Assembly (NCBI GenBank): GCA_046757405.1
Contig: JBHHYE010000010.1
Location: 19,386-83,385, forward strand
DNA length: 64,000 bases
DNA from: Acidobacteriota bacterium
Lineage (GTDB): Bacteria > Acidobacteriota > Polarisedimenticolia > SMYD01
Direction of reading: 5' to 3'
The notes under the pieces were generated by a model. That model worked only from the letters and a program-made list of their open reading frames with translations, did not search any database and was not told where the DNA came from. A program made the position numbers and the translations under genes. Shown here in pieces: positions 1 to 64,000 of the stretch (within the stretch, counting starts at the first letter, position 1; each line of letters begins with the position of its first letter).

Positions 1-424
1 TGGCGAGGAGCAGGAGGAGACGGCTCTGGACGCGGTGCGGGAGGCCAGGTCCCAAGGAGCCGTGGTCTATACTGTGGGCGTGGGAACGCCCGGGGGCGGG
101 CCCATTCCGCTGGGTCGCAAGGCAGGCAAGGTCCAGGGGTACAAGAAAGACGAAAAAGGACGGGTGGTCACGACGCGTCTTCGTCCCGATTTCCTTGCCA
201 CCTTGGCGGAAGAGGGCGGAGGGCGTTTTTATATGGCGAATGCTTCCCTGAGCGCGGTCGGCCGCCTGGCCGACAGGATTGACGCCATGGAGAAGGCGGA
301 TCTCTCCAGCCGGATCGTCACCAGCCACCGGGAGCGGTTTCAGATTCCGCTGGCCCTCTGCCTGGTGCTCCTGATCCTCGAAGCCGGTCTCTCTGGAACT
401 CGGCGGCGGGCGGAGGATTCATGA
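1..424 (+). CDS. VWA-domain protein, BatA/BatB-like (5'-truncated at window edge; open frame continues upstream of nt 35)
   Basis: Frame open from nt 2. C-terminal VWA-like segment 'VVYTVGVGTPGGGPIPL' then a hydrophobic TM helix 'LALCLVLLILEAGL'. Precedes TPR/BatD genes. Confidence 0.55.
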   Translation, partial: GEEQEETALDAVREARSQGAVVYTVGVGTPGGGPIPLGRKAGKVQGYKKDEKGRVVTTRLRPDFLATLAEEGGGRFYMANASLSAVGRLADRIDAMEKADLSSRIVTSHRERFQIPLALCLVLLILEAGLSGTRRRAEDS

Positions 425-1278
425 GAGCCGGAGTGGGAGTCTTCTGGTTGAGCCTGCTGCTCCAGGGCATCGCGCTCGCGGCGGGCGCGGCTGGGACGGA
501 GCGCGGCGGCGCCGGGGACCGGGCCGCGGCGGCACGGTTGAACCAGGAAGGGAACACTCTCTATGCCGCCGGGGAGAACGAGAAGGCCCTGGAACGGTAT
601 ACGCGCGCCATGGAGAAAGCGGCCCGCCTCCCGGAGGTGCGGTACAACAGGGGGAACGCCCTCTACCGTCTGGGCCGTCTCCAGGAGGCCGGGCGCGAGT
701 ACCAGGCCGCGGAATCCGGAGAGGGCCGCCTGCAGAGGGACGCGCGCTTCAATGAGGGGAACGCGCTGCTTGCGGCCGGTGATTACGAGGGAGCCGCCCG
801 CCGTTTCCGCCAGGTTTTGCTGGAGGCGCCGCAGGACGACGATGCGCGGCGGAACCTGGAAATTTCCCTGAGCCGGGCGGAAGCGGAGCAGAAACAACAG
901 AACCGGATGCAGGAGACGCAGAGTCCTTCCCAGGAGGACGGCAAGGATCAGGACGCGCAGAGCAGCCGCCAGGGAGAGTCCTCCGAGAAGCCTCCGTCCC
1001 ACGATCCCCAGGAACAACAGCAGGAAGGCCAGAAGCAGAGATCTCCCCGGAAAGATAGCCAGGGCCCGCCGCCCCCGGGTCAAGCGGACCGCCCCGATGC
1101 GGCCGCAGAGGCCGACGCGCCGGAGCAGGCGGAGCCCCGAGCCATGAGCCAGGAAGAGCTGGGTGAAGAGGAGGCCCGCCGGCTGCTCCAGGCGCTTTCC
1201 CAGGATGAACGGTCCGATCTCAAGGAGATGATGCAGCGGCCACCGGCAAAGCGCCACCCATCCGGTCATGACTGGTAA
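421..1278 (+). CDS. TPR-repeat protein (BatC-like) with highly charged Q/E/D-rich C-terminal tail
   Basis: Signal-like N-terminus; TPR repeats (NQEGNTLYAAGENEKALERYTRAMEKA.., YNRGNALYRLGRLQEA..); 4-nt overlap with the upstream gene. Confidence 0.6.
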   Translation: MRAGVGVFWLSLLLQGIALAAGAAGTERGGAGDRAAAARLNQEGNTLYAAGENEKALERYTRAMEKAARLPEVRYNRGNALYRLGRLQEAGREYQAAESGEGRLQRDARFNEGNALLAAGDYEGAARRFRQVLLEAPQDDDARRNLEISLSRAEAEQKQQNRMQETQSPSQEDGKDQDAQSSRQGESSEKPPSHDPQEQQQEGQKQRSPRKDSQGPPPPGQADRPDAAAEADAPEQAEPRAMSQEELGEEEARRLLQALSQDERSDLKEMMQRPPAKRHPSGHDW

Positions 1279-3091
1279 CGGCGTGCGGGCGGCGGCGGCG
1301 GCGCTGCTGGTCCTGGCAGCCCCGGCCGCCGCAGCCGACCTCCGGACCTTTGCCGAGGTGAGACCCTCCCAGGTCGCCGTGGATGCCACGCTGGTGCTGC
1401 GCGTGGTGGTGGAAGGCGACGCGGTCGGGGATGTGGAGCCGCCCTCGCTGTCCCGGCTCCAGGGCTGGACGGTCGTGGACGGACCGTCCGTCTCGAGCCA
1501 GTTCCGCTTCATCAACGGCGTCTCCAGCGCAGCCACCACCTTCTCGTGGATCCTGGCTCCATCGGCTCCCGGGACGCTGACGATCCCCGCCCTGGAAGTG
1601 CAGGTGGGTGGACAGATTCACCGGACGCAGCCGATCCAGGTCAAGGTGACCGCCGCTGCTGCCCCGGGGGTGGGGAAGAAGAGGCCGCCGCCGCCGGTCG
1701 CCCGCCGCCCCGGCCGGCCGGCGGAGACCTCGCAGGAAGATGTCTTTGTCCGCGCCCTGGTAGATTCGCTGGATCCGTTCGTGGGCCAGCAGGTGATCCT
1801 GCGCTACACGCTCTACACCCGCGCCGAGGTGACGGCGGTTCCACAGCTTCAGGAACTGCCCACCTATCCGAACTTCTGGGCCGAGGAGATCAAGGGCCCC
1901 AAGCGCATCGGCAGCCGGCGCGAGCTCGTGAATGGACTCCCGTATCGCGTCTATACCGTGCGCAGCATGGCCCTGTTCCCCACCGCATCCGGAGACACCA
2001 CCCTCGATTCCGTCACGTTCTCGGTTCCCATCCGGGCGTCGAACTCCTCTCCCTTCGGCCGTTCCTTTTTCTTCAACACGGTGCAGCCGGTCTACCGCCG
2101 GACCCTTCCCGTCACTCTTCATGTCCGGCCGCTTCCCGCCGCGGGGCGTCCGGAAGGGTTCACGGGAGCGGTTGGCCGCTTTCGTCTCGCGGTGAAGAGC
2201 GACCGGTCCCGGGCGCGCTTGGGAGAAGCCATCGGCATGACGGTGAAGGTGAGCGGGACGGGGAACCTGGGCTCCATGTCCCTTCCCGCGCTGGTGCCGG
2301 GAGATGCGTTCACGGTCTTTCCGCCCCAGGTGCATGAATCCATTTCCACGGATGACCAGGGCCGGTTGAGCGGCAGCAAAGAGTGGGAATACATCGTGGT
2401 GCCCCATGTGCCGGGCCCGCAGAGCCTGCCGCCGATCCGGTTCTCTTTCTTCAACCCGGAAGATGAGGCCTACCAGGTGCTCACCAGCCCGGCCCTGGAG
2501 CTGGAGGTGACCGGCACGCCGGTGGCCGAAAGCGAGGGCGGGACCGGACCGGAGCATCAGGAAATCCGGCGCCTTGGGCGGGACATTCACTTCATCAAGA
2601 CGCCCCCCTGGTCGCCCCACCCCCCACGGCCTCCCCTTTACCGGACGGCTCTCTTCTGGATCGGCCTGGCCGCCCCGCCGCTCCTCAATCTCGTCGGGTT
2701 GCTGGGCCGCTGGCAGAGTCGCCGGGCGCGGAGCCGGTTCGCCGTCTCCAGGCGCCGGCGGGCGCGCCGCGTGGCCCTCAGAACCCTGAAGCGTGCCGAA
2801 TCCGCGGTCTCCGAGCCGCACGGAGAGGGGTTCTACCGCCATGTCGCCCGGGCGTTGACCGAGTTCGTGGCCGACAAGTCCGGCCACCAGGCCACGGGGC
2901 TGACCTACGACCGGATCGCGAGCTATTTGGCCTCCCGGCAGGTGCCCGATGCGAAGAACCAGGGGTTCTTGCGGGTCCTGGAGGAATGCGATTGCGCCCG
3001 CTTCTCACCCGGTCCGGAGACGGCCGGCGCGCGGCGTGCCATGCTCCAGCGAGCCCGCCAGGCGGTCAACGACCTGGAGAGGCATTTATGA
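1268..3091 (+). CDS. BatD-like oxygen-tolerance protein
   Basis: 607 aa; N-terminal signal peptide, C-terminal TM segment and Arg-rich tail. Position in batA-E-like operon and BatD-like size and topology. Confidence 0.65.
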   Translation: MTGNGVRAAAAALLVLAAPAAAADLRTFAEVRPSQVAVDATLVLRVVVEGDAVGDVEPPSLSRLQGWTVVDGPSVSSQFRFINGVSSAATTFSWILAPSAPGTLTIPALEVQVGGQIHRTQPIQVKVTAAAAPGVGKKRPPPPVARRPGRPAETSQEDVFVRALVDSLDPFVGQQVILRYTLYTRAEVTAVPQLQELPTYPNFWAEEIKGPKRIGSRRELVNGLPYRVYTVRSMALFPTASGDTTLDSVTFSVPIRASNSSPFGRSFFFNTVQPVYRRTLPVTLHVRPLPAAGRPEGFTGAVGRFRLAVKSDRSRARLGEAIGMTVKVSGTGNLGSMSLPALVPGDAFTVFPPQVHESISTDDQGRLSGSKEWEYIVVPHVPGPQSLPPIRFSFFNPEDEAYQVLTSPALELEVTGTPVAESEGGTGPEHQEIRRLGRDIHFIKTPPWSPHPPRPPLYRTALFWIGLAAPPLLNLVGLLGRWQSRRARSRFAVSRRRRARRVALRTLKRAESAVSEPHGEGFYRHVARALTEFVADKSGHQATGLTYDRIASYLASRQVPDAKNQGFLRVLEECDCARFSPGPETAGARRAMLQRARQAVNDLERHL

Positions 3092-3960
3092 GCCGGGCCG
3101 GGCTGCTGGGCCGGAGCCTCGCCCGCGGGCTTCTCCTGGGAATCTTCCTGGGGCTCGCGGGTCTGGCGCCGGCGGGAGATCTCGTCGCCGGTCCGGGAAG
3201 GGGCAACGGCCCGGATCTCCCGCCGGACGAGCTCTCGGGACCGACCCTGGCCCTGGACCCGGAGCCGGCGAGCCGCCTCTTCGATGAAGCCGGCGATCTC
3301 TACGAGCAGGGAGATTTCGCCGGTGCCGCCGGGCGGTACCGCCGGCTCGTCGAGGCGGGTGTGGCGGACGCCGTCGTGCTCTACAACCTGGGCAACTGCC
3401 TCTATCGGCTGGGCCGGACAGGCCCGGCGATTCTGGCCTACGAGAAGGCCGCGGTCCTGGATCCCGGGGATTCCGATCTCCAGGAGAACCTGGAATTTGT
3501 TTCCTCGCAGATCGTGGATCATGTCAAGGAAAGCGAGGCCGGGGAAGGACCTCTGGCCGCCCTCTGGGCGTGGCATGGCCGCTGGTCGCCGGCGGTGATC
3601 ACCTCTCTCTTCCTGGCGGCCTGGTTGTTCTTCAACGCCTGCCTGGCTGTCATCATCATCACGCACTGGCCCTGGTGGCGCCATCTGGCGGGGTATGCTC
3701 TCACCATGGCCCTGGTGATGGTTTTCTTGACCGGAACGGCGCTCGGCCTCCTGGTGTACCGCCGCGATACGGTGGTCCACGGAATCGTCCTGTCGGCGCC
3801 GGTGAACCTGCAATCGGGCCCGGGCCGCGGGAAGACCCTGACCACGGTTCACGAGGGCCTGAAGGTGCGGGTCCAGGATGCCCATGGCGACTGGCTGAAA
3901 GTGCTTCTCCCCAACGGCCTCCAGGGCTGGGTACCGGGTCGGGTCGTCGGCATCGTATGA
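3088..3960 (+). CDS. TPR + SH3b domain membrane protein (BatE-like)
   Basis: ATG at 3088 overlaps the BatD stop (ATGA). Signal peptide, TPR repeats, two TM helices, C-terminal SH3-like 'GDWLKVLLPNGLQGWVPGRVV'. Confidence 0.6.
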   Translation: MSRAGLLGRSLARGLLLGIFLGLAGLAPAGDLVAGPGRGNGPDLPPDELSGPTLALDPEPASRLFDEAGDLYEQGDFAGAAGRYRRLVEAGVADAVVLYNLGNCLYRLGRTGPAILAYEKAAVLDPGDSDLQENLEFVSSQIVDHVKESEAGEGPLAALWAWHGRWSPAVITSLFLAAWLFFNACLAVIIITHWPWWRHLAGYALTMALVMVFLTGTALGLLVYRRDTVVHGIVLSAPVNLQSGPGRGKTLTTVHEGLKVRVQDAHGDWLKVLLPNGLQGWVPGRVVGIV

Positions 3961-5147
3961 GGGCGAAGAAGACCACCCTCGGCCTGTATCTGCACGTGCC
4001 TTTCTGCCGGTGTCGGTGCACTTACTGTGCCTTCTTCACCCGGCCCGCCGGTGAGCCGCAGCATCGCCGGGCCTACGTGGATGCCCTGGCCCGGGAAATC
4101 CGCCATGTGGCTGAAACGGGCCGCGACCTGGGACACGCCCGGCTTCCCCCCCAGGAGGGGAGGGTCGTGGACACCATCTACATCGGGGGCGGCACTCCTT
4201 CGCTCCTGGCTCCCGAACAGCTCCGCTTCTTGCTCCTTGGCATTCAGGACCGGTTCAGCGTGGCGCCGGGAGCCGAGGTGACACTGGAGGCGAATCCGGA
4301 GACGGTGACAGCAGCCGCTGCCGACGGGTGGATCGCCGCTGGCTTCAATCGGGTCAGTCTCGGGGCCCAGACGTTCGATTCCTCCACTCTCCAGGCGCTG
4401 GGCCGGCGGCACGGGCCGGACACCATCGTGGGAGCCGCCCGCTCCTTGCGCCGGGCGGGTCTCGGGAACCTCAGCCTGGATCTGATAGCAGGTGTCAATC
4501 CAGGGTCCTGGCGGGAGGATCTGGAGCGCGCCTGCGCGCTGGAGCCTGAACACCTGTCTCTCTATCTCCTGGAGGTGGACCAGGAGGAGACCGGCTCGCG
4601 CACCCTGCTGGCCCGCCAGATCGAGCGCGGCCAGGCCCGCGTCCCCGAGGCGGACTGGTACGCGGACGCCTATCCGGAAGCGGTGGAGATTCTCCGGTCC
4701 CGGGGCCTGGAGCGCTACGAGATCTGTAACTTCTCGCGGCCGGGGCATGAAAGCCGCCACAATCTCAAGTACTGGCAGAACCAAGACGTGCTCGGTTTCG
4801 GCCCGGCCGCTTCCTCCCTGTGTGACGGGGTGCGCTTCATGGTGGCGGCCGATCTCGGCGCCTACATGAAGGCGCTGGAAGCGGACGCCGAGCCCGCGGT
4901 CCGTGTCGACGCCGTCGACGCGCCGACGCGCGCGGCTGAGCTCTTCATTCTCGGGCTGCGTCTGGAGAGAGGGATCAATCTGGAGGAGATGGAGGCGCGC
5001 GCCGGGAGCCGGCTGCGGACCGGGCAGCGCCGGGCTCTCCAGCGCCTGGCCCGGGCCGGTCTCCTGGACCGGGAGGGGGACCGGCTGCGCCTGACGACGC
5101 GGGGAATGCTACTGTCCAACGAGGTTTTCCAGGCCTTTCTCCCCTGA
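3957..5147 (+). CDS. hemW: Radical SAM heme chaperone HemW (HemN-like coproporphyrinogen oxidase family)
   Basis: Start ATG overlaps the previous stop. 'LGLYLHVPFCRCRCTYCAFF' CxxxCxxC radical-SAM motif, 'YIGGGTPSLL', HemN C-terminal domain. Confidence 0.85.
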   Translation: MRAKKTTLGLYLHVPFCRCRCTYCAFFTRPAGEPQHRRAYVDALAREIRHVAETGRDLGHARLPPQEGRVVDTIYIGGGTPSLLAPEQLRFLLLGIQDRFSVAPGAEVTLEANPETVTAAAADGWIAAGFNRVSLGAQTFDSSTLQALGRRHGPDTIVGAARSLRRAGLGNLSLDLIAGVNPGSWREDLERACALEPEHLSLYLLEVDQEETGSRTLLARQIERGQARVPEADWYADAYPEAVEILRSRGLERYEICNFSRPGHESRHNLKYWQNQDVLGFGPAASSLCDGVRFMVAADLGAYMKALEADAEPAVRVDAVDAPTRAAELFILGLRLERGINLEEMEARAGSRLRTGQRRALQRLARAGLLDREGDRLRLTTRGMLLSNEVFQAFLP

Positions 5148-5169
5148 CTCCGGTTCAGAGCATCCGGCC

Positions 5170-5841
5170 ATGGGGCGAGGAGCCGAGGCGACGAGGAGAA
5201 TGAGGATGTTCCAGATGCGGCAAGGGACATGGTTTTCGATGGCCGTGGGCGCAGGCGCCATCGCGCTCCTGCTGGCGGGATCGGCGTGCTCCCAGGCACC
5301 GGCGCCAGACACCCCGGTGGCCCAGGCCGTCGCGACCGCGCCTGGCCGGCCGGCGGCCGCGCGGGAGGCGGCCGGCGGCGTGAGCTGGCTCGCGCCTTCC
5401 GCCTGGAGCCGGGAGGCGAGGCGCCGTCCCATGCGGGTGACGACCTACACGATTCCTGACCCGGAGCCGGACATGCAGGGCGAGCTGGCGGTTTTTTATT
5501 TCGGGCCAGGGCAGGGGGGAGGAACCAACGCCAATATCAGCCGCTGGATTGGGCAGTTCTCGGGAGCGGATGGCGGCCCGCCCAGGGAGGTCAGCCGCAA
5601 GACGCGCCAGGTGGGCGGGCTGACGGTGACCATCCTGGAGGTGGTGGGGACCTACCAGGGCGGCGGCGCTCCCATGCTCGGCTCGGGTCAGGCCAAGGAG
5701 GGGTATGCTCTTCTGGGCGCCATCGTGGCGGGTCCACAGGCCCCCATCTTCTTCAAGCTCACCGGTCCACTCGACACGGTGGACCGGTCCCGCCCTCAGT
5801 TCGAGGCGCTGGTCAACTCGTTGCGCTTAGAGGCCTCCTGA
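5170..5841 (+). CDS. Secreted/lipoprotein-like hypothetical protein
   Basis: N-terminal signal peptide 'AVGAGAIALLLAGSAC'; no recognisable domain. Confidence 0.45.
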   Translation: MGRGAEATRRMRMFQMRQGTWFSMAVGAGAIALLLAGSACSQAPAPDTPVAQAVATAPGRPAAAREAAGGVSWLAPSAWSREARRRPMRVTTYTIPDPEPDMQGELAVFYFGPGQGGGTNANISRWIGQFSGADGGPPREVSRKTRQVGGLTVTILEVVGTYQGGGAPMLGSGQAKEGYALLGAIVAGPQAPIFFKLTGPLDTVDRSRPQFEALVNSLRLEAS

Positions 5842-6572
5842 TCCAGAATGTCCCCTCCGGAAGGCGCGGGAAGGGGACACCGGGCCGCTTGCCGCCATCC
5901 GGCGCGGGCGGCCAGTGGCAGTCCGGCCAGGAGACACAGGATCAGCAGGAGATCCGCCGCTCCGAGCCACCGGGCGGAGTGGGCGTTGAATCCGGACGCT
6001 CCTCCGCCCCAGCGCCAGAGCAGTCTCCAGGCATGGTCACGGCCGCTGGGCCGGAACCAGCGGGGCCGGCCCAGCGCATCGCGGAAGAGCACGGCATGGC
6101 TGCTCAGCAGGTAAGCCCTGCGTGCCGCGGCTTCCCGACGGTCCGCCTCGGGATGGGACATGGCCGCCTGCCGGAGAAGGGCGACAGGGCGCCTCATGGG
6201 GCCGGTCAAGGTGGTGGAGGAAAGAGATCCGGTGAGATGAGCCTGAAGCAGCGACGGCGCGGCCAGGAGCAGCGCCATGATCAGGAAAAGACTGCCGGTG
6301 GCCGCCAGGACGAGCTGCGGGCGGTGGAGCCCAGCGCAGCGGTGCGCGCCGCGGCTGACGAAGTAGGTCGTGGACAGCACCCACGCGCTGGTGAGCAGCG
6401 GAAGGAGGAGCACGGCCGTCCCGTGAAGAACAGGACCCAGCGAGGGCGGAAAGCGCCCCGCCAGGGCCGCGGCCCAGATCGGAAGCCCGCCCAGATGGAG
6501 AGCGGCCAGCAGGCGGTTCGTCCGCCGGAAAAGATGGCCGGCATGAAGATGCGAAGGGACGGTCCCGCTCAT
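5796..6572 (-). CDS. Hypothetical integral membrane protein (about 4 TM helices)
   Basis: Four clear hydrophobic helices. The competing plus-strand ORFs 5848/5889 are low-complexity antisense products. Confidence 0.4.
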
Positions 6573-6643
6573 GCGAGTTTTCTCTGTCTTGATTCTACGG
6601 GATCTGCCGTCGGATCAGCAGTCCGCCGGCGCGGCTTTTCGTC

Positions 6644-6672
6644 TTGCTCCGATGGCGAGCGGCCATTATAAT
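6644..6672 (+). promoter_or_regulatory. Sigma70-like promoter for the ACAD-meaB-mce operon: TTGCTC-17-TATAAT
   Basis: Perfect TATAAT at 6667-6672 with 17-nt spacer in an otherwise GC-rich region; ~60 nt upstream of ATG 6739. Confidence 0.4.
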
Positions 6673-6738
6673 CCGCTGGCAAACCGTCTCCAGACAGGGA
6701 TTTGCGCCGTTGGTTCTCTCCGTCATGGGGGAAATGCC

Positions 6739-7881
6739 ATGGATTTCGAGCTGACTGAAGAGCAACGTTCCCTCCAGAAAATGGTCCGCGAGTTTGCCGA
6801 GAAGGAGATCGCGCCCCGAGTCCGGGAGATGGACGAAAGCCAGGAGTTCCCCCGCGATCTCCTGGAGCAAGCAGGAAGCCTGGGACTGCTCGGCTGCCTC
6901 TTCCCGGAGAGTTACGGCGGCTCCGGGCTGGGCTATATCGATTACGTCACGGTCATCGAGGAGCTTTCGGCCGTGGACGGCGCCATCGGTCTGTCGGTGG
7001 CCGCGCACAATTCGCTGTGCAGCAATCACATCTTCCAGTTCGGGAGCGAGGCTCAGAAGCAGACCTTCCTGGTTCCGCTGGCGCGGGGCGAGAAGATCGG
7101 GGCCTGGTCGCTCACCGAGCCGACCGCGGGCTCGGATGCGGGTGGCACGCGCAGCACGGCGCGCCAGGAGAACGGGCACTGGGTCCTCAATGGCTCCAAG
7201 ACCTTCGCGACCCACGGCGCCAGTGGCGACATCGCCGTCGTGTTTGCGGTCACCGACCCCGAGAAGGGGAAACGGGGTATCTCGGCCTTCATCCTCGAGA
7301 AAGGCATGGCCGGTTTCCGCACCGGAAAGAAGGAAGACAAGCTGGGTTGCCGCGCTTCGGATACGGCGGAACTGGTCATGGAGAACTGCCGGGTCCCCCG
7401 GGAGCAGATGCTCGGCCAGCGCGGAGATGGTTTTGTCAACGCCTTGCAGATCCTGGATGGCGGAAGAATTTCCATCGCCGCACTCGCCGTGGGTATCGCG
7501 CGGGGTGCGTACGAGGCGGCCCTGAGGTACAGCAAGGAGCGCGTGCAGTTCGGGAAGACCATCTCGTCCTTTCAGGCGATCCAGTGGAAGCTGGCCGACA
7601 TGGCCACGGAGATCGACGCCGCCCGGCTCCTGGTCCAGCAGGCCGCCGACCTGAAAGACCGGGGAGAGGATGTGAACAAGGCCGCCTCCATGGCCAAGCT
7701 GTTCGCCTCGGAGGTTGCCGTTCGCGTCACCAACGAGGCCGTGCAGGTGCACGGGGGCTACGGATATACCAAGGACTATCCTGTGGAAAAGTTCTACCGG
7801 GATGCGAAGATCTGCACCATCGGGGAGGGGACTTCCGAAATCCAGCGCCTGGTCATCGCCCGCCGCATGCTGGGTTCGTGA
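6739..7881 (+). CDS. Acyl-CoA dehydrogenase (short/branched-chain type)
   Basis: Start at 'MDFELTEEQ' (ATG 6739), not the ORF-track start at 6571. Motifs '[16 protein letters not shown]', '[29 protein letters not shown]'. Confidence 0.9.
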
Positions 7882-7884
7882 CCC

Positions 7885-8835
7885 ATGTCGCCGGACCTCG
7901 TGGATCGTCTCCTGGAAGGGGACGCCAGGGCGCTGGCCCGGTGCATCACCCGGGTGGAGAGCGGCGGTCCCGGGGTCGCGGGCCTGCTGCGCCGGGTGTA
8001 CCCGCACACCGGACAGGCGTACGTTGTCGGCGTGACGGGCGCCCCGGGAGCGGGGAAATCGAGCCTGGTGGATGGCCTGGTCTCGGCCTACCGGACCCAG
8101 GGGGAGCGAGTCGGCGTCATTGCCGTCGATCCCTCTTCTGCCTTCTCGGGAGGAGCGATTCTCGGCGACCGGATCCGGATGAGCCGCCACGACTGTGACC
8201 CGGGAGTATTCATTCGTTCCATGGCCAACAGGGGCCATCCAGGGGGGCTTGCCGAGGCAACCCACGACGCCGTGGATCTGCTGGACGCCGCCGGTTATTC
8301 GCACATCTTGCTGGAGACGGTGGGAGTGGGGCAGGACGAGGTCGAGGTGGTCGAAGGCGCGGACACCGTGTGCGTGACCCTGGTGCCGGGAATGGGCGAT
8401 GATATCCAGTCCATGAAGGCGGGCATCATGGAGATCGCCCATGTTTTCATCATCAACAAGTGTGATCAGAAGGGAGCGGAGCGACTGGAAGCCGAAATCG
8501 ACCAGACCCTCTCCCTCCAAGAGTGGGACGGGCGCTGGCGTCCGCCGGTGGTGCGCACGGTGGCCACCCGGCAGGAGGGCATTGACAGCCTGGTGGAACA
8601 GATTGCCCTGCACCGGCAGGCCAGCGCGGCAAGCGCGGCCGGCGGCGGCCGGCGCCGGGACCTCTCGCGCACGCGGTTCCTGGCTCTCCTCAGGGAAAGG
8701 CTCCTGGCGGCCGTGACCCGGCGCGTGGGGCACGATCGGATCGATGCGGCCATCGATGCCATCGCCGCCCGCAAGGTGGATCCCTACACGGCCACCCAGG
8801 AGGTCCTGGCGGCTGCGGGGCTGGCGGGAGAGTGA
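7885..8835 (+). CDS. meaB: Methylmalonyl-CoA mutase-associated GTPase MeaB/ArgK
   Basis: P-loop 'GVTGAPGAGKSSL', MeaB-like 'GDRIRM' and 'ETVGVGQ' motifs. Confidence 0.85.
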   Translation: MSPDLVDRLLEGDARALARCITRVESGGPGVAGLLRRVYPHTGQAYVVGVTGAPGAGKSSLVDGLVSAYRTQGERVGVIAVDPSSAFSGGAILGDRIRMSRHDCDPGVFIRSMANRGHPGGLAEATHDAVDLLDAAGYSHILLETVGVGQDEVEVVEGADTVCVTLVPGMGDDIQSMKAGIMEIAHVFIINKCDQKGAERLEAEIDQTLSLQEWDGRWRPPVVRTVATRQEGIDSLVEQIALHRQASAASAAGGGRRRDLSRTRFLALLRERLLAAVTRRVGHDRIDAAIDAIAARKVDPYTATQEVLAAAGLAGE

Positions 8836-9260
8836 TGCCGCCCTCCCGCTCCGGCCAGAGCCGCCTCGATCACGTCGGTATCGCCGTGCGCCGCATCATG
8901 GAGCGCTTGCCCCTCTACGCCGCCACCCTGGGAGTGGAGCCCGGCCCGGTCGAGGAGGTTCCCGGCGAGAAGGTGCGTGTCGTCTTTCTGTCCCTGGGCG
9001 AGACGCGCCTGGAGCTGCTGGAGCCCAGCAGCCCTGATTCCCCCCTGGCCCGCTTCCTCGACCGGCGCGGCGAGGGGATCCACCATCTGTGCTTCCAGGT
9101 CGGTGACCTGGAGGCCGTCTTGAAACAGTTGCGGGGAGAGGGCGTCCGCCTCGTGGATCCCTCGCCGCGGGCGGGAGCCGGAGGCAGCAAGGTGGCGTTC
9201 GTGCATCCCCGGGGCACGGGGGGCGTCCTCATCGAGCTCAAGGAGGAGCCGACCCGGTGA
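8832..9260 (+). CDS. mce: Methylmalonyl-CoA epimerase (glyoxalase/VOC family)
   Basis: 'LDHVGIAV', 'GEGIHHLCFQVGDLEA', 'VAFVHPRGTGGVLIELKE'. Confidence 0.8.
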   Translation: MMPPSRSGQSRLDHVGIAVRRIMERLPLYAATLGVEPGPVEEVPGEKVRVVFLSLGETRLELLEPSSPDSPLARFLDRRGEGIHHLCFQVGDLEAVLKQLRGEGVRLVDPSPRAGAGGSKVAFVHPRGTGGVLIELKEEPTR

Positions 9261-9577
9261 TGGGAGCGGGCAGTGTGGTGGTGGTCTACCTGCGGGATCC
9301 CCGTGAGCGGATCTGGGGCATGCTGCATGCTCTCGTGCCGGCGGGCGTCACGGTGGAGGGGATCGGCGTCGACTCCTTCGATTCCTGGCTGCAAGCCATC
9401 GGGAAGGAGGCCGATGCGCGACGGGACCTCTCGGTGCTGTTCTTTCCGGCGGGCCGGATCGAGCGCATCCTTCTCGATCGGGGAACGTCCCAGGCGCCAT
9501 CCCTCGCCGATCGATTTGCCGCCCGGATGGGGCGGCCGGTGCCGGAAGTCCTGGGCTGGACCGCGAGCGAGGCATGA
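9257..9577 (+). CDS. Hypothetical small protein (106 aa)
   Basis: GTG start overlaps the epimerase stop (GTGA); fills the gap before the next gene exactly; no recognisable motif. Confidence 0.35.
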   Translation: MMGAGSVVVVYLRDPRERIWGMLHALVPAGVTVEGIGVDSFDSWLQAIGKEADARRDLSVLFFPAGRIERILLDRGTSQAPSLADRFAARMGRPVPEVLGWTASEA

Positions 9578-11547
9578 TCGCGCGCCGTGCCATGGCCCGG
9601 ATTCTTCCGCTGCTGGCGGCCGTCATCCTGATGCCGGTGTCCCTGTACGGGGAGAACCAGACTCGCCCCTCCCAGCCCAACGGGGAGGTGTCCCCGGACG
9701 CGGCGCCGCGGCGGCAAACGATCCGCTGGCTTGGCTGGTCCCGTGAGTCTTTCGAGGCGGCGGCCCAGCTCAGGCGCCCCGTGCTCCTCTACCTGCGCTC
9801 CACCGACTGCGGGCTTTGCATCCAGATCGAACACGAGGTTCTCGCGGATCAAGAGGTCGTCGACACAGTGGCCGCGAAGACGGTTCCCATTCTCGTGGAT
9901 GTGAACCTTCGCCCGGATCTGGCTTCACGCTACGTCATGTCGGTGATCCCCACCATGGTCTTTCTCCTTCCCAACGGCGAGCCGATCTACAACGTGGTGG
10001 ATATGTCCTCCCTCGAGCGGATGGGAGGGTACTTTCCCGACAGGGAGGAATTCCGCCGGTACCTGGGCGAGGTGTTCGACTACATGCGGGCGCGGGGGCC
10101 GGAACTGGCCCGGAAGGCGAAAGAAGTCGCGGATCTGGAGAGCAGAATGAGAAACTTCACCGCCGGGCCGCCGCCGTTCGATCAAGTGGAAGCCATCACG
10201 GCGCGGATCCGTGAAGGGTTCGATTTCAAATACGGAGGGTACGGGCGGCGGATGAAGATCCTGGACGATGGGCCGTACCGGGTTTTCCGCATCGTGTCGG
10301 CCGAATCCGGCCAGGATGTGCTGGGACAGGCTGTGGTCCACGCCGCGGAGCAGATCCTGAACAGCCCGATCTATGACGCGGTGGAGGGAGGGTTCCATCA
10401 CTATGCCCTGCACCGTGACTGGACGGTTCCCGCCTGGGAGAAACGCCTGGAGGTCAACGCCCGGGGCATCCGTCTCCTGGTGAGCGCCGCCGCTCAGGCG
10501 CCGGAGAAGGCGGAGCTCCGGGAGGCGGTGGAAGCGTCGGTGAATTTCTTGCTCTCCCACCTCTCCCTTCCCGCCGGCGGGCTGGCTTTTTCCCAGATGG
10601 GCTCCCTGGGGCCGGTCGATCCGGGTGCGTACTTTGCGGCTCCGGCGGCGGAGCGCAGGACTCTCAAGCCTCCGGGACTCGATCCGATGGAGGTGGCCTC
10701 GGCCCATGGCGAGGCGGTGGTGGCGCTGCTGGAGGCTGGCGCCCTGCTGGGGCGCGATGACCTGGAAGCCAGAGCCTTGAGGCTCGTGGATTTCATGGTC
10801 GAGAAATTTTACCGGCGGGGGAGAGGCGTGTCGCACGTGGTGAATCCGCGGACAGGCCAGGGGCAGCAGCAAGGGCTTCTCATCGATCAGGTCGCGGCCC
10901 TCGAAGCGTTCCTGGCGGCCAGTCAGGTGCGCGCCGGCGGTGCGGACCTGAAGCGGTCTGAAGATCTCTTCGGCTTCTGCACCCGGAATTTGCGCCGCCC
11001 GGCGGGGTATTTCGTGGACCGGCTGCAGAACCGGCTCGCCGTGGGCTCCATGCGGCGCCCCATCGTCTCCTATGGGATGAACGGCCGCATGGCCCTCGTT
11101 GCCTACCGTCTGTTCGGCCTGACCGGGGAGCCTTCCTACCGGCAGGCGGGCGACGCGGTGCTGGGGGCACTTTCCAGCGCCATTCCCAAGATGAGAGGCC
11201 GCGACGCCCCCTACCTGGAGGCGGTGCTGGCCGGGCGGATGCCGTCTCTTCGGCTGGTCCTGGTCCCGGGAGGGGGCAGAGATCCGGTCCCTTTCCGGCG
11301 CTCTTTCTCCCTCCTGCCGCTCGCGGGCGGCGTGTCCATCCTCGGGCCGCCGGACCAGCGGCCCGTCCTGGCCGGGCAGGTGTCGCTGCCGGCGACCGAG
11401 CCCGGCGCCTATGTTTGCCGGGGAGAGCGCTGCGTGGGACCGGTGAGCCGGCCGGCCGGCCTGCTGGAAGCCGCAAGAGCTGCCAGCCGGCAGCAGGTCC
11501 GGAATGCGGGCCGGGTGATGCCCGGCCCGGAAGGCGCCGGGCGATGA
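9574..11547 (+). CDS. Thioredoxin-domain protein, YyaL/DUF255 family (N-terminal thioredoxin-like domain + C-terminal six-hairpin glycosidase-like domain)
   Basis: Signal peptide; 'WLGWSRESFEAAAQLRRPVLLYLRSTDCGLCIQIEHEV' thioredoxin-like CxxC region; long alpha-helical C-terminal domain typical of YyaL. Confidence 0.75.
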   Translation: MIARRAMARILPLLAAVILMPVSLYGENQTRPSQPNGEVSPDAAPRRQTIRWLGWSRESFEAAAQLRRPVLLYLRSTDCGLCIQIEHEVLADQEVVDTVAAKTVPILVDVNLRPDLASRYVMSVIPTMVFLLPNGEPIYNVVDMSSLERMGGYFPDREEFRRYLGEVFDYMRARGPELARKAKEVADLESRMRNFTAGPPPFDQVEAITARIREGFDFKYGGYGRRMKILDDGPYRVFRIVSAESGQDVLGQAVVHAAEQILNSPIYDAVEGGFHHYALHRDWTVPAWEKRLEVNARGIRLLVSAAAQAPEKAELREAVEASVNFLLSHLSLPAGGLAFSQMGSLGPVDPGAYFAAPAAERRTLKPPGLDPMEVASAHGEAVVALLEAGALLGRDDLEARALRLVDFMVEKFYRRGRGVSHVVNPRTGQGQQQGLLIDQVAALEAFLAASQVRAGGADLKRSEDLFGFCTRNLRRPAGYFVDRLQNRLAVGSMRRPIVSYGMNGRMALVAYRLFGLTGEPSYRQAGDAVLGALSSAIPKMRGRDAPYLEAVLAGRMPSLRLVLVPGGGRDPVPFRRSFSLLPLAGGVSILGPPDQRPVLAGQVSLPATEPGAYVCRGERCVGPVSRPAGLLEAARAASRQQVRNAGRVMPGPEGAGR

Positions 11548-11560
11548 GGGAGCCATCCGG

Positions 11561-12427
11561 ATGACGGAAGCGGAGATCGGCATCATCGGCGGCAGCGGGC
11601 TGTATGATCTCACCGGGATCTCGGATGCCCGCGAGGTGGCCCTGAAGACCCCCTTCGGGGCGCCTTCCGCCCCCTATCGGGTGGGGAGCCTCAGGGGCCG
11701 GGCCGTGGCCTTTCTTCCCCGCCATGGGGCCGGGCATCGTTTTTCGCCGTCGTCGATCAACTACCGGGCCAACCTGTTCGGTTTCAAGCTGCTGGGCGTG
11801 ACCCGGATTCTCTCCGCCTCGGCGGTGGGCTCCATGCGGGAGAAGATTGCGCCGCGGGACCTGGTCCTTCCGGATCAGTTCCTGGACCGGACCCGGCACC
11901 GGGCGGACACCTTCTTCGATGAGGAGATTGTCGCGCACGTCTCGCTGGCGGAGCCGGTCTGTCCGGAGCTGTTCCGGACCTGCATCGCTGCCGCGCGCAA
12001 CACGACAGCACGGCTGCACACGGGTGGAACCTACCTGTGCATGGAAGGCCCGCAGTTCTCCACCCGGGCGGAGTCCAGGCTCTACCGCTCCTGGAACGTG
12101 GCGGTGATCGGCATGACCAATTTGCAGGAGGCAAGGTTGGCACGGGAGGCGGAGATCTGTTACCTGACCCTGGCCTTGGTCACGGACTACGACTGCTGGA
12201 GAGAGGGAGCGACGGTGGCGGTGGACGCCATCCTGGAGAATCTGGAGCAGAACGCGCGCACGGCGGCGGTCGTGCTGGAGGAGACGATCTCCCGACTTCC
12301 GGCGGAGCGGGGGTGTCGGTGCCAGGAGGCGCTGATGCAGGCGATTCTGACCCGCCCGGAGGTGATCCCGGCGGAAACCCGGAAGAAGCTGGCCCCTCTC
12401 ATCGGCCATCGTCTTCCACCTGAATGA
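11561..12427 (+). CDS. mtnP: S-methyl-5'-thioadenosine phosphorylase
   Basis: 'IGIIGGSGLYDL', 'RHGAGHRFSPSSINYRANL', 'VIGMTNLQEARLAREAEICY'. Confidence 0.85.
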   Translation: MTEAEIGIIGGSGLYDLTGISDAREVALKTPFGAPSAPYRVGSLRGRAVAFLPRHGAGHRFSPSSINYRANLFGFKLLGVTRILSASAVGSMREKIAPRDLVLPDQFLDRTRHRADTFFDEEIVAHVSLAEPVCPELFRTCIAAARNTTARLHTGGTYLCMEGPQFSTRAESRLYRSWNVAVIGMTNLQEARLAREAEICYLTLALVTDYDCWREGATVAVDAILENLEQNARTAAVVLEETISRLPAERGCRCQEALMQAILTRPEVIPAETRKKLAPLIGHRLPPE

Positions 12428-12434
12428 GGGTGCC

Positions 12435-13355
12435 ATGTCGCTTGTGGTCATCGGAACCGTTGCCCTGGATTCAGTCAGGACCCCTTCCGGCATCCGCGAG
12501 GAAGCTCTGGGCGGGTCCGCGATCTATTTCTCGGTAGCGGCCTCCTGTTTTACGCCGGTGAAGATATCCGGGGTCGTGGGAGAGGATTTCCCCGCCGGGA
12601 TCGTGACCGATCTCGCCGCGCGGGGGATTGACACGGCCGGTCTGGTCAGGATCCCGGGCCGGACCTTCCGCTGGAAGGGCGAGTACGGGCAGGATCTCAA
12701 CGAAGCGAGAACCCTGGAGACGCAGCTGAATGTGCTCGAGCGTTTCGATCCGGTCTTGCCCGCCGGGTACCGGGAGAGCCCGTATCTGTTCCTGGCGAAT
12801 ATCGATCCGGTGCTGCAAGCCAAGGTGAAGGCGCAGATGTCCGGCACGACTCTGGTCGCCGCCGATACCATGAACTTCTGGATCGAGGGGAAACGCCAGG
12901 AGCTGAACGCCGTCCTCAAGGATATCGACCTGCTGGTCATCAACGACGCGGAAGCCAGGATGCTCGCCCGCGAACCTTCCTTGCCGCGGGCGGCGCGGGA
13001 CATCCGGCGCCTGGGCCCCAAGGCCGTCATTGTCAAGCGAGGGGAGTATGGAGTGGCCTTGTTCGGCGAGGAGGAGACGTTCGCCGCGCCGGCCTTTCCC
13101 CTCGAGGATGTGCTGGATCCCACCGGGGCCGGCGATAGTTTCGCGGGAGGCATGATGGGATTCCTGGCGGCAGGCGGCGGACTCGCGGAGGGGAGGTTGC
13201 GCCAGGCCATGATCTACGGGTCGGTGATGGCCTCCTTTTGCGTCGAACAGTTCAGTGTGGAGAGGCTACTGACCCTCTCACGGCGAGAGGTGGATCAACG
13301 TTTCCGGGAGTTCGAGGCGCTGACGCGATTCGAGCCCATCGGAGAGGTCCGATGA
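12435..13355 (+). CDS. PfkB-family carbohydrate/nucleoside kinase
   Basis: 'DPTGAGDSFAGG' anion-hole motif, 'LLVINDAEA' ribokinase-family signature. Confidence 0.8.
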   Translation: MSLVVIGTVALDSVRTPSGIREEALGGSAIYFSVAASCFTPVKISGVVGEDFPAGIVTDLAARGIDTAGLVRIPGRTFRWKGEYGQDLNEARTLETQLNVLERFDPVLPAGYRESPYLFLANIDPVLQAKVKAQMSGTTLVAADTMNFWIEGKRQELNAVLKDIDLLVINDAEARMLAREPSLPRAARDIRRLGPKAVIVKRGEYGVALFGEEETFAAPAFPLEDVLDPTGAGDSFAGGMMGFLAAGGGLAEGRLRQAMIYGSVMASFCVEQFSVERLLTLSRREVDQRFREFEALTRFEPIGEVR

Positions 13356-13429
13356 CCCCGGAGGCGGTCTGAAGACAGCCGCCTGGAACGGTGGAAGGTC
13401 GTTTCCGGCGCGGGATGGGGAGGGCGGCT

Positions 13430-13912
13430 ATGGTGAAGACCCTGCAGGGGCAGTTGGATGGGCGAGGCTTGCGTTTCGGCCTGGTCTTGCCGCGTTTCAA
13501 CGAGGTTTTCGGGGCGCGGTTGTTGAGCGGGGCCGTGGACTGCCTGGTCCGCCACGGCGCCGCCGAGACAGACCTGACGGTGATCCGGGTTCCCGGGACG
13601 TTCGAGATTCCAGCCGCGGTGCACGCCTTGGTGGCGGCCCAGCAGGTGGATGCGGTGATCGCCCTGGGTGTCTTGATCCGCGGCGCGACCAGCCACTATG
13701 ACCATCTCGCCCTGGCCGTCAGCCGCCGCCTGGCCGAGGAGGCCTGCGGCGGCGGACCAGCCGTGGTCTATGGCATTGTGACCGCCGAGAATCAGGAGCA
13801 AGCCATGGAGCGCTGCGGCGGAAAGGTCGGCAACCGGGGCTGGGAAGCCGCCCTGGCCGCCATCGAGATGGGCCGGCTCCTGAACGAGCTGAACCAGGCC
13901 CGGGGGCGGTAA
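13430..13912 (+). CDS. ribH: 6,7-dimethyl-8-ribityllumazine synthase
   Basis: Start ATG 13430 (MVKTLQG). 'RFGLVLPRFNE', 'IRVPGTFEIP', 'DAVIALGVLIRGATSHYD'. Confidence 0.9.
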   Translation: MVKTLQGQLDGRGLRFGLVLPRFNEVFGARLLSGAVDCLVRHGAAETDLTVIRVPGTFEIPAAVHALVAAQQVDAVIALGVLIRGATSHYDHLALAVSRRLAEEACGGGPAVVYGIVTAENQEQAMERCGGKVGNRGWEAALAAIEMGRLLNELNQARGR

Positions 13913-13923
13913 GAGAGGGCTCG

Positions 13924-14346
13924 ATGGGAAACAGGCGCCGAGGACGGGAGATGGCGCTGCAGATCTTGTTCCAGGTGGACATCACCCGCGATCGCCCCGA
14001 GGAGGTTCTCAAGCGGTTCTGGCAGGATCGGGTGGCTCCGCCGCGGGTGCGGCGGTTCGTGGAAACCTTGACGCTGGGTTCCCTGCGGCACCAGGAAGAG
14101 ATCGACGCCATTATCTCCACGGCCGCAGAGCACTGGCGCCTGGAGCGCATGGCCACGGTCGACCGGAACCTGTTGCGGTTGGCCATCTACGAGATGCGCT
14201 ACCAGACGGAGACCCCGCCGGCGGTGGTCATTGACGAGGCCATCGAGGTGGCCCGCAAGTATGGGTCGGAGGATTCCGCTCCCTTCATCAACGGGATTCT
14301 GGATGCGGCCCGCCGCCTCGTTGAAATGCCCCGGGAAGAGACCTAG
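13924..14346 (+). CDS. nusB: Transcription antitermination factor NusB
   Basis: 'REMALQILFQVD', 'WRLERMATVDRNLLRLAIYEM'; conserved ribH-nusB pair. Confidence 0.9.
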   Translation: MGNRRRGREMALQILFQVDITRDRPEEVLKRFWQDRVAPPRVRRFVETLTLGSLRHQEEIDAIISTAAEHWRLERMATVDRNLLRLAIYEMRYQTETPPAVVIDEAIEVARKYGSEDSAPFINGILDAARRLVEMPREET

Positions 14347-14385
14347 ATTCGCCTGGCCCGTGGGTGAGGGCGTCTGGAGGGCGGT

Positions 14386-15339
14386 GTGAGCGCAGCGGGA
14401 ACCTCCTTCCATCGATCGGTGCTCGTCGTGGAGGACGAGGAGCTGTATCTGCGGGCGCTGGTCATGGATTTCGAGGGACGGGGTTACCGGGTCACGGCCT
14501 GCCGGGATCTGGAGAGCGGCGAATCGGCTTATCGCGAGATGATATCCCGGGGGAGCGGGCTGCTCCTGGTGATCGATCTGATCCAGCCGGGAGAGAATGG
14601 CGGATACCTGGGCGGACTGGATCTCCTCCGCAGGTTGCGGCCCGGGCCGGGCGTGGAAGTGGTCGTGCTGGCCGACAACGAGGCGGCGTGGCTCCAGCGG
14701 GCGGTCTCCAGCCTGGGGGCCGCTCGCCTGGTTCGCAAGCCGGACCTGAGGCGAACAGCGCCGGAGCATCTGGATCGCGCGGTTCAGGCTTTTCTGGCTG
14801 ATCTGTCCCAGCAGCCGCGAGAGGAGGACCGGCCGCTCCCGGCGCCGGTGAGCGACATCGGCGAGGCCGGCCTCCTGCTGGGCGCCCTGGAGGACCTTCG
14901 CCGGGCCCCTGACCGCGCCAGTGTCCTCCTGGTGGCGATGCGGCGCGCGGCGGATATGGCCTCCCGGGGCATTCTCTTCGATGTGGAGGGTGACCATTTG
15001 CGCAGTCTTGGAGGTTTTGGACTGGGCGACGGGATGGATGCGGCCACCCGCGACCGGATTCTCGAGCTCGACCAGGACACCCTCCCCGGACGCGCCTTCT
15101 GGTCTGCCCGGCTCCAGCGCGCCCGGCGCGGCGACCTGGCCGCGCTCATGCCCGATCCGCCCATGCCCCTGCCCGAGGAAGCCGTGGCGCTCCCCATCAT
15201 CGGGCCGGAAGGAGTGGCCGCTGTCCTCTACGCCGACACGGGCGGCGGAGAGGCTCCGTTCAAGGGGCTTCCCGTTCTCTCCGCCATGGCCGATGCGGTC
15301 AGCCTGGCCCTGGAGGGTGTGCAGGGGCGGTCCGGCTGA
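14386..15339 (+). CDS. Response-regulator receiver domain fused to a C-terminal GAF-like domain
   Basis: N-terminal REC fold ('VLVVEDEE..', phospho-acceptor-like D in 'LLLVIDLIQ', K in 'LVRKP'); C-terminal ~170 aa alpha/beta region with GAF-like pattern; first gene of the Che-like cluster. Confidence 0.55.
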   Translation: MSAAGTSFHRSVLVVEDEELYLRALVMDFEGRGYRVTACRDLESGESAYREMISRGSGLLLVIDLIQPGENGGYLGGLDLLRRLRPGPGVEVVVLADNEAAWLQRAVSSLGAARLVRKPDLRRTAPEHLDRAVQAFLADLSQQPREEDRPLPAPVSDIGEAGLLLGALEDLRRAPDRASVLLVAMRRAADMASRGILFDVEGDHLRSLGGFGLGDGMDAATRDRILELDQDTLPGRAFWSARLQRARRGDLAALMPDPPMPLPEEAVALPIIGPEGVAAVLYADTGGGEAPFKGLPVLSAMADAVSLALEGVQGRSG

Positions 15340-15450
15340 TCCTTGCGTCCCCCGGCAGGTTCCTCCCCATTTGAAGCGCGTGCCCCGGGGACTTATATAT
15401 TGCGGCATGCGGCGCATGCTGAGGACCATTCCCCGGGGCGGGAGGAACTG

Positions 15451-15825
15451 ATGCAGGTTCTGGTGGTCGATGACTCGCCGTCGATGCGGGCCTTCATCGC
15501 GGGCACTCTCGAGGCCGCGTTCGCGGCCCATGTGACGGAGTCCAGCAATGGCTTCGAGGCGCTCAAGGTTCTCCCCGGCAAGAGCTTCGACGTGATCATT
15601 GCCGACATCAACATGCCCGACATCAACGGGTTGGAGCTCCTCGGTTATTTGAAACAGCACCCCGCGTATTCCTCCATCCCGGTCGTGGTGGTCTCCACAG
15701 CGGTGAGCGATGGTGACCGCCAGCGCGGACTTGCGGCCGGGGCCGCGGCTTACATGAGCAAGCCACTCCAGCCCCAGGAGCTGGAGGACACGCTGCGCTC
15801 CCTCCTGGTCGTGCGGGACGACTGA
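15451..15825 (+). CDS. cheY: CheY-like single-domain response regulator
   Basis: GGAGG RBS before ATG 15451. 'VLVVDDSPSMR', 'DVIIADINMPDINGLEL', 'PVVVVST', 'YMSKP'. Confidence 0.85.
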   Translation: MQVLVVDDSPSMRAFIAGTLEAAFAAHVTESSNGFEALKVLPGKSFDVIIADINMPDINGLELLGYLKQHPAYSSIPVVVVSTAVSDGDRQRGLAAGAAAYMSKPLQPQELEDTLRSLLVVRDD

Positions 15826-15831
15826 GGCGCC

Positions 15832-17859
15832 ATGGAAGATCGGCGATCGAGTCGAGAGCAGGCCGAGTTTCTCGCCGAGGCGCAAGAACTCTTGGAGCGC
15901 CTGGGTGATGATTTGCAGAAGGCCGAGGCCGAGGCGGGCCGCGGCCCGGTCTCGATCCAGAGGCTGAACGGGATGTTCCGGGCCATCCATTCCCTCAAGG
16001 GCCTTGCGGGGATGATGGGCCGCTCGCGGCTGGTGGAGTTCACCCATCACCTCGAGGATTACATGGATCGCCTCCGCATGGGACAGGTAGAAATGAATCC
16101 GCAAGTGGTGAATCTCCTGTTCGAGGCCCACGAGCACCTGGAGCGACTGGTCGAGGGAAGGCCGGTTGATGAGCCCGCGCTGGGCGTCCTGGAGGGCCGG
16201 ATAGGCGGCCCGAAAGAGAGCGCCCAGGTTCCGGCCGCGGCCGCGGATCCTGATGCTCTCGCGGGTCTGGACCCACGGATACGGAACGCGCTGACTCGCT
16301 TCGAGGAACATCGCCTGCGGGAGAATCTTCAGGAAGGGCGGGAGATTTTCTTGGTTCATGTGAGTTTCTCCCTGGACACCTTCGATACCGAACTGCGGGA
16401 GCTGATCGAAAAGCTGAATTCCGGGGGCGAGGTCCTGAGCACGCTTCCCTCCATGAGCGCCGAAGAGGTTGCGGACAGACTGGCATTCGTTCTGCTCCTG
16501 GCCACGGCGTGGAGCGAGGAGCAAGTGAAGAAGGAAGCCGGCCGACCGGTGGTGCTGGAACGCTGGGTCGGGACCCGGGCGGAGCCGCCGGTGAACCCTG
16601 CCGCTCCCGCTCCTGCCGCCGCAGGGAGCCAGGAAGAGGATGGGGCGGTCGACGGACCGGCCTGGCTCGCCATGGGCAGCGTCCGGGTGGATCTGAAACG
16701 CCTAGACCGGATCATGAACTCGGTTGGCGAGCTGGTCTTGTTCAGAAAAGCGATCGGTTCCGTGGCGCGGAAACTGCTGGATCGCGAAGGAACCCATGCT
16801 CTGGGCCGGGACCTGGATCGTTCGACTCGGGATCTGGACAAGAGAATCCACGAGCTGCAGAAATCGGTGATCGGTGCGCGCATGGTGCCCATGAGCCAGA
16901 TCGTGGGGCGGCTCTCCCGGCTCGTCCGCAAGGTGTCCGCGCAGGCGGGAAAAAAGGTGGTCCTGGTGGCGCGGGGGGAGAGAACCGAGCTGGACAAGGT
17001 CATGATCGACCGCCTTTTCAGCCCTCTCATTCATCTGGTGCGGAATGCCATTGACCACGGTATTGAACCGCCCGCTGTCCGCCGCGCGGCAGGAAAGAAT
17101 GAAACGGGAACTCTGGAGCTGTCGGCCATCCAGGGCGGCAACTCGGTGCTTGTGACCCTGGCCGACGATGGCAGAGGCCTGGATGTGGAGGCGGTGCGCC
17201 AAGTCGCGGTGAGACAAGGGATCCTTGCCGCGGACACGGAGGTCGATCTGGAGGTGGCGCGGGAGCTGATCTTCCAGCCGGGATTTTCCTCCGCTGTTTC
17301 GGTCGATGAGGTGTCGGGGCGCGGTTTCGGTCTCGATGTGGTGCGCCGGGACATTGCGAGTTTGAGTGGGAGCGTGCGCTTGACGAGTCAGCCGGGCCAG
17401 GGCACCTGCGTCGAGCTCGAACTGCCCATCACGCTCGCCATCATCCAGTGCACACTGATCGGAGCGGGGCCATCGATGTTTGCGGTGCCTGTGACGTCCC
17501 TCGTGGAAACCTTGCGGTTCCGTCCCGGGCGGTTGGAAACCATCGCCGGAAGTCCGGTGATCCGCCTGCGTGGTGAGATCTTGCCGCTCGTCGATTTGCG
17601 CACTTACTCTCGGCTGGGACACCAGGCCTCTGGCGGTCTGGAGTTTGTCGTGGTCGCCCGCTGCGGAGAAAAAAAGCTCGCACTCGGGGTCGAGACCCTC
17701 AGCGGCCAGCAGGAGGTTGTCATCAAACCGGTCGACTCCCGGCTGGAGAATATCCCCGGCCTGGCCGGAGCCACGGAGATCGGCGAGAACCAGACCGCGC
17801 TGGTTCTCGATGTGACCTCACTCGGTGCGGATGTGCGGACCCTGAGCGGCGCGGCTTGA
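15832..17859 (+). CDS. cheA: Chemotaxis histidine kinase CheA
   Basis: HPt 'FRAIHSLKG', dimerisation domain, HATPase 'HLVRNAIDHGIE', 'DDGRGLD', 'GRGFGLDVV', C-terminal CheW-like domain. Confidence 0.9.
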   Translation: MEDRRSSREQAEFLAEAQELLERLGDDLQKAEAEAGRGPVSIQRLNGMFRAIHSLKGLAGMMGRSRLVEFTHHLEDYMDRLRMGQVEMNPQVVNLLFEAHEHLERLVEGRPVDEPALGVLEGRIGGPKESAQVPAAAADPDALAGLDPRIRNALTRFEEHRLRENLQEGREIFLVHVSFSLDTFDTELRELIEKLNSGGEVLSTLPSMSAEEVADRLAFVLLLATAWSEEQVKKEAGRPVVLERWVGTRAEPPVNPAAPAPAAAGSQEEDGAVDGPAWLAMGSVRVDLKRLDRIMNSVGELVLFRKAIGSVARKLLDREGTHALGRDLDRSTRDLDKRIHELQKSVIGARMVPMSQIVGRLSRLVRKVSAQAGKKVVLVARGERTELDKVMIDRLFSPLIHLVRNAIDHGIEPPAVRRAAGKNETGTLELSAIQGGNSVLVTLADDGRGLDVEAVRQVAVRQGILAADTEVDLEVARELIFQPGFSSAVSVDEVSGRGFGLDVVRRDIASLSGSVRLTSQPGQGTCVELELPITLAIIQCTLIGAGPSMFAVPVTSLVETLRFRPGRLETIAGSPVIRLRGEILPLVDLRTYSRLGHQASGGLEFVVVARCGEKKLALGVETLSGQQEVVIKPVDSRLENIPGLAGATEIGENQTALVLDVTSLGADVRTLSGAA

Positions 17860-17884
17860 GGCGCGCGGCCGTCGGAGGCCTGGC

Positions 17885-18406
17885 ATGAGCGGTATGGGAA
17901 AGGCAGCAGAGACACCGTCACCGGGGCTGGACCCGCTGACGGCGGGCACGGGCGGTGGCGGGCCGAACCGGGCCGCGGAAGCCGGTCCCCGCCAGTTTCT
18001 CACCTTTTGCCTCGCAGGCGAGCGCTACGGGATCATCATCGACAGCATCGTCGAGATACTCAAGTACAGGCAATCGACTCCCATCCCCAGGGCACCGGAG
18101 GTGGTGCATGGCATTGTCTCGCTGCGGGGCCATATCGTGACGGTGATCGATGGACGCTTGCGGCTCGGGCATTCCAAGGCCCAGGTTGGCCCGGCTTCAC
18201 GCATCATCGTTGTCCGTGACGGTGCGGAGACGGTTGGAATCCTGGTGGATGAGGTCCTGCAGGTCATGAAGCTCCCGGCGGATGCCATCGGCCCGCCGCC
18301 AGAAACCGTGGCCCAGGCGGGTGAGTGTGGGATTCTCGGCGTCTGCGATACAAGGCAGGAATCGATTCTCATTCTCCTGGACGTGCATGAGTTCTTGAAG
18401 GTTTAG
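17885..18406 (+). CDS. cheW: Chemotaxis coupling protein CheW
   Basis: 'FLTFCLAGERYGI', 'VHGIVSLRGHIVTVIDGR', 'GILVDEV'. Confidence 0.9.
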   Translation: MSGMGKAAETPSPGLDPLTAGTGGGGPNRAAEAGPRQFLTFCLAGERYGIIIDSIVEILKYRQSTPIPRAPEVVHGIVSLRGHIVTVIDGRLRLGHSKAQVGPASRIIVVRDGAETVGILVDEVLQVMKLPADAIGPPPETVAQAGECGILGVCDTRQESILILLDVHEFLKV

Positions 18407-18415
18407 GAGGGAACG

Positions 18416-19312
18416 GTGGACAGAACATTGCTCATCGGGTGCCCGGCGTGCGGCCGGCGGTATCGATTCGACGCCCAGCGCTTCGGAACTACCGGAATCA
18501 GAATCCGTTGTCGTTTCTGCCAGGAGATCATGCGAGTGGAGATCAGCCAGGAGGAGACGACCGGCTCGGGCCCGGACTCTCCCGCTCCGGAACCAGGGCA
18601 GCCGGGACCCTTCTCCGCCGCGCCGGACCCGGTGGAGGCGGAGCCTGGCGCCCTGGTGGCTGACAGCGAAGGATCTGTCCGGTCGACGGTGAGCGAGACG
18701 CTGCGCGCGTCGGGCTATCTGGTTGATGAAGTCGAGAACGGGGTGGAAGTCCGGCGCTTCGTGGCGGTTCACCGGCCGCAGGTCGTTTTTCTGAATGTCT
18801 TTCTTCCCCACGTGCTGGGTGTCACTCTCTGCTCCGAGATCAAACGACATCCGGAGCTGTCGAAAACCCGGGTCATCCTGGTGGGGTCCCTCTACCGCCG
18901 CGATCGGTTCATGCGGGACCCCAGGGATCTCTACGGGGCGGACGGTTTTCTGGATGCCAACGGCTCGCCGGAAGAAGTGCGCCAGCGGGTTCGCGATCTG
19001 GCTGAAACGCTGAAGCCTGTCACGGGGCCGGGCGAAATGGATGGATCCGGCGATGCCCTTGAAGAGCTCAGGCGGCTGGCGCGGATCGTGGCCGGTGACA
19101 TCATCCTTTACAATCCCGAACGGGCGGAGGAGGAGATTGCGAGCGGCCGGTTCTTTGACACTTTCGCGGAGGAAATCCGCGAGGGGGAAGCGCTGGTGAA
19201 CCGCCGCTTTCCGGATATCGCGGATGGAGGGTCTCTTTATCATGAAACCCTCCGGGAAGCGGTCGTGCAGCATTCGGCGGCGGCCGGCATCCCGAGCCCT
19301 GTGGGTCGCTAG
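18416..19312 (+). CDS. MJ0042-type zinc-ribbon + receiver (REC)-like domain protein
   Basis: GTG start after a GGAGG RBS. N-terminal 'CPACGRRYRF..IRCRFCQEIM' double-CxxC zinc ribbon; disordered linker; REC-like fold ('GALVADSEGSVR', 'VVFLNVFLP', 'ILVGS'). Confidence 0.55.
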   Translation: MDRTLLIGCPACGRRYRFDAQRFGTTGIRIRCRFCQEIMRVEISQEETTGSGPDSPAPEPGQPGPFSAAPDPVEAEPGALVADSEGSVRSTVSETLRASGYLVDEVENGVEVRRFVAVHRPQVVFLNVFLPHVLGVTLCSEIKRHPELSKTRVILVGSLYRRDRFMRDPRDLYGADGFLDANGSPEEVRQRVRDLAETLKPVTGPGEMDGSGDALEELRRLARIVAGDIILYNPERAEEEIASGRFFDTFAEEIREGEALVNRRFPDIADGGSLYHETLREAVVQHSAAAGIPSPVGR

Positions 19313-19318
19313 CCGGCC

Positions 19319-21526
19319 ATGGGAACGCCCGGCGATCATGGCATGATCCTGGATGGGCGGGAGAGCATCGGGGAGCTCATCTCGCTTCTGGGACACTCGA
19401 ACCTCCGGGTCCGCCGCTCCGCGATTGCAGCCCTGGTGGAGAGGGAGCCCTCTGAAACCCTTCCGGGCGTGCTGGCGGCCCTGGGGGATCAGGAGAACGC
19501 CGCCGCCCGCAGCGCAGCGGGCGATGTCTTGCTGCGGTACGGGCAGCGTATCCTGGAACCTTTGACCCGCACCCTGGATCCGGATGGCCACCGGGACCGG
19601 ACCATCCAGCTCCTGGATATTCTGGCGTGTATCCCGGCCCGGGCCACCGTCAAGGCCGTGATTCCTCTGGCTTCCCATCCCGACCCGTCGGTGGCCGCCA
19701 GTGCCATCAGCTGCCTCGGGACCCTGCGCGATCCTTCATCGGTTCCGACCCTGCTGGAAGTCTTGGACAGCCAGAAGCGCTGGCAAACGTTCTATGCCAT
19801 CGATGCGCTTGGAGAAGTGGGGCATGCGGCTGCGGTGAACCGCCTGGTGCCGCTGATCAAGGATCCCTATTACCGCAAGGCGGTGCTCCGGGCACTGGGA
19901 AAGATTGGCGATGAGTCAGCGGTTGGTCCCCTGGTGGAGGCCCTGGCGGCGGGGACGCCGCCTCCTGACCGGACAGCGCTGGCGTCTCTCGACGAAATGG
20001 TGGAGCGCTCCCGGAGTTCGCTGGGGCGGGAGAGCTTGATCGCCCGGATCCGTGGAGAGCTGCGGATCCGGCAGGATGCGGCCCTCATCGACGGTCTGGC
20101 CCAGCTATTGCGGGAGGGCGCCATCGAGACGCGATGCCAGGCGGCGCGCGTCCTCGGCTGGATGGGCGGCAAGGAGGTGGCGGCGCCACTGGTCCATGCG
20201 TGTGGCGAGCCTTTTCTCGCGGACACGGCGGCCCAGGCTCTCCAGAGTCTCGAAGGCGGGCATGTGGAGGAGATCCTGGATGCGATGCGCTCGGTGGCTC
20301 TTTCGGGACTTGCGCTGTGCCGGCTCATCAAGATCCTGGCGGGTACGCTGACCGAGCGGACGGAACAGTTCTTCATCATGGCGCTTGAACACGAGGAGGA
20401 AGACGTCCGGCAGGCCGCGGCGGCGGCGCTGGCCCGGGCTGCTGAAGGTCGGTACCTGGAGATCCTCGTGCGCGTCCTGGGCGACCCGGCGCCCTTGGTG
20501 TCCAGCGAGGCGGTGAAAGGACTGACGGCGATTGCCGAGCGGTCGGAAGCCCTGCGCGAGCACGTGGCCGGCCGGGTCGAGGGGTTGACGGCCTCGCCTT
20601 CCCCCGAGATGCGGGGAGCCGCCCTCCAGGTCATCGCTAGACTGCATGGAGATGGAGCCGGGGAGATCCTCGACCTGGCCCTGCATGACCCCGTGGCCGT
20701 CGTCCGGCGGACCGCTGTGGCCTTGCTGGGGGAGGATCCCGATCCCGATCGCCTGTGGCGGCTCAGCGTGGCGCTGGCCGATGAGGATTCGCGGGTGCGG
20801 GAAGAAGCGGTTCACGCGGTGGGCCGTCTGCAAGACCAGAGAGCCCGCGGCGTTCTCCTCTCTTCCTTGCACGATCGGAGCCCCTGGGTCAGGTGCCGCG
20901 CGGCGCGGGCCCTGTCCGACCATCCCGCGGCGGAAGTCCGGGTGGCCTTGGAGCAGGTGGTCCGGAACGATATCTTGCCGGTCAAGGTTGCCGCCATCGA
21001 AGCTCTTGCATCACTCTGGCCCGCGACCCGGGACTTCTTGGTCGAAGGGACCCGGAGCCAGGAAGCGGAAATCCGGCGGGCCTGTCTGGTCGCCCTGGCG
21101 CGCCGGGAAGGGGACGCGCCCATGGAGGTCCTCGCGGGCGCTCTCGAGGACCCGGCCTGGCCAGTGCGTTGCGCGGCGGCGGAAGCCCTGGGAGCAAGCG
21201 GAGACGCGGCGGCCTTCGAGCCGGTCTCCCGAGCTCTGGATCGGGAGAGGGATGGCTCCGTGCGCCGGGCCCTGATCGGCGCTCTTTACCACTTGGATGC
21301 CGAATCGGCGTTGCCTTTTCTCATCGCCGGCCTGTCCGAGAAGGATATTGCCGATACGGCCGGAGAACTGCTGGTCCGCGGGCGAACTCTGTTTGCAGAC
21401 GAGCTCCGGGCCGAGTGGGCTTCGGAAATGGACCCGGCGATCCGGGAAGGGCTGGCGGTGGTCCTCGAGGAGGTCGGGAGGCGGGAAGCCCAGGGAACGG
21501 CGGCAGAAGAAGGCGGCCCGTCGTGA
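19319..21526 (+). CDS. HEAT/PBS-lyase-like repeat protein (735 aa)
   Basis: More than 12 tandem ~30-aa HEAT-like repeats ('VRRSAIAALV', 'VRCRAARALSDH', 'VRCAAAEALGASGD' etc.) embedded between cheW and cheR. Confidence 0.7.
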   Translation: MGTPGDHGMILDGRESIGELISLLGHSNLRVRRSAIAALVEREPSETLPGVLAALGDQENAAARSAAGDVLLRYGQRILEPLTRTLDPDGHRDRTIQLLDILACIPARATVKAVIPLASHPDPSVAASAISCLGTLRDPSSVPTLLEVLDSQKRWQTFYAIDALGEVGHAAAVNRLVPLIKDPYYRKAVLRALGKIGDESAVGPLVEALAAGTPPPDRTALASLDEMVERSRSSLGRESLIARIRGELRIRQDAALIDGLAQLLREGAIETRCQAARVLGWMGGKEVAAPLVHACGEPFLADTAAQALQSLEGGHVEEILDAMRSVALSGLALCRLIKILAGTLTERTEQFFIMALEHEEEDVRQAAAAALARAAEGRYLEILVRVLGDPAPLVSSEAVKGLTAIAERSEALREHVAGRVEGLTASPSPEMRGAALQVIARLHGDGAGEILDLALHDPVAVVRRTAVALLGEDPDPDRLWRLSVALADEDSRVREEAVHAVGRLQDQRARGVLLSSLHDRSPWVRCRAARALSDHPAAEVRVALEQVVRNDILPVKVAAIEALASLWPATRDFLVEGTRSQEAEIRRACLVALARREGDAPMEVLAGALEDPAWPVRCAAAEALGASGDAAAFEPVSRALDRERDGSVRRALIGALYHLDAESALPFLIAGLSEKDIADTAGELLVRGRTLFADELRAEWASEMDPAIREGLAVVLEEVGRREAQGTAAEEGGPS

Positions 21527-22395
21527 ACGAGTCCGCGAACCTCTCCTTTTCGGCCGACCTGGCACCGCCGAAGCTTTCCGAGGACAGCCTCAGGCTGGTC
21601 CTGGAGCTGCTCAACCGGCGCTTCGGCTTCCAGTTCCATCGCTCATCCCAGGAGATGGCCCGGACCCGGATTGCGCGTCACATGGAGGAACTGGGCCTCG
21701 CCGATCTTCGTGATTATTACTACCGGTTGTTGTATGACCCGGAAGGGGACGCCGAACTGGACAATCTCTTCGAGCTCTTGGTCAACAACGAGACCTATTT
21801 CTTTCGCGAGGAGAGCCAGATCTGGACCTTTGCGGATGAAATTCTCTCCCAGCGTCTCACGGCCCGGCCAGAGAGCCGGATTCGGGTCTGGTGTGCAGGA
21901 TGTTCCACGGGCGAGGAACCTTATTCTCTGGCCATCGCAACTCTCGAACGCCAGGGGCCCAGGGCGAACCGGGTGGAGATCTTCGGCTCGGACCAGTCCA
22001 GAAAGGCCCTCGATCGCGGCCGCATGGGCAACTTCAGCTCGTTTGCTTTCAGGAGCACCCCCCCTGAACTGCGAAAAAAATACTTCGAGGCGGAGAGCAA
22101 GAACCGCTGGCGAATCGTTCCCGCGGTCCGGCGGATGGTGCAGTTCGGGAGATGCAATCTTCTGGGGTCGGCGGGAGATTTGCCTCTGGTCAAGTTTGAC
22201 GCCATCTTTTGCCGCAACGTGCTGATCTACTTTGATCGAGAGGCCAGGCGCCAGGTGATCAATCTCTTCTATGAGCGGCTGGCGGAGGGCGGATACCTCT
22301 TCCTGGGCCACTCGGAGTCGCTCCTGGATCTTTCGGACCGCTTCGAGTTCGCCCAACTGAGCCAGGACGTTGCCTACCGGCGGGACGCGCCATGA
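21523..22395 (+). CDS. cheR: Chemotaxis protein methyltransferase CheR
   Basis: GTG start overlaps the HEAT-protein stop (GTGA). 'ETYFFRE', 'RVWCAGCSTGEEPYSLAI', 'FDAIFCRNVLIYFD'. Confidence 0.9.
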   Translation: MNESANLSFSADLAPPKLSEDSLRLVLELLNRRFGFQFHRSSQEMARTRIARHMEELGLADLRDYYYRLLYDPEGDAELDNLFELLVNNETYFFREESQIWTFADEILSQRLTARPESRIRVWCAGCSTGEEPYSLAIATLERQGPRANRVEIFGSDQSRKALDRGRMGNFSSFAFRSTPPELRKKYFEAESKNRWRIVPAVRRMVQFGRCNLLGSAGDLPLVKFDAIFCRNVLIYFDREARRQVINLFYERLAEGGYLFLGHSESLLDLSDRFEFAQLSQDVAYRRDAP

Positions 22396-23528
22396 GACGC
22401 GTTCTCATCGTCGATGACTCGGCTTTCAACCGGGTGACCCTGGAGCGCGCCCTCCGGGATGTTCCCGGGATTCAGGTCGTGGGCACCGCAGTGGACGGTT
22501 ATGATGCCATTCGCCAGATCCGGCGGTGGCAACCGCACGTCATGACCCTCGACCTGGAAATGCCGCGGATGGATGGTCTGAGCCTGATTCGCTGGGTCAT
22601 GCAGCGCCACCCGCTGCCCATCCTGGTGGTGACGTCACGGGAATCAAATTACTCCCTTTTCGAGGCGCTGGAGCTCGGAGCGCTTGATTTTGTCCTCAAG
22701 CCGGGAAGGGTCAGCCCGGATCTGGCTTCCATTCGCCAGGATCTGATCACCAAGATCCATCAGGTCGTGGATATTCCCATGCACGCGCGCCGGTACCGGC
22801 CGGGGGATCACCGGACAGCCGCGGACACGCCGCCAGCGCCGGCGGTTTGCCTGGAACCACTGGCCGCGGGCCATGTGCCCCGGGTGATTGCCATGGTGGC
22901 ATCCACCGGCGGGCCGGCTGCTCTGCAAGTCATTCTCAGAGCGCTGCCCGGGACGTTCCCGATTCCCATCATCGTGGTCCAGCACATGCCGTCCCATTTC
23001 ACGCAGGCCTTTGCCAGACGTCTGGACGAGACCGCTTCCTTGAAGGTGGTGGAGGCCAGGAAAGGCGAGCAGGTCCTTCCGGGCATGGTCTTGATCGCGC
23101 CGGGCGGCTCCCACATGATGCTGGTCGAGGGGAGCCAGCGAAGCTTGTGGATTGCGCTCCGCCCGGGCCTCGAGACGGATCCGTACATTCCCTCCGGCGA
23201 CCGACTCCTGGCATCGGTGGCGGCGGTTTGCGGGGACGCTGGAGCGGGGGTGATCCTCACCGGCATGGGACAGGACGGATGCCAGGGCCTGAAACGGTTG
23301 CGCGAAGCGGGCGGGCTCACCATGGCCGAATCCGAGGAGTCGGCCGTGGTCTACGGCATGCCGCGGCATGCCCTCGCGGCCGGAGCGGTGCAGGAGATCA
23401 TGCCTCTGGAGCAGATCGTGGCCCAGATCAAACTGATGGGCCAGGCGGCGGCATCCGCCGCTCTTGGCGGACCGGCGACCCAGGCTACGGATCGATTCGC
23501 CGCCCAGGAGAGAAGGGAGAACGCATGA
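22392..23528 (+). CDS. cheB: Chemotaxis response regulator protein-glutamate methylesterase CheB
   Basis: N-terminal REC ('VLIVDDSAFNR', 'MTLDLEMPRMDG'); C-terminal methylesterase ('ASTGGPAAL', 'VVQHMP', 'GMGQDG'). Confidence 0.9.
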   Translation: MRRVLIVDDSAFNRVTLERALRDVPGIQVVGTAVDGYDAIRQIRRWQPHVMTLDLEMPRMDGLSLIRWVMQRHPLPILVVTSRESNYSLFEALELGALDFVLKPGRVSPDLASIRQDLITKIHQVVDIPMHARRYRPGDHRTAADTPPAPAVCLEPLAAGHVPRVIAMVASTGGPAALQVILRALPGTFPIPIIVVQHMPSHFTQAFARRLDETASLKVVEARKGEQVLPGMVLIAPGGSHMMLVEGSQRSLWIALRPGLETDPYIPSGDRLLASVAAVCGDAGAGVILTGMGQDGCQGLKRLREAGGLTMAESEESAVVYGMPRHALAAGAVQEIMPLEQIVAQIKLMGQAAASAALGGPATQATDRFAAQERRENA

Positions 23529-24394
23529 CGAGAGAGTACTGGAGAGGGAGCCTGGCCCCTACGGCTTACCTCGATGCCGCTCTGCAGAGCGTGCGGGACG
23601 CCTGCGAAAAACTGGTTGAGGAAAACCGTGTTCTCCGAGCCGATCCCAAGCGGCCGGTTGGCATTCAGCCGGAGCAGATGAAGGTCCTGGAGGAACGGAT
23701 CGCGCAGCTGGAAGCCGAAAACCGCGGGCTCCACCAAGCCGTTGTGTCTGCGGTGGATCAGCAGGCGTCCCGTCAGGAGGACCTCCTCGCCAGTCTCTAC
23801 GTGGCCGGCTTCCAGTTGCATCGCTCCCTGGACATGGATGCGGTGGTGTCGTCGATGAAGGAAATTCTCATCAACCTGGTCGGCGCAGCGAGCTTTCTCA
23901 TTTATCTCCATGATGCCCGGGATCGCAGCCTCATCCGGATCGCTGATGAAAGTAACGCTGCGCCGCGACTCCGGCGCATGGCCGTGGGCGAAGGAATCCT
24001 GGGGGTGGTGGTCAAGACGGGGATTGCGTACTTTGACCAGGAATCGCCCCAGGGCGACTACCACAACCCGATCGCCTGCATCCCGCTCAGAGTCAAGACG
24101 GAGGTCGTGGGGCTCATCCAGATCTGCACCCTGCTGGTCCAGAAGGGCCAGCTCAATGCGCAGGATCACGAGTTGCTCTCCATGCTGGCGGAGCATGGCG
24201 GTATCGCCCTCCTGGCCGCGAGTCTTCACCGCCGGTACCGGAAGGAGGCGGAAGCGGAATCCCTGTGCTGGAGCGATGTGCTCCTCCCGTCCCTGGAATG
24301 CCCGGATGTGGACCCTGTCTTGAGAATCAGCGATGGCCAGGGGAACGGCGCGTCCAGCGCGGCCGGGACCACGGCTGGGGAGGAGAGGGGATGA
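23525..24394 (+). CDS. Coiled-coil + GAF-domain protein
   Basis: ATG overlaps the cheB stop (ATGA). N-terminal heptad coiled coil ('MKVLEERIAQLEAENRGL'); GAF-like core ('GILGVVVKTGIAYF', 'IPLRVKTEVVGLIQI'). Confidence 0.55.
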   Translation: MTREYWRGSLAPTAYLDAALQSVRDACEKLVEENRVLRADPKRPVGIQPEQMKVLEERIAQLEAENRGLHQAVVSAVDQQASRQEDLLASLYVAGFQLHRSLDMDAVVSSMKEILINLVGAASFLIYLHDARDRSLIRIADESNAAPRLRRMAVGEGILGVVVKTGIAYFDQESPQGDYHNPIACIPLRVKTEVVGLIQICTLLVQKGQLNAQDHELLSMLAEHGGIALLAASLHRRYRKEAEAESLCWSDVLLPSLECPDVDPVLRISDGQGNGASSAAGTTAGEERG

Positions 24395-24795
24395 TGGAGA
24401 CCCTGAATTTCCTGGTGGTGGAGGATTCACCGACCATGAGGCAACTCATCAGCTTTCCCCTGCGGCGGTTCTCCGATTGCCGCATCATCGAGGCGGTGGA
24501 CGGGGCGGACGCGCTGCGGAAACTGGCCTTCGAGCCGGTTGATATCGTCATCACCGACATCAACATGCCGATCATGGACGGCTTGAAGCTCGTGAGTGTG
24601 GTGCGCAGCAACCCGGGGACGGAGACTCTTCCCATCATCATCGTCACCACCGAGGGAGCCGAGGAGGACCGCCGGCGCGGGATGGCTCTGGGGGCGGATG
24701 CTTACGTGGCGAAGCCTATCGAGGGGGATGAGCTGATCCGAACGGTGACGGATGTCCTCCGGAAGCGCGGCCTGACCAGTCCGGCTGTGACTTGA
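24391..24795 (+). CDS. cheY: CheY-like single-domain response regulator (second copy)
   Basis: ATG overlaps the GAF stop (ATGA). 'FLVVEDSPTMR', 'DIVITDINMPIMDG', 'PIIIVTT', 'YVAKP'. Confidence 0.85.
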   Translation: MMETLNFLVVEDSPTMRQLISFPLRRFSDCRIIEAVDGADALRKLAFEPVDIVITDINMPIMDGLKLVSVVRSNPGTETLPIIIVTTEGAEEDRRRGMALGADAYVAKPIEGDELIRTVTDVLRKRGLTSPAVT

Positions 24796-24827
24796 CCGTT
24801 GCCAGGAGCCGCGCCTAACATCGGCGG

Positions 24828-25355
24828 GTGCCTCACCCCCGGAGAGTGGCTGCCTGTCTGGTCTCGATGATTCTCTTGGGGTGGACTGCGTGTGGTTACC
24901 GCCTGGTGGGCCGGGGCGGATTTCTCCCTCCGGGCATCCAGTCGATCGGCGTGCCCACCTTCGCGAACCTCACCGACCGGCCGGAGCTGGAACAGCGAAT
25001 TTCCGAGGAGATCCTGACCCAGCTGCAGACCCGAACCCGGCGTCGCACGTCGGCGGTGGGAACGGGAGTGGATGCCGTCCTCAGGGGAGAAGTCACGAGT
25101 TTTCGTTCGGTGCCTGTCGAGTTCAATCCGGACGGCCGGGCGCGCACGATCGAGGTGACCATCACGGTGCGGGCCAGCCTGACCTCCACCGCGGACCACC
25201 AGGTGATCTGGGCCGCCGATCATTTTGTCTTTCGCGAGAGTTACCCGGTCGGGGAACAGGCCATCCAGTTCGTGGACCAGGAAACCTTGGCGCTGGAAAG
25301 CGTGGCCGGAGACTTTGCCGAGGCGGTGGTCACGTCGATCCTGGAAGGATTCTAG
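24828..25355 (+). CDS. lptE: LPS-assembly lipoprotein LptE-like
   Basis: Signal + 'LLGWTACGYRLVGRG' (LptE-like 'CGFHLRG' N-terminus); conserved position immediately upstream of holA. Confidence 0.65.
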   Translation: MPHPRRVAACLVSMILLGWTACGYRLVGRGGFLPPGIQSIGVPTFANLTDRPELEQRISEEILTQLQTRTRRRTSAVGTGVDAVLRGEVTSFRSVPVEFNPDGRARTIEVTITVRASLTSTADHQVIWAADHFVFRESYPVGEQAIQFVDQETLALESVAGDFAEAVVTSILEGF

Positions 25356-25361
25356 CCGGCG

Positions 25362-26417
25362 GTGAATGAGTCCGGTTTCACGGTGCTGGACGCGGCCCTG
25401 GGACAGGCTCCTCCGGAGTCTCTCTACCTCCTGGTCGGAGCCAACCTGTGGGAGCGAGAGCGCTGTCTTGAAAGACTCCAGCGCGCGGTTCTGGGTGATG
25501 GCGGTCTTCTGGGTTTCACCCAGAGCCGAGCCGGGGACGGCCGGGTCGCGGACCTGCTGGACGCGGCCCGGACGCTGCCCATGGGCGGGGGACGCCGCCT
25601 CATCGTCCTCAAGGATTGTGAGGCGCTGGAGCGGGAGGATCTGGAACAGCTCGCCGCCTACGCCGTTCATCCGCAGGAAACCACCTGTCTTGTCCTCGTG
25701 GCGGATGCGCTCCCTTCGACCCGGAAGACCACGAAGATCCTGTACCGGCAAGGTGTGACGGTGAAGTGCCCCCTCCTCCGTGCCCACGAGATTCCCAGGT
25801 GGATGGCCTCCGTGATCCGGCGCCGCGGGTTCAGCCATGACCCGGGGGTTCCCGAGATCCTGGTCGAGACGCTGGGCCACGACCAGGCAACCCTGGTGGC
25901 CGGCCTGGAGACGATCGCCCTCTATCTGGGCGGGAAATCGGCGCAGAGGATCACCCCTTCCATCGTGAATGCCGTTCTCGTGCCCATGGCCCATGGCACG
26001 GTCTGGGAATTCATCGAGGCCCTGGAGGAAAAAAATGCTCCGCTGGCGCTGGCGAGGCTGGGCTCGATGCTGGACCTGGGCGAGTCTGTCGAGTCTCTCC
26101 TCCGCCTGGTGACGCGCAGCCGGAAGCAGCTCCTGGCGGGAGTCGCAGCCCGGCAGGAGGGGGGCGGGGAGGAGGCCGTTCTCGAGGCGATGGGAGTCCA
26201 TCCCCGGGCGCGAGCCGTGCCAAGGGTGCGCCGGGCGATTCTGAGCCGCCTGGCGCGGCACACCCAGGACGAGCTGGTCCACGGGCTGGACCGGGTGCTG
26301 GACGCCGACTCCCAGATGAAAGGGGGCGGCCCGGGGAATCCGGACGTGGTCCTCACCCGCCTGGTTCTGGACCTGTGCCGGGCCGGGTCATTTCCGGGGG
26401 CCCGGACGGGCGCTTGA
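25362..26417 (+). CDS. holA: DNA polymerase III delta subunit
   Basis: GTG start; 'LYLLVGANLWERERCLE', delta-subunit clamp-loader fold pattern; lptE-holA synteny. Confidence 0.8.
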   Translation: MNESGFTVLDAALGQAPPESLYLLVGANLWERERCLERLQRAVLGDGGLLGFTQSRAGDGRVADLLDAARTLPMGGGRRLIVLKDCEALEREDLEQLAAYAVHPQETTCLVLVADALPSTRKTTKILYRQGVTVKCPLLRAHEIPRWMASVIRRRGFSHDPGVPEILVETLGHDQATLVAGLETIALYLGGKSAQRITPSIVNAVLVPMAHGTVWEFIEALEEKNAPLALARLGSMLDLGESVESLLRLVTRSRKQLLAGVAARQEGGGEEAVLEAMGVHPRARAVPRVRRAILSRLARHTQDELVHGLDRVLDADSQMKGGGPGNPDVVLTRLVLDLCRAGSFPGARTGA

Positions 26418-26463
26418 GCTTCCGACCGTGGGTCACTAGACTCGGTTCATCCTGCCGGTCATC

Positions 26464-26483
26464 CACCCGAGGGCCCGGGTGGA
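26464..26483 (+). terminator. GC-rich hairpin (7-bp stem CCACCCG/CGGGTGG, 6-nt loop) downstream of holA
   Basis: Perfect inverted repeat 47 nt after the holA stop, followed by a U-containing 'AGUCUGUUCGUGG'; weak T tract, so attenuator or terminator is uncertain. Confidence 0.3.
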
Positions 26484-26517
26484 GTCTGTTCGTGGCGCAG
26501 GCTGAAGGGGGATAGGG

Positions 26518-26829
26518 ATGTCTCAGGAGATGGCCGGAGAGAAACCCAAGAAGCCTCGAGCCAGCCGGGTGGAGATCAAGCTCCCGGATCACCTGGCAGG
26601 AGGGGTCTATGCCAACAACATGGTTGTCTCTCACACCCGCGAGGAGTTCGTCCTCGATTTCCTGGCTGTTTTTCATCCGCGCGCCGGGGTGGTGAGCGCC
26701 CGCGTGGTCTTGAGTCCGGGACACCTGAAGCGCGTAGTCCGCGCCCTCACGGAGAATCTGTCCCGCTATGAAGCCCGTTTCGGAGAGTTGATCGAGGCGG
26801 CGTCGCCGGAAGACGGCAAGGTGCAGTAG
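26518..26829 (+). CDS. DUF3467-family small protein
   Basis: 'KLPDHLAGGVYANNMVVSHTREEFVLDF' matches the DUF3467 signature as I recall it. Confidence 0.6.
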   Translation: MSQEMAGEKPKKPRASRVEIKLPDHLAGGVYANNMVVSHTREEFVLDFLAVFHPRAGVVSARVVLSPGHLKRVVRALTENLSRYEARFGELIEAASPEDGKVQ

Positions 26830-29800
26830 TGGCCCAGGCTCCCTCCTTTGTCCACCTTCACAACCATTCGGAGTACTCCCTTCTGGACGGCTCATGCCGT
26901 TTGAAGGCGCTGGTCCGCCGGGCGCGAGAGTTCGGCCAACCGGCCGTGGCCATCACCGATCATGGCAACCTGTTTGGAGCCTTGAAGTTCTATCATCTGG
27001 CCCGGCGGGCCTCCGTGAAGCCGATCATCGGGATGGAGGCCTACTTGGCGGTCGGCTCGCGCCGGGACCGGGGGCAGGCGGGGGGCGCGAAATCGCGCAA
27101 ACCGTATCATCACATGATCCTGCTGGCCCGGGATTATCCGGGCTACAAGAACCTTCTGAAGCTGAGCTCGGTGGGGTACACCGAAGGTTTCTACTACCGC
27201 CCGCGCATCGACCGGGAGGTGCTCGCGAAGCACGCGGAAGGGCTCATCGGCACCTCAGGATGCCTGGGAGGCGAGATCCCGCAGCTGCTGCTGGCGGGAC
27301 GCACCGCGGACGCCGAGAGGGTGTGCCGGGAATTCGCCGAGATCTTCGGAGACGAGAACTTCTACATCGAGCTCCAGGACCAGGGTCTCGAAGAGGAGCG
27401 GGAGATCCTTCCGGGTTTGCTGTCTCTTTCCGCGCGGACCGGAGTTCCGCTGGTGGCCACGAATGATTGCCACTACCTGCAAGCGGAGGATCATTTTTCC
27501 CACGATGTTCTGATCTGCATTCAGACCGGAAAAACCATCGACCAACCGCGCTCCCTGCGCTTCACGGACCAGCACTACTTCAAGAACACCGAGGAGATGC
27601 GCGGCCGGTTTGCCGAGTGGCCCGAGGCGCTGGAAAATACCCTGAGGATTGCGGAAAGGTGCGACCTGATCCTGCCGGACAGCGGGTACCAGCTGCCTCA
27701 TTTCAAGGTCCCGGAGGGCCGCACCCCGGACGACTACTTCCAGGCCAAGGTGGAAGAGGGGTTCGAGAGGCGCCGGGAGACCTGGGAGCGGCTCCGCCGG
27801 GCCGGGGTCTTGCGGCACGATCTTGCCGACTACCGGGACCGTCTGGAAACCGAGATGAAATGCATCATTCAGATGGGGTTCCCGGGATATTTCCTCATCG
27901 TCTGGGATCTGATCCGGCACGCCCGCGAGCGCGGCATCCCGGTGGGACCCGGGCGGGGCTCGGCGGCCGGCTCCCTGGTGGCCTACTGTCTTCATATCAC
28001 CGACATCGATCCTCTGCAGTACGACCTGCTTTTCGAGCGGTTCCTGAATCCCGAGCGCATCACCATGCCGGATATCGATATTGATTTCTGCATGAAGGGG
28101 CGCAGCGAGGTGATCGATTATGTCACCGAGAAGTACGGCCGGGATAATGTGGCCCAGATCATCACATTCGGGACCATGGCGGCGCGGGCGTCCATCCGGG
28201 ACGCGGGACGGGGTCTGAACATTCCCTACGCCCGGGTCGATCGCATCGCCAAGCTGGTGCCGGCGGCCCTGGATGCGACCATCGACAAGAGCCTCGAATC
28301 GGTGCCCGAGCTCCGGGAGTTACACAGCTCCGAGCCGGAGATCAAACGGCTCCTGGAGGTGGCGCGGCGCCTGGAGGGCCTGCCGCGCCATGCTTCCACC
28401 CATGCCGCGGGGGTCGTCATCGCGCCGGCGCCCATCACCGATTTCGCGCCGCTCTACCAGGTCAAGGAGGGCGAGCGCACCACTCAGTTCTCCATGGGCG
28501 ACCTCGAGTCCATCGGGCTCCTGAAGATGGATTTCCTGGGGCTCAAGACCTTGACGCTGATCGCCGCCGTCCTGGCCAGCATCGAGGCCGGGCGGGGCGA
28601 ACAGCTCGACTTCAGCCAGCTGGGGCTGGAGGATCCGGCGACCTACGACCTCTTCAGCCGGGGCGCCACCAGCGGAGTCTTCCAGTTCGAATCGGACGGC
28701 ATGAAAGATATCCTTCGCAAGCTTCGCCCGGATCGCTTCGAGGATCTTGTGGCCTTGAATGCGCTGTATCGGCCCGGCCCGCTCCAGGGCGGGCTGGTCG
28801 ACGATTTCATCAAGCGCCGCCACGGGAAGGTTCAGGTGGAATATGTGGTGCCGGAATTACGGGAGATCCTGGAGGAGACCTACGGCGTCATCGTCTACCA
28901 AGAACAGGTCATGAAGATCGCCTCCCGGATCGGCGGCTTCTCCCTGGGGGAAGCGGATCTCCTCCGGCGGGCCATGGGGAAGAAAAAGAGGCAGCTCCTG
29001 GCCGCCCAGCGCAAGCGCTTCCTGGACGGGGCCGCGAAGAGAGGCCTTCATCGTCGCCAGGCGGAAACGATTTTCGAGCAGATGGAATTCTTCGCCGGTT
29101 ATGGTTTCAACAAATCCCATTCGGCCGCCTATGCGCTCATTGCGTACCGGACCGCCTACCTCAAGGCCCACTACCCGGTGGATTTCATGGCCGGCTTGCT
29201 GACCTCGGAATGCAACCATTCGGACAAGCTCGTGGCTTATCTCAACGAATGCCGCGACATGGGGATTGCGGTCCGGCCGCCGGACATCAATCAGTCCGGG
29301 AAGAATTTTCTCGCCGAGGAGGGCGCCATCCGGTTCGGTCTTTCGGCGGTGAAAAACGTCGGCGAGGCGGCGGTGGACGCTATTCTGGCGGCAAGGCAGA
29401 AACGGGGACCGTTTCGTTCGCTCGAGGCGCTGGCGCGGGAAGTTGACCTGAGGCAGGTCAACAGGAGGGTTTTCGAGGCCCTGGTGAAGAGCGGGTGCAC
29501 CGATTCCATCTTTGCAGTCCGGGCCCGGCTGATGGCGGGTCTTGATGGCGTGCTGGAGGCCGCCCAGAAGGCTCAAAAGGATCAGGCGACCGGCCAGGCG
29601 TCCCTGTTCGGAGCGGTGGGCGAGACTCCGGCTCCGCAGGAGGCGTCCCTGCCCGCATGCGAACCCTGGACAGACCACGAGACGCTGGGCTTCGAGAAGG
29701 AAGCGCTGGGGTTCTACCTCAGCGGGCACCCGCTGGAGGATTATGCCCGGGAGGTGAAGGATTTCGGCACCCACACCACCGCCGATTTGCGGCGCGGTGC

Positions 29801-30320
29801 CGGAGGCGCCTCGGTGGCCGTGGCGGGAATCATCACGGCCATTCGCAAGAGGAAGACGCGCAAGGGTGACTGGATGGCCCTGGTCACCCTGGAAGATCTG
29901 GAGGGAATCTGTGATGTGGTGGTCTTTCCCGATCTCCTGGAGAGAGCCAGGGCCCTGCTGCAGGAAGATGCCGCGGTTCTGGTGAGCGGACGGGCGGAAC
30001 ACCAGAATGGCGAGGAGCGTGGCCGGGTTGTGGCAGAAAGCTTCACCACCCTGGATCGAGTGCGTGACCGCAAGGCGGGGGCGGTGGCGATTTCCCTGCA
30101 AGCTCCGGGGCTCGACGAGGAAGTGCTCTTGAAACTTCGGGAGGCGCTCCAGGCCCATACGGGCCAGGTTCCGGTGGTCTTCCTGCTCACCAACCCGCCC
30201 ACTTTCAAGGCGGAGATGCGCCCTGTCCCGGAGATGAAAGTGGAACCGGGATCGGATCTGACGCGGGCTGTGGAGGCCGTTCTCGGCGCGGGCTGCCTGA
30301 AGCTGCGTCCGTCTCCCTGA
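26829..30320 (+). CDS. dnaE: DNA polymerase III alpha subunit
   Basis: PHP 'FVHLHNHSEYSLLDG', 'AITDHGNLFG', polymerase core 'GPGRGSAAGSLVAYCL', 'HAAGVVIA', OB and C-terminal domains; 1163 aa. Confidence 0.95.
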   Translation: MAQAPSFVHLHNHSEYSLLDGSCRLKALVRRAREFGQPAVAITDHGNLFGALKFYHLARRASVKPIIGMEAYLAVGSRRDRGQAGGAKSRKPYHHMILLARDYPGYKNLLKLSSVGYTEGFYYRPRIDREVLAKHAEGLIGTSGCLGGEIPQLLLAGRTADAERVCREFAEIFGDENFYIELQDQGLEEEREILPGLLSLSARTGVPLVATNDCHYLQAEDHFSHDVLICIQTGKTIDQPRSLRFTDQHYFKNTEEMRGRFAEWPEALENTLRIAERCDLILPDSGYQLPHFKVPEGRTPDDYFQAKVEEGFERRRETWERLRRAGVLRHDLADYRDRLETEMKCIIQMGFPGYFLIVWDLIRHARERGIPVGPGRGSAAGSLVAYCLHITDIDPLQYDLLFERFLNPERITMPDIDIDFCMKGRSEVIDYVTEKYGRDNVAQIITFGTMAARASIRDAGRGLNIPYARVDRIAKLVPAALDATIDKSLESVPELRELHSSEPEIKRLLEVARRLEGLPRHASTHAAGVVIAPAPITDFAPLYQVKEGERTTQFSMGDLESIGLLKMDFLGLKTLTLIAAVLASIEAGRGEQLDFSQLGLEDPATYDLFSRGATSGVFQFESDGMKDILRKLRPDRFEDLVALNALYRPGPLQGGLVDDFIKRRHGKVQVEYVVPELREILEETYGVIVYQEQVMKIASRIGGFSLGEADLLRRAMGKKKRQLLAAQRKRFLDGAAKRGLHRRQAETIFEQMEFFAGYGFNKSHSAAYALIAYRTAYLKAHYPVDFMAGLLTSECNHSDKLVAYLNECRDMGIAVRPPDINQSGKNFLAEEGAIRFGLSAVKNVGEAAVDAILAARQKRGPFRSLEALAREVDLRQVNRRVFEALVKSGCTDSIFAVRARLMAGLDGVLEAAQKAQKDQATGQASLFGAVGETPAPQEASLPACEPWTDHETLGFEKEALGFYLSGHPLEDYAREVKDFGTHTTADLRRGAGGASVAVAGIITAIRKRKTRKGDWMALVTLEDLEGICDVVVFPDLLERARALLQEDAAVLVSGRAEHQNGEERGRVVAESFTTLDRVRDRKAGAVAISLQAPGLDEEVLLKLREALQAHTGQVPVVFLLTNPPTFKAEMRPVPEMKVEPGSDLTRAVEAVLGAGCLKLRPSP

Positions 30321-30351
30321 AGAGGTGGAATGAGGCGCTGGCGCGCGCGCG

Positions 30352-30380
30352 TTGACACCCCCCTGCTCCGATGCTACTCT
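30352..30380 (+). promoter_or_regulatory. Sigma70-like promoter upstream of metK: TTGACA-17-TACTCT
   Basis: Consensus -35 at 30352-30357, 17-nt spacer; leaves a ~57-nt leader. Confidence 0.4.
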
Positions 30381-30443
30381 GCAGGACTCGGCCGGGGTTC
30401 CATCACACTCCAACGCTCTTAAACCGTCAGGGGATTCTCCAGC

Positions 30444-31592
30444 ATGCGCACGAAGGGTCGTTATCTTTTCACCTCCGAATCGGTCACCGAGGGGCATCCT
30501 GACAAGATCGCAGACCAGATTTCCGATGCGGTCCTGGATGCTGTTCTGACGGGGGACCCCTCCGGGCGGGTGGCGTGTGAAACCTTGGTGACCACGGGAC
30601 TGGCCGTGGTCTCCGGAGAGATCACCAGCAAGAACCCCATCGATATCCCGCGGATTGTCCGCGAGACCATTTGTGATGTCGGCTATACACGGGCCAAGTT
30701 CGGCTTCGATCACGAGACCTGTTCGGTGGTGGCCTGTCTGGACAGGCAGTCAGAAGATATTGCCCTCGGTGTGAATACCGGCGGGGCCGGCGATCAGGGG
30801 CTCATGTTCGGCTACGCCTGTGATGAGACGGAAGAGCTCATGCCGATGCCGATTCAGCTGGCGCATCGGCTGGTTCGCTCTCTGTCGGAGAATCGCCGGT
30901 CCAAGCGAATGCCCTACCTGCGTCCGGATGGCAAGTCCCAGGTGACGGTCGAATACGAGGGCCTGAAACCGGTGAGAGTGCATACCATTGTGGTTTCCAG
31001 CCAGCACGCGCCCGACGTCTCCAGGGAGCAGATACGCGAGGAGGTTCTCGCGCATGTGGTCCGCCCGTCCATTCCCGAGGGAATGCTGGACGGGAAGACC
31101 AGGGTCCTGGTCAACCCCACCGGGCGCTTCGTGCGCGGTGGCCCCCAGGGTGATTGCGGTTTGACTGGACGGAAGATCATCGTTGATACTTACGGGGGCG
31201 TGGCGCGCCATGGCGGTGGGGCCTTTTCCGGCAAGGATCCCACAAAGGTGGATCGGTCCGCTTCGTACATGGCGCGGCACATCGCCAAGACCATCGTCGC
31301 CGCCCGGCTCGCCGCCCGCGTCGAGGTGCAGCTCGCCTACGCCATTGGTGTTGCGGAGCCCGTATCGGTGATGGCGGATACTTTCGGGACCGGCCGGGTG
31401 GCGGAAGAGGCCATCGAGAGGGCTGTGATGGAGACCTTTGACCTGACGCCGGACGGTATCATTCGGTCCCTCGATCTGCGCCGGCCTATTTATCGAAAAA
31501 CAGCTGCTTTTGGCCATTTCGGCCGGACAGAACCGGAATTCACCTGGGAACGGACCGATCGCGCCGCATCGCTCACCAAGGACGTGCGGTAG
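30444..31592 (+). CDS. metK: S-adenosylmethionine synthetase
   Basis: '[21 protein letters not shown]', '[12 protein letters not shown]', '[16 protein letters not shown]'. Confidence 0.95.
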
Positions 31593-32870
<1,278 letters not shown>

Positions 32871-32930
32871 TCGGCTGGCCAAGAGGGTCCCCGAGGGAGT
32901 GAGCCAGCAAGCCCCACCCGGACGGCTCCC

Positions 32931-35900
32931 ATGAAGAACGTCTCCTCGCCGCGGCCGGGCGGGCGGCGACTCGTTCTAGGCGGCCTGGCCGTGGCGGCCA
33001 CGCTGGTCTGGTTCCTGGCGGGCTGGCGGCATGCCCCGCTGGACCGCTACCTGGTGAAGGATTCCTCCTGGCTGGCGGTCACGCCGCGGCGCTTGTCCCC
33101 GGGGTGGCACTGGTGCCCCCCGCCTTTCTTCACCGTGCGCACCTTCCCCGCCGAGGCCAGGATGACATCGTTCGCCACCGGGCTCACGGAGCCGTTTCTC
33201 CGGACGCCGGACGGGACATCGGTGGCCCTCATGGGGAACTTGACCTGGAGGGTGGACGAGTCTGGCCTGTCCCGGCTGGCGACCCAGGTGAGGGGGAACA
33301 TCGAAAAGGATCTTCTGGCACCGGCTCTCCGGGACGCGGTCCGGCAGCTCCTCCAGAGCTCCCGGCTACCGCACGCCGACCGGGAAGGAGAGGAGGCGGT
33401 TTTCCAGGAACTTGCCCCCCGCCTGGCCGCGGCAGGCCTGGCGCTGGTGAGCCTGAATCTGGACCGGGTGGGGACCGTGGCGGCGATTGCGGCCGCGGTC
33501 CAATCCGGTGGGGGAAAGCCGATCCCGGGTGCCCGGGTTCTCCTGGTGGGTTGGGATGGCGCCGACTGGAATATTCTCGACCCGCTGCTCGAAAAAGGCG
33601 AGCTTCCCCACCTGGCGCATCTCATCGAAGCAGGAGCCAGGGCCCGGCTCAAGACGGTCGCCCCTGTCCTGTCGCCGGTGATCTGGACCTCCATCGCCAC
33701 GGGCGTCCGCCCGGAAAAGCACGGGATTGTCGACTTCGTGGCGGTGGACCCGAAAACCGGCCGGCAGGTCCCGGTGACCAGCAATCTACGGCGAGTCCCG
33801 GCCCTGTGGAATCTGGTCAGCGAGCGGGGACTTCAGGTCGGCATGATCGCCTGGTGGGCCACCTGGCCCGCCGAGCAGGTCCGCGGCTATCTGGTCAGCG
33901 ACCGCATTGCCTATCAGCTCTTCGGTCTTGGCGAACGGCTGCCGGATAGCCCGGAGGGAAAGACCTGGCCCCCCGGCCTGATCGATGAGATCCGTCCGTT
34001 GATCGAACGGCCGGAGGAGGTGAATGACGACGAGGTGCGAAGGTTCGCGAACCTCCCCGCCGATCAGAAGGATCTTTCACCAGCAGACCTGGAGTTGCTC
34101 TCGCAGTTCAAGGTGGTTCTGGCGGCGACCGACACGTATGAGAAGATCGCGTTGCGGCTGGCGAACCGTGATCACCCGGCGCTGCGCAGCGTGTACTTCG
34201 AGGCCAGCGATACCGCGGCGCACCTCTTCATGCCCTTTCGTTCCCCCCGGCGCGCCGGGGTCGATCCGGACCGATTCGCCATCTGGCGAGAGAGCGTGGA
34301 TGCGGTGTACCGGCATTTGGACGAGATCCTGGGGCGCCTCCTGCGCACCGTGGATGAGAAAACCACGGTCCTGGTCGTCAGCGATCACGGTTTCCGCTCG
34401 GGAGACAACCGGCTGACAGGGGACGCGCGGATCGGCGCGGGTCGGGCCGCCGAATGGCATCGAAAATACGGTGTCCTGGTGGTTTCCGGGCCGGGCGCCC
34501 GGGCGGGCGCTCGGCTCACGGAGGCATCGGTGGTGGACATCGCGCCCACCATCCTGGCTCTTCTGGGCCTGCCGATCCCGCAGGCCATGGACGGGACGAT
34601 CCTGGAAGGCGCCCTGAGCCAGGACTTTCTCGAGGCCCATCCGCCGTTCCATCAAGGAGGCGCCTTCCTCGAGGTCGATGCCTCACAGCCGATTCCCTCA
34701 GCCTCGGACCGGGAGCGGCTCCGTCGCCTGGAATCACTGGGCTACATCACACCGGCCACGGTGGGAAGTCTCCAACAGGAGGAGAGCACCGCTTACAACA
34801 ACCGGGGAACCATCTTGCTCTCGGAAGGCAAGACGCAGGAGGCCATTGCCGAGCTGCGGAAAGGGCTCCAGCGAGCTCCTGCCGCGATCGGCCTGCGGCT
34901 CAACCTCGCCCGCGCCCTGCGGGGCGCCGGACGCGATGAGGAGGCACTGGAGGTGCTGCAGCCCGCGCTGTCGGGAGCAACAACCGAATCTTGGATGGCG
35001 GAGAATTTTGCGGGCAATATTTACATGGACCGCGGTCAGCTGGATCAAGCCGAGAGACATTTTCAAGCTGCCCTGAAGCTGGAACCGAACTCCGCTCCCG
35101 TTTTTCTCAGCCTCGGACTCTTGTGGGAAAAACGCGGCCAGCCGGGGAAGGCCCTGGAGGAGTACCGCAAGGTGAGCCGGATGGATCCCGATTCCGCGGA
35201 GGCTTTCAACAACATCGGGAACATCTATCGGGCCCAGGCGCTGCAGGCCCGGGGGCGTGGTAAAGAGTCGGAAGCCGCCACCCTGTTCCAGGATGCGGAG
35301 AACGCCTACCGGGCCGGGCTCCAGGCGGATCCCGACTTCATCGGGACCTATAATAATCTGGCCCTGGTATACCAGGACACAGGACGCAACGATGAGGCGA
35401 TGGACCTCTACCGCCGCGCCCTGGATCGGTCGCCCGATCAGGCGGTGGTCCACAATAACCTGGGGAGTCTGTATTTTCAGGCTGGGCGCCTGAAGCTGGC
35501 CCGCATCGAATTTGAAAAAGCCATCCAGACCCGGCCGGACTACGAGTCAGCCTACAATAACCTGGGCGCGGTTCTCGGCCGCCTTGGAGAAACCGAACAG
35601 GAGCTGGCTGCCTACCAGAAGGCGGTGGAACTCGACCCTGGGTATGCCGACGCTTACCACAACCTGGGGCTGGTCTACCTGCGCGGCGGCGAGGATGAGG
35701 CCGCTGAGAAAAACCTCAAGCGTGCCACCCAACTCAACCCCGAAGATCTCTCCGCCTTCGCGGCTCTGGGGAGTTTCTACCTCGATCACGGTCAGTCCAT
35801 GAAGGCGGTGGCGATGTTCAACGCCGCACTGGCCATCAACCCCGACCTCTACGTCCTGCGCAACCAGCTGGCGGAGGCCTATCTCGCCGCGGGCAAGCGC

Positions 35901-35990
35901 AAGGAAGGGATCGCGGAATTCCAGCGTTCCCTCGCGACGCAGCCGGACCAGCCGACCGTGCGGGAGCGGCTTGATTCCCTCGGGGCTTGA
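32931..35990 (+). CDS. Multidomain protein: N-terminal TM + SPFH/band-7-like region, central type-I phosphodiesterase/nucleotide pyrophosphatase (alkaline-phosphatase superfamily) domain, C-terminal TPR array
   Basis: 'LLVGWDGADWNILDP..SPVIWTSIATGVRPEKHGI', 'VLVVSDHGF' (AlkP-superfamily metal ligands); 10 or more TPR repeats from ~aa 640 ('YNNRGTILLSEGKTQEAIAELRKGL'..). Confidence 0.65.
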   Translation: MKNVSSPRPGGRRLVLGGLAVAATLVWFLAGWRHAPLDRYLVKDSSWLAVTPRRLSPGWHWCPPPFFTVRTFPAEARMTSFATGLTEPFLRTPDGTSVALMGNLTWRVDESGLSRLATQVRGNIEKDLLAPALRDAVRQLLQSSRLPHADREGEEAVFQELAPRLAAAGLALVSLNLDRVGTVAAIAAAVQSGGGKPIPGARVLLVGWDGADWNILDPLLEKGELPHLAHLIEAGARARLKTVAPVLSPVIWTSIATGVRPEKHGIVDFVAVDPKTGRQVPVTSNLRRVPALWNLVSERGLQVGMIAWWATWPAEQVRGYLVSDRIAYQLFGLGERLPDSPEGKTWPPGLIDEIRPLIERPEEVNDDEVRRFANLPADQKDLSPADLELLSQFKVVLAATDTYEKIALRLANRDHPALRSVYFEASDTAAHLFMPFRSPRRAGVDPDRFAIWRESVDAVYRHLDEILGRLLRTVDEKTTVLVVSDHGFRSGDNRLTGDARIGAGRAAEWHRKYGVLVVSGPGARAGARLTEASVVDIAPTILALLGLPIPQAMDGTILEGALSQDFLEAHPPFHQGGAFLEVDASQPIPSASDRERLRRLESLGYITPATVGSLQQEESTAYNNRGTILLSEGKTQEAIAELRKGLQRAPAAIGLRLNLARALRGAGRDEEALEVLQPALSGATTESWMAENFAGNIYMDRGQLDQAERHFQAALKLEPNSAPVFLSLGLLWEKRGQPGKALEEYRKVSRMDPDSAEAFNNIGNIYRAQALQARGRGKESEAATLFQDAENAYRAGLQADPDFIGTYNNLALVYQDTGRNDEAMDLYRRALDRSPDQAVVHNNLGSLYFQAGRLKLARIEFEKAIQTRPDYESAYNNLGAVLGRLGETEQELAAYQKAVELDPGYADAYHNLGLVYLRGGEDEAAEKNLKRATQLNPEDLSAFAALGSFYLDHGQSMKAVAMFNAALAINPDLYVLRNQLAEAYLAAGKRKEGIAEFQRSLATQPDQPTVRERLDSLGA

Positions 35991-35999
35991 CCTTGGTTT

Positions 36000-38384
36000 T
36001 CAGGTCCGGACATGCAGAATCAGGTAGATGCCCAGCCCGCCAAAGAAGATGTTCGGCGCCCAGGCGGCCAGCAGGGGAGGGAGAATCTCCGCTGTTCCGA
36101 GCGCGTTGAAGACGGCGAGCGCCGCCCAGTAGACAACCGTCAGGCCGATGGAAAGGCCGATGCCGAACAGGGAGCCCCGGGAGCCGACCATGAACGAGAA
36201 CGGAAACCCCAGCAACACCATGAAGAATGGGATGATGGGGAAGGAAACCTTTCTCGCCAGGGCCACTCGGAGGCTGGTGGTCTCGTAGCCGCGCCGTGCA
36301 AGATCACGGATGTAGTTCCGTTGATCGTGGTAAGACATCTGGTCTGGTTCCCTCTGGATGCCCCAGAGGAGAACGGTATCTTCATTCTGAAAGAAAGCGG
36401 GTGTCACACCGAGGTTGACCTCCCGCCGCTGGAAAACGTTCACATCCGAGCCGTCCGGCGTGAAGACCCGTTCCCATCCGTCCTGGAAGATCCAGGAGTG
36501 GCCGTCGTACCGGGCGCGCGCGGCCTCGATCCGGGTTCGAAGAGCGAACGTCACCGGGTCCAGCTGGTGAATGCTGAGGCCCTGGAGAACTCCTATCTTG
36601 GGTGACCCTCCTTCGAAGTGGTAAAGACGGTCGCCGTCACCCATGACCCAACGGTGCCGGGGGTTCTGATTGCGGGGCGACCGTCCGGCAATGCGGTCGC
36701 GCAGCGACTCAGCCACCCGGTTGCTGGTTGGAAGAACCTTGTCTTGCAGAAAGTAGCCAAAGGCGCAGATGAGAAGGGTCACCGTCAGAAGGGGAAGGAG
36801 AAGGCGGTAGATGCTCACACCCGCGGCCTTGACGGCGGTGTCCTCGCGGCCCCTGGCCATGAGTCCCAGGGCCACCAGAGTGCCGACCAGACAGGCCACG
36901 GGAAGAATGGTGGTGGTCATCCGGGGGACGAGGAAAACGAGATACTTGATGATCAGATGCAGCGGGACAGTGCGATACATCATGTCCTGAACGAGGGAAC
37001 GGAATTCCACCAGGAGAAAGACCATATAGACGGTCAGAAGAACGAAGAGAAAGACGCGAAAGAAGATCGAAATCAGATGGAGATCGATCAAGAGGGGGAA
37101 GCGAGGCGCGGCATCGAGCCGGCGGGACGGGGGACTGTCGCGCAGGGGACGAGGGGGGGGCACGCGACGCCGTGCCGGCTGCCACTCGCGGATCTTTTGC
37201 CAGAGCCGGGCTGTCAGCCCGAGCGCTGCCGTATGGAAGAGCCACTGTCTGCCGCCGCGGTAAAACATGAGAAGAAGGGCGAGCGCCAGAAAGACCATAT
37301 TCGGGAGCCAGAGGGCGAGAACGGCGTCCATGCGGCCGTTTTGCGCCAGATCATGGAGCACGGAATAGGAGACCCAGTAAACCAGGACGATGGCCAGGCT
37401 CAGCGCAAAGCCGGAGGCCTTGCTACCGCGGCGGTTGACGACTCCCAGGGGAAGACCGAGGAGGGCGAAGATGATGGCCGCCGCGGGGAGCGCGAAGCGC
37501 TCGTGAAGGTGCGTTCGCGCCAGGGCCACGCGGATTCTCCGGGCCACCGGGTTGGGATCTTGGCGTGACAGCTGAATCTCGCGCATCAGCTGGGTCGTGG
37601 ACATCTCGCGGTGGTTCCGCTGGAGGTTGCGCGAGAATGCCCGGATATAGGCCGGCGGTTCTCGGCTTTCCTGATAGGTGTTGAAGGTGATCACCGAGTA
37701 ATCTTTCGGGCCGGCATCAAAGCGCCGGGTGTGAGTGCTGCCGTCCTCGAGAAAGAGATTCACGCGGCCTGTTTTCTGGTCAAAACTCATCTCGCCGCGG
37801 CGGGCCACGGTGATGCGCTCGCTTTCACCCGTGGGATCTTTCTCGTAGATGAAAACCCGCTGGAGACCGCCCGTCTCCGGCTCGCGGGCATCGTAGTAAA
37901 GGAGAAGGCCTGGGATGGATTCGTGAAAGATGCGCGGGCCGATTCGATCGGTATTGACATAGCGCGAGAGGTAGACCTCGCGTTTCATGAGATGATGCAG
38001 ATAGGTGCCCTGGGGCGCCACCACGGCGATGAAATAGAAGGAAATGGCCGTGCCCAGGAGACCCAGGAGGAAAGGCGCCAGGAAAAGGCGGCGAAAGCGG
38101 ACCCCGGCGGCCTGCATGGCCAGGAGCTCTGAATCGGACGAGAGGCGGCCGACGCCGATGAGAGTGCCCAGGAGGATGGACATGGGCAGGCTCACCACCA
38201 GGAGCTGCGGCAGCTGGTAATAAAGGAGACGCAGGATGACTCCCAGGGCCAGCTGGTTCTCGACGGCCTCCCGGGCCACCTCGAAGAGGACCGTCATGAA
38301 GAGAAGAAAGATGTAGAGGGCGAGACTGAGGATGGACGGACCGAGAATTTCCCGGAAAATGTAGGAATCGAGTCGTTTGAGCAT
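36000..38384 (-). CDS. lptFG: Fused LptF-LptG lipopolysaccharide export permease (YjgP/YjgQ family), single ORF
   Basis: Start ATG 38384 ('MLKRLDSYIFREILGP', LptF-like N-terminus). Two complete 6-TM YjgP/YjgQ modules joined by a Pro/Arg-rich linker; second module begins 'RFPLLIDLHLISIFFRVF' with no internal start or stop. Confidence 0.7.
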   Translation of the reverse strand: MLKRLDSYIFREILGPSILSLALYIFLLFMTVLFEVAREAVENQLALGVILRLLYYQLPQLLVVSLPMSILLGTLIGVGRLSSDSELLAMQAAGVRFRRLFLAPFLLGLLGTAISFYFIAVVAPQGTYLHHLMKREVYLSRYVNTDRIGPRIFHESIPGLLLYYDAREPETGGLQRVFIYEKDPTGESERITVARRGEMSFDQKTGRVNLFLEDGSTHTRRFDAGPKDYSVITFNTYQESREPPAYIRAFSRNLQRNHREMSTTQLMREIQLSRQDPNPVARRIRVALARTHLHERFALPAAAIIFALLGLPLGVVNRRGSKASGFALSLAIVLVYWVSYSVLHDLAQNGRMDAVLALWLPNMVFLALALLLMFYRGGRQWLFHTAALGLTARLWQKIREWQPARRRVPPPRPLRDSPPSRRLDAAPRFPLLIDLHLISIFFRVFLFVLLTVYMVFLLVEFRSLVQDMMYRTVPLHLIIKYLVFLVPRMTTTILPVACLVGTLVALGLMARGREDTAVKAAGVSIYRLLLPLLTVTLLICAFGYFLQDKVLPTSNRVAESLRDRIAGRSPRNQNPRHRWVMGDGDRLYHFEGGSPKIGVLQGLSIHQLDPVTFALRTRIEAARARYDGHSWIFQDGWERVFTPDGSDVNVFQRREVNLGVTPAFFQNEDTVLLWGIQREPDQMSYHDQRNYIRDLARRGYETTSLRVALARKVSFPIIPFFMVLLGFPFSFMVGSRGSLFGIGLSIGLTVVYWAALAVFNALGTAEILPPLLAAWAPNIFFGGLGIYLILHVRT

Positions 38385-38479
38385 GGAAACTGATGATATC
38401 CGGCAGGTGCGGCCGGAACAAACCACCAGGGTTGTTTGTCCGCCGACCGGTTATTCCCAATGTCCGATAACGTATATTA

Positions 38480-38485
38480 TGTCAA
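38480..38485 (-). promoter_or_regulatory. AT-rich patch with consensus TTGACA -35 hexamer upstream of lptFG
   Basis: Only AT-rich island in the parB-lptFG spacer ('aagTTGACAtaatatacg'); no clean -10 found at 16-18 nt. Confidence 0.25.
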
Positions 38486-38713
38486 CTTATGTTCAGGAGA
38501 AGAGGCCCGGCAACCCCCGATTCCCGGTCGATCCATTCCACGACTTCGTCCGAGATCGGTTCCCGGCCCAGGTCCCCGCGGGCCGGAGCCGGCTCCTCCT
38601 ACCGGCGCGCACCAATTCCCGTCTCCCGGTGCCTGCCTCTTCCCGCCGGAGAGAAAACCATCAGAAGAGGACAGTTCAAGCATTTCCTCAGGTGTCGGCC
38701 TGCCGACATCAGC

Positions 38714-39595
38714 TCAGGAACCGCTTTCGATCTCCGAGCGGAGCTCATCGAGAATGTCCTGGAGCGCCTGGATGAGCTCCTTGCGGTCGACGGTTTCACG
38801 TTCCGCGAATCTGAGGGTCAAGGAGTAGGGGCGATCCGCCGTTTTGAAGCGGAAGGTATAGCCGGATGTAGAGGCGCCTCCCCCGGCGGGCCGGCTGGAC
38901 GCTCCCCTTCCAGAGGGCTTTCTCTCACCTGGCCGGAGGAGTTTCCGGAGATCGTCGCGGCTCAACTGCTCCTTGACGATGGTCTCCACCATCTGTTCCA
39001 TGGCGGTTTCATCAGGAAGCCGGCTGATCTCGAGCAGAATGGAACGACTCAAGATATTGGCGCGGCGGGCCAGCCTGCGAATGCTGGCGGGGACCGTGGA
39101 CAGGGAGAGGCTCTCCGTGATGGACGTTCGGGATCGCCCGAGCTTTCTGGCAATTTCCTCGTGGGTGAAGTGGAATCTTTGCTGCAGCTGGAGGAGCGCA
39201 TCGGCCTCCTCGAAGGCGGTCAAGTCCCGCCGCTGGATATTCTCGACCAGGGAGATTTCCAGACAGCCCCGCTCATCGGCCTCCACCTCGATACAGGGGA
39301 TCCGTGTCAGGCCGGCCTTGCAGGCCGCCCGGTAACGGCGTTCTCCGGCGATGATCTCGAAACGGTCTCCCTTGGGGCGCACGAGAATCGGCTCGAGGAT
39401 CCCCTTCTCTTGAATAGAGGCGACCAGCTCCTGGATGCCGGAGAATTCCCGCCGGGGCTGATTGGGGCCGGGATCGACCAGGTCCAGGGGGATCTGCCGC
39501 CCGATGGTTCTTTCGGGACGAGAGGTGAGATGGTCCACGTAATGCTCGTCATGTCGCATTCTCTTGGTATCGGGCAGTCCTCTGAGCTTAGCCAC
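38714..39595 (-). CDS. parB: Chromosome partitioning protein ParB/Spo0J
   Basis: GTG start; 'ILEPILVRP..FEIIAGERRYRAA', HTH 'THEEIARKLGRSRTSI'. Confidence 0.9.
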   Translation of the reverse strand: MAKLRGLPDTKRMRHDEHYVDHLTSRPERTIGRQIPLDLVDPGPNQPRREFSGIQELVASIQEKGILEPILVRPKGDRFEIIAGERRYRAACKAGLTRIPCIEVEADERGCLEISLVENIQRRDLTAFEEADALLQLQQRFHFTHEEIARKLGRSRTSITESLSLSTVPASIRRLARRANILSRSILLEISRLPDETAMEQMVETIVKEQLSRDDLRKLLRPGERKPSGRGASSRPAGGGASTSGYTFRFKTADRPYSLTLRFAERETVDRKELIQALQDILDELRSEIESGS

Positions 39596-40343
39596 GGGTG
39601 ATGACCTCCTCGGAGAGCTTGTAGTACTCCATGGCGCCGGTGGAGTTGGGAGCGAATGTGAAGATCGATTGCTTGTACGCGGGGCTCTCCTCGAGCCGCA
39701 CGTTCTTGGAAATCACCGTCTGGAAGACCTTCTCCTTGAACACTTCCTGAATGCGCTTGCGGATGTCCCGTCCCAGCACGGTCCGGCGGTCATGCAGAGT
39801 GATGACCACGCCGAGGATCTCCAGGGCAGGGTTCGGCCGCTGGCGGATCTTGTCGATAGTCTCCAGAAGGTCGTCGGTTCCCTCCAGGGCGTAATAGGAC
39901 GACTGAATCGGAATGATCGTATGGGTGGAGGCCACCAGGGCATTCACCGTCAGGAGCCCTAGGGTCGGAGGGGTGTCGATGACGATGTGATCGTAGTCGG
40001 GAACGACCGACTCCAGGCGATCCTTGAGCCGGAAGTGGCCGTCGAATTCCGCCACCATGCGGCTCTCGAACTTGGCCAGGGAAATGCGAGCGGGAGCCAG
40101 ATCCAGGTAGAGGATCGGCGTTTTCCGGATCACCTGGCGCAGGTTCTTCTCGGGTTCGGTCAGCGCTTCGTAAACTGAGGTCTCGATTTCCTCCAGATCC
40201 AGGTAAGAAAGCGTGCAGTTCGCCTGGGGATCGAGATCAACGAGCAACGTCTTGAGGCCGCGCTGTGCGATGGCGGCGGCAAGGTTAATCGCTGTTGTCG
40301 TCTTACCGACACCACCCTTCTGATTGGCAATCGTGAGGATCAT
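39588..40343 (-). CDS. parA: Chromosome partitioning ATPase ParA/Soj
   Basis: Start at 'MILTIANQKGGVGKTTT' (deviant Walker A). My direct line count put the start 1 nt higher than the ORF-track coordinates (the two disagree by 1 nt in this region); the ORF-track value is reported. Confidence 0.85.
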   Translation of the reverse strand: MILTIANQKGGVGKTTTAINLAAAIAQRGLKTLLVDLDPQANCTLSYLDLEEIETSVYEALTEPEKNLRQVIRKTPILYLDLAPARISLAKFESRMVAEFDGHFRLKDRLESVVPDYDHIVIDTPPTLGLLTVNALVASTHTIIPIQSSYYALEGTDDLLETIDKIRQRPNPALEILGVVITLHDRRTVLGRDIRKRIQEVFKEKVFQTVISKNVRLEESPAYKQSIFTFAPNSTGAMEYYKLSEEVITRG

Positions 40344-40413
40344 GCGAGGGAACGGCCCCGGCGGTCGAAGTGGGAGACGCACATCAACGACGCCTCTTTT
40401 TCCGGAACGGGTA

Positions 40414-40442
40414 TCTTACGGGGGGTTCAGACCAGTGTCAAG
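40414..40442 (-). promoter_or_regulatory. Sigma70-like promoter for parAB: TTGACA-17-TAAGAT
   Basis: Minus-strand consensus -35 (plus 40437-40442) and TAAGAT (plus 40414-40419); 17-nt spacer. Confidence 0.4.
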
Positions 40443-40479
40443 CTCGGGATACCAGCAGGATACGGACCACTCCCCCGCG

Positions 40480-40965
40480 CTAGTTCTCGTACTTGCCCAG
40501 GTCCCCCGGTTCGAGCTTTTCCAGCCAGTGCCGCAGCCGCTCCGATTCAGCCGGGTCCTCGCTGATGTCTTTCTTGCTGGCCTTGTCGATGACCCCGCTG
40601 TTCACGAAAATGGGTGATTCCGTGCGCAGTGCCAGGGCGATGGCGTCGGAGGGGCGGCTATCCACGGTCAGGGCCCGCCCGTGATAGCGGAGGTGGACGG
40701 TGGCGTAGAAAGTGTTTTCTCTCAGATCGGTGATCACGATGCGCTCGACCTGAGCCTCCATCGTGGTCAGCACCTGGCGCAGCAAGTCATGGGTCATGGG
40801 GCGCGGTGTGGAGATTTTCTCCAGTTGCAAGGCAATGGCATTTGCCTCGAACAGCCCCACCCAGATCGGCAGGATCGAATCTCCAGCGGGATTCCTGAGG
40901 ATGACGATGGGCATCTGGGTGACCGGATCCATCATCAAGCTCTTGACCTTCATTTCAACATCCAT
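40480..40965 (-). CDS. Bifunctional nuclease (BFN/DUF151) family protein
   Basis: 'PIVILRNPAGDSILPIWVGLFEANAIA', 'ITDLRENTFYATV'. Confidence 0.7.
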   Translation of the reverse strand: MDVEMKVKSLMMDPVTQMPIVILRNPAGDSILPIWVGLFEANAIALQLEKISTPRPMTHDLLRQVLTTMEAQVERIVITDLRENTFYATVHLRYHGRALTVDSRPSDAIALALRTESPIFVNSGVIDKASKKDISEDPAESERLRHWLEKLEPGDLGKYEN

Positions 40966-41055
40966 TGCGCTTCCCTCCCGGGAACCCGGAACCCTGCATG
41001 CCGGCTGGTGACCCGATCCGCTCCCTCAAGCACCCTCATGGGCTCAGGCCAGAGT

Positions 41056-41084
41056 TTATAAGATCAACGGTGCGGAAAGTCAAG
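41056..41084 (-). promoter_or_regulatory. Sigma70-like promoter for the BFN nuclease gene: TTGACT-17-TATAAA; the -35 overlaps the miaB stop codon
   Basis: Minus-strand TTGACT (plus 41079-41084) contains the miaB TGA stop; TATAAA at plus 41056-41061. Confidence 0.4.
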
Positions 41085-42456
41085 ACAGGCCTTTTATGGC
41101 GCGCCTTTCGCCAGCTTTGCTCTCTTTCTGGAGCTGGCCGGCGGGGCGCCCGGAGAGCGAGTGCCGGTGTCCTGCCAGGATCTCGATGTCGAAGATCCGC
41201 CCGCTCGCCCGCGAGGGATCCAGGCCATGGATGTTCACCGTACGGTGGCAGGCGGTGCGGCCGGCGGCCATGGCGCCATCTCTCCGGGAAGAACCGTGGA
41301 TGAGCACGGGCATGATTTTCCCGACCAGCGCCTGATTCTCCTCGAGGGAGATCCGGTCCTGGAGCTCGAAGAGCTCGGAAAGGCGCCGTCTCTTGACCGT
41401 ATCCGGTATGTCGTCCTTCTCTCTGGCGGCCGCCGTCCCCGGACGCGGGGAGTACTTGAAAGCGAAGACCTGCGAGTAGCGCACCTCTTTTATTAACCGG
41501 AGAGTGGCCTGGAAGTCTGCCTCGGTCTCGGCCGGGTAGCCCACGATGATGTCGGTGGACAGCGCGATCCCCGGTTTTCTCCGGCGCAGATCATCCAGGC
41601 GCCGGAGGTAGTCCCCTATCCGGTAGCCGCGGCGCATGGCCCTGAGGACACGATCCGATCCGGATTGCACCGCCAGGTGAAGGTGAGGGCAGATGGTTGG
41701 GTGGTCGGCCATGACGGCCGCCGTGTTGGAAGTCAGGAAGGCAGGATGACTGCTGGTGAAGCGCAGGCGGGCCAGGCCGGGCAGGCGGGCCACGGCCGCC
41801 AGGAGGTGGTGAAAAAGTTTCCGGCCGTCGCGGTAGGCGTTCACGGTCTGTCCCAGCAGCTCGACCTCGAGCACACCCGTGTCGGCGAGGTGCGCCGCCT
41901 CGTCGACAATTTGCTTGAACGGACGGTGAATCTCTCGGCCCCGTGTGCGAGGCACGATGCAGAAGGTGCATCCCATGTTGCAACCTTCCATGATGGTGAC
42001 GTAGGCTTTCCCCGCCGGGGGGAGCGCTTTCCCTCCGGCCCAGGAGATGGCCGTGAGGTCCTCCAGCGCTGTGTCGGAGGCATGGGAGCGCTGTCGCGCC
42101 TTTTCCACGAGGGTCGGCAAGCGGCCGATACGCCGGGGCCCCAGGACCAGATCGGCATGCGGGGCCCGCTGGAAAATGGCGTGCCCTTCCTGCTGAGCCA
42201 CACATCCCGTGACGCCAATAAGCGTTTCCGGAGAACGTTTTTTGATTCCCTTGAGGCGTCCCAGGAATGTGAATAATTTTTCAGAAGCTTTTTCCCTCAC
42301 GGAGCACGTATTCAACAGGATGAGATCAGCGTCGGAGGCGGAGGATGCCGGAGCATACCCGTGCTCTTGCAGAAGAGAGGACATCTTCTGTTCGTCCTGC
42401 TCGTTCATCTGGCAGCCCCACGTCTTGATGTAGAAGCGGCGTGAGCGGCGGTTCAT
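41080..42456 (-). CDS. miaB: tRNA-2-methylthio-N6-dimethylallyladenosine synthase
   Basis: 'FYIKTWGCQMNEQD', radical-SAM 'GCNMGCTFCIVP', TRAM domain. Confidence 0.9.
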   Translation of the reverse strand: MNRRSRRFYIKTWGCQMNEQDEQKMSSLLQEHGYAPASSASDADLILLNTCSVREKASEKLFTFLGRLKGIKKRSPETLIGVTGCVAQQEGHAIFQRAPHADLVLGPRRIGRLPTLVEKARQRSHASDTALEDLTAISWAGGKALPPAGKAYVTIMEGCNMGCTFCIVPRTRGREIHRPFKQIVDEAAHLADTGVLEVELLGQTVNAYRDGRKLFHHLLAAVARLPGLARLRFTSSHPAFLTSNTAAVMADHPTICPHLHLAVQSGSDRVLRAMRRGYRIGDYLRRLDDLRRRKPGIALSTDIIVGYPAETEADFQATLRLIKEVRYSQVFAFKYSPRPGTAAAREKDDIPDTVKRRRLSELFELQDRISLEENQALVGKIMPVLIHGSSRRDGAMAAGRTACHRTVNIHGLDPSRASGRIFDIEILAGHRHSLSGRPAGQLQKESKAGERRAIKGLS

Positions 42457-42956
42457 GACTGGGAGGCTGCACCGTTCGGGGCGAAAAACGGCAGAAGGCG
42501 CTCATAGGTCTGCGACGGGGTTTCCGGAATGATCCGGGTTTCACCGATGACCGTGGCGAAGTTTGTATCGCCGCTCCAGCGGGGAACCAGGTGAATGTGA
42601 AGATGACCGATGATGCCCGCGCCCGCCGCCTTGCCCATGTTCAGGCCGAGATTCATTCCATCCGGCTGATACGCCGCGCGGAGAACTTTTTCACATCGTG
42701 TCACGGTTTCCATCATCTGCTGCCGTTCTTCCTTGGTGAGGTCGGAGAGCCGTCCCACGTGCCGGTTGGCCACCACCAGGAGATGGCCGTTGGCATAAGG
42801 AAAAAGATTCAGAATGACGAAGCTGCCCTCTCCCCGGGCCAGGAGATAGGCGTCGGCATCTTTTCGCGTCTGGAAGACCCCGCAAAACACGCAGGTCTCC
42901 TCGCTTCGAGTCGAGGTGAGGTAATCGAGTCGCCAGGGGGTGAAGAGCCGGTCCAA
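42453..42956 (-). CDS. HIT-family hydrolase
   Basis: 'CVFCGV', histidine triad 'GHLHIHLVPR'. Confidence 0.8.
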   Translation of the reverse strand: MDRLFTPWRLDYLTSTRSEETCVFCGVFQTRKDADAYLLARGEGSFVILNLFPYANGHLLVVANRHVGRLSDLTKEERQQMMETVTRCEKVLRAAYQPDGMNLGLNMGKAAGAGIIGHLHIHLVPRWSGDTNFATVIGETRIIPETPSQTYERLLPFFAPNGAASQS

Positions 42957-42985
42957 GAGCGCCTCGTGGGGATTCAGCGAGTCAG

Positions 42986-43327
42986 CTAGAAAGATGAAAG
43001 CCCGCTCTCGGCGATGCTGCCCGGCGGCGCTTCGTGTACGCCGGGAGTGTCTGGAGAGTTGATGAGCTCTTTCAGCTCCTTGCCCGGCTTGAAATAGGGA
43101 ATCTTCTTGGCGGGTACCTCCACGCGGGCACCGGTCTTGGGATTGCGGCCCAGCCGGGAATGGCGATTGCGAATCCGGAAGCTGCCGAAGCCTCGCAACT
43201 CGATCTTTTCATCATTTTTCAGGGCTTCGACGATGGAATCAAAGACCGTATTCACGATGATCTCGGCGTGCTTCTTGGACAGCTCGGAAACCTTGGTTAC
43301 GTACTCCACTAGCTCCGCCCGCGTCAT
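42986..43327 (-). CDS. HU/IHF-family DNA-binding protein
   Basis: 'IELRGFGSFRIRNRHSRLGRNPKTGARVEV'. Confidence 0.8.
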   Translation of the reverse strand: MTRAELVEYVTKVSELSKKHAEIIVNTVFDSIVEALKNDEKIELRGFGSFRIRNRHSRLGRNPKTGARVEVPAKKIPYFKPGKELKELINSPDTPGVHEAPPGSIAESGLSSF

Positions 43328-43405
43328 GGTCCGATGCCCTCCTGCCTTCTGAATGCCACGGCGGACCGTATCGATTCCGCCGTGCCTTTGCCATGCACCG
43401 CCCCG

Positions 43406-45301
43406 TTATCGCTCGTCCACCTCGTCGGAGTCTTGCCGCTCGCGGCGGCGTTTCCGTCCCCCACTCCGTCGCAGATCCAGCTCGGGGCCCACCACGTCTG
43501 CCAGACGCATCGCGCCGCCCTCCATGGCATACGTTTCCAGGTCGTGTTGCTGGGACTGCTGAAGAACGGCCTTGACGGAAAGGCCGATCTTGTTCTCGGC
43601 GGGGTCCAGCTTGATGAGCTTCACCTCGATCTCATCGCCGATGTTGAAGTACGACTCGGGATTCTCGACCCGTTCCATGGAGAATTCGGAGACATGCACC
43701 AGCCCTTCGATTCCCTCCTCGAGTTCCACGAAGGCGCCGAATTCGGTGAGCCGGACGACCTTTCCCCGCAAGACGTCACCGACCTGGTGTATCCGAAAGA
43801 ATTCATCCCAGATGTTCGGGAGTAATTGCTTGATGCCCAGGGAAAGACGCTGGTTTTCCGTGTCAATCTTGAGGATCACGGCTTCCACATCGTCACCCTT
43901 CTGGAGAATCTCGGAGGGGTGCCTGATGCGCTTGGACCAGGACAGGTCGGAAATATGAACCAACCCATCGACCCCCTCTTCGACCTCGATGAAAGCGCCG
44001 AAATTCGTCAGGTTCCGGACCTTGCCGGTGATGCGGGAGCCGACCTCGTACTTCTGGTCGATGAGGGCCCACGGATTGGGCTCGGTCTGCTTCAACCCCA
44101 GGCTCAACCGCCGGTTTTCCTTGTCCAGATCCAGAACCATGGCTTCGACGGTCTCATCCACCGCCAGGATCTTGGACGGATGTTTCACCCGCTTGGTCCA
44201 TGACATGGCCGAGACGTGAATGAGCCCCTCGACGCCTTCTTCAAGCTCGATGAAGGCGCCGTAATCGGTCAGGCTGACGACCCTGCCCTGGACCCGGGTG
44301 CCGATGGGATAACGGTCATCCACGGCGGCCCATGGGTCAGGCGTTTGCTGCTTGTAACCGAGCGAGACGCGCTCCCGGTCGGCATCGAACTTGAGCACCA
44401 TGACGTTGACTTCGTCGCCGATGGAGAACAACTCCGACGGATGATTGATGCGCCCCCATGACATGTCGGTGATATGGAGCAGACCATCCAGGCCTCCGAG
44501 ATCGATGAAGGCACCGTACTCGGTGATGTTCTTGACCACTCCCTTGATGATCTTGCCCTCCTCGAGGTTCTGGAGCGTCTGCTGCTTTCTTTCTCTATTC
44601 TCCTCGTCGAGAATCACCTTGCGGGAAAGCACGATGTTTCCGCGGCGGCGATTCACCTTGATCACACGCATGCGGAGCTCCTGGCCGCGGTACGACTCCA
44701 GGTTGCGCACAGGGCGAATGTCCACCAGCGAGCCGGGAAGGAAGGCCCGGATCCCGATATCCACGGCCAGGCCGCCCTTGATGCGGTCCACGACCCGTCC
44801 GACGAGGGGGGTTCCCTCACGGAAGGCCTTTTCGACCCGCTCCCAGACCTTCATCTTCTCGGCCTTCTCTTTGGACAGAACCAGGTACCCTTCCTTGTTC
44901 TCCGCTTTTTCGAGAAGAACCTCGATCTCATCTCCTTCTTGGACACTGAGGCGGCCTTCATGGTCCGTGAATTCATCTCGATCGATGATTCCTTCGGACT
45001 TGTAGCCCACATCGACGATCACTTCGTTGGGGAGAATCTTGAGGACGCGGCCCTTGACGACCTGCCCCTCGGACAGGTCCCGCAGGGTATCGTCGTACAT
45101 GGCCAGGAGCTGGGCGTGTTGCTCATGGGAGAGCTCGGCGGGATCGCGGCCCAGGAGATCGATCTCGCAGGCAAGGTCGGTGCCCGGACCAGCCGGCTCG
45201 GCCGGGAGTCGGCCTTCCTGGCGGCCGGCGTGCTCCGGGTGGTTTGCCTCGTCTTGGGGTTCCATCACATCTGCTCCTCGCAGCGGGTCGGCAGTCCCCA
45301 C
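43406..45301 (-). CDS. rpsA: 30S ribosomal protein S1 (six S1 domains) with ~55-aa N-terminal extension
   Basis: Six repeated S1 motifs ('GQVVKGRVLKI', 'GTPLVGRVVDRIKGGLAVDI', 'GKIIKGVVKNITEYGAFIDL', 'GTRVQGRVVSLTDYGAFIEL', 'GSRITGKVRNLTNFGAFIEV', 'GDVLRGKVVRLTEFGAFVEL'). Start could alternatively be Met at 45265. Confidence 0.9.
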   Translation of the reverse strand: MGTADPLRGADVMEPQDEANHPEHAGRQEGRLPAEPAGPGTDLACEIDLLGRDPAELSHEQHAQLLAMYDDTLRDLSEGQVVKGRVLKILPNEVIVDVGYKSEGIIDRDEFTDHEGRLSVQEGDEIEVLLEKAENKEGYLVLSKEKAEKMKVWERVEKAFREGTPLVGRVVDRIKGGLAVDIGIRAFLPGSLVDIRPVRNLESYRGQELRMRVIKVNRRRGNIVLSRKVILDEENRERKQQTLQNLEEGKIIKGVVKNITEYGAFIDLGGLDGLLHITDMSWGRINHPSELFSIGDEVNVMVLKFDADRERVSLGYKQQTPDPWAAVDDRYPIGTRVQGRVVSLTDYGAFIELEEGVEGLIHVSAMSWTKRVKHPSKILAVDETVEAMVLDLDKENRRLSLGLKQTEPNPWALIDQKYEVGSRITGKVRNLTNFGAFIEVEEGVDGLVHISDLSWSKRIRHPSEILQKGDDVEAVILKIDTENQRLSLGIKQLLPNIWDEFFRIHQVGDVLRGKVVRLTEFGAFVELEEGIEGLVHVSEFSMERVENPESYFNIGDEIEVKLIKLDPAENKIGLSVKAVLQQSQQHDLETYAMEGGAMRLADVVGPELDLRRSGGRKRRRERQDSDEVDER

Positions 45302-45370
45302 CGCCGAGGCCCTTGCATCCTGGTCAGGCCAGCTGGGAAAGCGATTGCCATAACCGCTTGAAAACGCACT

Positions 45371-45399
45371 ATCTTAAACAGAAGTCTCGGCCCTGTCAA
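45371..45399 (-). promoter_or_regulatory. Sigma70-like promoter for rpsA: TTGACA-17-TAAGAT; the -35 overlaps the hisC stop codon
   Basis: Minus-strand TTGACA (plus 45394-45399) embeds the hisC TGA; TAAGAT at plus 45371-45376; same -10 as the parA promoter. Confidence 0.4.
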
Positions 45400-46520
45400 G
45401 CACGTGCGAACCCCCATTCCGCCCGTATCCGGTCGATGCTGGCGAGCAGGCGGTCGTTCTCTGTCGCGGTGCCCACGGTGATCCGGACATGGGCGTGAAA
45501 TCCGTAGACATCCAGCGGGCGGACAATGATCCCCCGCGGGAGAAGGGCCTGAAAGGTCTCCTTCCCGGACCGGCCCAGGGAAGCGAACAGGAAGTTGGTG
45601 CTGGAAGGAGTGAAAGGGATGCCCCGCTCGCGGAAGGCGCTCTCCAGGCGTGAGCGCTGTTCCTGGTTGATTCGCCGGGAGTTTCGGACATGCTCGACGT
45701 CATCCAGGGCCGCCAGGGCTCCCGCTTGGGCGATGCTGTTGGTGTTGAACGGGGATCGGACCTTCTCCAGGGCCGCCACGACCTCCGGGACGGCCATCCC
45801 ATATCCGATCCGGGCCCCTGCCAGGCCGTGGATCTTGGAGAAGGTCCTCAAGACCATGACCCGGCCGCCGCGACGCAGGATCTCGCTGGCATCCGGGTAC
45901 TCGGGATCGTCGAGATACTCGCGGTAAGCCTCGTCCACCACCGTCAGCACCGTCCCCGGGACCCGCCGGAAGTACTCATCCATCTCGGTACGGCTGATGC
46001 GCGTCCCTGTGGGGTTGTTCGGATTGGCGATGAAGACGAGATGGGTGGAGGGAGCCACCGCCGCAGCCATGGCCGCAACATCGTGCTTCAGGTCGTGCGT
46101 CATGGGGACCGAGCGCACGGCCGCGGAGGCCGCCAGCGAGGCGATCCGGTACATGATGAAAGCTCCTTCGGAGACGAGCGATTCTCCCTCGGGCGGCAGG
46201 AAGGCCTTGGCGAGCATCTCCACGATCTCCGTGGAGCCGTTCCCCACGATGATGCATTCCGGAGGAAAGCCCGCCTCTCGGGCCAGGCGTTCCTTGAGGT
46301 AATAGGCTCCGCCGTCGGGATACCGGTGGGCACCCTCCAGAGTGGCCTGCATGGCGCGCACGGCAAGAGGAGAGGGTCCGAGCGGATTCTCATTGCTGGC
46401 GAGCTTCACGGAATCCCGGATTCCCAGCTCCCGTTCCAGTTCCCCGACCGGTTTGCCGGGCTTGTAAGGCACGATGGCGTCCAGGCGGCGGTTGAGCGGA
46501 AACGGCAGCGCTCTGGTCAT
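45396..46520 (-). CDS. hisC: Histidinol-phosphate aminotransferase
   Basis: Start 'MTRALPF' (ATG 46520). 'KLASNENPLGPSP', PLP lysine 'RTFSKIHGLAGARIGY'. Confidence 0.85.
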   Translation of the reverse strand: MTRALPFPLNRRLDAIVPYKPGKPVGELERELGIRDSVKLASNENPLGPSPLAVRAMQATLEGAHRYPDGGAYYLKERLAREAGFPPECIIVGNGSTEIVEMLAKAFLPPEGESLVSEGAFIMYRIASLAASAAVRSVPMTHDLKHDVAAMAAAVAPSTHLVFIANPNNPTGTRISRTEMDEYFRRVPGTVLTVVDEAYREYLDDPEYPDASEILRRGGRVMVLRTFSKIHGLAGARIGYGMAVPEVVAALEKVRSPFNTNSIAQAGALAALDDVEHVRNSRRINQEQRSRLESAFRERGIPFTPSSTNFLFASLGRSGKETFQALLPRGIIVRPLDVYGFHAHVRITVGTATENDRLLASIDRIRAEWGFARA

Positions 46521-47275
46521 GATGACGCACTCCCGTTCCCGGCGAGCAGATGGTGTTCCTGCCGCCCCACAGCATCGCGAAGGGCCTGCACCTCGGCGAG
46601 CGTGAGGTGTCTGGTCTCTCCCGCGCGCAGGGACGGCGCACACAGCGGGCCGTATGCGATGCGGCGCAGTCGCATGACGGGATGGTTCACCCGGTGGAAC
46701 ATCTCCCGGATCTGGTTGCATCGTCCCTCGGACAACTCCACGGTGAGCACGGCGTTGCGGTGCTGGCTCCGGATCTGCACGCGGGCGGGGCGGGTCCTCC
46801 GGCCGCCCAGCCGGAACGGTTGGCGCAGGCGCTGCAGTGAGCCCGGCGTGGGAAGGCCGCGCACCTTGATCAGGTACAGCTTCGGGACTTTTCCCGCCGG
46901 GTGCATCAGGGCTTGAGCCATCTCGCCGTCGTTGGTGAAGAGAAGAAGGCCCTCGCTGTTGTAGTCCAGGCGGCCAACGGGGAAGATCCGCGGTCCCTGG
47001 GCAGGAAGGAAAGACACCACCGTTTGGCGGCCTTTCGGGTCCGACATGGTGGTGACGCAGCCTCGCGGCTTGTACATGAGCAGGTAGATCGGCGGCGAGG
47101 ACGGGTTGACCAGCCGTCCATCCACCTCGACGGTCTCATCCGGGAAGACCTTCGTCCCCGGCTCGCGAACCACCCGGCCGTTCACCCGGATGCGGCCGGC
47201 CGCCAGCAGGCGTTCACTTTCCCTCCGGGAAGCGACTCCCGCGTGGGAGAGGAACTTCTGAATCCGGAGGCTCAT
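46517..47275 (-). CDS. rluB: Pseudouridine synthase, RsuA/RluB family
   Basis: S4 domain 'RIQKFLSHAGVASRRESERLL'; catalytic 'PVGRLDYNSEGLLLFTNDG'; 4-nt overlap with hisC. Confidence 0.85.
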   Translation of the reverse strand: MSLRIQKFLSHAGVASRRESERLLAAGRIRVNGRVVREPGTKVFPDETVEVDGRLVNPSSPPIYLLMYKPRGCVTTMSDPKGRQTVVSFLPAQGPRIFPVGRLDYNSEGLLLFTNDGEMAQALMHPAGKVPKLYLIKVRGLPTPGSLQRLRQPFRLGGRRTRPARVQIRSQHRNAVLTVELSEGRCNQIREMFHRVNHPVMRLRRIAYGPLCAPSLRAGETRHLTLAEVQALRDAVGRQEHHLLAGNGSASS

Positions 47276-47919
47276 GCGGGCCTGGCATCGGAGGGTTCCC
47301 CCTCCCCCGCCCCGCTCCCTCCCGGCATGGCCGGCGTCTCGTCTGGCGGGCCCGACAGCCTCTCTTCCAGAGCTGGCGCGCCAGCGGAGCCGAGAAGGTG
47401 ATCGAGATCCTCCATGGGAGGGAGATCATCCAGGGAGGCCAGGCCGAAGTGCTCCAGGAAGGTGCGGGTCGTTCCATACAGCAACGGTTTTCCCACCGTA
47501 TCCTTGCGTCCGGCGATGCGCACCAGCCGCCGTTCCAGGAGCGTCCGGAGCACGCCCTCGGCCGAGACCCCGCGGATGGCCTGGATCTCCGGATGGGTGA
47601 CCGGTTGCCTGTAGGCGACGATGGCCACGGTTTCCAGGGCCGCCCGGGAAAGCTTTTGCCGGTTTCGGAGGCGAAAGAATTCCTTCACCATGGTCCCCGA
47701 CTCCGACCAGGTCGCCAGGCGATATCCGCCGGCGATCTCCTCGACCCGCAAGCCGCTGTCCTCCGTCCGGTGGCGCTCGGCGATCCCCGCCAGCAGATCG
47801 CGGACGGTGTCCTCTGTGGCCTCCGGGAGAAAGGCGGCCAGCTCCTTGATGGAAATGGGGCGATCCGCGACGAAGAGGATCGCCTCGACCATCGCCGAGA
47901 GATGATGGGAGTCGTTCAT
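47272..47919 (-). CDS. scpB: Segregation and condensation protein B
   Basis: 'VEAILFVADRPISIKELA', 'GYRLAT'. Confidence 0.85.
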   Translation of the reverse strand: MNDSHHLSAMVEAILFVADRPISIKELAAFLPEATEDTVRDLLAGIAERHRTEDSGLRVEEIAGGYRLATWSESGTMVKEFFRLRNRQKLSRAALETVAIVAYRQPVTHPEIQAIRGVSAEGVLRTLLERRLVRIAGRKDTVGKPLLYGTTRTFLEHFGLASLDDLPPMEDLDHLLGSAGAPALEERLSGPPDETPAMPGGSGAGEGEPSDARPA

Positions 47920-48668
47920 GTGGTTCTCCGGCGGAGCTGGATGGGGCCGAACGGGCGGCCCTGTAAGGCGCGGATCGAGCCCCTGCGCACCAGCTCCAGG
48001 ACCGCCAGGAAGGTGACGATCAGGGCGCGGAGGCCCGGGGAATCGGTGAGCAGGGTCTCGAAGTCAAGAGTTTCTTTTTCCTCGAGCTGATGGAGGATCT
48101 GGTGAAGCCGCTCGGCCAGCGAGATCTCCTCCCGGCGCCGGAAGAGTTGCAGGCGCCGCTGGGAAGTGTCCAGCACCCGCTTGAGAGCGTCCACCAGGTC
48201 GAAGAGGCTGACTTCCAGGTACCCTTCCTCCTCGATCTCTTCACCCGGCCGCCGTGTGAAGACGAGCCCGGCCTGCCGCGCCCGCTTCTCCAGATCCTCC
48301 GCGGCTTCCCGGTATCGCTGGTGTTCGATCAGAGCCTGGACGAGGCCGGTGCGGGGGTCTTCTTCGAGACCCTGGTCGATGCGCTCGCGATCGCTGGGAA
48401 GGAGAAGCTTGGACTTGATATAGACCAGCGTGGCGGCCATGACCAGGAACTCTCCCGCGATGTCGAGATCGAGCTTGCGCATGCGGGCGAGCATGGCGTC
48501 ATACTGCCGGGCAATCTGCACCACGGGGATGTCCTTCAGATCGATCTCGTTGATGCGGATCAGGTGGAGGAGCAGGTCGAGCGGCCCCTCGAACTCCGGC
48601 AGGACGAAATGAAACGGGGATCCCGGGGTGGATGGAGGAGAGACAGTTGGCAGATCGGGAGTCCCCAT
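47916..48668 (-). CDS. scpA: Segregation and condensation protein A
   Basis: 'LPEFEGPLDLLLHLIRINEIDLKDIP', C-terminal 'FLAVLELVRRG'. Confidence 0.85.
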   Translation of the reverse strand: MGTPDLPTVSPPSTPGSPFHFVLPEFEGPLDLLLHLIRINEIDLKDIPVVQIARQYDAMLARMRKLDLDIAGEFLVMAATLVYIKSKLLLPSDRERIDQGLEEDPRTGLVQALIEHQRYREAAEDLEKRARQAGLVFTRRPGEEIEEEGYLEVSLFDLVDALKRVLDTSQRRLQLFRRREEISLAERLHQILHQLEEKETLDFETLLTDSPGLRALIVTFLAVLELVRRGSIRALQGRPFGPIQLRRRTT

Positions 48669-48768
48669 TCAGGCATCTCGGATGTCCCGCATTCGACCGG
48701 GTGGGATGCCAGAAAGCCATGCGGGACAAGGGCTTTCGCTTTCAAGCTAACATGGCTTCGCCGGCGCG

Positions 48769-49629
48769 TCAATCGGAGCTTCGGTCGGAGGTGCCCGGTC
48801 GGGAGGTCCTGTAGACCAGCTCAACGCCTCCGAAGGAGAGGTGGTCGCCGTCCTGAACCGGTATCGGCTGGCCCGGGTGGACGGCCTGGCCATTCACCAG
48901 GGTCCCGTTCAGGGCTCCCACTTCCTCGTCCAGCAGGTGCTTGTCGCTGTCGCAGATGAGGATGGCATGGCGCCTGGATACGGACCGCTTCAGGTCCAGG
49001 AGAGTGAGATCCACTTCCGGCTTGGTGCCGGTGACCGGATCGAAGCGGCCGATGCGGGCGGTCTGCTCCTGCAGAGGAAAGACATCTTTCCCCTCCGGGT
49101 TCACCAGAAAGGCCGGCGCCGCGTCGGTGAGGACGGCTCCGGCAGGAGACGGGGCGGGCTCGCTCTTGATTTTTTTCTTCTTGGGAGAAACCCGGGAGGA
49201 GGGGGTGGCCGGTCGGGGGGATGCGGCGGGTGGGACAGAAGTGGCCTGGCTCCGGGTGCGGGCGGCCAGCCGGCTCTCGGCCTCCCCAAGACGGATGGAA
49301 AGCTTTCTCAGCATGCGGACGGCAAGCTCGATGTTGGAGCGGATCATCCGGTCGAAGAGGGCCGGGCCGATCTCGATGGCCACCACAGGTTCCAGTGTGC
49401 GTGCGGTGAAGGTCCGGGGACTCCCCTCCAGGAGCGACATCTCCCCGAAGAAATCACCTTTCTCCATCACCCCGAGGACCTCATCGGTTTCTCCCTCGGC
49501 GCCCGGAACCGTCAGCTCGAGGGAGCCTGACTGGACCACGAAGAGAGTGCTTCCAGGATCTCCCTTGGCAAAGACAATCTCGTTGGCCTTGTAGCGAGCG
49601 GTGAAATCGGCGAAAACAGAGCGCGCCAT
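48769..49629 (-). CDS. Cyclic-nucleotide-binding (CAP-effector-like) domain + FHA domain protein
   Basis: cNMP-binding 'FFGEMSLLEG..RTFTART'; Lys-rich linker 'PKKKKIKSE'; FHA 'ARIGRFD..RRHAILIC..NGTLVNGQ'. Start taken at the second Met (GGGGAAGA RBS); ORF-track start at 49737 unlikely. Confidence 0.7.
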   Translation of the reverse strand: MARSVFADFTARYKANEIVFAKGDPGSTLFVVQSGSLELTVPGAEGETDEVLGVMEKGDFFGEMSLLEGSPRTFTARTLEPVVAIEIGPALFDRMIRSNIELAVRMLRKLSIRLGEAESRLAARTRSQATSVPPAASPRPATPSSRVSPKKKKIKSEPAPSPAGAVLTDAAPAFLVNPEGKDVFPLQEQTARIGRFDPVTGTKPEVDLTLLDLKRSVSRRHAILICDSDKHLLDEEVGALNGTLVNGQAVHPGQPIPVQDGDHLSFGGVELVYRTSRPGTSDRSSD

Positions 49630-49837
49630 CGGCATTCTTCCCCAGTCATAATAGATAAGAGGCGTTACCTGGAAGTTCAAGTCAACCGGAGACGGGGCGC
49701 ATGGGGGCCTGGAAGCCTCTCCAGTAGCTTGAATCATCTAACGGTCGTGTTTGCAATAGGTTACAGGACGCCTTCGTTCCTGTGCAGGTTGTAGAAACCG
49801 TTTTCAGTTCAGATATTTCGCTGCCTGGAACACAACT

Positions 49838-51067
49838 TTGTCACAGGGTTTTCCACATTCTCTGCGGATCGCTGGACGGTGCACCGGTTCGAGTGGCGGA
49901 CGGCGGGATCGATGGTGGGCCGTGAAGGGAGGCAGCGGACCGTGTATCCTGTCGGTCGAACGGTTTGCTTCCCTGTCGACAAGGAGATCGGCGCTGCGCC
50001 GCAGTTGGCTCCTATCCCGTCCCCTGGCCGGGTTCGTCGCCGGCCTGATCTTGGTGCCCGTCGGCGCTCGGAGCGCCCCGGCTGGAGTGCGGTCCCGCAC
50101 CGTGCATCTGGTCTACGAGGCCCGCGTACCCGGCGTCCCGGCGACGGCCGGGGAGGCGTTCCTGTGGATCCCATACCCGCCTGGCACCGCTTACCAGACG
50201 GTCAGCCACGTGACCATCAGCCCGGGACTGGCCCACGAGCTGGTCACCGAGGCACGTTTTGGCAACCGTGCCCTGCGGTTTGACCTGCCGCCAGGCACAG
50301 GGACGGCCACCGTCCGTCTCGGCTTCGATGTGACCCGGCGCGAGCACCGGCACCGTTTCGGAAAGGGCGGCGGCGAAGCGGAGGGATCGGTGACGGCCCT
50401 CCTGGGAGGAACCGGACCGGAGGAGACGGCGGTCTGGTTGCAGCCGGATCGGAGAGTGCCCCTGGATGCAACCATTCGCGGCTGGGCGGCTGCGGCTGTC
50501 GCCGGCCGCACCACTCCACTCGGCCAGGCACGGGCGATCTACGACTATGTGGTCGACAACCTCCGCTACGACAAGACCGGCACCGGCTGGGGGAACGGAG
50601 ACATCTACTGGGCCTGCGACACCAAGCAGGGCAACTGCAGCGATTTTCATGCGGTGTTCATCGGCTATGCGCGCGCCGTCGGGATCCCGGCGCGTTTCGA
50701 GATCGGCCTCCCCCTGCCGCCCGGCCGCGCCTCGGGGGAGATCAGCGGCTACCACTGCTGGGCGGAGTTCAACCTCCCCGGAGAGGGATGGATCCCTGTG
50801 GATGCCTCGGAAGCGAACCAGCACCCCCGCCTGCGAGATTATTTTTTCGGGGCGCATGACGAGAACCGGGTGCTGTTCACCGTTGGCCGGGACCTGATGC
50901 TGCCCGGGATGCGGGATGCGCCGTTGAACTTCTTTATCGCCCCGTACGCCGAAGTGGACGGGAAAGCGTTCCCCGGAGTGACGGGTCGCTTTTTCTACCA
51001 GGAGATCGGCCCTTCCGTTTCCCAGGACCGCCCCGGAGGGGGCCGGCGCTCAGGGGGAGGCGGCTGA
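49838..51067 (+). CDS. Transglutaminase-like (TGc) cysteine protease-fold protein, secreted (possible Tat signal)
   Basis: Cys-His-Asp core 'GNCSDFHAVFIGYARAVGIPAR..GYHCWAEF..WIPVDAS'. N-terminal 'TRRSALRRSWLLSRPLAGFVAGLIL'. Start uncertain (TTG 49838 or GTG 49922). Confidence 0.65.
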   Translation: MSQGFPHSLRIAGRCTGSSGGRRDRWWAVKGGSGPCILSVERFASLSTRRSALRRSWLLSRPLAGFVAGLILVPVGARSAPAGVRSRTVHLVYEARVPGVPATAGEAFLWIPYPPGTAYQTVSHVTISPGLAHELVTEARFGNRALRFDLPPGTGTATVRLGFDVTRREHRHRFGKGGGEAEGSVTALLGGTGPEETAVWLQPDRRVPLDATIRGWAAAAVAGRTTPLGQARAIYDYVVDNLRYDKTGTGWGNGDIYWACDTKQGNCSDFHAVFIGYARAVGIPARFEIGLPLPPGRASGEISGYHCWAEFNLPGEGWIPVDASEANQHPRLRDYFFGAHDENRVLFTVGRDLMLPGMRDAPLNFFIAPYAEVDGKAFPGVTGRFFYQEIGPSVSQDRPGGGRRSGGGG

Positions 51068-52966
51068 GAGGCGCTGCAGGGCCGTCCGGGCCGCCGTGGA
51101 GCCCGGTGCGAGCTCCAGGGCGCGGCGGTAGGCGGAGATCGCCAGGTCGCGGTCCCCGCGGGCCTCGGCCCACCGCCCGCGGAGGAGCCAGGCTCGCCCG
51201 TCCGCCGGGCTTCTCTGCACGGCCCAGTCGAGCTCGGTCTTGGCTTGCGCCAGGCGGCCTTCCTGGATGAGAACCTCCGCCAGGTTCAGCCGGATGACGG
51301 CCTCCCCTCGCTGTCCTTTCCGGAGAGCCGTCTGGAACGCCTTGATAGCCGCCTCCGGTCGGCCGGACCGGGAATAGGCCAGGCCCAGGTTGCTCCAGGT
51401 GGCGGCGCTGTGGGGGTCCAGACGCGCGGCTTCCTCGAGCTCGCGGATCCCCTCATCGACCTGGCCCCCCTGCACCAGGAGACGGCCCAACCCCTCATGC
51501 GCCATGGCCAGGGCCGGATCCAGGGCGAGAGCGCGAATGTAGAACGGGCGGGCCTCGGTCCACCGGCCCTGCCGCACCATCATCTGGCCGATCCAGGCGG
51601 AACCGAACGCCGAGTCGGGTTCGTCGTTCTCTCCACGGTCCACACCCGGGGAATCCAGCGCCACCGGGTGGATCCCTTCCCTCCCCCAAAAGGCTTTCTG
51701 GACCGCTGGCAGCAACAGCTCCACGATCCGCCGGTTCCCAGCCGCCGTCGGGTGGCAGTAGTCGAGAATCATCTCGTCGCCGACGATTCCCCCGGGCGAG
51801 GCGGCGGCCAGTGTGGCGGCCGCGTCCAGCGGCTCCAGGGCCGCTTCGCGCCACTCCCGGCGGATGGCGTCGGAGAGGAAGCCGGGCATGCGGATGGGCA
51901 CTCCGTCTCGGTCACGGGCCTCGGCGTAGGCGGCGCGCGCCGCGGAAAACCGGCCCATGGCATCCAGGATCTGTCCGCGGAGATAGTGGGCCGTAGCCGG
52001 CAGCGGATCGAGGCGCAAGGCCTCGTTGACCGCCCGCAGGGCGCCGGGCCACTGTCCCCGGGAGAACAGGGACCGGGCGGCGCTCATCGCCTTGTTCCGC
52101 CGTTGCTGGGCGAGGCGAGCCAGCGTCTCCGACCAGTCGGAGCCTTCCGGCGCCCAGCCGCGCAGGTTGGAAGCCGGGTTGACCAGGAAGAGGGAGATCC
52201 CGGCATGGCGTGCCAGCTCGGCGATCTCGCGCAGGACGAAGAGGAATTGATCCTTGATCAGGCGATCCTCCTGCGGATCGCGGTGTTGGCGCAGGCTGTC
52301 ATCTCGTTCCACGCCAAAGAGCCCGCCCGGTGCTTGATGGCCCCGGGCGGCCAGCGGCTGCAAGGCTCTCCTCAGGGCCGCGTACAGCCGCAGCCGGTTC
52401 AAGGCGCCGCGGAGATGGCGTTTCCAATCGGGCTCGTTCAGGAACGGGGCGAAGAAGCGGCGCTCGACGTACTCGTTATGGCCCATGTAGACCACGAGTC
52501 CATCCGGCTGGTACCGGATGACCTCCCGGGCCAGATTCAGAATTCTTCGTGAGCCATACGACATTCCGCCGCAGTTGATGACCTCGACCGGTGCTTCGGG
52601 ATGGGCCTTCTGGAGGGCCCGTTCCAGGAGACGGCAGAAAGAATGCGCGTCATCGTAAGGAAAGCCGAACGTCGCGGAGCCTCCCAGGCAGAAGAGACGC
52701 CGGGTCCGGGCCGCCTTGCGGGCGTGGAACGATTGCGGGTTGAAGGCACCGATCCGATCGTCGCGGGTTCGCAGGATCTCTTCCCCCCCTGCGCCGGTGG
52801 TATGAACAAACAGGGGCTCGGCGGCGGAAAAGCCGGCGAACGGATCGGGTCGATGGCCGGGACCGCCGTACCCCGCGAGCCGCAGGGCCACTTCGGCCGC
52901 CAGCAGAAGGCTCGATCCCAGGGCCAGAGCCAAGAGCCGCCGCGACGATCTGGACCCGATGCGCAA
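51050..52966 (-). CDS. SGNH/GDSL-like hydrolase domain + C-terminal TPR-repeat protein
   Basis: Probable TTG start 8 nt after the serS stop (the ORF-track ATG at 53185 would overlap serS by 210 nt); N-terminal TM anchor; 'FCLGGSATFG' GDS-like motif; 6 or more TPR repeats at the C-terminus. Confidence 0.55.
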   Translation of the reverse strand: MRIGSRSSRRLLALALGSSLLLAAEVALRLAGYGGPGHRPDPFAGFSAAEPLFVHTTGAGGEEILRTRDDRIGAFNPQSFHARKAARTRRLFCLGGSATFGFPYDDAHSFCRLLERALQKAHPEAPVEVINCGGMSYGSRRILNLAREVIRYQPDGLVVYMGHNEYVERRFFAPFLNEPDWKRHLRGALNRLRLYAALRRALQPLAARGHQAPGGLFGVERDDSLRQHRDPQEDRLIKDQFLFVLREIAELARHAGISLFLVNPASNLRGWAPEGSDWSETLARLAQQRRNKAMSAARSLFSRGQWPGALRAVNEALRLDPLPATAHYLRGQILDAMGRFSAARAAYAEARDRDGVPIRMPGFLSDAIRREWREAALEPLDAAATLAAASPGGIVGDEMILDYCHPTAAGNRRIVELLLPAVQKAFWGREGIHPVALDSPGVDRGENDEPDSAFGSAWIGQMMVRQGRWTEARPFYIRALALDPALAMAHEGLGRLLVQGGQVDEGIRELEEAARLDPHSAATWSNLGLAYSRSGRPEAAIKAFQTALRKGQRGEAVIRLNLAEVLIQEGRLAQAKTELDWAVQRSPADGRAWLLRGRWAEARGDRDLAISAYRRALELAPGSTAARTALQRLSAASP

Positions 52967-52974
52967 GGTGGAAT

Positions 52975-54231
52975 CTAGAGCTCCCGGCGCCCGCCCAGGT
53001 AGGGCTGGAGAGCGGGCGGGATCCCGATCCCGCGGCTCTCTTGCTGGTGGTTCTCCAGCAACGCGATCATCATGCGGCCTGCGGCAACCGCCGTGCCATT
53101 CAGCGTGTGCACCAGGCGGGTTCCCGACTCCCCTCGCAAGCGGACGGCCAGGCGGCGCGCCTGGTAGTCCGTGCAGTTGGAGCACGAGGTGACCTCCCGG
53201 TAGGCACTCTGGCCGGGCATCCAGGCTTCCAGATCAAATTTCTTGGCGGCCGGGGCGCCCAGGTCGCCGGTGGCAATGTTCACCACCCGGTAGGGAATGT
53301 TCAGAGCTTGCAGGATCTGTTCCTGGAGGGCCAGCATGACTTCATGCTCGCCGGGGGAGGTCTCCGGAGCACAGAATGAAAACATTTCGACCTTGTCGAA
53401 CTGATGGACGCGGAAAATACCCCGGGTGTCCTTGCCATAGGAGCCGGCTTCCCGCCTGAAGCAGGTGGAGAATCCGGCGTAGCGACGCGGCAGCTCGTCC
53501 GCGGCCAGGATCTCATCCATGTGCAGAGCCGCAAGGGAGACCTCTGATGTGCCCACCAGGTAGGCGTCCTCGTTTTCGATCTTGTAGATCTCGTTGCGGT
53601 CGGCCGGGAAAAAGCCGGTCCCGTACATCGCCTTCTCCCGCACCAGGACGGGAGGGAGCACCGGGCGGAATCCATTTTTCTTGAGGCGGTCCATGACGAA
53701 CGACACCAGGGCAAGCTCAAGGTCCACCAAATCGCCGGACAGATAGGCAAAACGGCTCCCCGAGAGCCGGGCCGCGCGCTTCATGTCGATCCAGCCGCGG
53801 GACTCCCCCAGGGCGAGATGATCGAGTGGCTCGAACCGGAAGGAAGGCGGCTCACCCACGCGGCGGAGCACGATGTTCGCCGTCTCCCCTTCTCCATCGG
53901 GCGCCGAAGGGTCGGGAGGGTTCGGGATTTGGACCAGCGCCGCCTGCAAAGCCTCTTCCAGCGAACGGAGTCGCGGCTCCCCTTCCTTGAGTTGCCCGGC
54001 GACCTCACGCATCCGGGCCATGAGCCCGGCCTTCTCGCTCTCTGCCGCCTGCGGGATGCGCCTGGAGGTTGCGTTCCTCTCGGCTCTCAAGGTCTCGAGC
54101 CGCGACTTGAGCCGGCGGATCTCCCCATCCAGTTGAAGAAGCTCATCCAGCCGTTCCGCTTGGTATCTCTTCCGCCCCAGGGAGACCCGGAAGGTCTCCG
54201 GGTCGTCGCGAAGTTTCTTGAGGTCGATCAT
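52975..54231 (-). CDS. serS: Seryl-tRNA synthetase
   Basis: N-terminal coiled coil, class II motifs 'GTGFFPADRNEIY', 'FRREAGSYGKDTRGIFRVHQF', 'SNCTDYQARR'. Confidence 0.95.
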   Translation of the reverse strand: MIDLKKLRDDPETFRVSLGRKRYQAERLDELLQLDGEIRRLKSRLETLRAERNATSRRIPQAAESEKAGLMARMREVAGQLKEGEPRLRSLEEALQAALVQIPNPPDPSAPDGEGETANIVLRRVGEPPSFRFEPLDHLALGESRGWIDMKRAARLSGSRFAYLSGDLVDLELALVSFVMDRLKKNGFRPVLPPVLVREKAMYGTGFFPADRNEIYKIENEDAYLVGTSEVSLAALHMDEILAADELPRRYAGFSTCFRREAGSYGKDTRGIFRVHQFDKVEMFSFCAPETSPGEHEVMLALQEQILQALNIPYRVVNIATGDLGAPAAKKFDLEAWMPGQSAYREVTSCSNCTDYQARRLAVRLRGESGTRLVHTLNGTAVAAGRMMIALLENHQQESRGIGIPPALQPYLGGRREL

Positions 54232-54734
54232 GTGCGCTTGCCCAGCAACTGCTCCACCTTGAGGAGCAGGTTCTCCTCCACGTGCATCCCCTTGATGAGG
54301 ACATCATCGGCGCCCAGCGCTTTCAGCTCCTTCCACGTTTCACCGTACATCTCCGCCTCGTCGAGGGCGGTGAAGATGAGGATGGGACACTGTTTGGCCC
54401 CCATCTCGCGGAGGACATCCCGGCCGTCATCGTCTCCACGGAGGGAAAGATCCAGCAGGAGCAGTTCGATCGGTTCCCGCTTCAGAACAGCCACGGCTTC
54501 TGCCTTGGAGGAGACCACGATGGTCCGGTAGCGGCTCCCCAGGGTGGCACGGACCAGCTCGCAAAAGTATGCCGTGTCTTCAGCCACCAGGATGGTCGGG
54601 GTGCTGGACGATCGAGTTTCCTGCACGGCCGGAGCGGTCTCCTTGCCGGTCTCCGTCGTCAGCTGGTGGCCGCCGGGTCCACAGACGATCTGGAGGAGGT
54701 GGCCACAGGCGGGGCAGAGGGCGTGTTCTCCCAT
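54228..54734 (-). CDS. Zinc-ribbon + receiver (REC) domain protein (second copy of this architecture)
   Basis: 'CPACGHLL..' N-terminal ribbon; REC 'ILVAEDTAYF', 'LLLLDLSLRGDDDGRDVL', 'ILIFTA', 'LIKGM'; 4-nt overlap with serS. Confidence 0.55.
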   Translation of the reverse strand: MGEHALCPACGHLLQIVCGPGGHQLTTETGKETAPAVQETRSSSTPTILVAEDTAYFCELVRATLGSRYRTIVVSSKAEAVAVLKREPIELLLLDLSLRGDDDGRDVLREMGAKQCPILIFTALDEAEMYGETWKELKALGADDVLIKGMHVEENLLLKVEQLLGKRT

Positions 54735-54777
54735 GGAATCTCCGCAAGGTCTTGCAAGACTTGACCTTAGTGTAGAA

Positions 54778-54807
54778 TTGACAGGTCTCCTCAGGCAACA
54801 TTACCAT
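54778..54807 (+). promoter_or_regulatory. Candidate promoter (TTGACA-17/18-TACCAT) for the membrane/TPR gene
   Basis: Consensus -35 at 54778-54783; weak -10. Lies downstream of a perfect 12-bp palindrome, GTCTTGCAAGAC (54749-54760). Confidence 0.3.
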
Positions 54808-54841
54808 CGCACGTCCGGCGCGTGAAAGGAGCCAGCCTCCT

Positions 54842-57800
54842 GTGAGCCCAGTGGGAAGTGCCACCAGTCGGGGCCGCCTGGCGAGCGTGGCTGGAGGATT
54901 CCTTCTCTCCTCTCAGACCGTGGCCTGGAGCCTGGTGGCTTCACCTCTCGGGGCGGGTGACCTGGGGATGGGCCTCTTGTTCGTGGCCGCGGCGACCTTG
55001 ACGCTGGGAGCCACCCTGTCCGCAAGGCCCGGAGCGGGAAGCTGGCGCCGCGGCCTGTTCCTGCTCCCGGCACTCGCCGGACTCCTGGCTCTGGCGGCGG
55101 CGTCCGCGCTTCTCGCCCTCCCGTCCTTCGGAACCGGCTCTGCCATGGCCCGGTTCTTGGCCTCGGCTGTGGTCGTCGGGCCCGCCGGGTTGTGTGGGGG
55201 AATTCTTCTCAGCCAGAGAGGTGTCCCGCCGGCCGGGTTCTTCCTCGGCCTCCTGTCAGGGGTATCCCTGGTGCTGGGAACCGTTTCCTGGTGGCCGCCG
55301 CCGCTGGCCCTGGCGGGGCTTCCCGTTGTCTGGCTGGGGTTGGCCCCGCGCCCGGCCGTCTCACAGGGCGAGCCCGGGGCCCGGGGACCATCAGGCGGTC
55401 GACCCTCCTTCCCTCTGCTCCAGGCCATGATGATGAGCGCGGCCTTGCTGACTCTTGTGCTGGGCGCCATGGGACGGATCACACGGCTTCTGGCCGGGAC
55501 CTCCTACCAGACTCGTTCGATTCTTTTCTTCCTCACCCTCGGCGGGTTGGTGGTGGGAGGTCTCGTGGGGGGCCGGTTCCGGCCGCGAGGCTCCTCTCGC
55601 CTGCTCGCCGCGGCGGTGGTTTGGAGCGTGCTGGCTGCCCATCTGTTGGCGCTCTTCTGGAGCCTCCCTTCCCTTGCCAGGCTGTATCTCCGGGTGATCG
55701 ATCCGCATGTCTGGCCTTCCATGCCGGGCGCGTGGCTCCTCGGCGGCCTCATGCTCTTTCCGCTGGCCGCCCTGGGTGGGCTGGGGATCAGCTGGATGAC
55801 CCCCGCCCCGGACCCGGAGGGACGTCCCGGGGTGGCGGTGATCCAGGCGGTGGGTTCAGGAGTCGCCGCCGGTGCCGTTCTCCTGGGAGGCCTCCTGGCT
55901 CCCCACCTGGGTCCAGGGCGGCTCTTTCAGCTCTGCGTGGCCACGGTTCCCCTGGGCCTGGTCTTGCCCGCGGTGCTGGATCCAGGCGGGAGGAGCAGGG
56001 CCTGGCTCCGGCTGGGCGCCGCGCCGGTTGTGGTTCTTGTGAGCTTCGGTGTTCTTTTCCTTTCTGGACCGTCGGATCGTCTGTTGACGGCGGGTCTGGC
56101 CTGGCACCCGCAACGATTCCTCGTTTCCGGTGGTGAGGCGCTGGCCAACGGACTCGGACAGCAGCAGGTGGTCGGCTTCGAACCGCGGTCCACCGGGGTG
56201 GTGGCGCGGGTGCGGCGGGCCAGCGGGCCGGTCGAAACCGTCTGGCAGGGCTGGACACTGGCGACCGGCGGGGCTCACCCGCGGAGCTGCGCGGCGGTGG
56301 CGAGCCTGCTGGCCGCGGTGCTTCATCCGCATCCGGATCGTGTGCTGCTGGTCGGCGCGGACGGTGCCGCAGAGGTGGAGGGAGTCCGGGCGGTTCTACC
56401 CGGTGCCCGGGTCGATCGTTTCCGGAGTGTGCCGTTCGGACGCGGGGCCGCCGGCCCGGCGGCGGCCCCGAACAGGCGCCCGGGTCAGGCCTCTCTCTGG
56501 GCGGTGGGCACCGGGTACGACTTCGTGATGGTGCATCCACTTCCTCCCCAGGCCGCCGGCTCCGGGTTGGCCTGGAGCCACGCCGCTCTGGAGCGTGGCC
56601 GGCATGCGCTGGCCGCTGAGGGTGTCCTTTCCCTGCGGCTGGACCCGCAGTCCTTCAGGGCGCCGGCGTTCCAGACCGTCCTGTCCACATTCCTCGGTAT
56701 CTTTCCCGAAAGCAGCTTGTGGTTCGATGGATGTGATCTGCTTCTGGTGGGATCCGGCTCCCCGGTGCGGATTTCCATGACAGCTCTCGAGGAGTTGTTT
56801 GGAGCGGTGGCCCCTGAGGTCGAGGCGGCGGGATTGCTTCACCCTGCGGATCTTCTCGCCCGTTTCATCATGCCGCGCTGGGGATTGGAGGCGCTCTCGG
56901 AGGGCCGGCCCGCCGAACGGCTGTTCCGGCCCCGGCTGGCCCTGGAGCCTGACCCCGGGGTCGGAGAGAGGCGCGGCCTGCTGGCACGGTTCACCGTTTT
57001 CCCGCTGGATCTCAACGCCTGGCTGGCAGACCTGGCCGGACTCGACCCGGAGAGCCTGCGGGAGGACGTGGAAGGGACCTCCCGCGCCATCGGCCATCTT
57101 CTCGCGGCTCTGGGCCAGGAGACGGGCGATCCCGCGGCCGCCCTGGGGCATGCGCAGGCTGCTCTGGAGATGCGTCCAGAGGATCCGCTGATTGCCCGGG
57201 TCACGGCGCGGCTCGCCTATGCCGCTGCCCGGTCGGACCTGGCGGTGGGAAAGGACCAGGCGGCCCTGGAGTGGATGGAGCAGGCGATCCGGCTGGCTCC
57301 GGAGCAGGTCACCTATCACCTGTTGCACGTTCATCTCCTGGAGGGTCTCGGCCACCTAGAAAGTGCCCGGCGCCGGCTGGACGCGCTGGGAAGGCGTTTT
57401 CCCGATTCCTACCCGGTGCTGCTTCTCCAGGGGCTCTGGCGGATGAATCGTGGCAACACCAAGGGGGCCGGCAAGTTCCTGCGCCGGGCGGCCGACCTGG
57501 GGTACGAGACCGCCGACCTGGATGTGGGACTGGCACGGATCGCGTGGGCGCGCCGCCGGCCGGAGGAAGCCCGCCGGCTGGTGCGGCGGGCCGCGAAGCG
57601 AGCCCCCGACCCTCCAGGCCTCATGGCCCACCTGGGAGAACAGTTGCTGCGGGCGGGCTTCCTGGAGGAGGGTGTGGAGTACCTGGAGCGGGCCAAGGAG
57701 AGAGGGCGCGACGCGGCCGATGTCAACGGGCCGCTGGGAGAGGCGGCTCTCGAAGGGCAGGACTACGTCCGGGCTTCCCGGTTGCTGTCCCGCGCCGTGG

Positions 57801-58090
57801 CCCAGGAGCCCGCCTCAGGCCGGTTCCGCCTTTCCCTGGGCAGTGCCCTGCTCCTTTCCGGAAACGCCATGCAGGCCGTGGAGCACCTGCGCAAGGCGGT
57901 TGGCCTCCGGCCGGACGACGCCATGGCGCACCTCAACCTGGCCGCAGCGCTCTTGAAGTCGGGCCAGAAGAACGAGGCGCGCGAGGAGCTCGCGATCATC
58001 GGAACGCGCCTGGAGGGAAATCCGGTCCTCGCCCGTTTGCGGCGGGAGCTCGGGTTGCGCCCTCCCGAAGGGGACGCCGGCCCCCTGTGA
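54842..58090 (+). CDS. Large polytopic membrane protein with spermidine-synthase-like (aminopropyltransferase/MTase fold) domain and C-terminal TPR repeats
   Basis: About 12 TM helices in the first ~480 aa; 'VLLVGADGAAE..GYDFVMVHPLPP' MTase-like region; TPR array from ~aa 780. Confidence 0.55.
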   Translation: MSPVGSATSRGRLASVAGGFLLSSQTVAWSLVASPLGAGDLGMGLLFVAAATLTLGATLSARPGAGSWRRGLFLLPALAGLLALAAASALLALPSFGTGSAMARFLASAVVVGPAGLCGGILLSQRGVPPAGFFLGLLSGVSLVLGTVSWWPPPLALAGLPVVWLGLAPRPAVSQGEPGARGPSGGRPSFPLLQAMMMSAALLTLVLGAMGRITRLLAGTSYQTRSILFFLTLGGLVVGGLVGGRFRPRGSSRLLAAAVVWSVLAAHLLALFWSLPSLARLYLRVIDPHVWPSMPGAWLLGGLMLFPLAALGGLGISWMTPAPDPEGRPGVAVIQAVGSGVAAGAVLLGGLLAPHLGPGRLFQLCVATVPLGLVLPAVLDPGGRSRAWLRLGAAPVVVLVSFGVLFLSGPSDRLLTAGLAWHPQRFLVSGGEALANGLGQQQVVGFEPRSTGVVARVRRASGPVETVWQGWTLATGGAHPRSCAAVASLLAAVLHPHPDRVLLVGADGAAEVEGVRAVLPGARVDRFRSVPFGRGAAGPAAAPNRRPGQASLWAVGTGYDFVMVHPLPPQAAGSGLAWSHAALERGRHALAAEGVLSLRLDPQSFRAPAFQTVLSTFLGIFPESSLWFDGCDLLLVGSGSPVRISMTALEELFGAVAPEVEAAGLLHPADLLARFIMPRWGLEALSEGRPAERLFRPRLALEPDPGVGERRGLLARFTVFPLDLNAWLADLAGLDPESLREDVEGTSRAIGHLLAALGQETGDPAAALGHAQAALEMRPEDPLIARVTARLAYAAARSDLAVGKDQAALEWMEQAIRLAPEQVTYHLLHVHLLEGLGHLESARRRLDALGRRFPDSYPVLLLQGLWRMNRGNTKGAGKFLRRAADLGYETADLDVGLARIAWARRRPEEARRLVRRAAKRAPDPPGLMAHLGEQLLRAGFLEEGVEYLERAKERGRDAADVNGPLGEAALEGQDYVRASRLLSRAVAQEPASGRFRLSLGSALLLSGNAMQAVEHLRKAVGLRPDDAMAHLNLAAALLKSGQKNEAREELAIIGTRLEGNPVLARLRRELGLRPPEGDAGPL

Positions 58091-58174
58091 GGGCGGCGGG
58101 TCAGCGACCGGCCCGGGTCGGGCGGCCAGGCGGGCTGTCCGAGAACGCGGCGCAGACCGGCTGTGGGAGCCGGG

Positions 58175-58573
58175 CTACGGTTGGCTCCTGAACAGGCGGG
58201 AAAACCAGCCGAGGAGGCCGCTCTTGGGGAGGCTCGTGCGGGCCATTTCGGGGCCATCCATGCCGGGCGGCGGGGAATCCGTGGGTGGCGTGGATGCGGG
58301 AGTGGCGGGAGAATCGGACAGGCGCGTCTCGTGGCTCAGTTCGAAGAGGGAGGGCCCGGGGTCGGTGTGGAGGGCGATGGGAGGTATCTGGAAGAGAAGG
58401 TCGCCGCCGGCGGGGATCGCAAGAGGATGCTTTTCCCGGGCCGTGGAAGTCCCACGGGGCGGGATGAACAACATGGTCCCGCATCGGGGGCAGGGTGTCC
58501 GTGCCCCCCGCGCCGGGAGGCGCTCCTCGCGAACGCGAAAGCCAGCCTGGCAGGAAGAACATCGTATGGTCAT
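58175..58573 (-). CDS. MJ0042-type zinc-ribbon protein with disordered middle and C-terminal amphipathic helix
   Basis: 'IRCSSCQAGFRV..TPCPRCGTML'; Pro/Ser/Thr-rich region; terminal 'SGLLGWFSRLFR'; ATGA overlap with the upstream gene. Confidence 0.5.
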   Translation of the reverse strand: MTIRCSSCQAGFRVREERLPARGARTPCPRCGTMLFIPPRGTSTAREKHPLAIPAGGDLLFQIPPIALHTDPGPSLFELSHETRLSDSPATPASTPPTDSPPPGMDGPEMARTSLPKSGLLGWFSRLFRSQP

Positions 58574-59634
58574 CGGTTGGTCCTCCCTTCTTCAGCTCGG
58601 TGTGGCGGGACGCCCTGGGTCAGGCCGCTGATGGCTTCGTCAAGCCCCAGCTTTCCATCCAGGTATGGATTCCAGTAGGCCTCCAGCGCCGGCAGAAAGG
58701 CTTGGAAAGCACGCTGATAAATCTTCCGGGTCTTCCCCACGTGCACATGGGAGAAATCGACCATTCTGCGGACGGCCTCCCCGGCGGTCCAGTAAAGCAC
58801 CGCACGGGGCAACAAGGCCGGGTTCATCGGATGCAGCTCCCTCTGGCGCTGGCGCAAGAGGAGGAGGGCGTTGTTGTGATTTCCCTTGTCGGCAAGCTCG
58901 ATGATGCGTCCGAGCATCATGACGATGGTTTCCGTGAGGCCCGTGGCCGTGAAACGATCGGTCTCGATGACGGTAAAGAACTTCCCGTCGACTTCCTGGG
59001 CGTCGGAGCCGGTCAAGACATAGCGGCCGACCAGGTCGATCTTCACCCGGTGGAGGGGAAGGAGCCGGGCGTTGAGGCTGGTGAAGAGGAACTGGAGGAG
59101 CTCTTCCTGATGCGGATAGAACAGGTTCCGGAGGACCGGTTTCACCGTGGTGGAGTTTCGCAGGGCCAAGGCCGGCCAAATCCTCGTCTCGAAGAATGGA
59201 TAGGCTTGCTCCATGGCCGCGGCAATATCGCTGCCGGTCTTTCCCAGGGCGAGCATCTTGTACTTCAGAGGAAACATGTTCAGCTGACCCTTGACCGAGG
59301 AGATATCCCGGGCGCGTGCGATGAAGCTTTCCATCCTGAACCAGATCCTCGGATCAGGCACGAGTTTTTGGTGATGCCGGTACAGGCGAACCGACTCGGC
59401 GAGTTCAGGGGGCAGATCCTTCTTTCTTGACGCTGCCACCCGCAGATGAGTGTGCAAGCTGAGAATCTTGTTCAAGGAAAGATCGATCTTGAGATCCCTG
59501 GGGCCCACCAGACGGCTGGCCCCCCGGGCAGCTGTCCAGAGGAGGAGCGGAATGGACCCTGACATCGCCAGGCGTGGGAGGGCCAGAAGCCATGATCGGC
59601 GCAGGAATTCCCTGCGGGGGTAGACCAGCCTCAT
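58570..59634 (-). CDS. Hypothetical protein (354 aa), possibly secreted
   Basis: Start at 'MRLVYP'. Strong GC3 bias (18/20 third positions GC in a sampled 60-nt stretch); N-terminal 'RRSWLLALPRLAMSGSIPLLLW'; no recognised domain. Confidence 0.55.
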   Translation of the reverse strand: MRLVYPRREFLRRSWLLALPRLAMSGSIPLLLWTAARGASRLVGPRDLKIDLSLNKILSLHTHLRVAASRKKDLPPELAESVRLYRHHQKLVPDPRIWFRMESFIARARDISSVKGQLNMFPLKYKMLALGKTGSDIAAAMEQAYPFFETRIWPALALRNSTTVKPVLRNLFYPHQEELLQFLFTSLNARLLPLHRVKIDLVGRYVLTGSDAQEVDGKFFTVIETDRFTATGLTETIVMMLGRIIELADKGNHNNALLLLRQRQRELHPMNPALLPRAVLYWTAGEAVRRMVDFSHVHVGKTRKIYQRAFQAFLPALEAYWNPYLDGKLGLDEAISGLTQGVPPHRAEEGRTNR

Positions 59635-60467
59635 GCTGGACCGCGGGCGTCGGGGGAGGCGAACGGCGCGGGAGCGCTCCGGGGTGGGGAGACGCTTTTC
59701 TTCAGGGTGAGTCCGAAATAGCCGGAAAGATCCGGCGGGTGGAGGAGCGAGAGACGGACCCTGCTCTGGCGGCCCACCCGGGAATCCGCCAGGCGAACCG
59801 GGCGGAGAATACGCGCGGATCCGTTGGGCGCCTGCGGCCGCGGAAGCGCACGCCGGCTGTCCTCGATGCAAATGCTCCAGGTCCCCCTGTACGGTTGCCG
59901 CTCCGGGTGGATGGCACCCACGTGCTCGCCCAGCTGCTCATGCGAGCCGCCCGCTTCAAGGAGCGCCGCCTGGATGATTTCAGGCGATAGAAAAGGATGG
60001 CGGTGAATCGGTGGGAGCAGGAACTCCAGGTGAATATCCAGAGACGGCTCATGGCCGCGGACGGTCTCGCCTTCAGCCAGGAGTGCGGCGGCGAACGGTT
60101 GCACCGAACCGGGCGTCAGATAGGACGGGTTATTCCGGGCGGAGCCTCGCGCCATCGCATTCAGGACGTCGGATTCATCCAGCCAGCCGCCGGCGGCGCT
60201 GGAAATGAGGCACCGGCACAGTCCAGATGCTTTCTTGCCGGCGCGGCCCAGGGACCAGCACCATTCCAGGAGCGGCCAGAGCCCCTGCGTGTTTTCCACC
60301 TTGGCCTGGCGAGGGTCCTGGGAGGCACGAAAAAACCGCGCCAGGAATCGTGGGATCTGGTCGACCCTGTCCAGGCGCGCCCCCTCCCCTTCAACCGTTG
60401 GCATCCCGTTTCGCATGAGCGGTTCGTGTGACGCGTTGAGAACAGAGAATTTTATCAGACCCTGCAC
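59631..60467 (-). CDS. Dubious hypothetical ORF (278 aa)
   Basis: Co-oriented with its neighbours and has an ATGA overlap, but sampled GC3 is only ~50-70% versus ~90% in neighbouring genes; an overlapping plus-strand ORF (59997-60431) scores similarly. Confidence 0.25.
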   Translation of the reverse strand: MQGLIKFSVLNASHEPLMRNGMPTVEGEGARLDRVDQIPRFLARFFRASQDPRQAKVENTQGLWPLLEWCWSLGRAGKKASGLCRCLISSAAGGWLDESDVLNAMARGSARNNPSYLTPGSVQPFAAALLAEGETVRGHEPSLDIHLEFLLPPIHRHPFLSPEIIQAALLEAGGSHEQLGEHVGAIHPERQPYRGTWSICIEDSRRALPRPQAPNGSARILRPVRLADSRVGRQSRVRLSLLHPPDLSGYFGLTLKKSVSPPRSAPAPFASPDARGPA

Positions 60468-60509
60468 CGGCGTGAGAAAAAAAACCGGTGAACGAACCGT
60501 GACAGCGGC

Positions 60510-62126
60510 TCATTCCCGGGCATCGGGATGGTCAGGAGGCGAGGGGTCCAGGCGCATGGTCAGGGTGCATCTTATGGATTTCCCGTCGGTTTCGATGCAG
60601 AGAGGGACCTGAATCTGTTTCCCGGCCCGGAGGGTTGCCACGTGCCCTTCCCCGGAGGATGGGCGGGACTCCAGCAGTGTGGGTCCGGCCAGCCCCGTGG
60701 CGGGACCCTGATGGGCGGGGAGGGCCTCGAGATCCGTCTCTGCCGCCAGGGCCCGGGTGACCCCCTGCCGGCTTTGCTGGTCCGCCAGGAAAGATTCCAG
60801 CGAGAAAGCTTCGGTCTTCTCCTGGTGTCCCACCGCGGCGCCGGCCGCATCAGGATTGAAGAAGGGCGACTCGAGCGTGGAGGGGAGATCAGAGCTGGCG
60901 GTAGACGGGGTTCCATCCGGGCCGGCGCCCGCTCTGCCTGCATCCTCCGGACCCTCGCCGGTGCCGGCGGCGGTGAGTGGGCTTTCCTGGACAGCACCCG
61001 GTGAATCGTCCGGCGCATCCACCATCTCCTCGAAGGCGCCGGACACGTCATCCGGATCGAGGTCGGTGGAGGGTAAGTCGGGAAAAAAGGTGGGCTCGGG
61101 TTGTGGGGTGCGGATGGAGGGCTCGACCGACGCGAAGGTTGCCTCCGCCCCCCGGCCGGTGGACGGATCGGTCCGCGGCGTGTCGAGAAGAACGTCTTCC
61201 CTTTTTTCCGGAGGGGGGTCCATGGCGGCCGCCACCGGGACCCGTACGGAGTCATCTCCATCGAAGCCGTCGACTTCTTCCAGAAGTCCTTGGATTTCCT
61301 CCGCATCCATTCTATCGAGTTCCTCTTCCAGGTCTCCTTCGTTCCAGCCGATTGGAGCGGCGGTGGCCGCCGAGGGCTGGGAACTCGCCGCCCGTGGCGA
61401 GAGATCCGCGGCGGGGAACGGTTCTCCGGAGTCCGAGCTCACCGGGAGGGACACCGCCCGGGCGGGCGGTGTTTCCGGGGCCGGGACCTGGGGTGACCGG
61501 GGTCGCCGGGCGGCTTCCTTGTTTCCCCCCTTCTGTTGGCCGTATTGCCCGGACAGGGAGAGCAGGACGAGCTTGCTGATGGCCTTGAGAGTGTCCTGGA
61601 CGCCGATTCCGGTGGTCGCGATCACCTCGTAAAATGGAGAGTTGTACCGGTTCAGGGCGGCGTTCATTTCCTCGATGGTCTGAATGGAAGGAAGGTCTCT
61701 CTTGTTGAACTGGAGCACCAGCGGGATCCTAGCGAGATCCGCGCCATGTTCCTTGATGTTTTCTTCCAGATTGCGATACGACTCGAGATTGGCGTCGGCC
61801 ATCTGGATCTGCGAATCGGCTACGAAGACGATCCCGTCGACTCCCTTCAGGACCATCTTACGGGTCTCGTTGTAAAACACCTGGCCGGGCACGGTGTAGA
61901 GCTGGACCCTGGTCTTCATTCCCCTGATGTCACCCAGTTCCACAGGCAGGAAATCGAAGTACAAGGTTCGGTCGGTCTGGGTCGAGAGAGACAGCATCCG
62001 GCCCCGCTTGTCGGCCGCCAGGTTGTCATAGATGAACTGCAGGTTGGTGGTTTTTCCGCACAGTCCTGGGCCGTAATAAACGATCTTTGCTGTCAACTCC
62101 TTGGTGGAGTAATTAAACAGGACCAT
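60510..62126 (-). CDS. mglA: MglA-family Ras-like small GTPase with ~340-aa acidic, disordered C-terminal extension
   Basis: 'KIVYYGPGLCGKTTNLQFIY' (P-loop), 'TDRTLYFDF', 'YTVPGQ' (MglA-type G3), 'NKRDL'; then a D/E/P/S/T-rich low-complexity region to aa 538; GGAAGGTG RBS. Confidence 0.8.
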   Translation of the reverse strand: MVLFNYSTKELTAKIVYYGPGLCGKTTNLQFIYDNLAADKRGRMLSLSTQTDRTLYFDFLPVELGDIRGMKTRVQLYTVPGQVFYNETRKMVLKGVDGIVFVADSQIQMADANLESYRNLEENIKEHGADLARIPLVLQFNKRDLPSIQTIEEMNAALNRYNSPFYEVIATTGIGVQDTLKAISKLVLLSLSGQYGQQKGGNKEAARRPRSPQVPAPETPPARAVSLPVSSDSGEPFPAADLSPRAASSQPSAATAAPIGWNEGDLEEELDRMDAEEIQGLLEEVDGFDGDDSVRVPVAAAMDPPPEKREDVLLDTPRTDPSTGRGAEATFASVEPSIRTPQPEPTFFPDLPSTDLDPDDVSGAFEEMVDAPDDSPGAVQESPLTAAGTGEGPEDAGRAGAGPDGTPSTASSDLPSTLESPFFNPDAAGAAVGHQEKTEAFSLESFLADQQSRQGVTRALAAETDLEALPAHQGPATGLAGPTLLESRPSSGEGHVATLRAGKQIQVPLCIETDGKSIRCTLTMRLDPSPPDHPDARE

Positions 62127-62170
62127 AAGACACCTTCCGCTGGGTCAATTTATGCCCGGAACGACAAAGA

Positions 62171-63517
62171 TCAAGCGCGAACCTTGCCGGTTCGTGGCCG
62201 GCGTGGTCTCCGGCGGTCGCGCAGGGAGAGGCGGATGGGTGTTCGCAGAAGCTCCATGTGGCGCCGCAGACGGTTTTCCATGTAACGGCGGTAAGGCTCG
62301 GGAAAGCGGCTCCCGTGGCTGGCGAAAATGGCGAGATGCGGGGGGGAGGAGTCGATCTGGACGGCGTAGTGCAGCTGCATGGGGTGGCCGTCCACCATGG
62401 GAGGGCGGCGGTGCTGGACCACGTGGCGCAAGGCTTTGTTCCAGCTGGAGGTGGACCGGCGTGCCGTGAAGTCCTGGTAGCTTCGGCGGGCCTCGGCGAG
62501 GATCCTGGAAACACCGAGGCCCGTCCGGGCGGAGGTGGCCAGCAGCGTCTTGTACGGCGCGAACGACAGCTTTTCGGATGCGGAGCGGCGGCGGAGGTCG
62601 CCGGCTCCGGCGGGAACCAGGTCCCACTTGTTGAGGACGGGCACGATGGCCCTTCCGGCAGCGAGAACTTCGCTGCCGACAGCCAGATCGCCGCGGGTCA
62701 CACCGGTGCTGGCGTCCATGACCAGCACCGCGATCTGGCCGCGCGCAAGAGCGCGGCGTGTTTGCTCCATGGCCAGGCTTTCCGGCATCTCGGCTCCCGG
62801 GTGATGCCGCAGGCCGGCCGTGTCCACCAGACGGAAGCGGGCACCGTCCGCTTCGAGCCGGCTGTCGACCGGATCGCGTGTGGTGCCCGGAGAGGTGGAG
62901 ACCAGGGACCGCTCCGTCGAGAGGAGACGGTTCAAGAGCGAGGACTTGCCCACGTTGGGCCGGCCGACCAGGGCCAGGGAGATCTCCAGGCGGTCGGGCT
63001 CCTCCCCTTCCCCGGTAGACGCCGGCAGGACGAAGGCGATGGCCTCTTCCAGTTCGTCAATGCCCAGAGCGTGGGCGGCCGAGATGGGAAGAACATGTTC
63101 CTGGCCCAGGGAGAAGAATTCCGCGGCCGCCGCTTGCGCGGCGAGGGTGTCCAGTTTGTTGACCACGATGATCGTGGGGCGATGGCAACGGCGCGCCAGG
63201 TCGGAAAGATGCTGATCCGTGGGCGTGAGCCCCACTCGTCCGTCGACCACCAGGAGGACGAGATGGGCTGTCTCCAGGGCCAAGCGTGCCTGGCCGCCCA
63301 CCAGGCGGGACATCTCTTCCCGGCTGTCCGGCAGGATGCCACCGGTGTCGACCAGCTCGACCTGGCGCCGGCCCAGGGAGGTGATCTGGGCGATCCGATC
63401 ACGGGTCATTCCCGGTTGGCGATGCACCAGGGCCCGGCGGCTGCCCGTCAGGCGGTTGAAGAGGGTCGACTTCCCGACATTCGGAGCTCCCACGATGGCA
63501 ACGGAACACAGGCTCAT
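62171..63517 (-). CDS. der: Ribosome-biogenesis GTPase Der (EngA), tandem GTPase domains + KH-like domain
   Basis: Start 'MSLCSVAIVGAPNVGKSTLFN'; second G domain 'LALVGRPNVGKSSLLN'. Confidence 0.9.
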   Translation of the reverse strand: MSLCSVAIVGAPNVGKSTLFNRLTGSRRALVHRQPGMTRDRIAQITSLGRRQVELVDTGGILPDSREEMSRLVGGQARLALETAHLVLLVVDGRVGLTPTDQHLSDLARRCHRPTIIVVNKLDTLAAQAAAAEFFSLGQEHVLPISAAHALGIDELEEAIAFVLPASTGEGEEPDRLEISLALVGRPNVGKSSLLNRLLSTERSLVSTSPGTTRDPVDSRLEADGARFRLVDTAGLRHHPGAEMPESLAMEQTRRALARGQIAVLVMDASTGVTRGDLAVGSEVLAAGRAIVPVLNKWDLVPAGAGDLRRRSASEKLSFAPYKTLLATSARTGLGVSRILAEARRSYQDFTARRSTSSWNKALRHVVQHRRPPMVDGHPMQLHYAVQIDSSPPHLAIFASHGSRFPEPYRRYMENRLRRHMELLRTPIRLSLRDRRRPRRPRTGKVRA

Positions 63518-63576
63518 AGGCCAGACCTGGATGGAGGCCGATCGGCCTGCAGGTGCGGCCATCCGGGAGAAAGCGC

Positions 63577-63606
63577 TTGACACCAGCAGGCGGCGTCTCG
63601 TAGAAT
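63577..63606 (+). promoter_or_regulatory. Sigma70-like promoter for the ihf/hu gene: TTGACA-18-TAGAAT (a second candidate, TTTGTC-17-TATAGT, at 63620-63648)
   Basis: Divergent der/ihf spacer; two in-phase candidate promoters; GGAGGGG RBS at 63653. Confidence 0.35.
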
Positions 63607-63667
63607 TGACCGTAACCCTTTTGTCATTAGTCAGTTAGATACTATAGTCCAAGCGGAGGGGTTGGCC

Positions 63668-63934
63668 ATGATCAAGGCAGACATCATCGACAAAGTGGCT
63701 CGGAACGCTGATATCACCAAGGTCAAGGCCGTTCAGGCTGTTGAGGCGGTCCTCGACGCCATGAAGGGCTCCATGAAGCGCGGTGAGCGGATTGAGCTGC
63801 GAGGGTTTGGGGTTTTCCAGGTCAAGCCGCGGAAGAAGGGAATCGGGCGTAACCCGCGCACCGGCCTGGAAGTTCTCATCCCTCCGGGGAAAACGATTCG
63901 TTTCAAGCCGGGAAAGAATCTGCGCAAGCTCTGA
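63668..63934 (+). CDS. Integration host factor / HU-family protein
   Basis: ATG 63668 after a GGAGGGG RBS (the track's TTG at 63662 is less likely). 'IELRGFGVFQVKPRKKGIGRNPRTGLEV'. Confidence 0.85.
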   Translation: MIKADIIDKVARNADITKVKAVQAVEAVLDAMKGSMKRGERIELRGFGVFQVKPRKKGIGRNPRTGLEVLIPPGKTIRFKPGKNLRKL

Positions 63935-64000
63935 AGCGCTTCTCTGCCCGGTGCGTCTCGGGGCGCCCGCCTTCCACTTCCCTGGCGAGCACCGTTTCTA

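Follow-up and report, generated by a model that had tools for sequence, protein, structure and literature searches.

Why does an MglA-type GTPase, in a family whose canonical members end at about residue 195, continue for a further 343 residues at a locus where no MglB is encoded nearby? The question arose from an earlier note on a 64,000-nucleotide stretch of Acidobacteriota DNA (assembly GCA_046757405.1, contig JBHHYE010000010.1, positions 19,386 to 83,385; hereafter the window), which described an MglA-family GTPase with a 340-aa acidic, intrinsically disordered C-terminal extension. The observation made in that note was confirmed: positions 60510..62126 on the minus strand form one intact ORF with an ATG start that encodes 538 aa plus the stop. 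We first asked whether the gene is real and the GTPase domain intact, then what the tail contains and who shares it, and finally what the tail may do.

An intact MglA switch in a genuine long ORF

The G domain (61542..62126, minus strand, aa 1-195) is an orthodox MglA. In a phmmer search against the PDB, residues 3-193 aligned without gaps, and with the same numbering, to the Myxococcus xanthus MglA structures 5ymx, 6h17 and 6hjh (E 2.5e-80 to 4.6e-80; about 68% identity) and to Thermus thermophilus MglA 3t12 (E 2.7e-62); 6izw is a further structure of this group-1 MglA. The P-loop GPGLCGKT at 19-26 (G19/G21/K25/T26), the arginine-finger loop 44-58 with R53/T54, the family-specific G3 motif TVPGQ at 78-82 (within LYTVPGQVFY, residues 76-85, with Thr78 in place of the usual Asp and the catalytic Gln82) and the G4 motif NKRD at 141-144 are all present. 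In an alignment of 113 sequences (A1), the P-loop, NKRD, T78, P80, G81 and Q82 are invariant, as are D52, R53, T54, L55, F57, D58 and F59 of the segment TDRTLYFDF; the role of the intrinsic arginine finger and of the Mg-binding T54 is described in PMC6876712. Among 150 representatives of 50% identity clusters, R53 and Q82 occur in 150 and G21 in 147. The residues that in M. xanthus form the pocket for the C-terminal helix of MglB (PMC6785124) are also retained, L64 and I67 being invariant and K181 and K185 at least 90% conserved in A1. GTP binding and hydrolysis, a nucleotide-dependent β2 register shift and a role in polarity or motility are inferred from this similarity alone.

High-GC DNA produces long spurious ORFs, several of which overlap this locus, and one could therefore assume that a frameshift or a lost stop merged a normal 195-aa mglA with downstream sequence, or that the tail is a separate, mis-merged gene. 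The earlier note had named a stop near residue 200, a mis-merged tail and an mglB just outside the window as outcomes that would count against it, and none of these was found, the last in a further 8 kb of the same contig. The same 1617-nt ORF, with the identical protein and gene call, is present on an independently assembled Logan contig (SRR29324609_8076) that is identical over 13,491 bp, and GC3 stays at 0.63-0.83 along the whole ORF. All six complete orthologues in Acidobacteriota/Polarisedimenticolia MAGs are 436-535 aa long, and the in-frame C-terminal hairpin and acidic helix motif described below are conserved at the protein level across hundreds of clusters, the latter in a much smaller share of them. 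About 10 of 264 extended database relatives do show Arg/Pro-rich ends typical of frameshifts, but for the locus under study the conservation data refute the artefact explanation, and we consider it all but excluded. We are correspondingly very confident that this is a genuine, conserved extended MglA.

Conserved elements in an otherwise variable tail

The linker (60636..61541, minus strand, aa 196-497) is predicted to be disordered, with AF2 pLDDT below 50 for most of its length. Residues 197-500 consist of A 14%, P 12.5%, E 9.5%, S 9%, G 9% and D 9%, with a net charge of -36; the composition is thus A/P/E/S/G/D-rich, slightly different from the D/E/P/S/T-rich tail in the earlier note. A search with the tail alone found only the protein itself, Pfam and NCBIfam searches of the tail returned nothing even at E up to 10, and alignment occupancy and conservation are low outside a few islands. 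The linker is too variable to find relatives, which had to be reached through the G domain, with about 6,500 hits.

The short ordered-looking segment that the note placed at the end of the ORF is a predicted β-element (60546..60635, minus strand, aa 498-527), comprising a short strand 498-500 and an amphipathic hairpin 504-513 / 516-525 (QIQVPLCIET-DG-KSIRCTLTMR). The pLDDT is 81-91 in the full-length model and 87-93 in an isolated 100-aa fragment, so that the confidence of the prediction does not depend on the G domain; however, this shows that the hairpin is self-consistent, not that it docks anywhere. P508 is invariant, L522 and L526 are nearly invariant, and the face formed by I505/V507/L509/I511 plus I518/C520/L522/M524/L526 is entirely hydrophobic. 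The pattern φxφPφxφ sits a median of 29 aa from the C-terminus in 183 of 262 relatives, and the alternating β pattern is found in 235 of 264 extended relatives (about 89%). A strict filter for amphipathic C-terminal helices found none, but inspection of the 29 exceptions showed that in 5-6 relatives the terminal β-element is replaced by a MinD/FtsA-like amphipathic helix, for example KKKGFFGGLFNKDK. A Foldseek search of the C-terminal model against the PDB gave no significant structural analogue (best E 0.46).

A second conserved element, which the earlier note did not describe, is an acidic amphipathic helix motif (island 1; 61263..61310, minus strand, aa 273-288, MDAEEIQGLLEEVDGF) with the consensus [F/M]xxxE-I-[D/E]-x-L-[V/L]-[D/E]-E-V-[E/Q/D]-[E/D]. 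In A1, E277 is conserved in 100 of 113 sequences, I278 in 91, L281 in 106, E284 in 101 and V285 in 101, and AF2 predicts a helix at 275-286 with pLDDT 61-72. The motif is shared by the wider clade of the protein under study, in which it scores 38.7 bits with a position-specific matrix; it exceeds the 99th percentile of the shuffled null in only 19 of 148 representative clusters, and therefore cannot be essential to the general design. A further short helix (60765..60800, minus strand, aa 443-454, within EAFSLESFLADQQS) is predicted in both AF2 models with pLDDT about 60 and is conserved as LTLESFLAE in the window's own subfamily (alignment A2).

The extended form is not a one-off but a large conserved subfamily, with hundreds of uncultured relatives that share the design. 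Of the best 150 representatives of 50% clusters 148 are at least 260 aa long, all of the best 120 90% clusters are 296-589 aa, and the two sets taken together are nearly all 250-885 aa, with the G domain at the N-terminus; essentially all close relatives maintain a tail of 100-700 aa. The members that could be assigned a taxon are Acidobacteriota, including Ca. Polarisedimenticolia. MAG bins that carry the gene include JASFRI01, DATEEA01, JBOGOC01, GCA_964511835 and the bin containing SRR29324609_8076. In the literature searched, no paper links MglA with Acidobacteriota or describes a C-terminally extended MglA. The survey of prokaryotic small GTPases by Wuichet & Sogaard-Andersen (PMC4316618) excluded sequences longer than 240 aa, which explains why this family is undescribed; this limit, which the 538-aa protein exceeds, is a size criterion of the survey and not a biochemical one.

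A housekeeping locus without a nearby MglB

As the earlier note stated, der (EngA; 62171..63517, minus strand; TIGR03594, E 9e-130) lies directly upstream, with a gap of 44 bp, and the two genes are probably co-transcribed. A promoter-like site at 63668..63641 lies upstream of der. A terminator-like hairpin with a 10-bp stem and a T-run (60490..60515, minus strand) overlaps the stop codon of the extended mglA gene, but this is weak evidence, as the number of such sites in the region is not above the shuffled expectation. The adjacency to der is conserved in all 17 related loci compared (L001-L017; der is fragmentary in L012), and the gene sits in a stable housekeeping block and not in a motility locus.

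We found no flanking Roadblock gene, again in agreement with the earlier note. Pfam scans of 47 predicted window proteins gave no Robl_LC7 match, tblastn and phmmer searches with verified M. xanthus MglB returned no hit, and none is present in a further 8 kb of the same contig beyond the window end. No Roadblock/MglB gene lies within ±10 kb at any of 12 loci with annotated or searched neighbourhoods. For the downstream neighbours without Pfam matches, hhalign against MglB gave probabilities below 0.2%, although these profiles are shallow (3-4 sequences). By the criterion of the survey, a Roadblock/LC7 GAP gene within four genes, the protein is an orphan, as are 59 of the 449 MglAs surveyed there.

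These searches covered only a small fraction of each genome, and an ordinary MglA with a passive appendage might be considered, with MglB and perhaps RomR/RomX encoded elsewhere and the tail an entropic spacer or a tolerated low-complexity expansion. The retention of every catalytic, switch and pocket residue fits continued use of MglB-type regulators, Acidobacteria are reported to have canonical MglA/MglB and RomR homologues, and the linker sequence itself is not conserved. A response regulator with a RomR-like REC-linker-helix layout lies about 9 kb upstream; a search of NCBIfam, which contains no RomR model, returned only generic REC hits for it. The extended MglA is itself not a RomR, whose architecture is an N-terminal receiver domain, an unstructured linker and a Glu-rich helical RomR-C (PMC3441718): it has no Response_reg match, and only the composition of the linker is similar. 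Nevertheless, a functionless tail would not keep a precisely placed terminal hairpin across clusters that share less than 50% identity, nor a near-invariant 16-residue acidic motif, nor a maintained length, and we regard the passive explanation as unlikely.

A zinc-ribbon protein that the earlier note did not describe is a recurrent downstream neighbour. In the window it is a 132-aa MJ0042-type protein (58175..58573, minus strand; Pfam Zn_ribbon_4, E 7.7e-10; TIGR02098, E 7e-8) with a disordered middle and a C-terminal MinD-like amphipathic helix (SGLLGWFSRLFRSQP; hydrophobic moment 0.72), and zinc-ribbon-IDR-TM proteins are encoded immediately after the extended mglA in L001, L002, L003 and L007. 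Judged from sequence, these neighbours are membrane-bound, through TM helices or an amphipathic helix. Zinc ribbons of this type bind short helical motifs in disordered partners, as in ZitP-PopZ and in the binding of the GltJ ZnR to its linker and to the MglB Ct-helix (PMC11135422). The protein is a candidate partner; however, the functional link is inferred from gene order only, the neighbour is present at the loci of 5 of 15 distinct organisms and absent from the HEAT-type loci L009 and L012-L014, and in the window two unrelated genes and a terminator-like site separate it from the extended mglA.

What the tail may do

The interpretation in the earlier note is supported in all its checkable parts: an MglA-family G domain with the TVPGQ motif, a disordered acidic extension of about 340 aa, a short ordered terminal element, der directly upstream and no flanking Roadblock gene. 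Our analysis establishes that the gene is a full-length member of a large, conserved and so far undescribed subfamily of group-1 MglA GTPases, that its switch residues are intact, and that a negatively charged chain predicted to be disordered carries two conserved elements, the acidic helix motif and the terminal hairpin. What follows on mechanism is inference, drawn from sequence and predicted structure. The G domain should cycle between GTP-on and GDP-off like M. xanthus MglA and should still need an MglB-like activator to place its own arginine finger. In our preferred reading, which we consider about as likely as not, the tail works as a flexible tether. The terminal hairpin cannot be stable alone in water and would be the docking or assembly end, holding the switch at a membrane-proximal or polar structure by binding a partner, by pairing with itself, or by lying on the membrane. 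The acidic helix would be a binding site for a second partner, candidates being the zinc-ribbon membrane protein or the basic α5 pocket of the G domain itself. MglA activity would then be confined to within one tether length of an anchor point, whereas in Myxococcus a freely diffusing MglA is positioned by separate polar landmark proteins. The replacement of the hairpin by amphipathic helices and the membrane-bound zinc-ribbon neighbours fit an anchor, but the former is seen in only 5-6 clusters, and amphipathic β-hairpins are not an established class of bacterial membrane anchor.

Several systems provide analogies. FtsZ shows the same design logic, a folded GTPase, a poorly conserved disordered linker of variable length and a short conserved C-terminal element that docks the protein to membrane-associated partners (PMC9586301; bioRxiv 10.1101/171280). 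There is no homology, however: FtsZ is a tubulin-like polymerising GTPase whose terminal helix/β-strand peptide binds FtsA, ZipA or SepF, whereas here a Ras-like core carries a 22-residue amphipathic β-hairpin with no identified target. In eukaryotic Ras/Rho/Rab proteins a G domain of the Ras superfamily is followed by a flexible hypervariable region whose lipid-anchored end fixes the switch to a surface (bioRxiv 10.1101/2024.04.25.591151). This too is analogy only; the present protein ends in PDHPDARE (LDPSPPDHPDARE) with no CAAX, CC or CXC motif and no cysteine in the last 18 residues, and its tail is about 10 to 30 times longer and strongly acidic rather than polybasic. Within the MglA family, SofG of M. 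xanthus and Bdellovibrio MglA are encoded without an adjacent mglB, and SofG is positioned by direct binding to the polymeric landmark BacP (PMC4316618; PMC4085708), a precedent for an MglA-type switch held at a fixed structure. SofG is, according to the earlier note, extended at the N-terminus. In the present protein Met1 aligns with MglA residue 1 (MVLFNYSTKE against MSFINYSSRE), and neither it nor its orthologues have an N-terminal extension. Bdellovibrio MglA has a P-loop substitution; in the protein studied here G19 and G21 are intact.

An alternative explanation is a built-in regulator, in which the acidic helix binds in cis to the pocket formed by L64, I67, K181 and K185, tuning nucleotide exchange or blocking MglB-type partners, so that this MglA would be partly self-regulating without a coupled MglB. 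In M. xanthus this pocket receives the D/E-rich C-terminal helix of MglB or the Glu-rich helix of RomR, and the α5 lysines are reported to be conserved specifically where the partner has a D/E-rich helix, for which the RomR helix can substitute (PMC6785124). The conservation of the pocket, the D/E-rich character of island 1 and the lack of a coupled mglB speak for this view. However, at the sequence level island 1 does not resemble the MglB Ct-helix beyond chance (position-specific matrix against composition-matched shuffles, p = 0.44), and its hydrophobic spacing differs. Basic residues at 181/185 are almost as common in relatives that lack island 1 (about 80% of 131) as in those that have it (17-18 of 19), so no specific co-variation is apparent. 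The restriction of island 1 to a minority of clusters also speaks against this explanation, which leaves the far more widespread hairpin unexplained and which we consider improbable.

A third possibility is a self-assembling hub, in which the hairpins pair with each other and the acidic chains form a polar matrix or condensate, MglA thereby forming its own landmark as PopZ does in Caulobacter, with the zinc-ribbon membrane protein in the part of ZitP. The layout is that of PopZ, an acidic recognition helix, an acidic Pro/Ala/Glu-rich linker and a terminal self-contained element, pairing would bury the hydrophobic face of the hairpin, and the MJ0042-type neighbour has the ZitP architecture. The tail is nevertheless not homologous to PopZ: the domain DUF2497, which matches PopZ itself (E 3e-24), matched none of 7 MglA tails even at E up to 10, and the matrices of the two tail islands scored on PopZ 1-104, with its N-terminal motifs, were not above shuffles (p = 0.07 and 0.38). 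In addition, the oligomerisation domain of PopZ is helical and PopZ has no GTPase, and a uniformly strong negative charge with few aromatic or cationic residues does not obviously favour self-association. We regard this explanation as improbable.

A more far-reaching reading, which is compatible with the data but improbable on present evidence, is that the extended MglAs are self-contained, tethered polarity switches. The hairpin would fix the protein to the membrane or to a polar scaffold, the acidic helix would act in cis on the allosteric pocket or recruit the zinc-ribbon protein, and together they would replace the separate MglB Ct-helix and RomR landmark functions of Myxococcus. This would be an independently evolved bacterial counterpart of the anchored eukaryotic small GTPases, and the normal form of MglA in a major soil and sediment phylum.

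MglA is the model for how bacteria use a Ras-like switch to set cell polarity, and everything known about it comes from the 195-aa, MglB-coupled form. The present analysis reveals a second, abundant form, at least about 150 clusters at 50% identity and thousands at 90%, in which the same switch carries a long tail, predicted to be disordered, with conserved putative docking elements and has no adjacent GAP gene. If the tail proves passive, the result is still a useful annotation correction, as these proteins are currently labelled hypothetical or SRP receptor beta. If the tail tethers or autoregulates the switch, then the family provides two short conserved motifs whose receptors are yet to be identified, bears on how MglA-type GTPases are controlled where MglB is not coupled, and gives a simple bacterial example of positioning a small GTPase through a disordered C-terminal region, a principle so far associated with eukaryotic Ras, Rho and Rab.

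The MglA domain and the integrity of the reading frame

The gene for the C-terminally extended MglA (mglA-ext) is a single ORF of 538 aa that starts with ATG and occupies 60510..62126 on the minus strand of the window. Residues 3-193 align without a gap to the solved structures of Myxococcus xanthus MglA (5ymx, 6h17 and 6hjh; E 2.5e-80 to 4.6e-80) and to MglA of Thermus thermophilus (E 2.7e-62), whereas the next best PDB hits are eukaryotic Rab/Ras proteins at E around 1e-4. Pfam recognizes only a weak Ras match and NCBIfam only the generic small_GTP model. The family-specific features are all present with M. xanthus numbering: GPGLCGKT (19-26), the arginine-finger loop with R53/T54, TVPGQ (78-82), and NKRD (141-144). 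Beyond residue 195 the protein continues for 343 residues, and residues 197-500 have a net charge of -36. The observation made in the earlier note, an MglA-family GTPase with a long acidic C-terminal extension, is real, although the tail, described there as D/E/P/S/T-rich, is better described as Ala/Pro/Glu/Ser/Gly/Asp-rich.

The possibility that the extension is an artefact can be all but dismissed. A Logan assembly of run SRR29324609 contains a 24-kb contig that is identical to the window over 13,491 bp, and its independent gene call is the same 538-aa protein. GC3 remains at 0.63-0.83 along the whole annotated frame. Conservation is decisive: a scan of one genome per species found eight loci, all in Acidobacteriota MAGs (several of them Ca. 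Polarisedimenticolia), and every complete orthologue is long (436, 438, 454, 478, 534 and 535 aa). An exhaustive phmmer search of 1.84 billion cluster representatives gave 6,495 hits, of which 148 of the best 150 are at least 260 aa in length with the G domain at the N-terminus. The best 120 clusters at 90% identity are 296-589 aa, and their sources call them "hypothetical protein", "signal recognition particle receptor subunit beta" or "MglA". The ranking favors long proteins, because the low-complexity tail adds score; it therefore shows abundance, not the fraction of all MglAs that are extended. Database lengths for this family are sometimes too short, as some members in public assemblies, about ten database relatives in addition to the one in locus L012 (L012:9234-10789, P0220), are split or end in Arg/Pro-rich sequence. 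In L012, 296 aa are followed directly by a 221-aa ORF. These cases look like frameshift errors in high-GC contigs.

Conserved elements in the C-terminal tail

The tail alone finds no homologue but itself among 5.8 billion proteins, which is typical of a fast-evolving disordered linker. In an alignment of 113 relatives, however, three elements stand out. The first, island 1 (aa 273-288, MDAEEIQGLLEEVDGF), has the family consensus [F/M]xxxE-I-[D/E]-x-L-[V/L]-[D/E]-E-V-[E/Q/D]-[E/D]; E277, L281, E284 and V285 are each conserved in at least 100 of the 113 sequences, and the motif is an acidic amphipathic helix with hydrophobic residues at i, i+3, i+4 and i+7. Island 1 has a narrower distribution among the relatives at large, scoring above the 99th percentile of a shuffle null in 19 of 148 representative clusters. 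The second element is a short helix, aa 443-454, which is conserved as "LTLESFLAE" in the window's own subfamily. The third is a terminal element, aa 498-527, in which P508 is invariant and L522 and L526 are nearly invariant.

AlphaFold2 with this alignment gives a folded G domain and a pLDDT below 50 for most of the tail. Helices are predicted at 263-271/275-286 (pLDDT 61-72) and 443-454 (about 63), and a β-hairpin is predicted at 504-513/516-525 with pLDDT 81-91, the highest in the protein. When the C-terminal 100 aa are modeled alone, the hairpin is retained at pLDDT 87-93, with a third short strand at 498-500. The element is therefore self-consistent and does not depend on the G domain for its confidence. 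One face of the predicted hairpin is wholly hydrophobic (I505, V507, L509, I511, I518, C520, L522, M524 and L526), the other is polar or charged, and such a hairpin must bury the hydrophobic face against something.

Across the relatives that were retrieved, φxφPφxφ lies a median of 29 residues from the C-terminus in 183 of 262, and an alternating φxφxφxφ pattern occurs in the last 40 residues of 235 of 264. Of the 29 exceptions, about ten have the Arg/Pro-rich ends typical of frameshifted high-GC assemblies, and five or six end in MinD/FtsA-like amphipathic helices (…NKGFWGNLFGRQK, …KKKGFFGGLFNKDK, …KKQFFLFRWLFRRG, …DGFWARRIFDI, …QSWFSKKIFRL).

Genomic context

The gene der (TIGR03594, E 9e-130) ends 44 bp upstream of the start codon of mglA-ext, and a divergent HU gene precedes der. 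A promoter-like site lies upstream of der (63641..63668, minus strand), a terminator-like hairpin overlaps the mglA-ext stop codon (60490..60515, minus strand), and another promoter-like site precedes the next gene (60449..60478, minus strand). Together these suggest that der-mglA-ext is a separate transcription unit, but the evidence is weak, as terminator-like sites are not more frequent than in shuffled sequence. The order HU(-) - der - (BrkB) - mglA-ext recurs in 16 of the 17 loci (L001-L017); locus L007 begins just upstream of der, so that no HU gene is seen there. The gene sits inside a stable housekeeping block, nadC-birA-coaX … der-mglA-ext … scpA-scpB-rluB-rpsA-HU-miaB-BFN-parA, which the window shows in reverse. 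The long part of this block at 39588..49737 (parA-parB, BFN nuclease, miaB, HIT, HU, rpsA, aminotransferase, rluB, scpB, scpA and a cNMP-binding/FHA protein) keeps its order across distant Acidobacteriota, as seen in comparison with L009, L013, L014 and L017. In the window, TPR, transglutaminase, serS and receiver genes (49838..58090) lie between it and the mglA-ext locus.

No Roadblock/LC7 gene was found within ±10 kb at any locus whose neighborhood was annotated or searched. Pfam scans of 47 predicted window proteins found none, tblastn and phmmer with M. xanthus MglB, a query verified against PDB 6h5b_B, gave only noise, and profile comparisons of the three conserved downstream families without Pfam matches against MglB gave probabilities below 0.2%. 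Only a small part of each genome is covered by these searches, and Acidobacteria are reported to have canonical MglA/MglB and RomR homologues. The first half of an alternative explanation, that this is an ordinary MglA with MglB elsewhere in the genome and a passive tail, thus cannot be excluded. The second half is hard to reconcile with the conserved motifs, and we consider this explanation as a whole unlikely. On the same contig, about 9 kb upstream of mglA-ext and just beyond window position 64000 (L011:566-1327), we find a 253-aa protein made of REC, a Pro/Glu/Asp-rich linker, and a helical C-terminal region containing a Trp (RRRLWELEAD); it also occurs in L015 and L016. This is the layout described for RomR, although profile searches, which included no RomR-specific model, gave only generic receiver hits.

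In L001, L002, L003 and L007, the gene immediately after mglA-ext encodes one or two MJ0042-type zinc ribbons, a disordered region, and transmembrane helices. In the window, a 132-aa zinc-ribbon protein (58175..58573, minus strand) lies two genes further on. It is made of an MJ0042-type zinc ribbon, a Pro/Ser/Thr-rich disordered middle, and a C-terminal MinD/FtsA-like amphipathic helix (SGLLGWFSRLFRSQP); its ATG overlaps the stop of the upstream ORF, and it has a weak N-terminal match to GltJ. In L009 and L012-L014 there is no zinc-ribbon gene, and a HEAT-repeat protein and a cNMP-binding/FHA protein follow instead. The two ORFs between mglA-ext and the zinc-ribbon gene in the window (59631..60416 and 58570..59634, both on the minus strand; 261 and 354 aa) have no Pfam or NCBIfam match and are conserved only in the window's own subfamily (L015 and L016; 45-51% identity). 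The 354-aa protein starts with a Tat-like RREFLRRS signal and is probably periplasmic. The DNA at 58550-59450 has a lower GC content (0.58-0.60) than its surroundings (about 0.68), which could mean a lineage-specific insertion.

A receiver-domain response regulator at 54228..54734 (minus strand) has an N-terminal CxxC segment, and its orthologue in L016 (L016:18250-18912) is a clear MJ0042 zinc ribbon fused to REC, an unusual pairing; the window protein lies next to a 1082-aa TPR membrane protein (54842..58090, plus strand). A chemosensory gene cluster at 14386..24795, about 36 kb from mglA-ext and not linked to it, contains two receiver proteins (14386-15339 and 15343-15825), a CheA-CheW fusion (15832-17859), a 735-aa protein with seven HEAT repeats (19319-21526), CheB (22392-23528) and another receiver (24265-24795). 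Elsewhere in the window, an 808-aa protein with two LptF_LptG matches (36000..38426, minus strand) appears to be a fused LptF-LptG permease, which is usually encoded by two separate genes, and a 1019-aa protein (32931..35990, plus strand) combines an SPFH/Band-7 segment, a type I phosphodiesterase/sulfatase domain, and many TPR repeats.

The switch, its proposed tether, and related systems

By sequence, the G domain is an orthodox group-1 MglA. R53 and Q82 are present in all 150 representatives and G21 in 147, and the arginine-finger loop is invariant. Structural work shows that MglB acts by repositioning this loop (PMC6876712). The switch is therefore predicted to be hydrolysis-competent and is probably still GAP-dependent, with a GAP that is not encoded nearby. 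The pocket that receives the MglB Ct-helix (L64, I67, K181 and K185; PMC6785124) is conserved here, and the tail supplies a conserved D/E-rich helix, so that one could assume regulation in cis by the tail. However, island 1 is not similar to the Ct-helix beyond chance (p = 0.44), the pocket lysines are nearly as conserved in relatives without island 1, and the idea leaves the hairpin unexplained. This explanation is unlikely.

We read the tail as a tether, that is, a long, acidic, non-conserved linker whose conserved end would be a docking or assembly element. This reading is suggested by the selective conservation of position and pattern at the extreme C-terminus, the hydrophobic face of the predicted hairpin that must be buried, the occasional replacement of the hairpin by a classical membrane-targeting helix, and the membrane-bound zinc-ribbon neighbors. 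Zinc ribbons of this type bind short helical motifs in disordered partners: ZitP binds PopZ, and the GltJ zinc ribbon binds its own linker and the MglB C-terminal helix (PMC11135422). That makes the acidic helix a plausible docking site. The analysis establishes the conserved architecture; every step beyond it, including GTP hydrolysis by the switch and any interaction of the tail, is inferred from sequence, predicted structure, and gene order alone, and we consider the tether-and-anchor mechanism about as likely as not. A PopZ-like self-assembling hub would also fit the layout and the ZitP-like neighbor, but homology to PopZ was tested and not found, and the uniformly acidic chain does not obviously self-associate; we regard this possibility as unlikely.

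The protein belongs to the MglA family by sequence but fails two operational criteria of the reference survey of prokaryotic small GTPases, namely a length of 240 aa or less and coupling to mglB. That survey lists only two acidobacterial MglAs, of 194 and 196 aa. Full-text searches, which did not reach many subscription papers and whose silence is thus not proof, found no paper linking MglA with Acidobacteriota or describing a C-terminally extended MglA. The nearest analogies are architectural, not evolutionary: FtsZ, with its GTPase core, disordered linker, and docking peptide; the eukaryotic Ras/Rho/Rab proteins, with a hypervariable region plus anchor; and SofG, an orphan MglA paralogue captured by the bactofilin BacP.

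The interpretation given in the earlier note is thus supported, but the protein is not unique. For the study of bacterial polarity, the points of interest are what the hairpin and the acidic helix bind and whether these organisms lack MglB. While the mechanism is still hypothetical and the switch domain itself is conventional, the protein represents a large, conserved, and apparently undescribed architectural variant of MglA.
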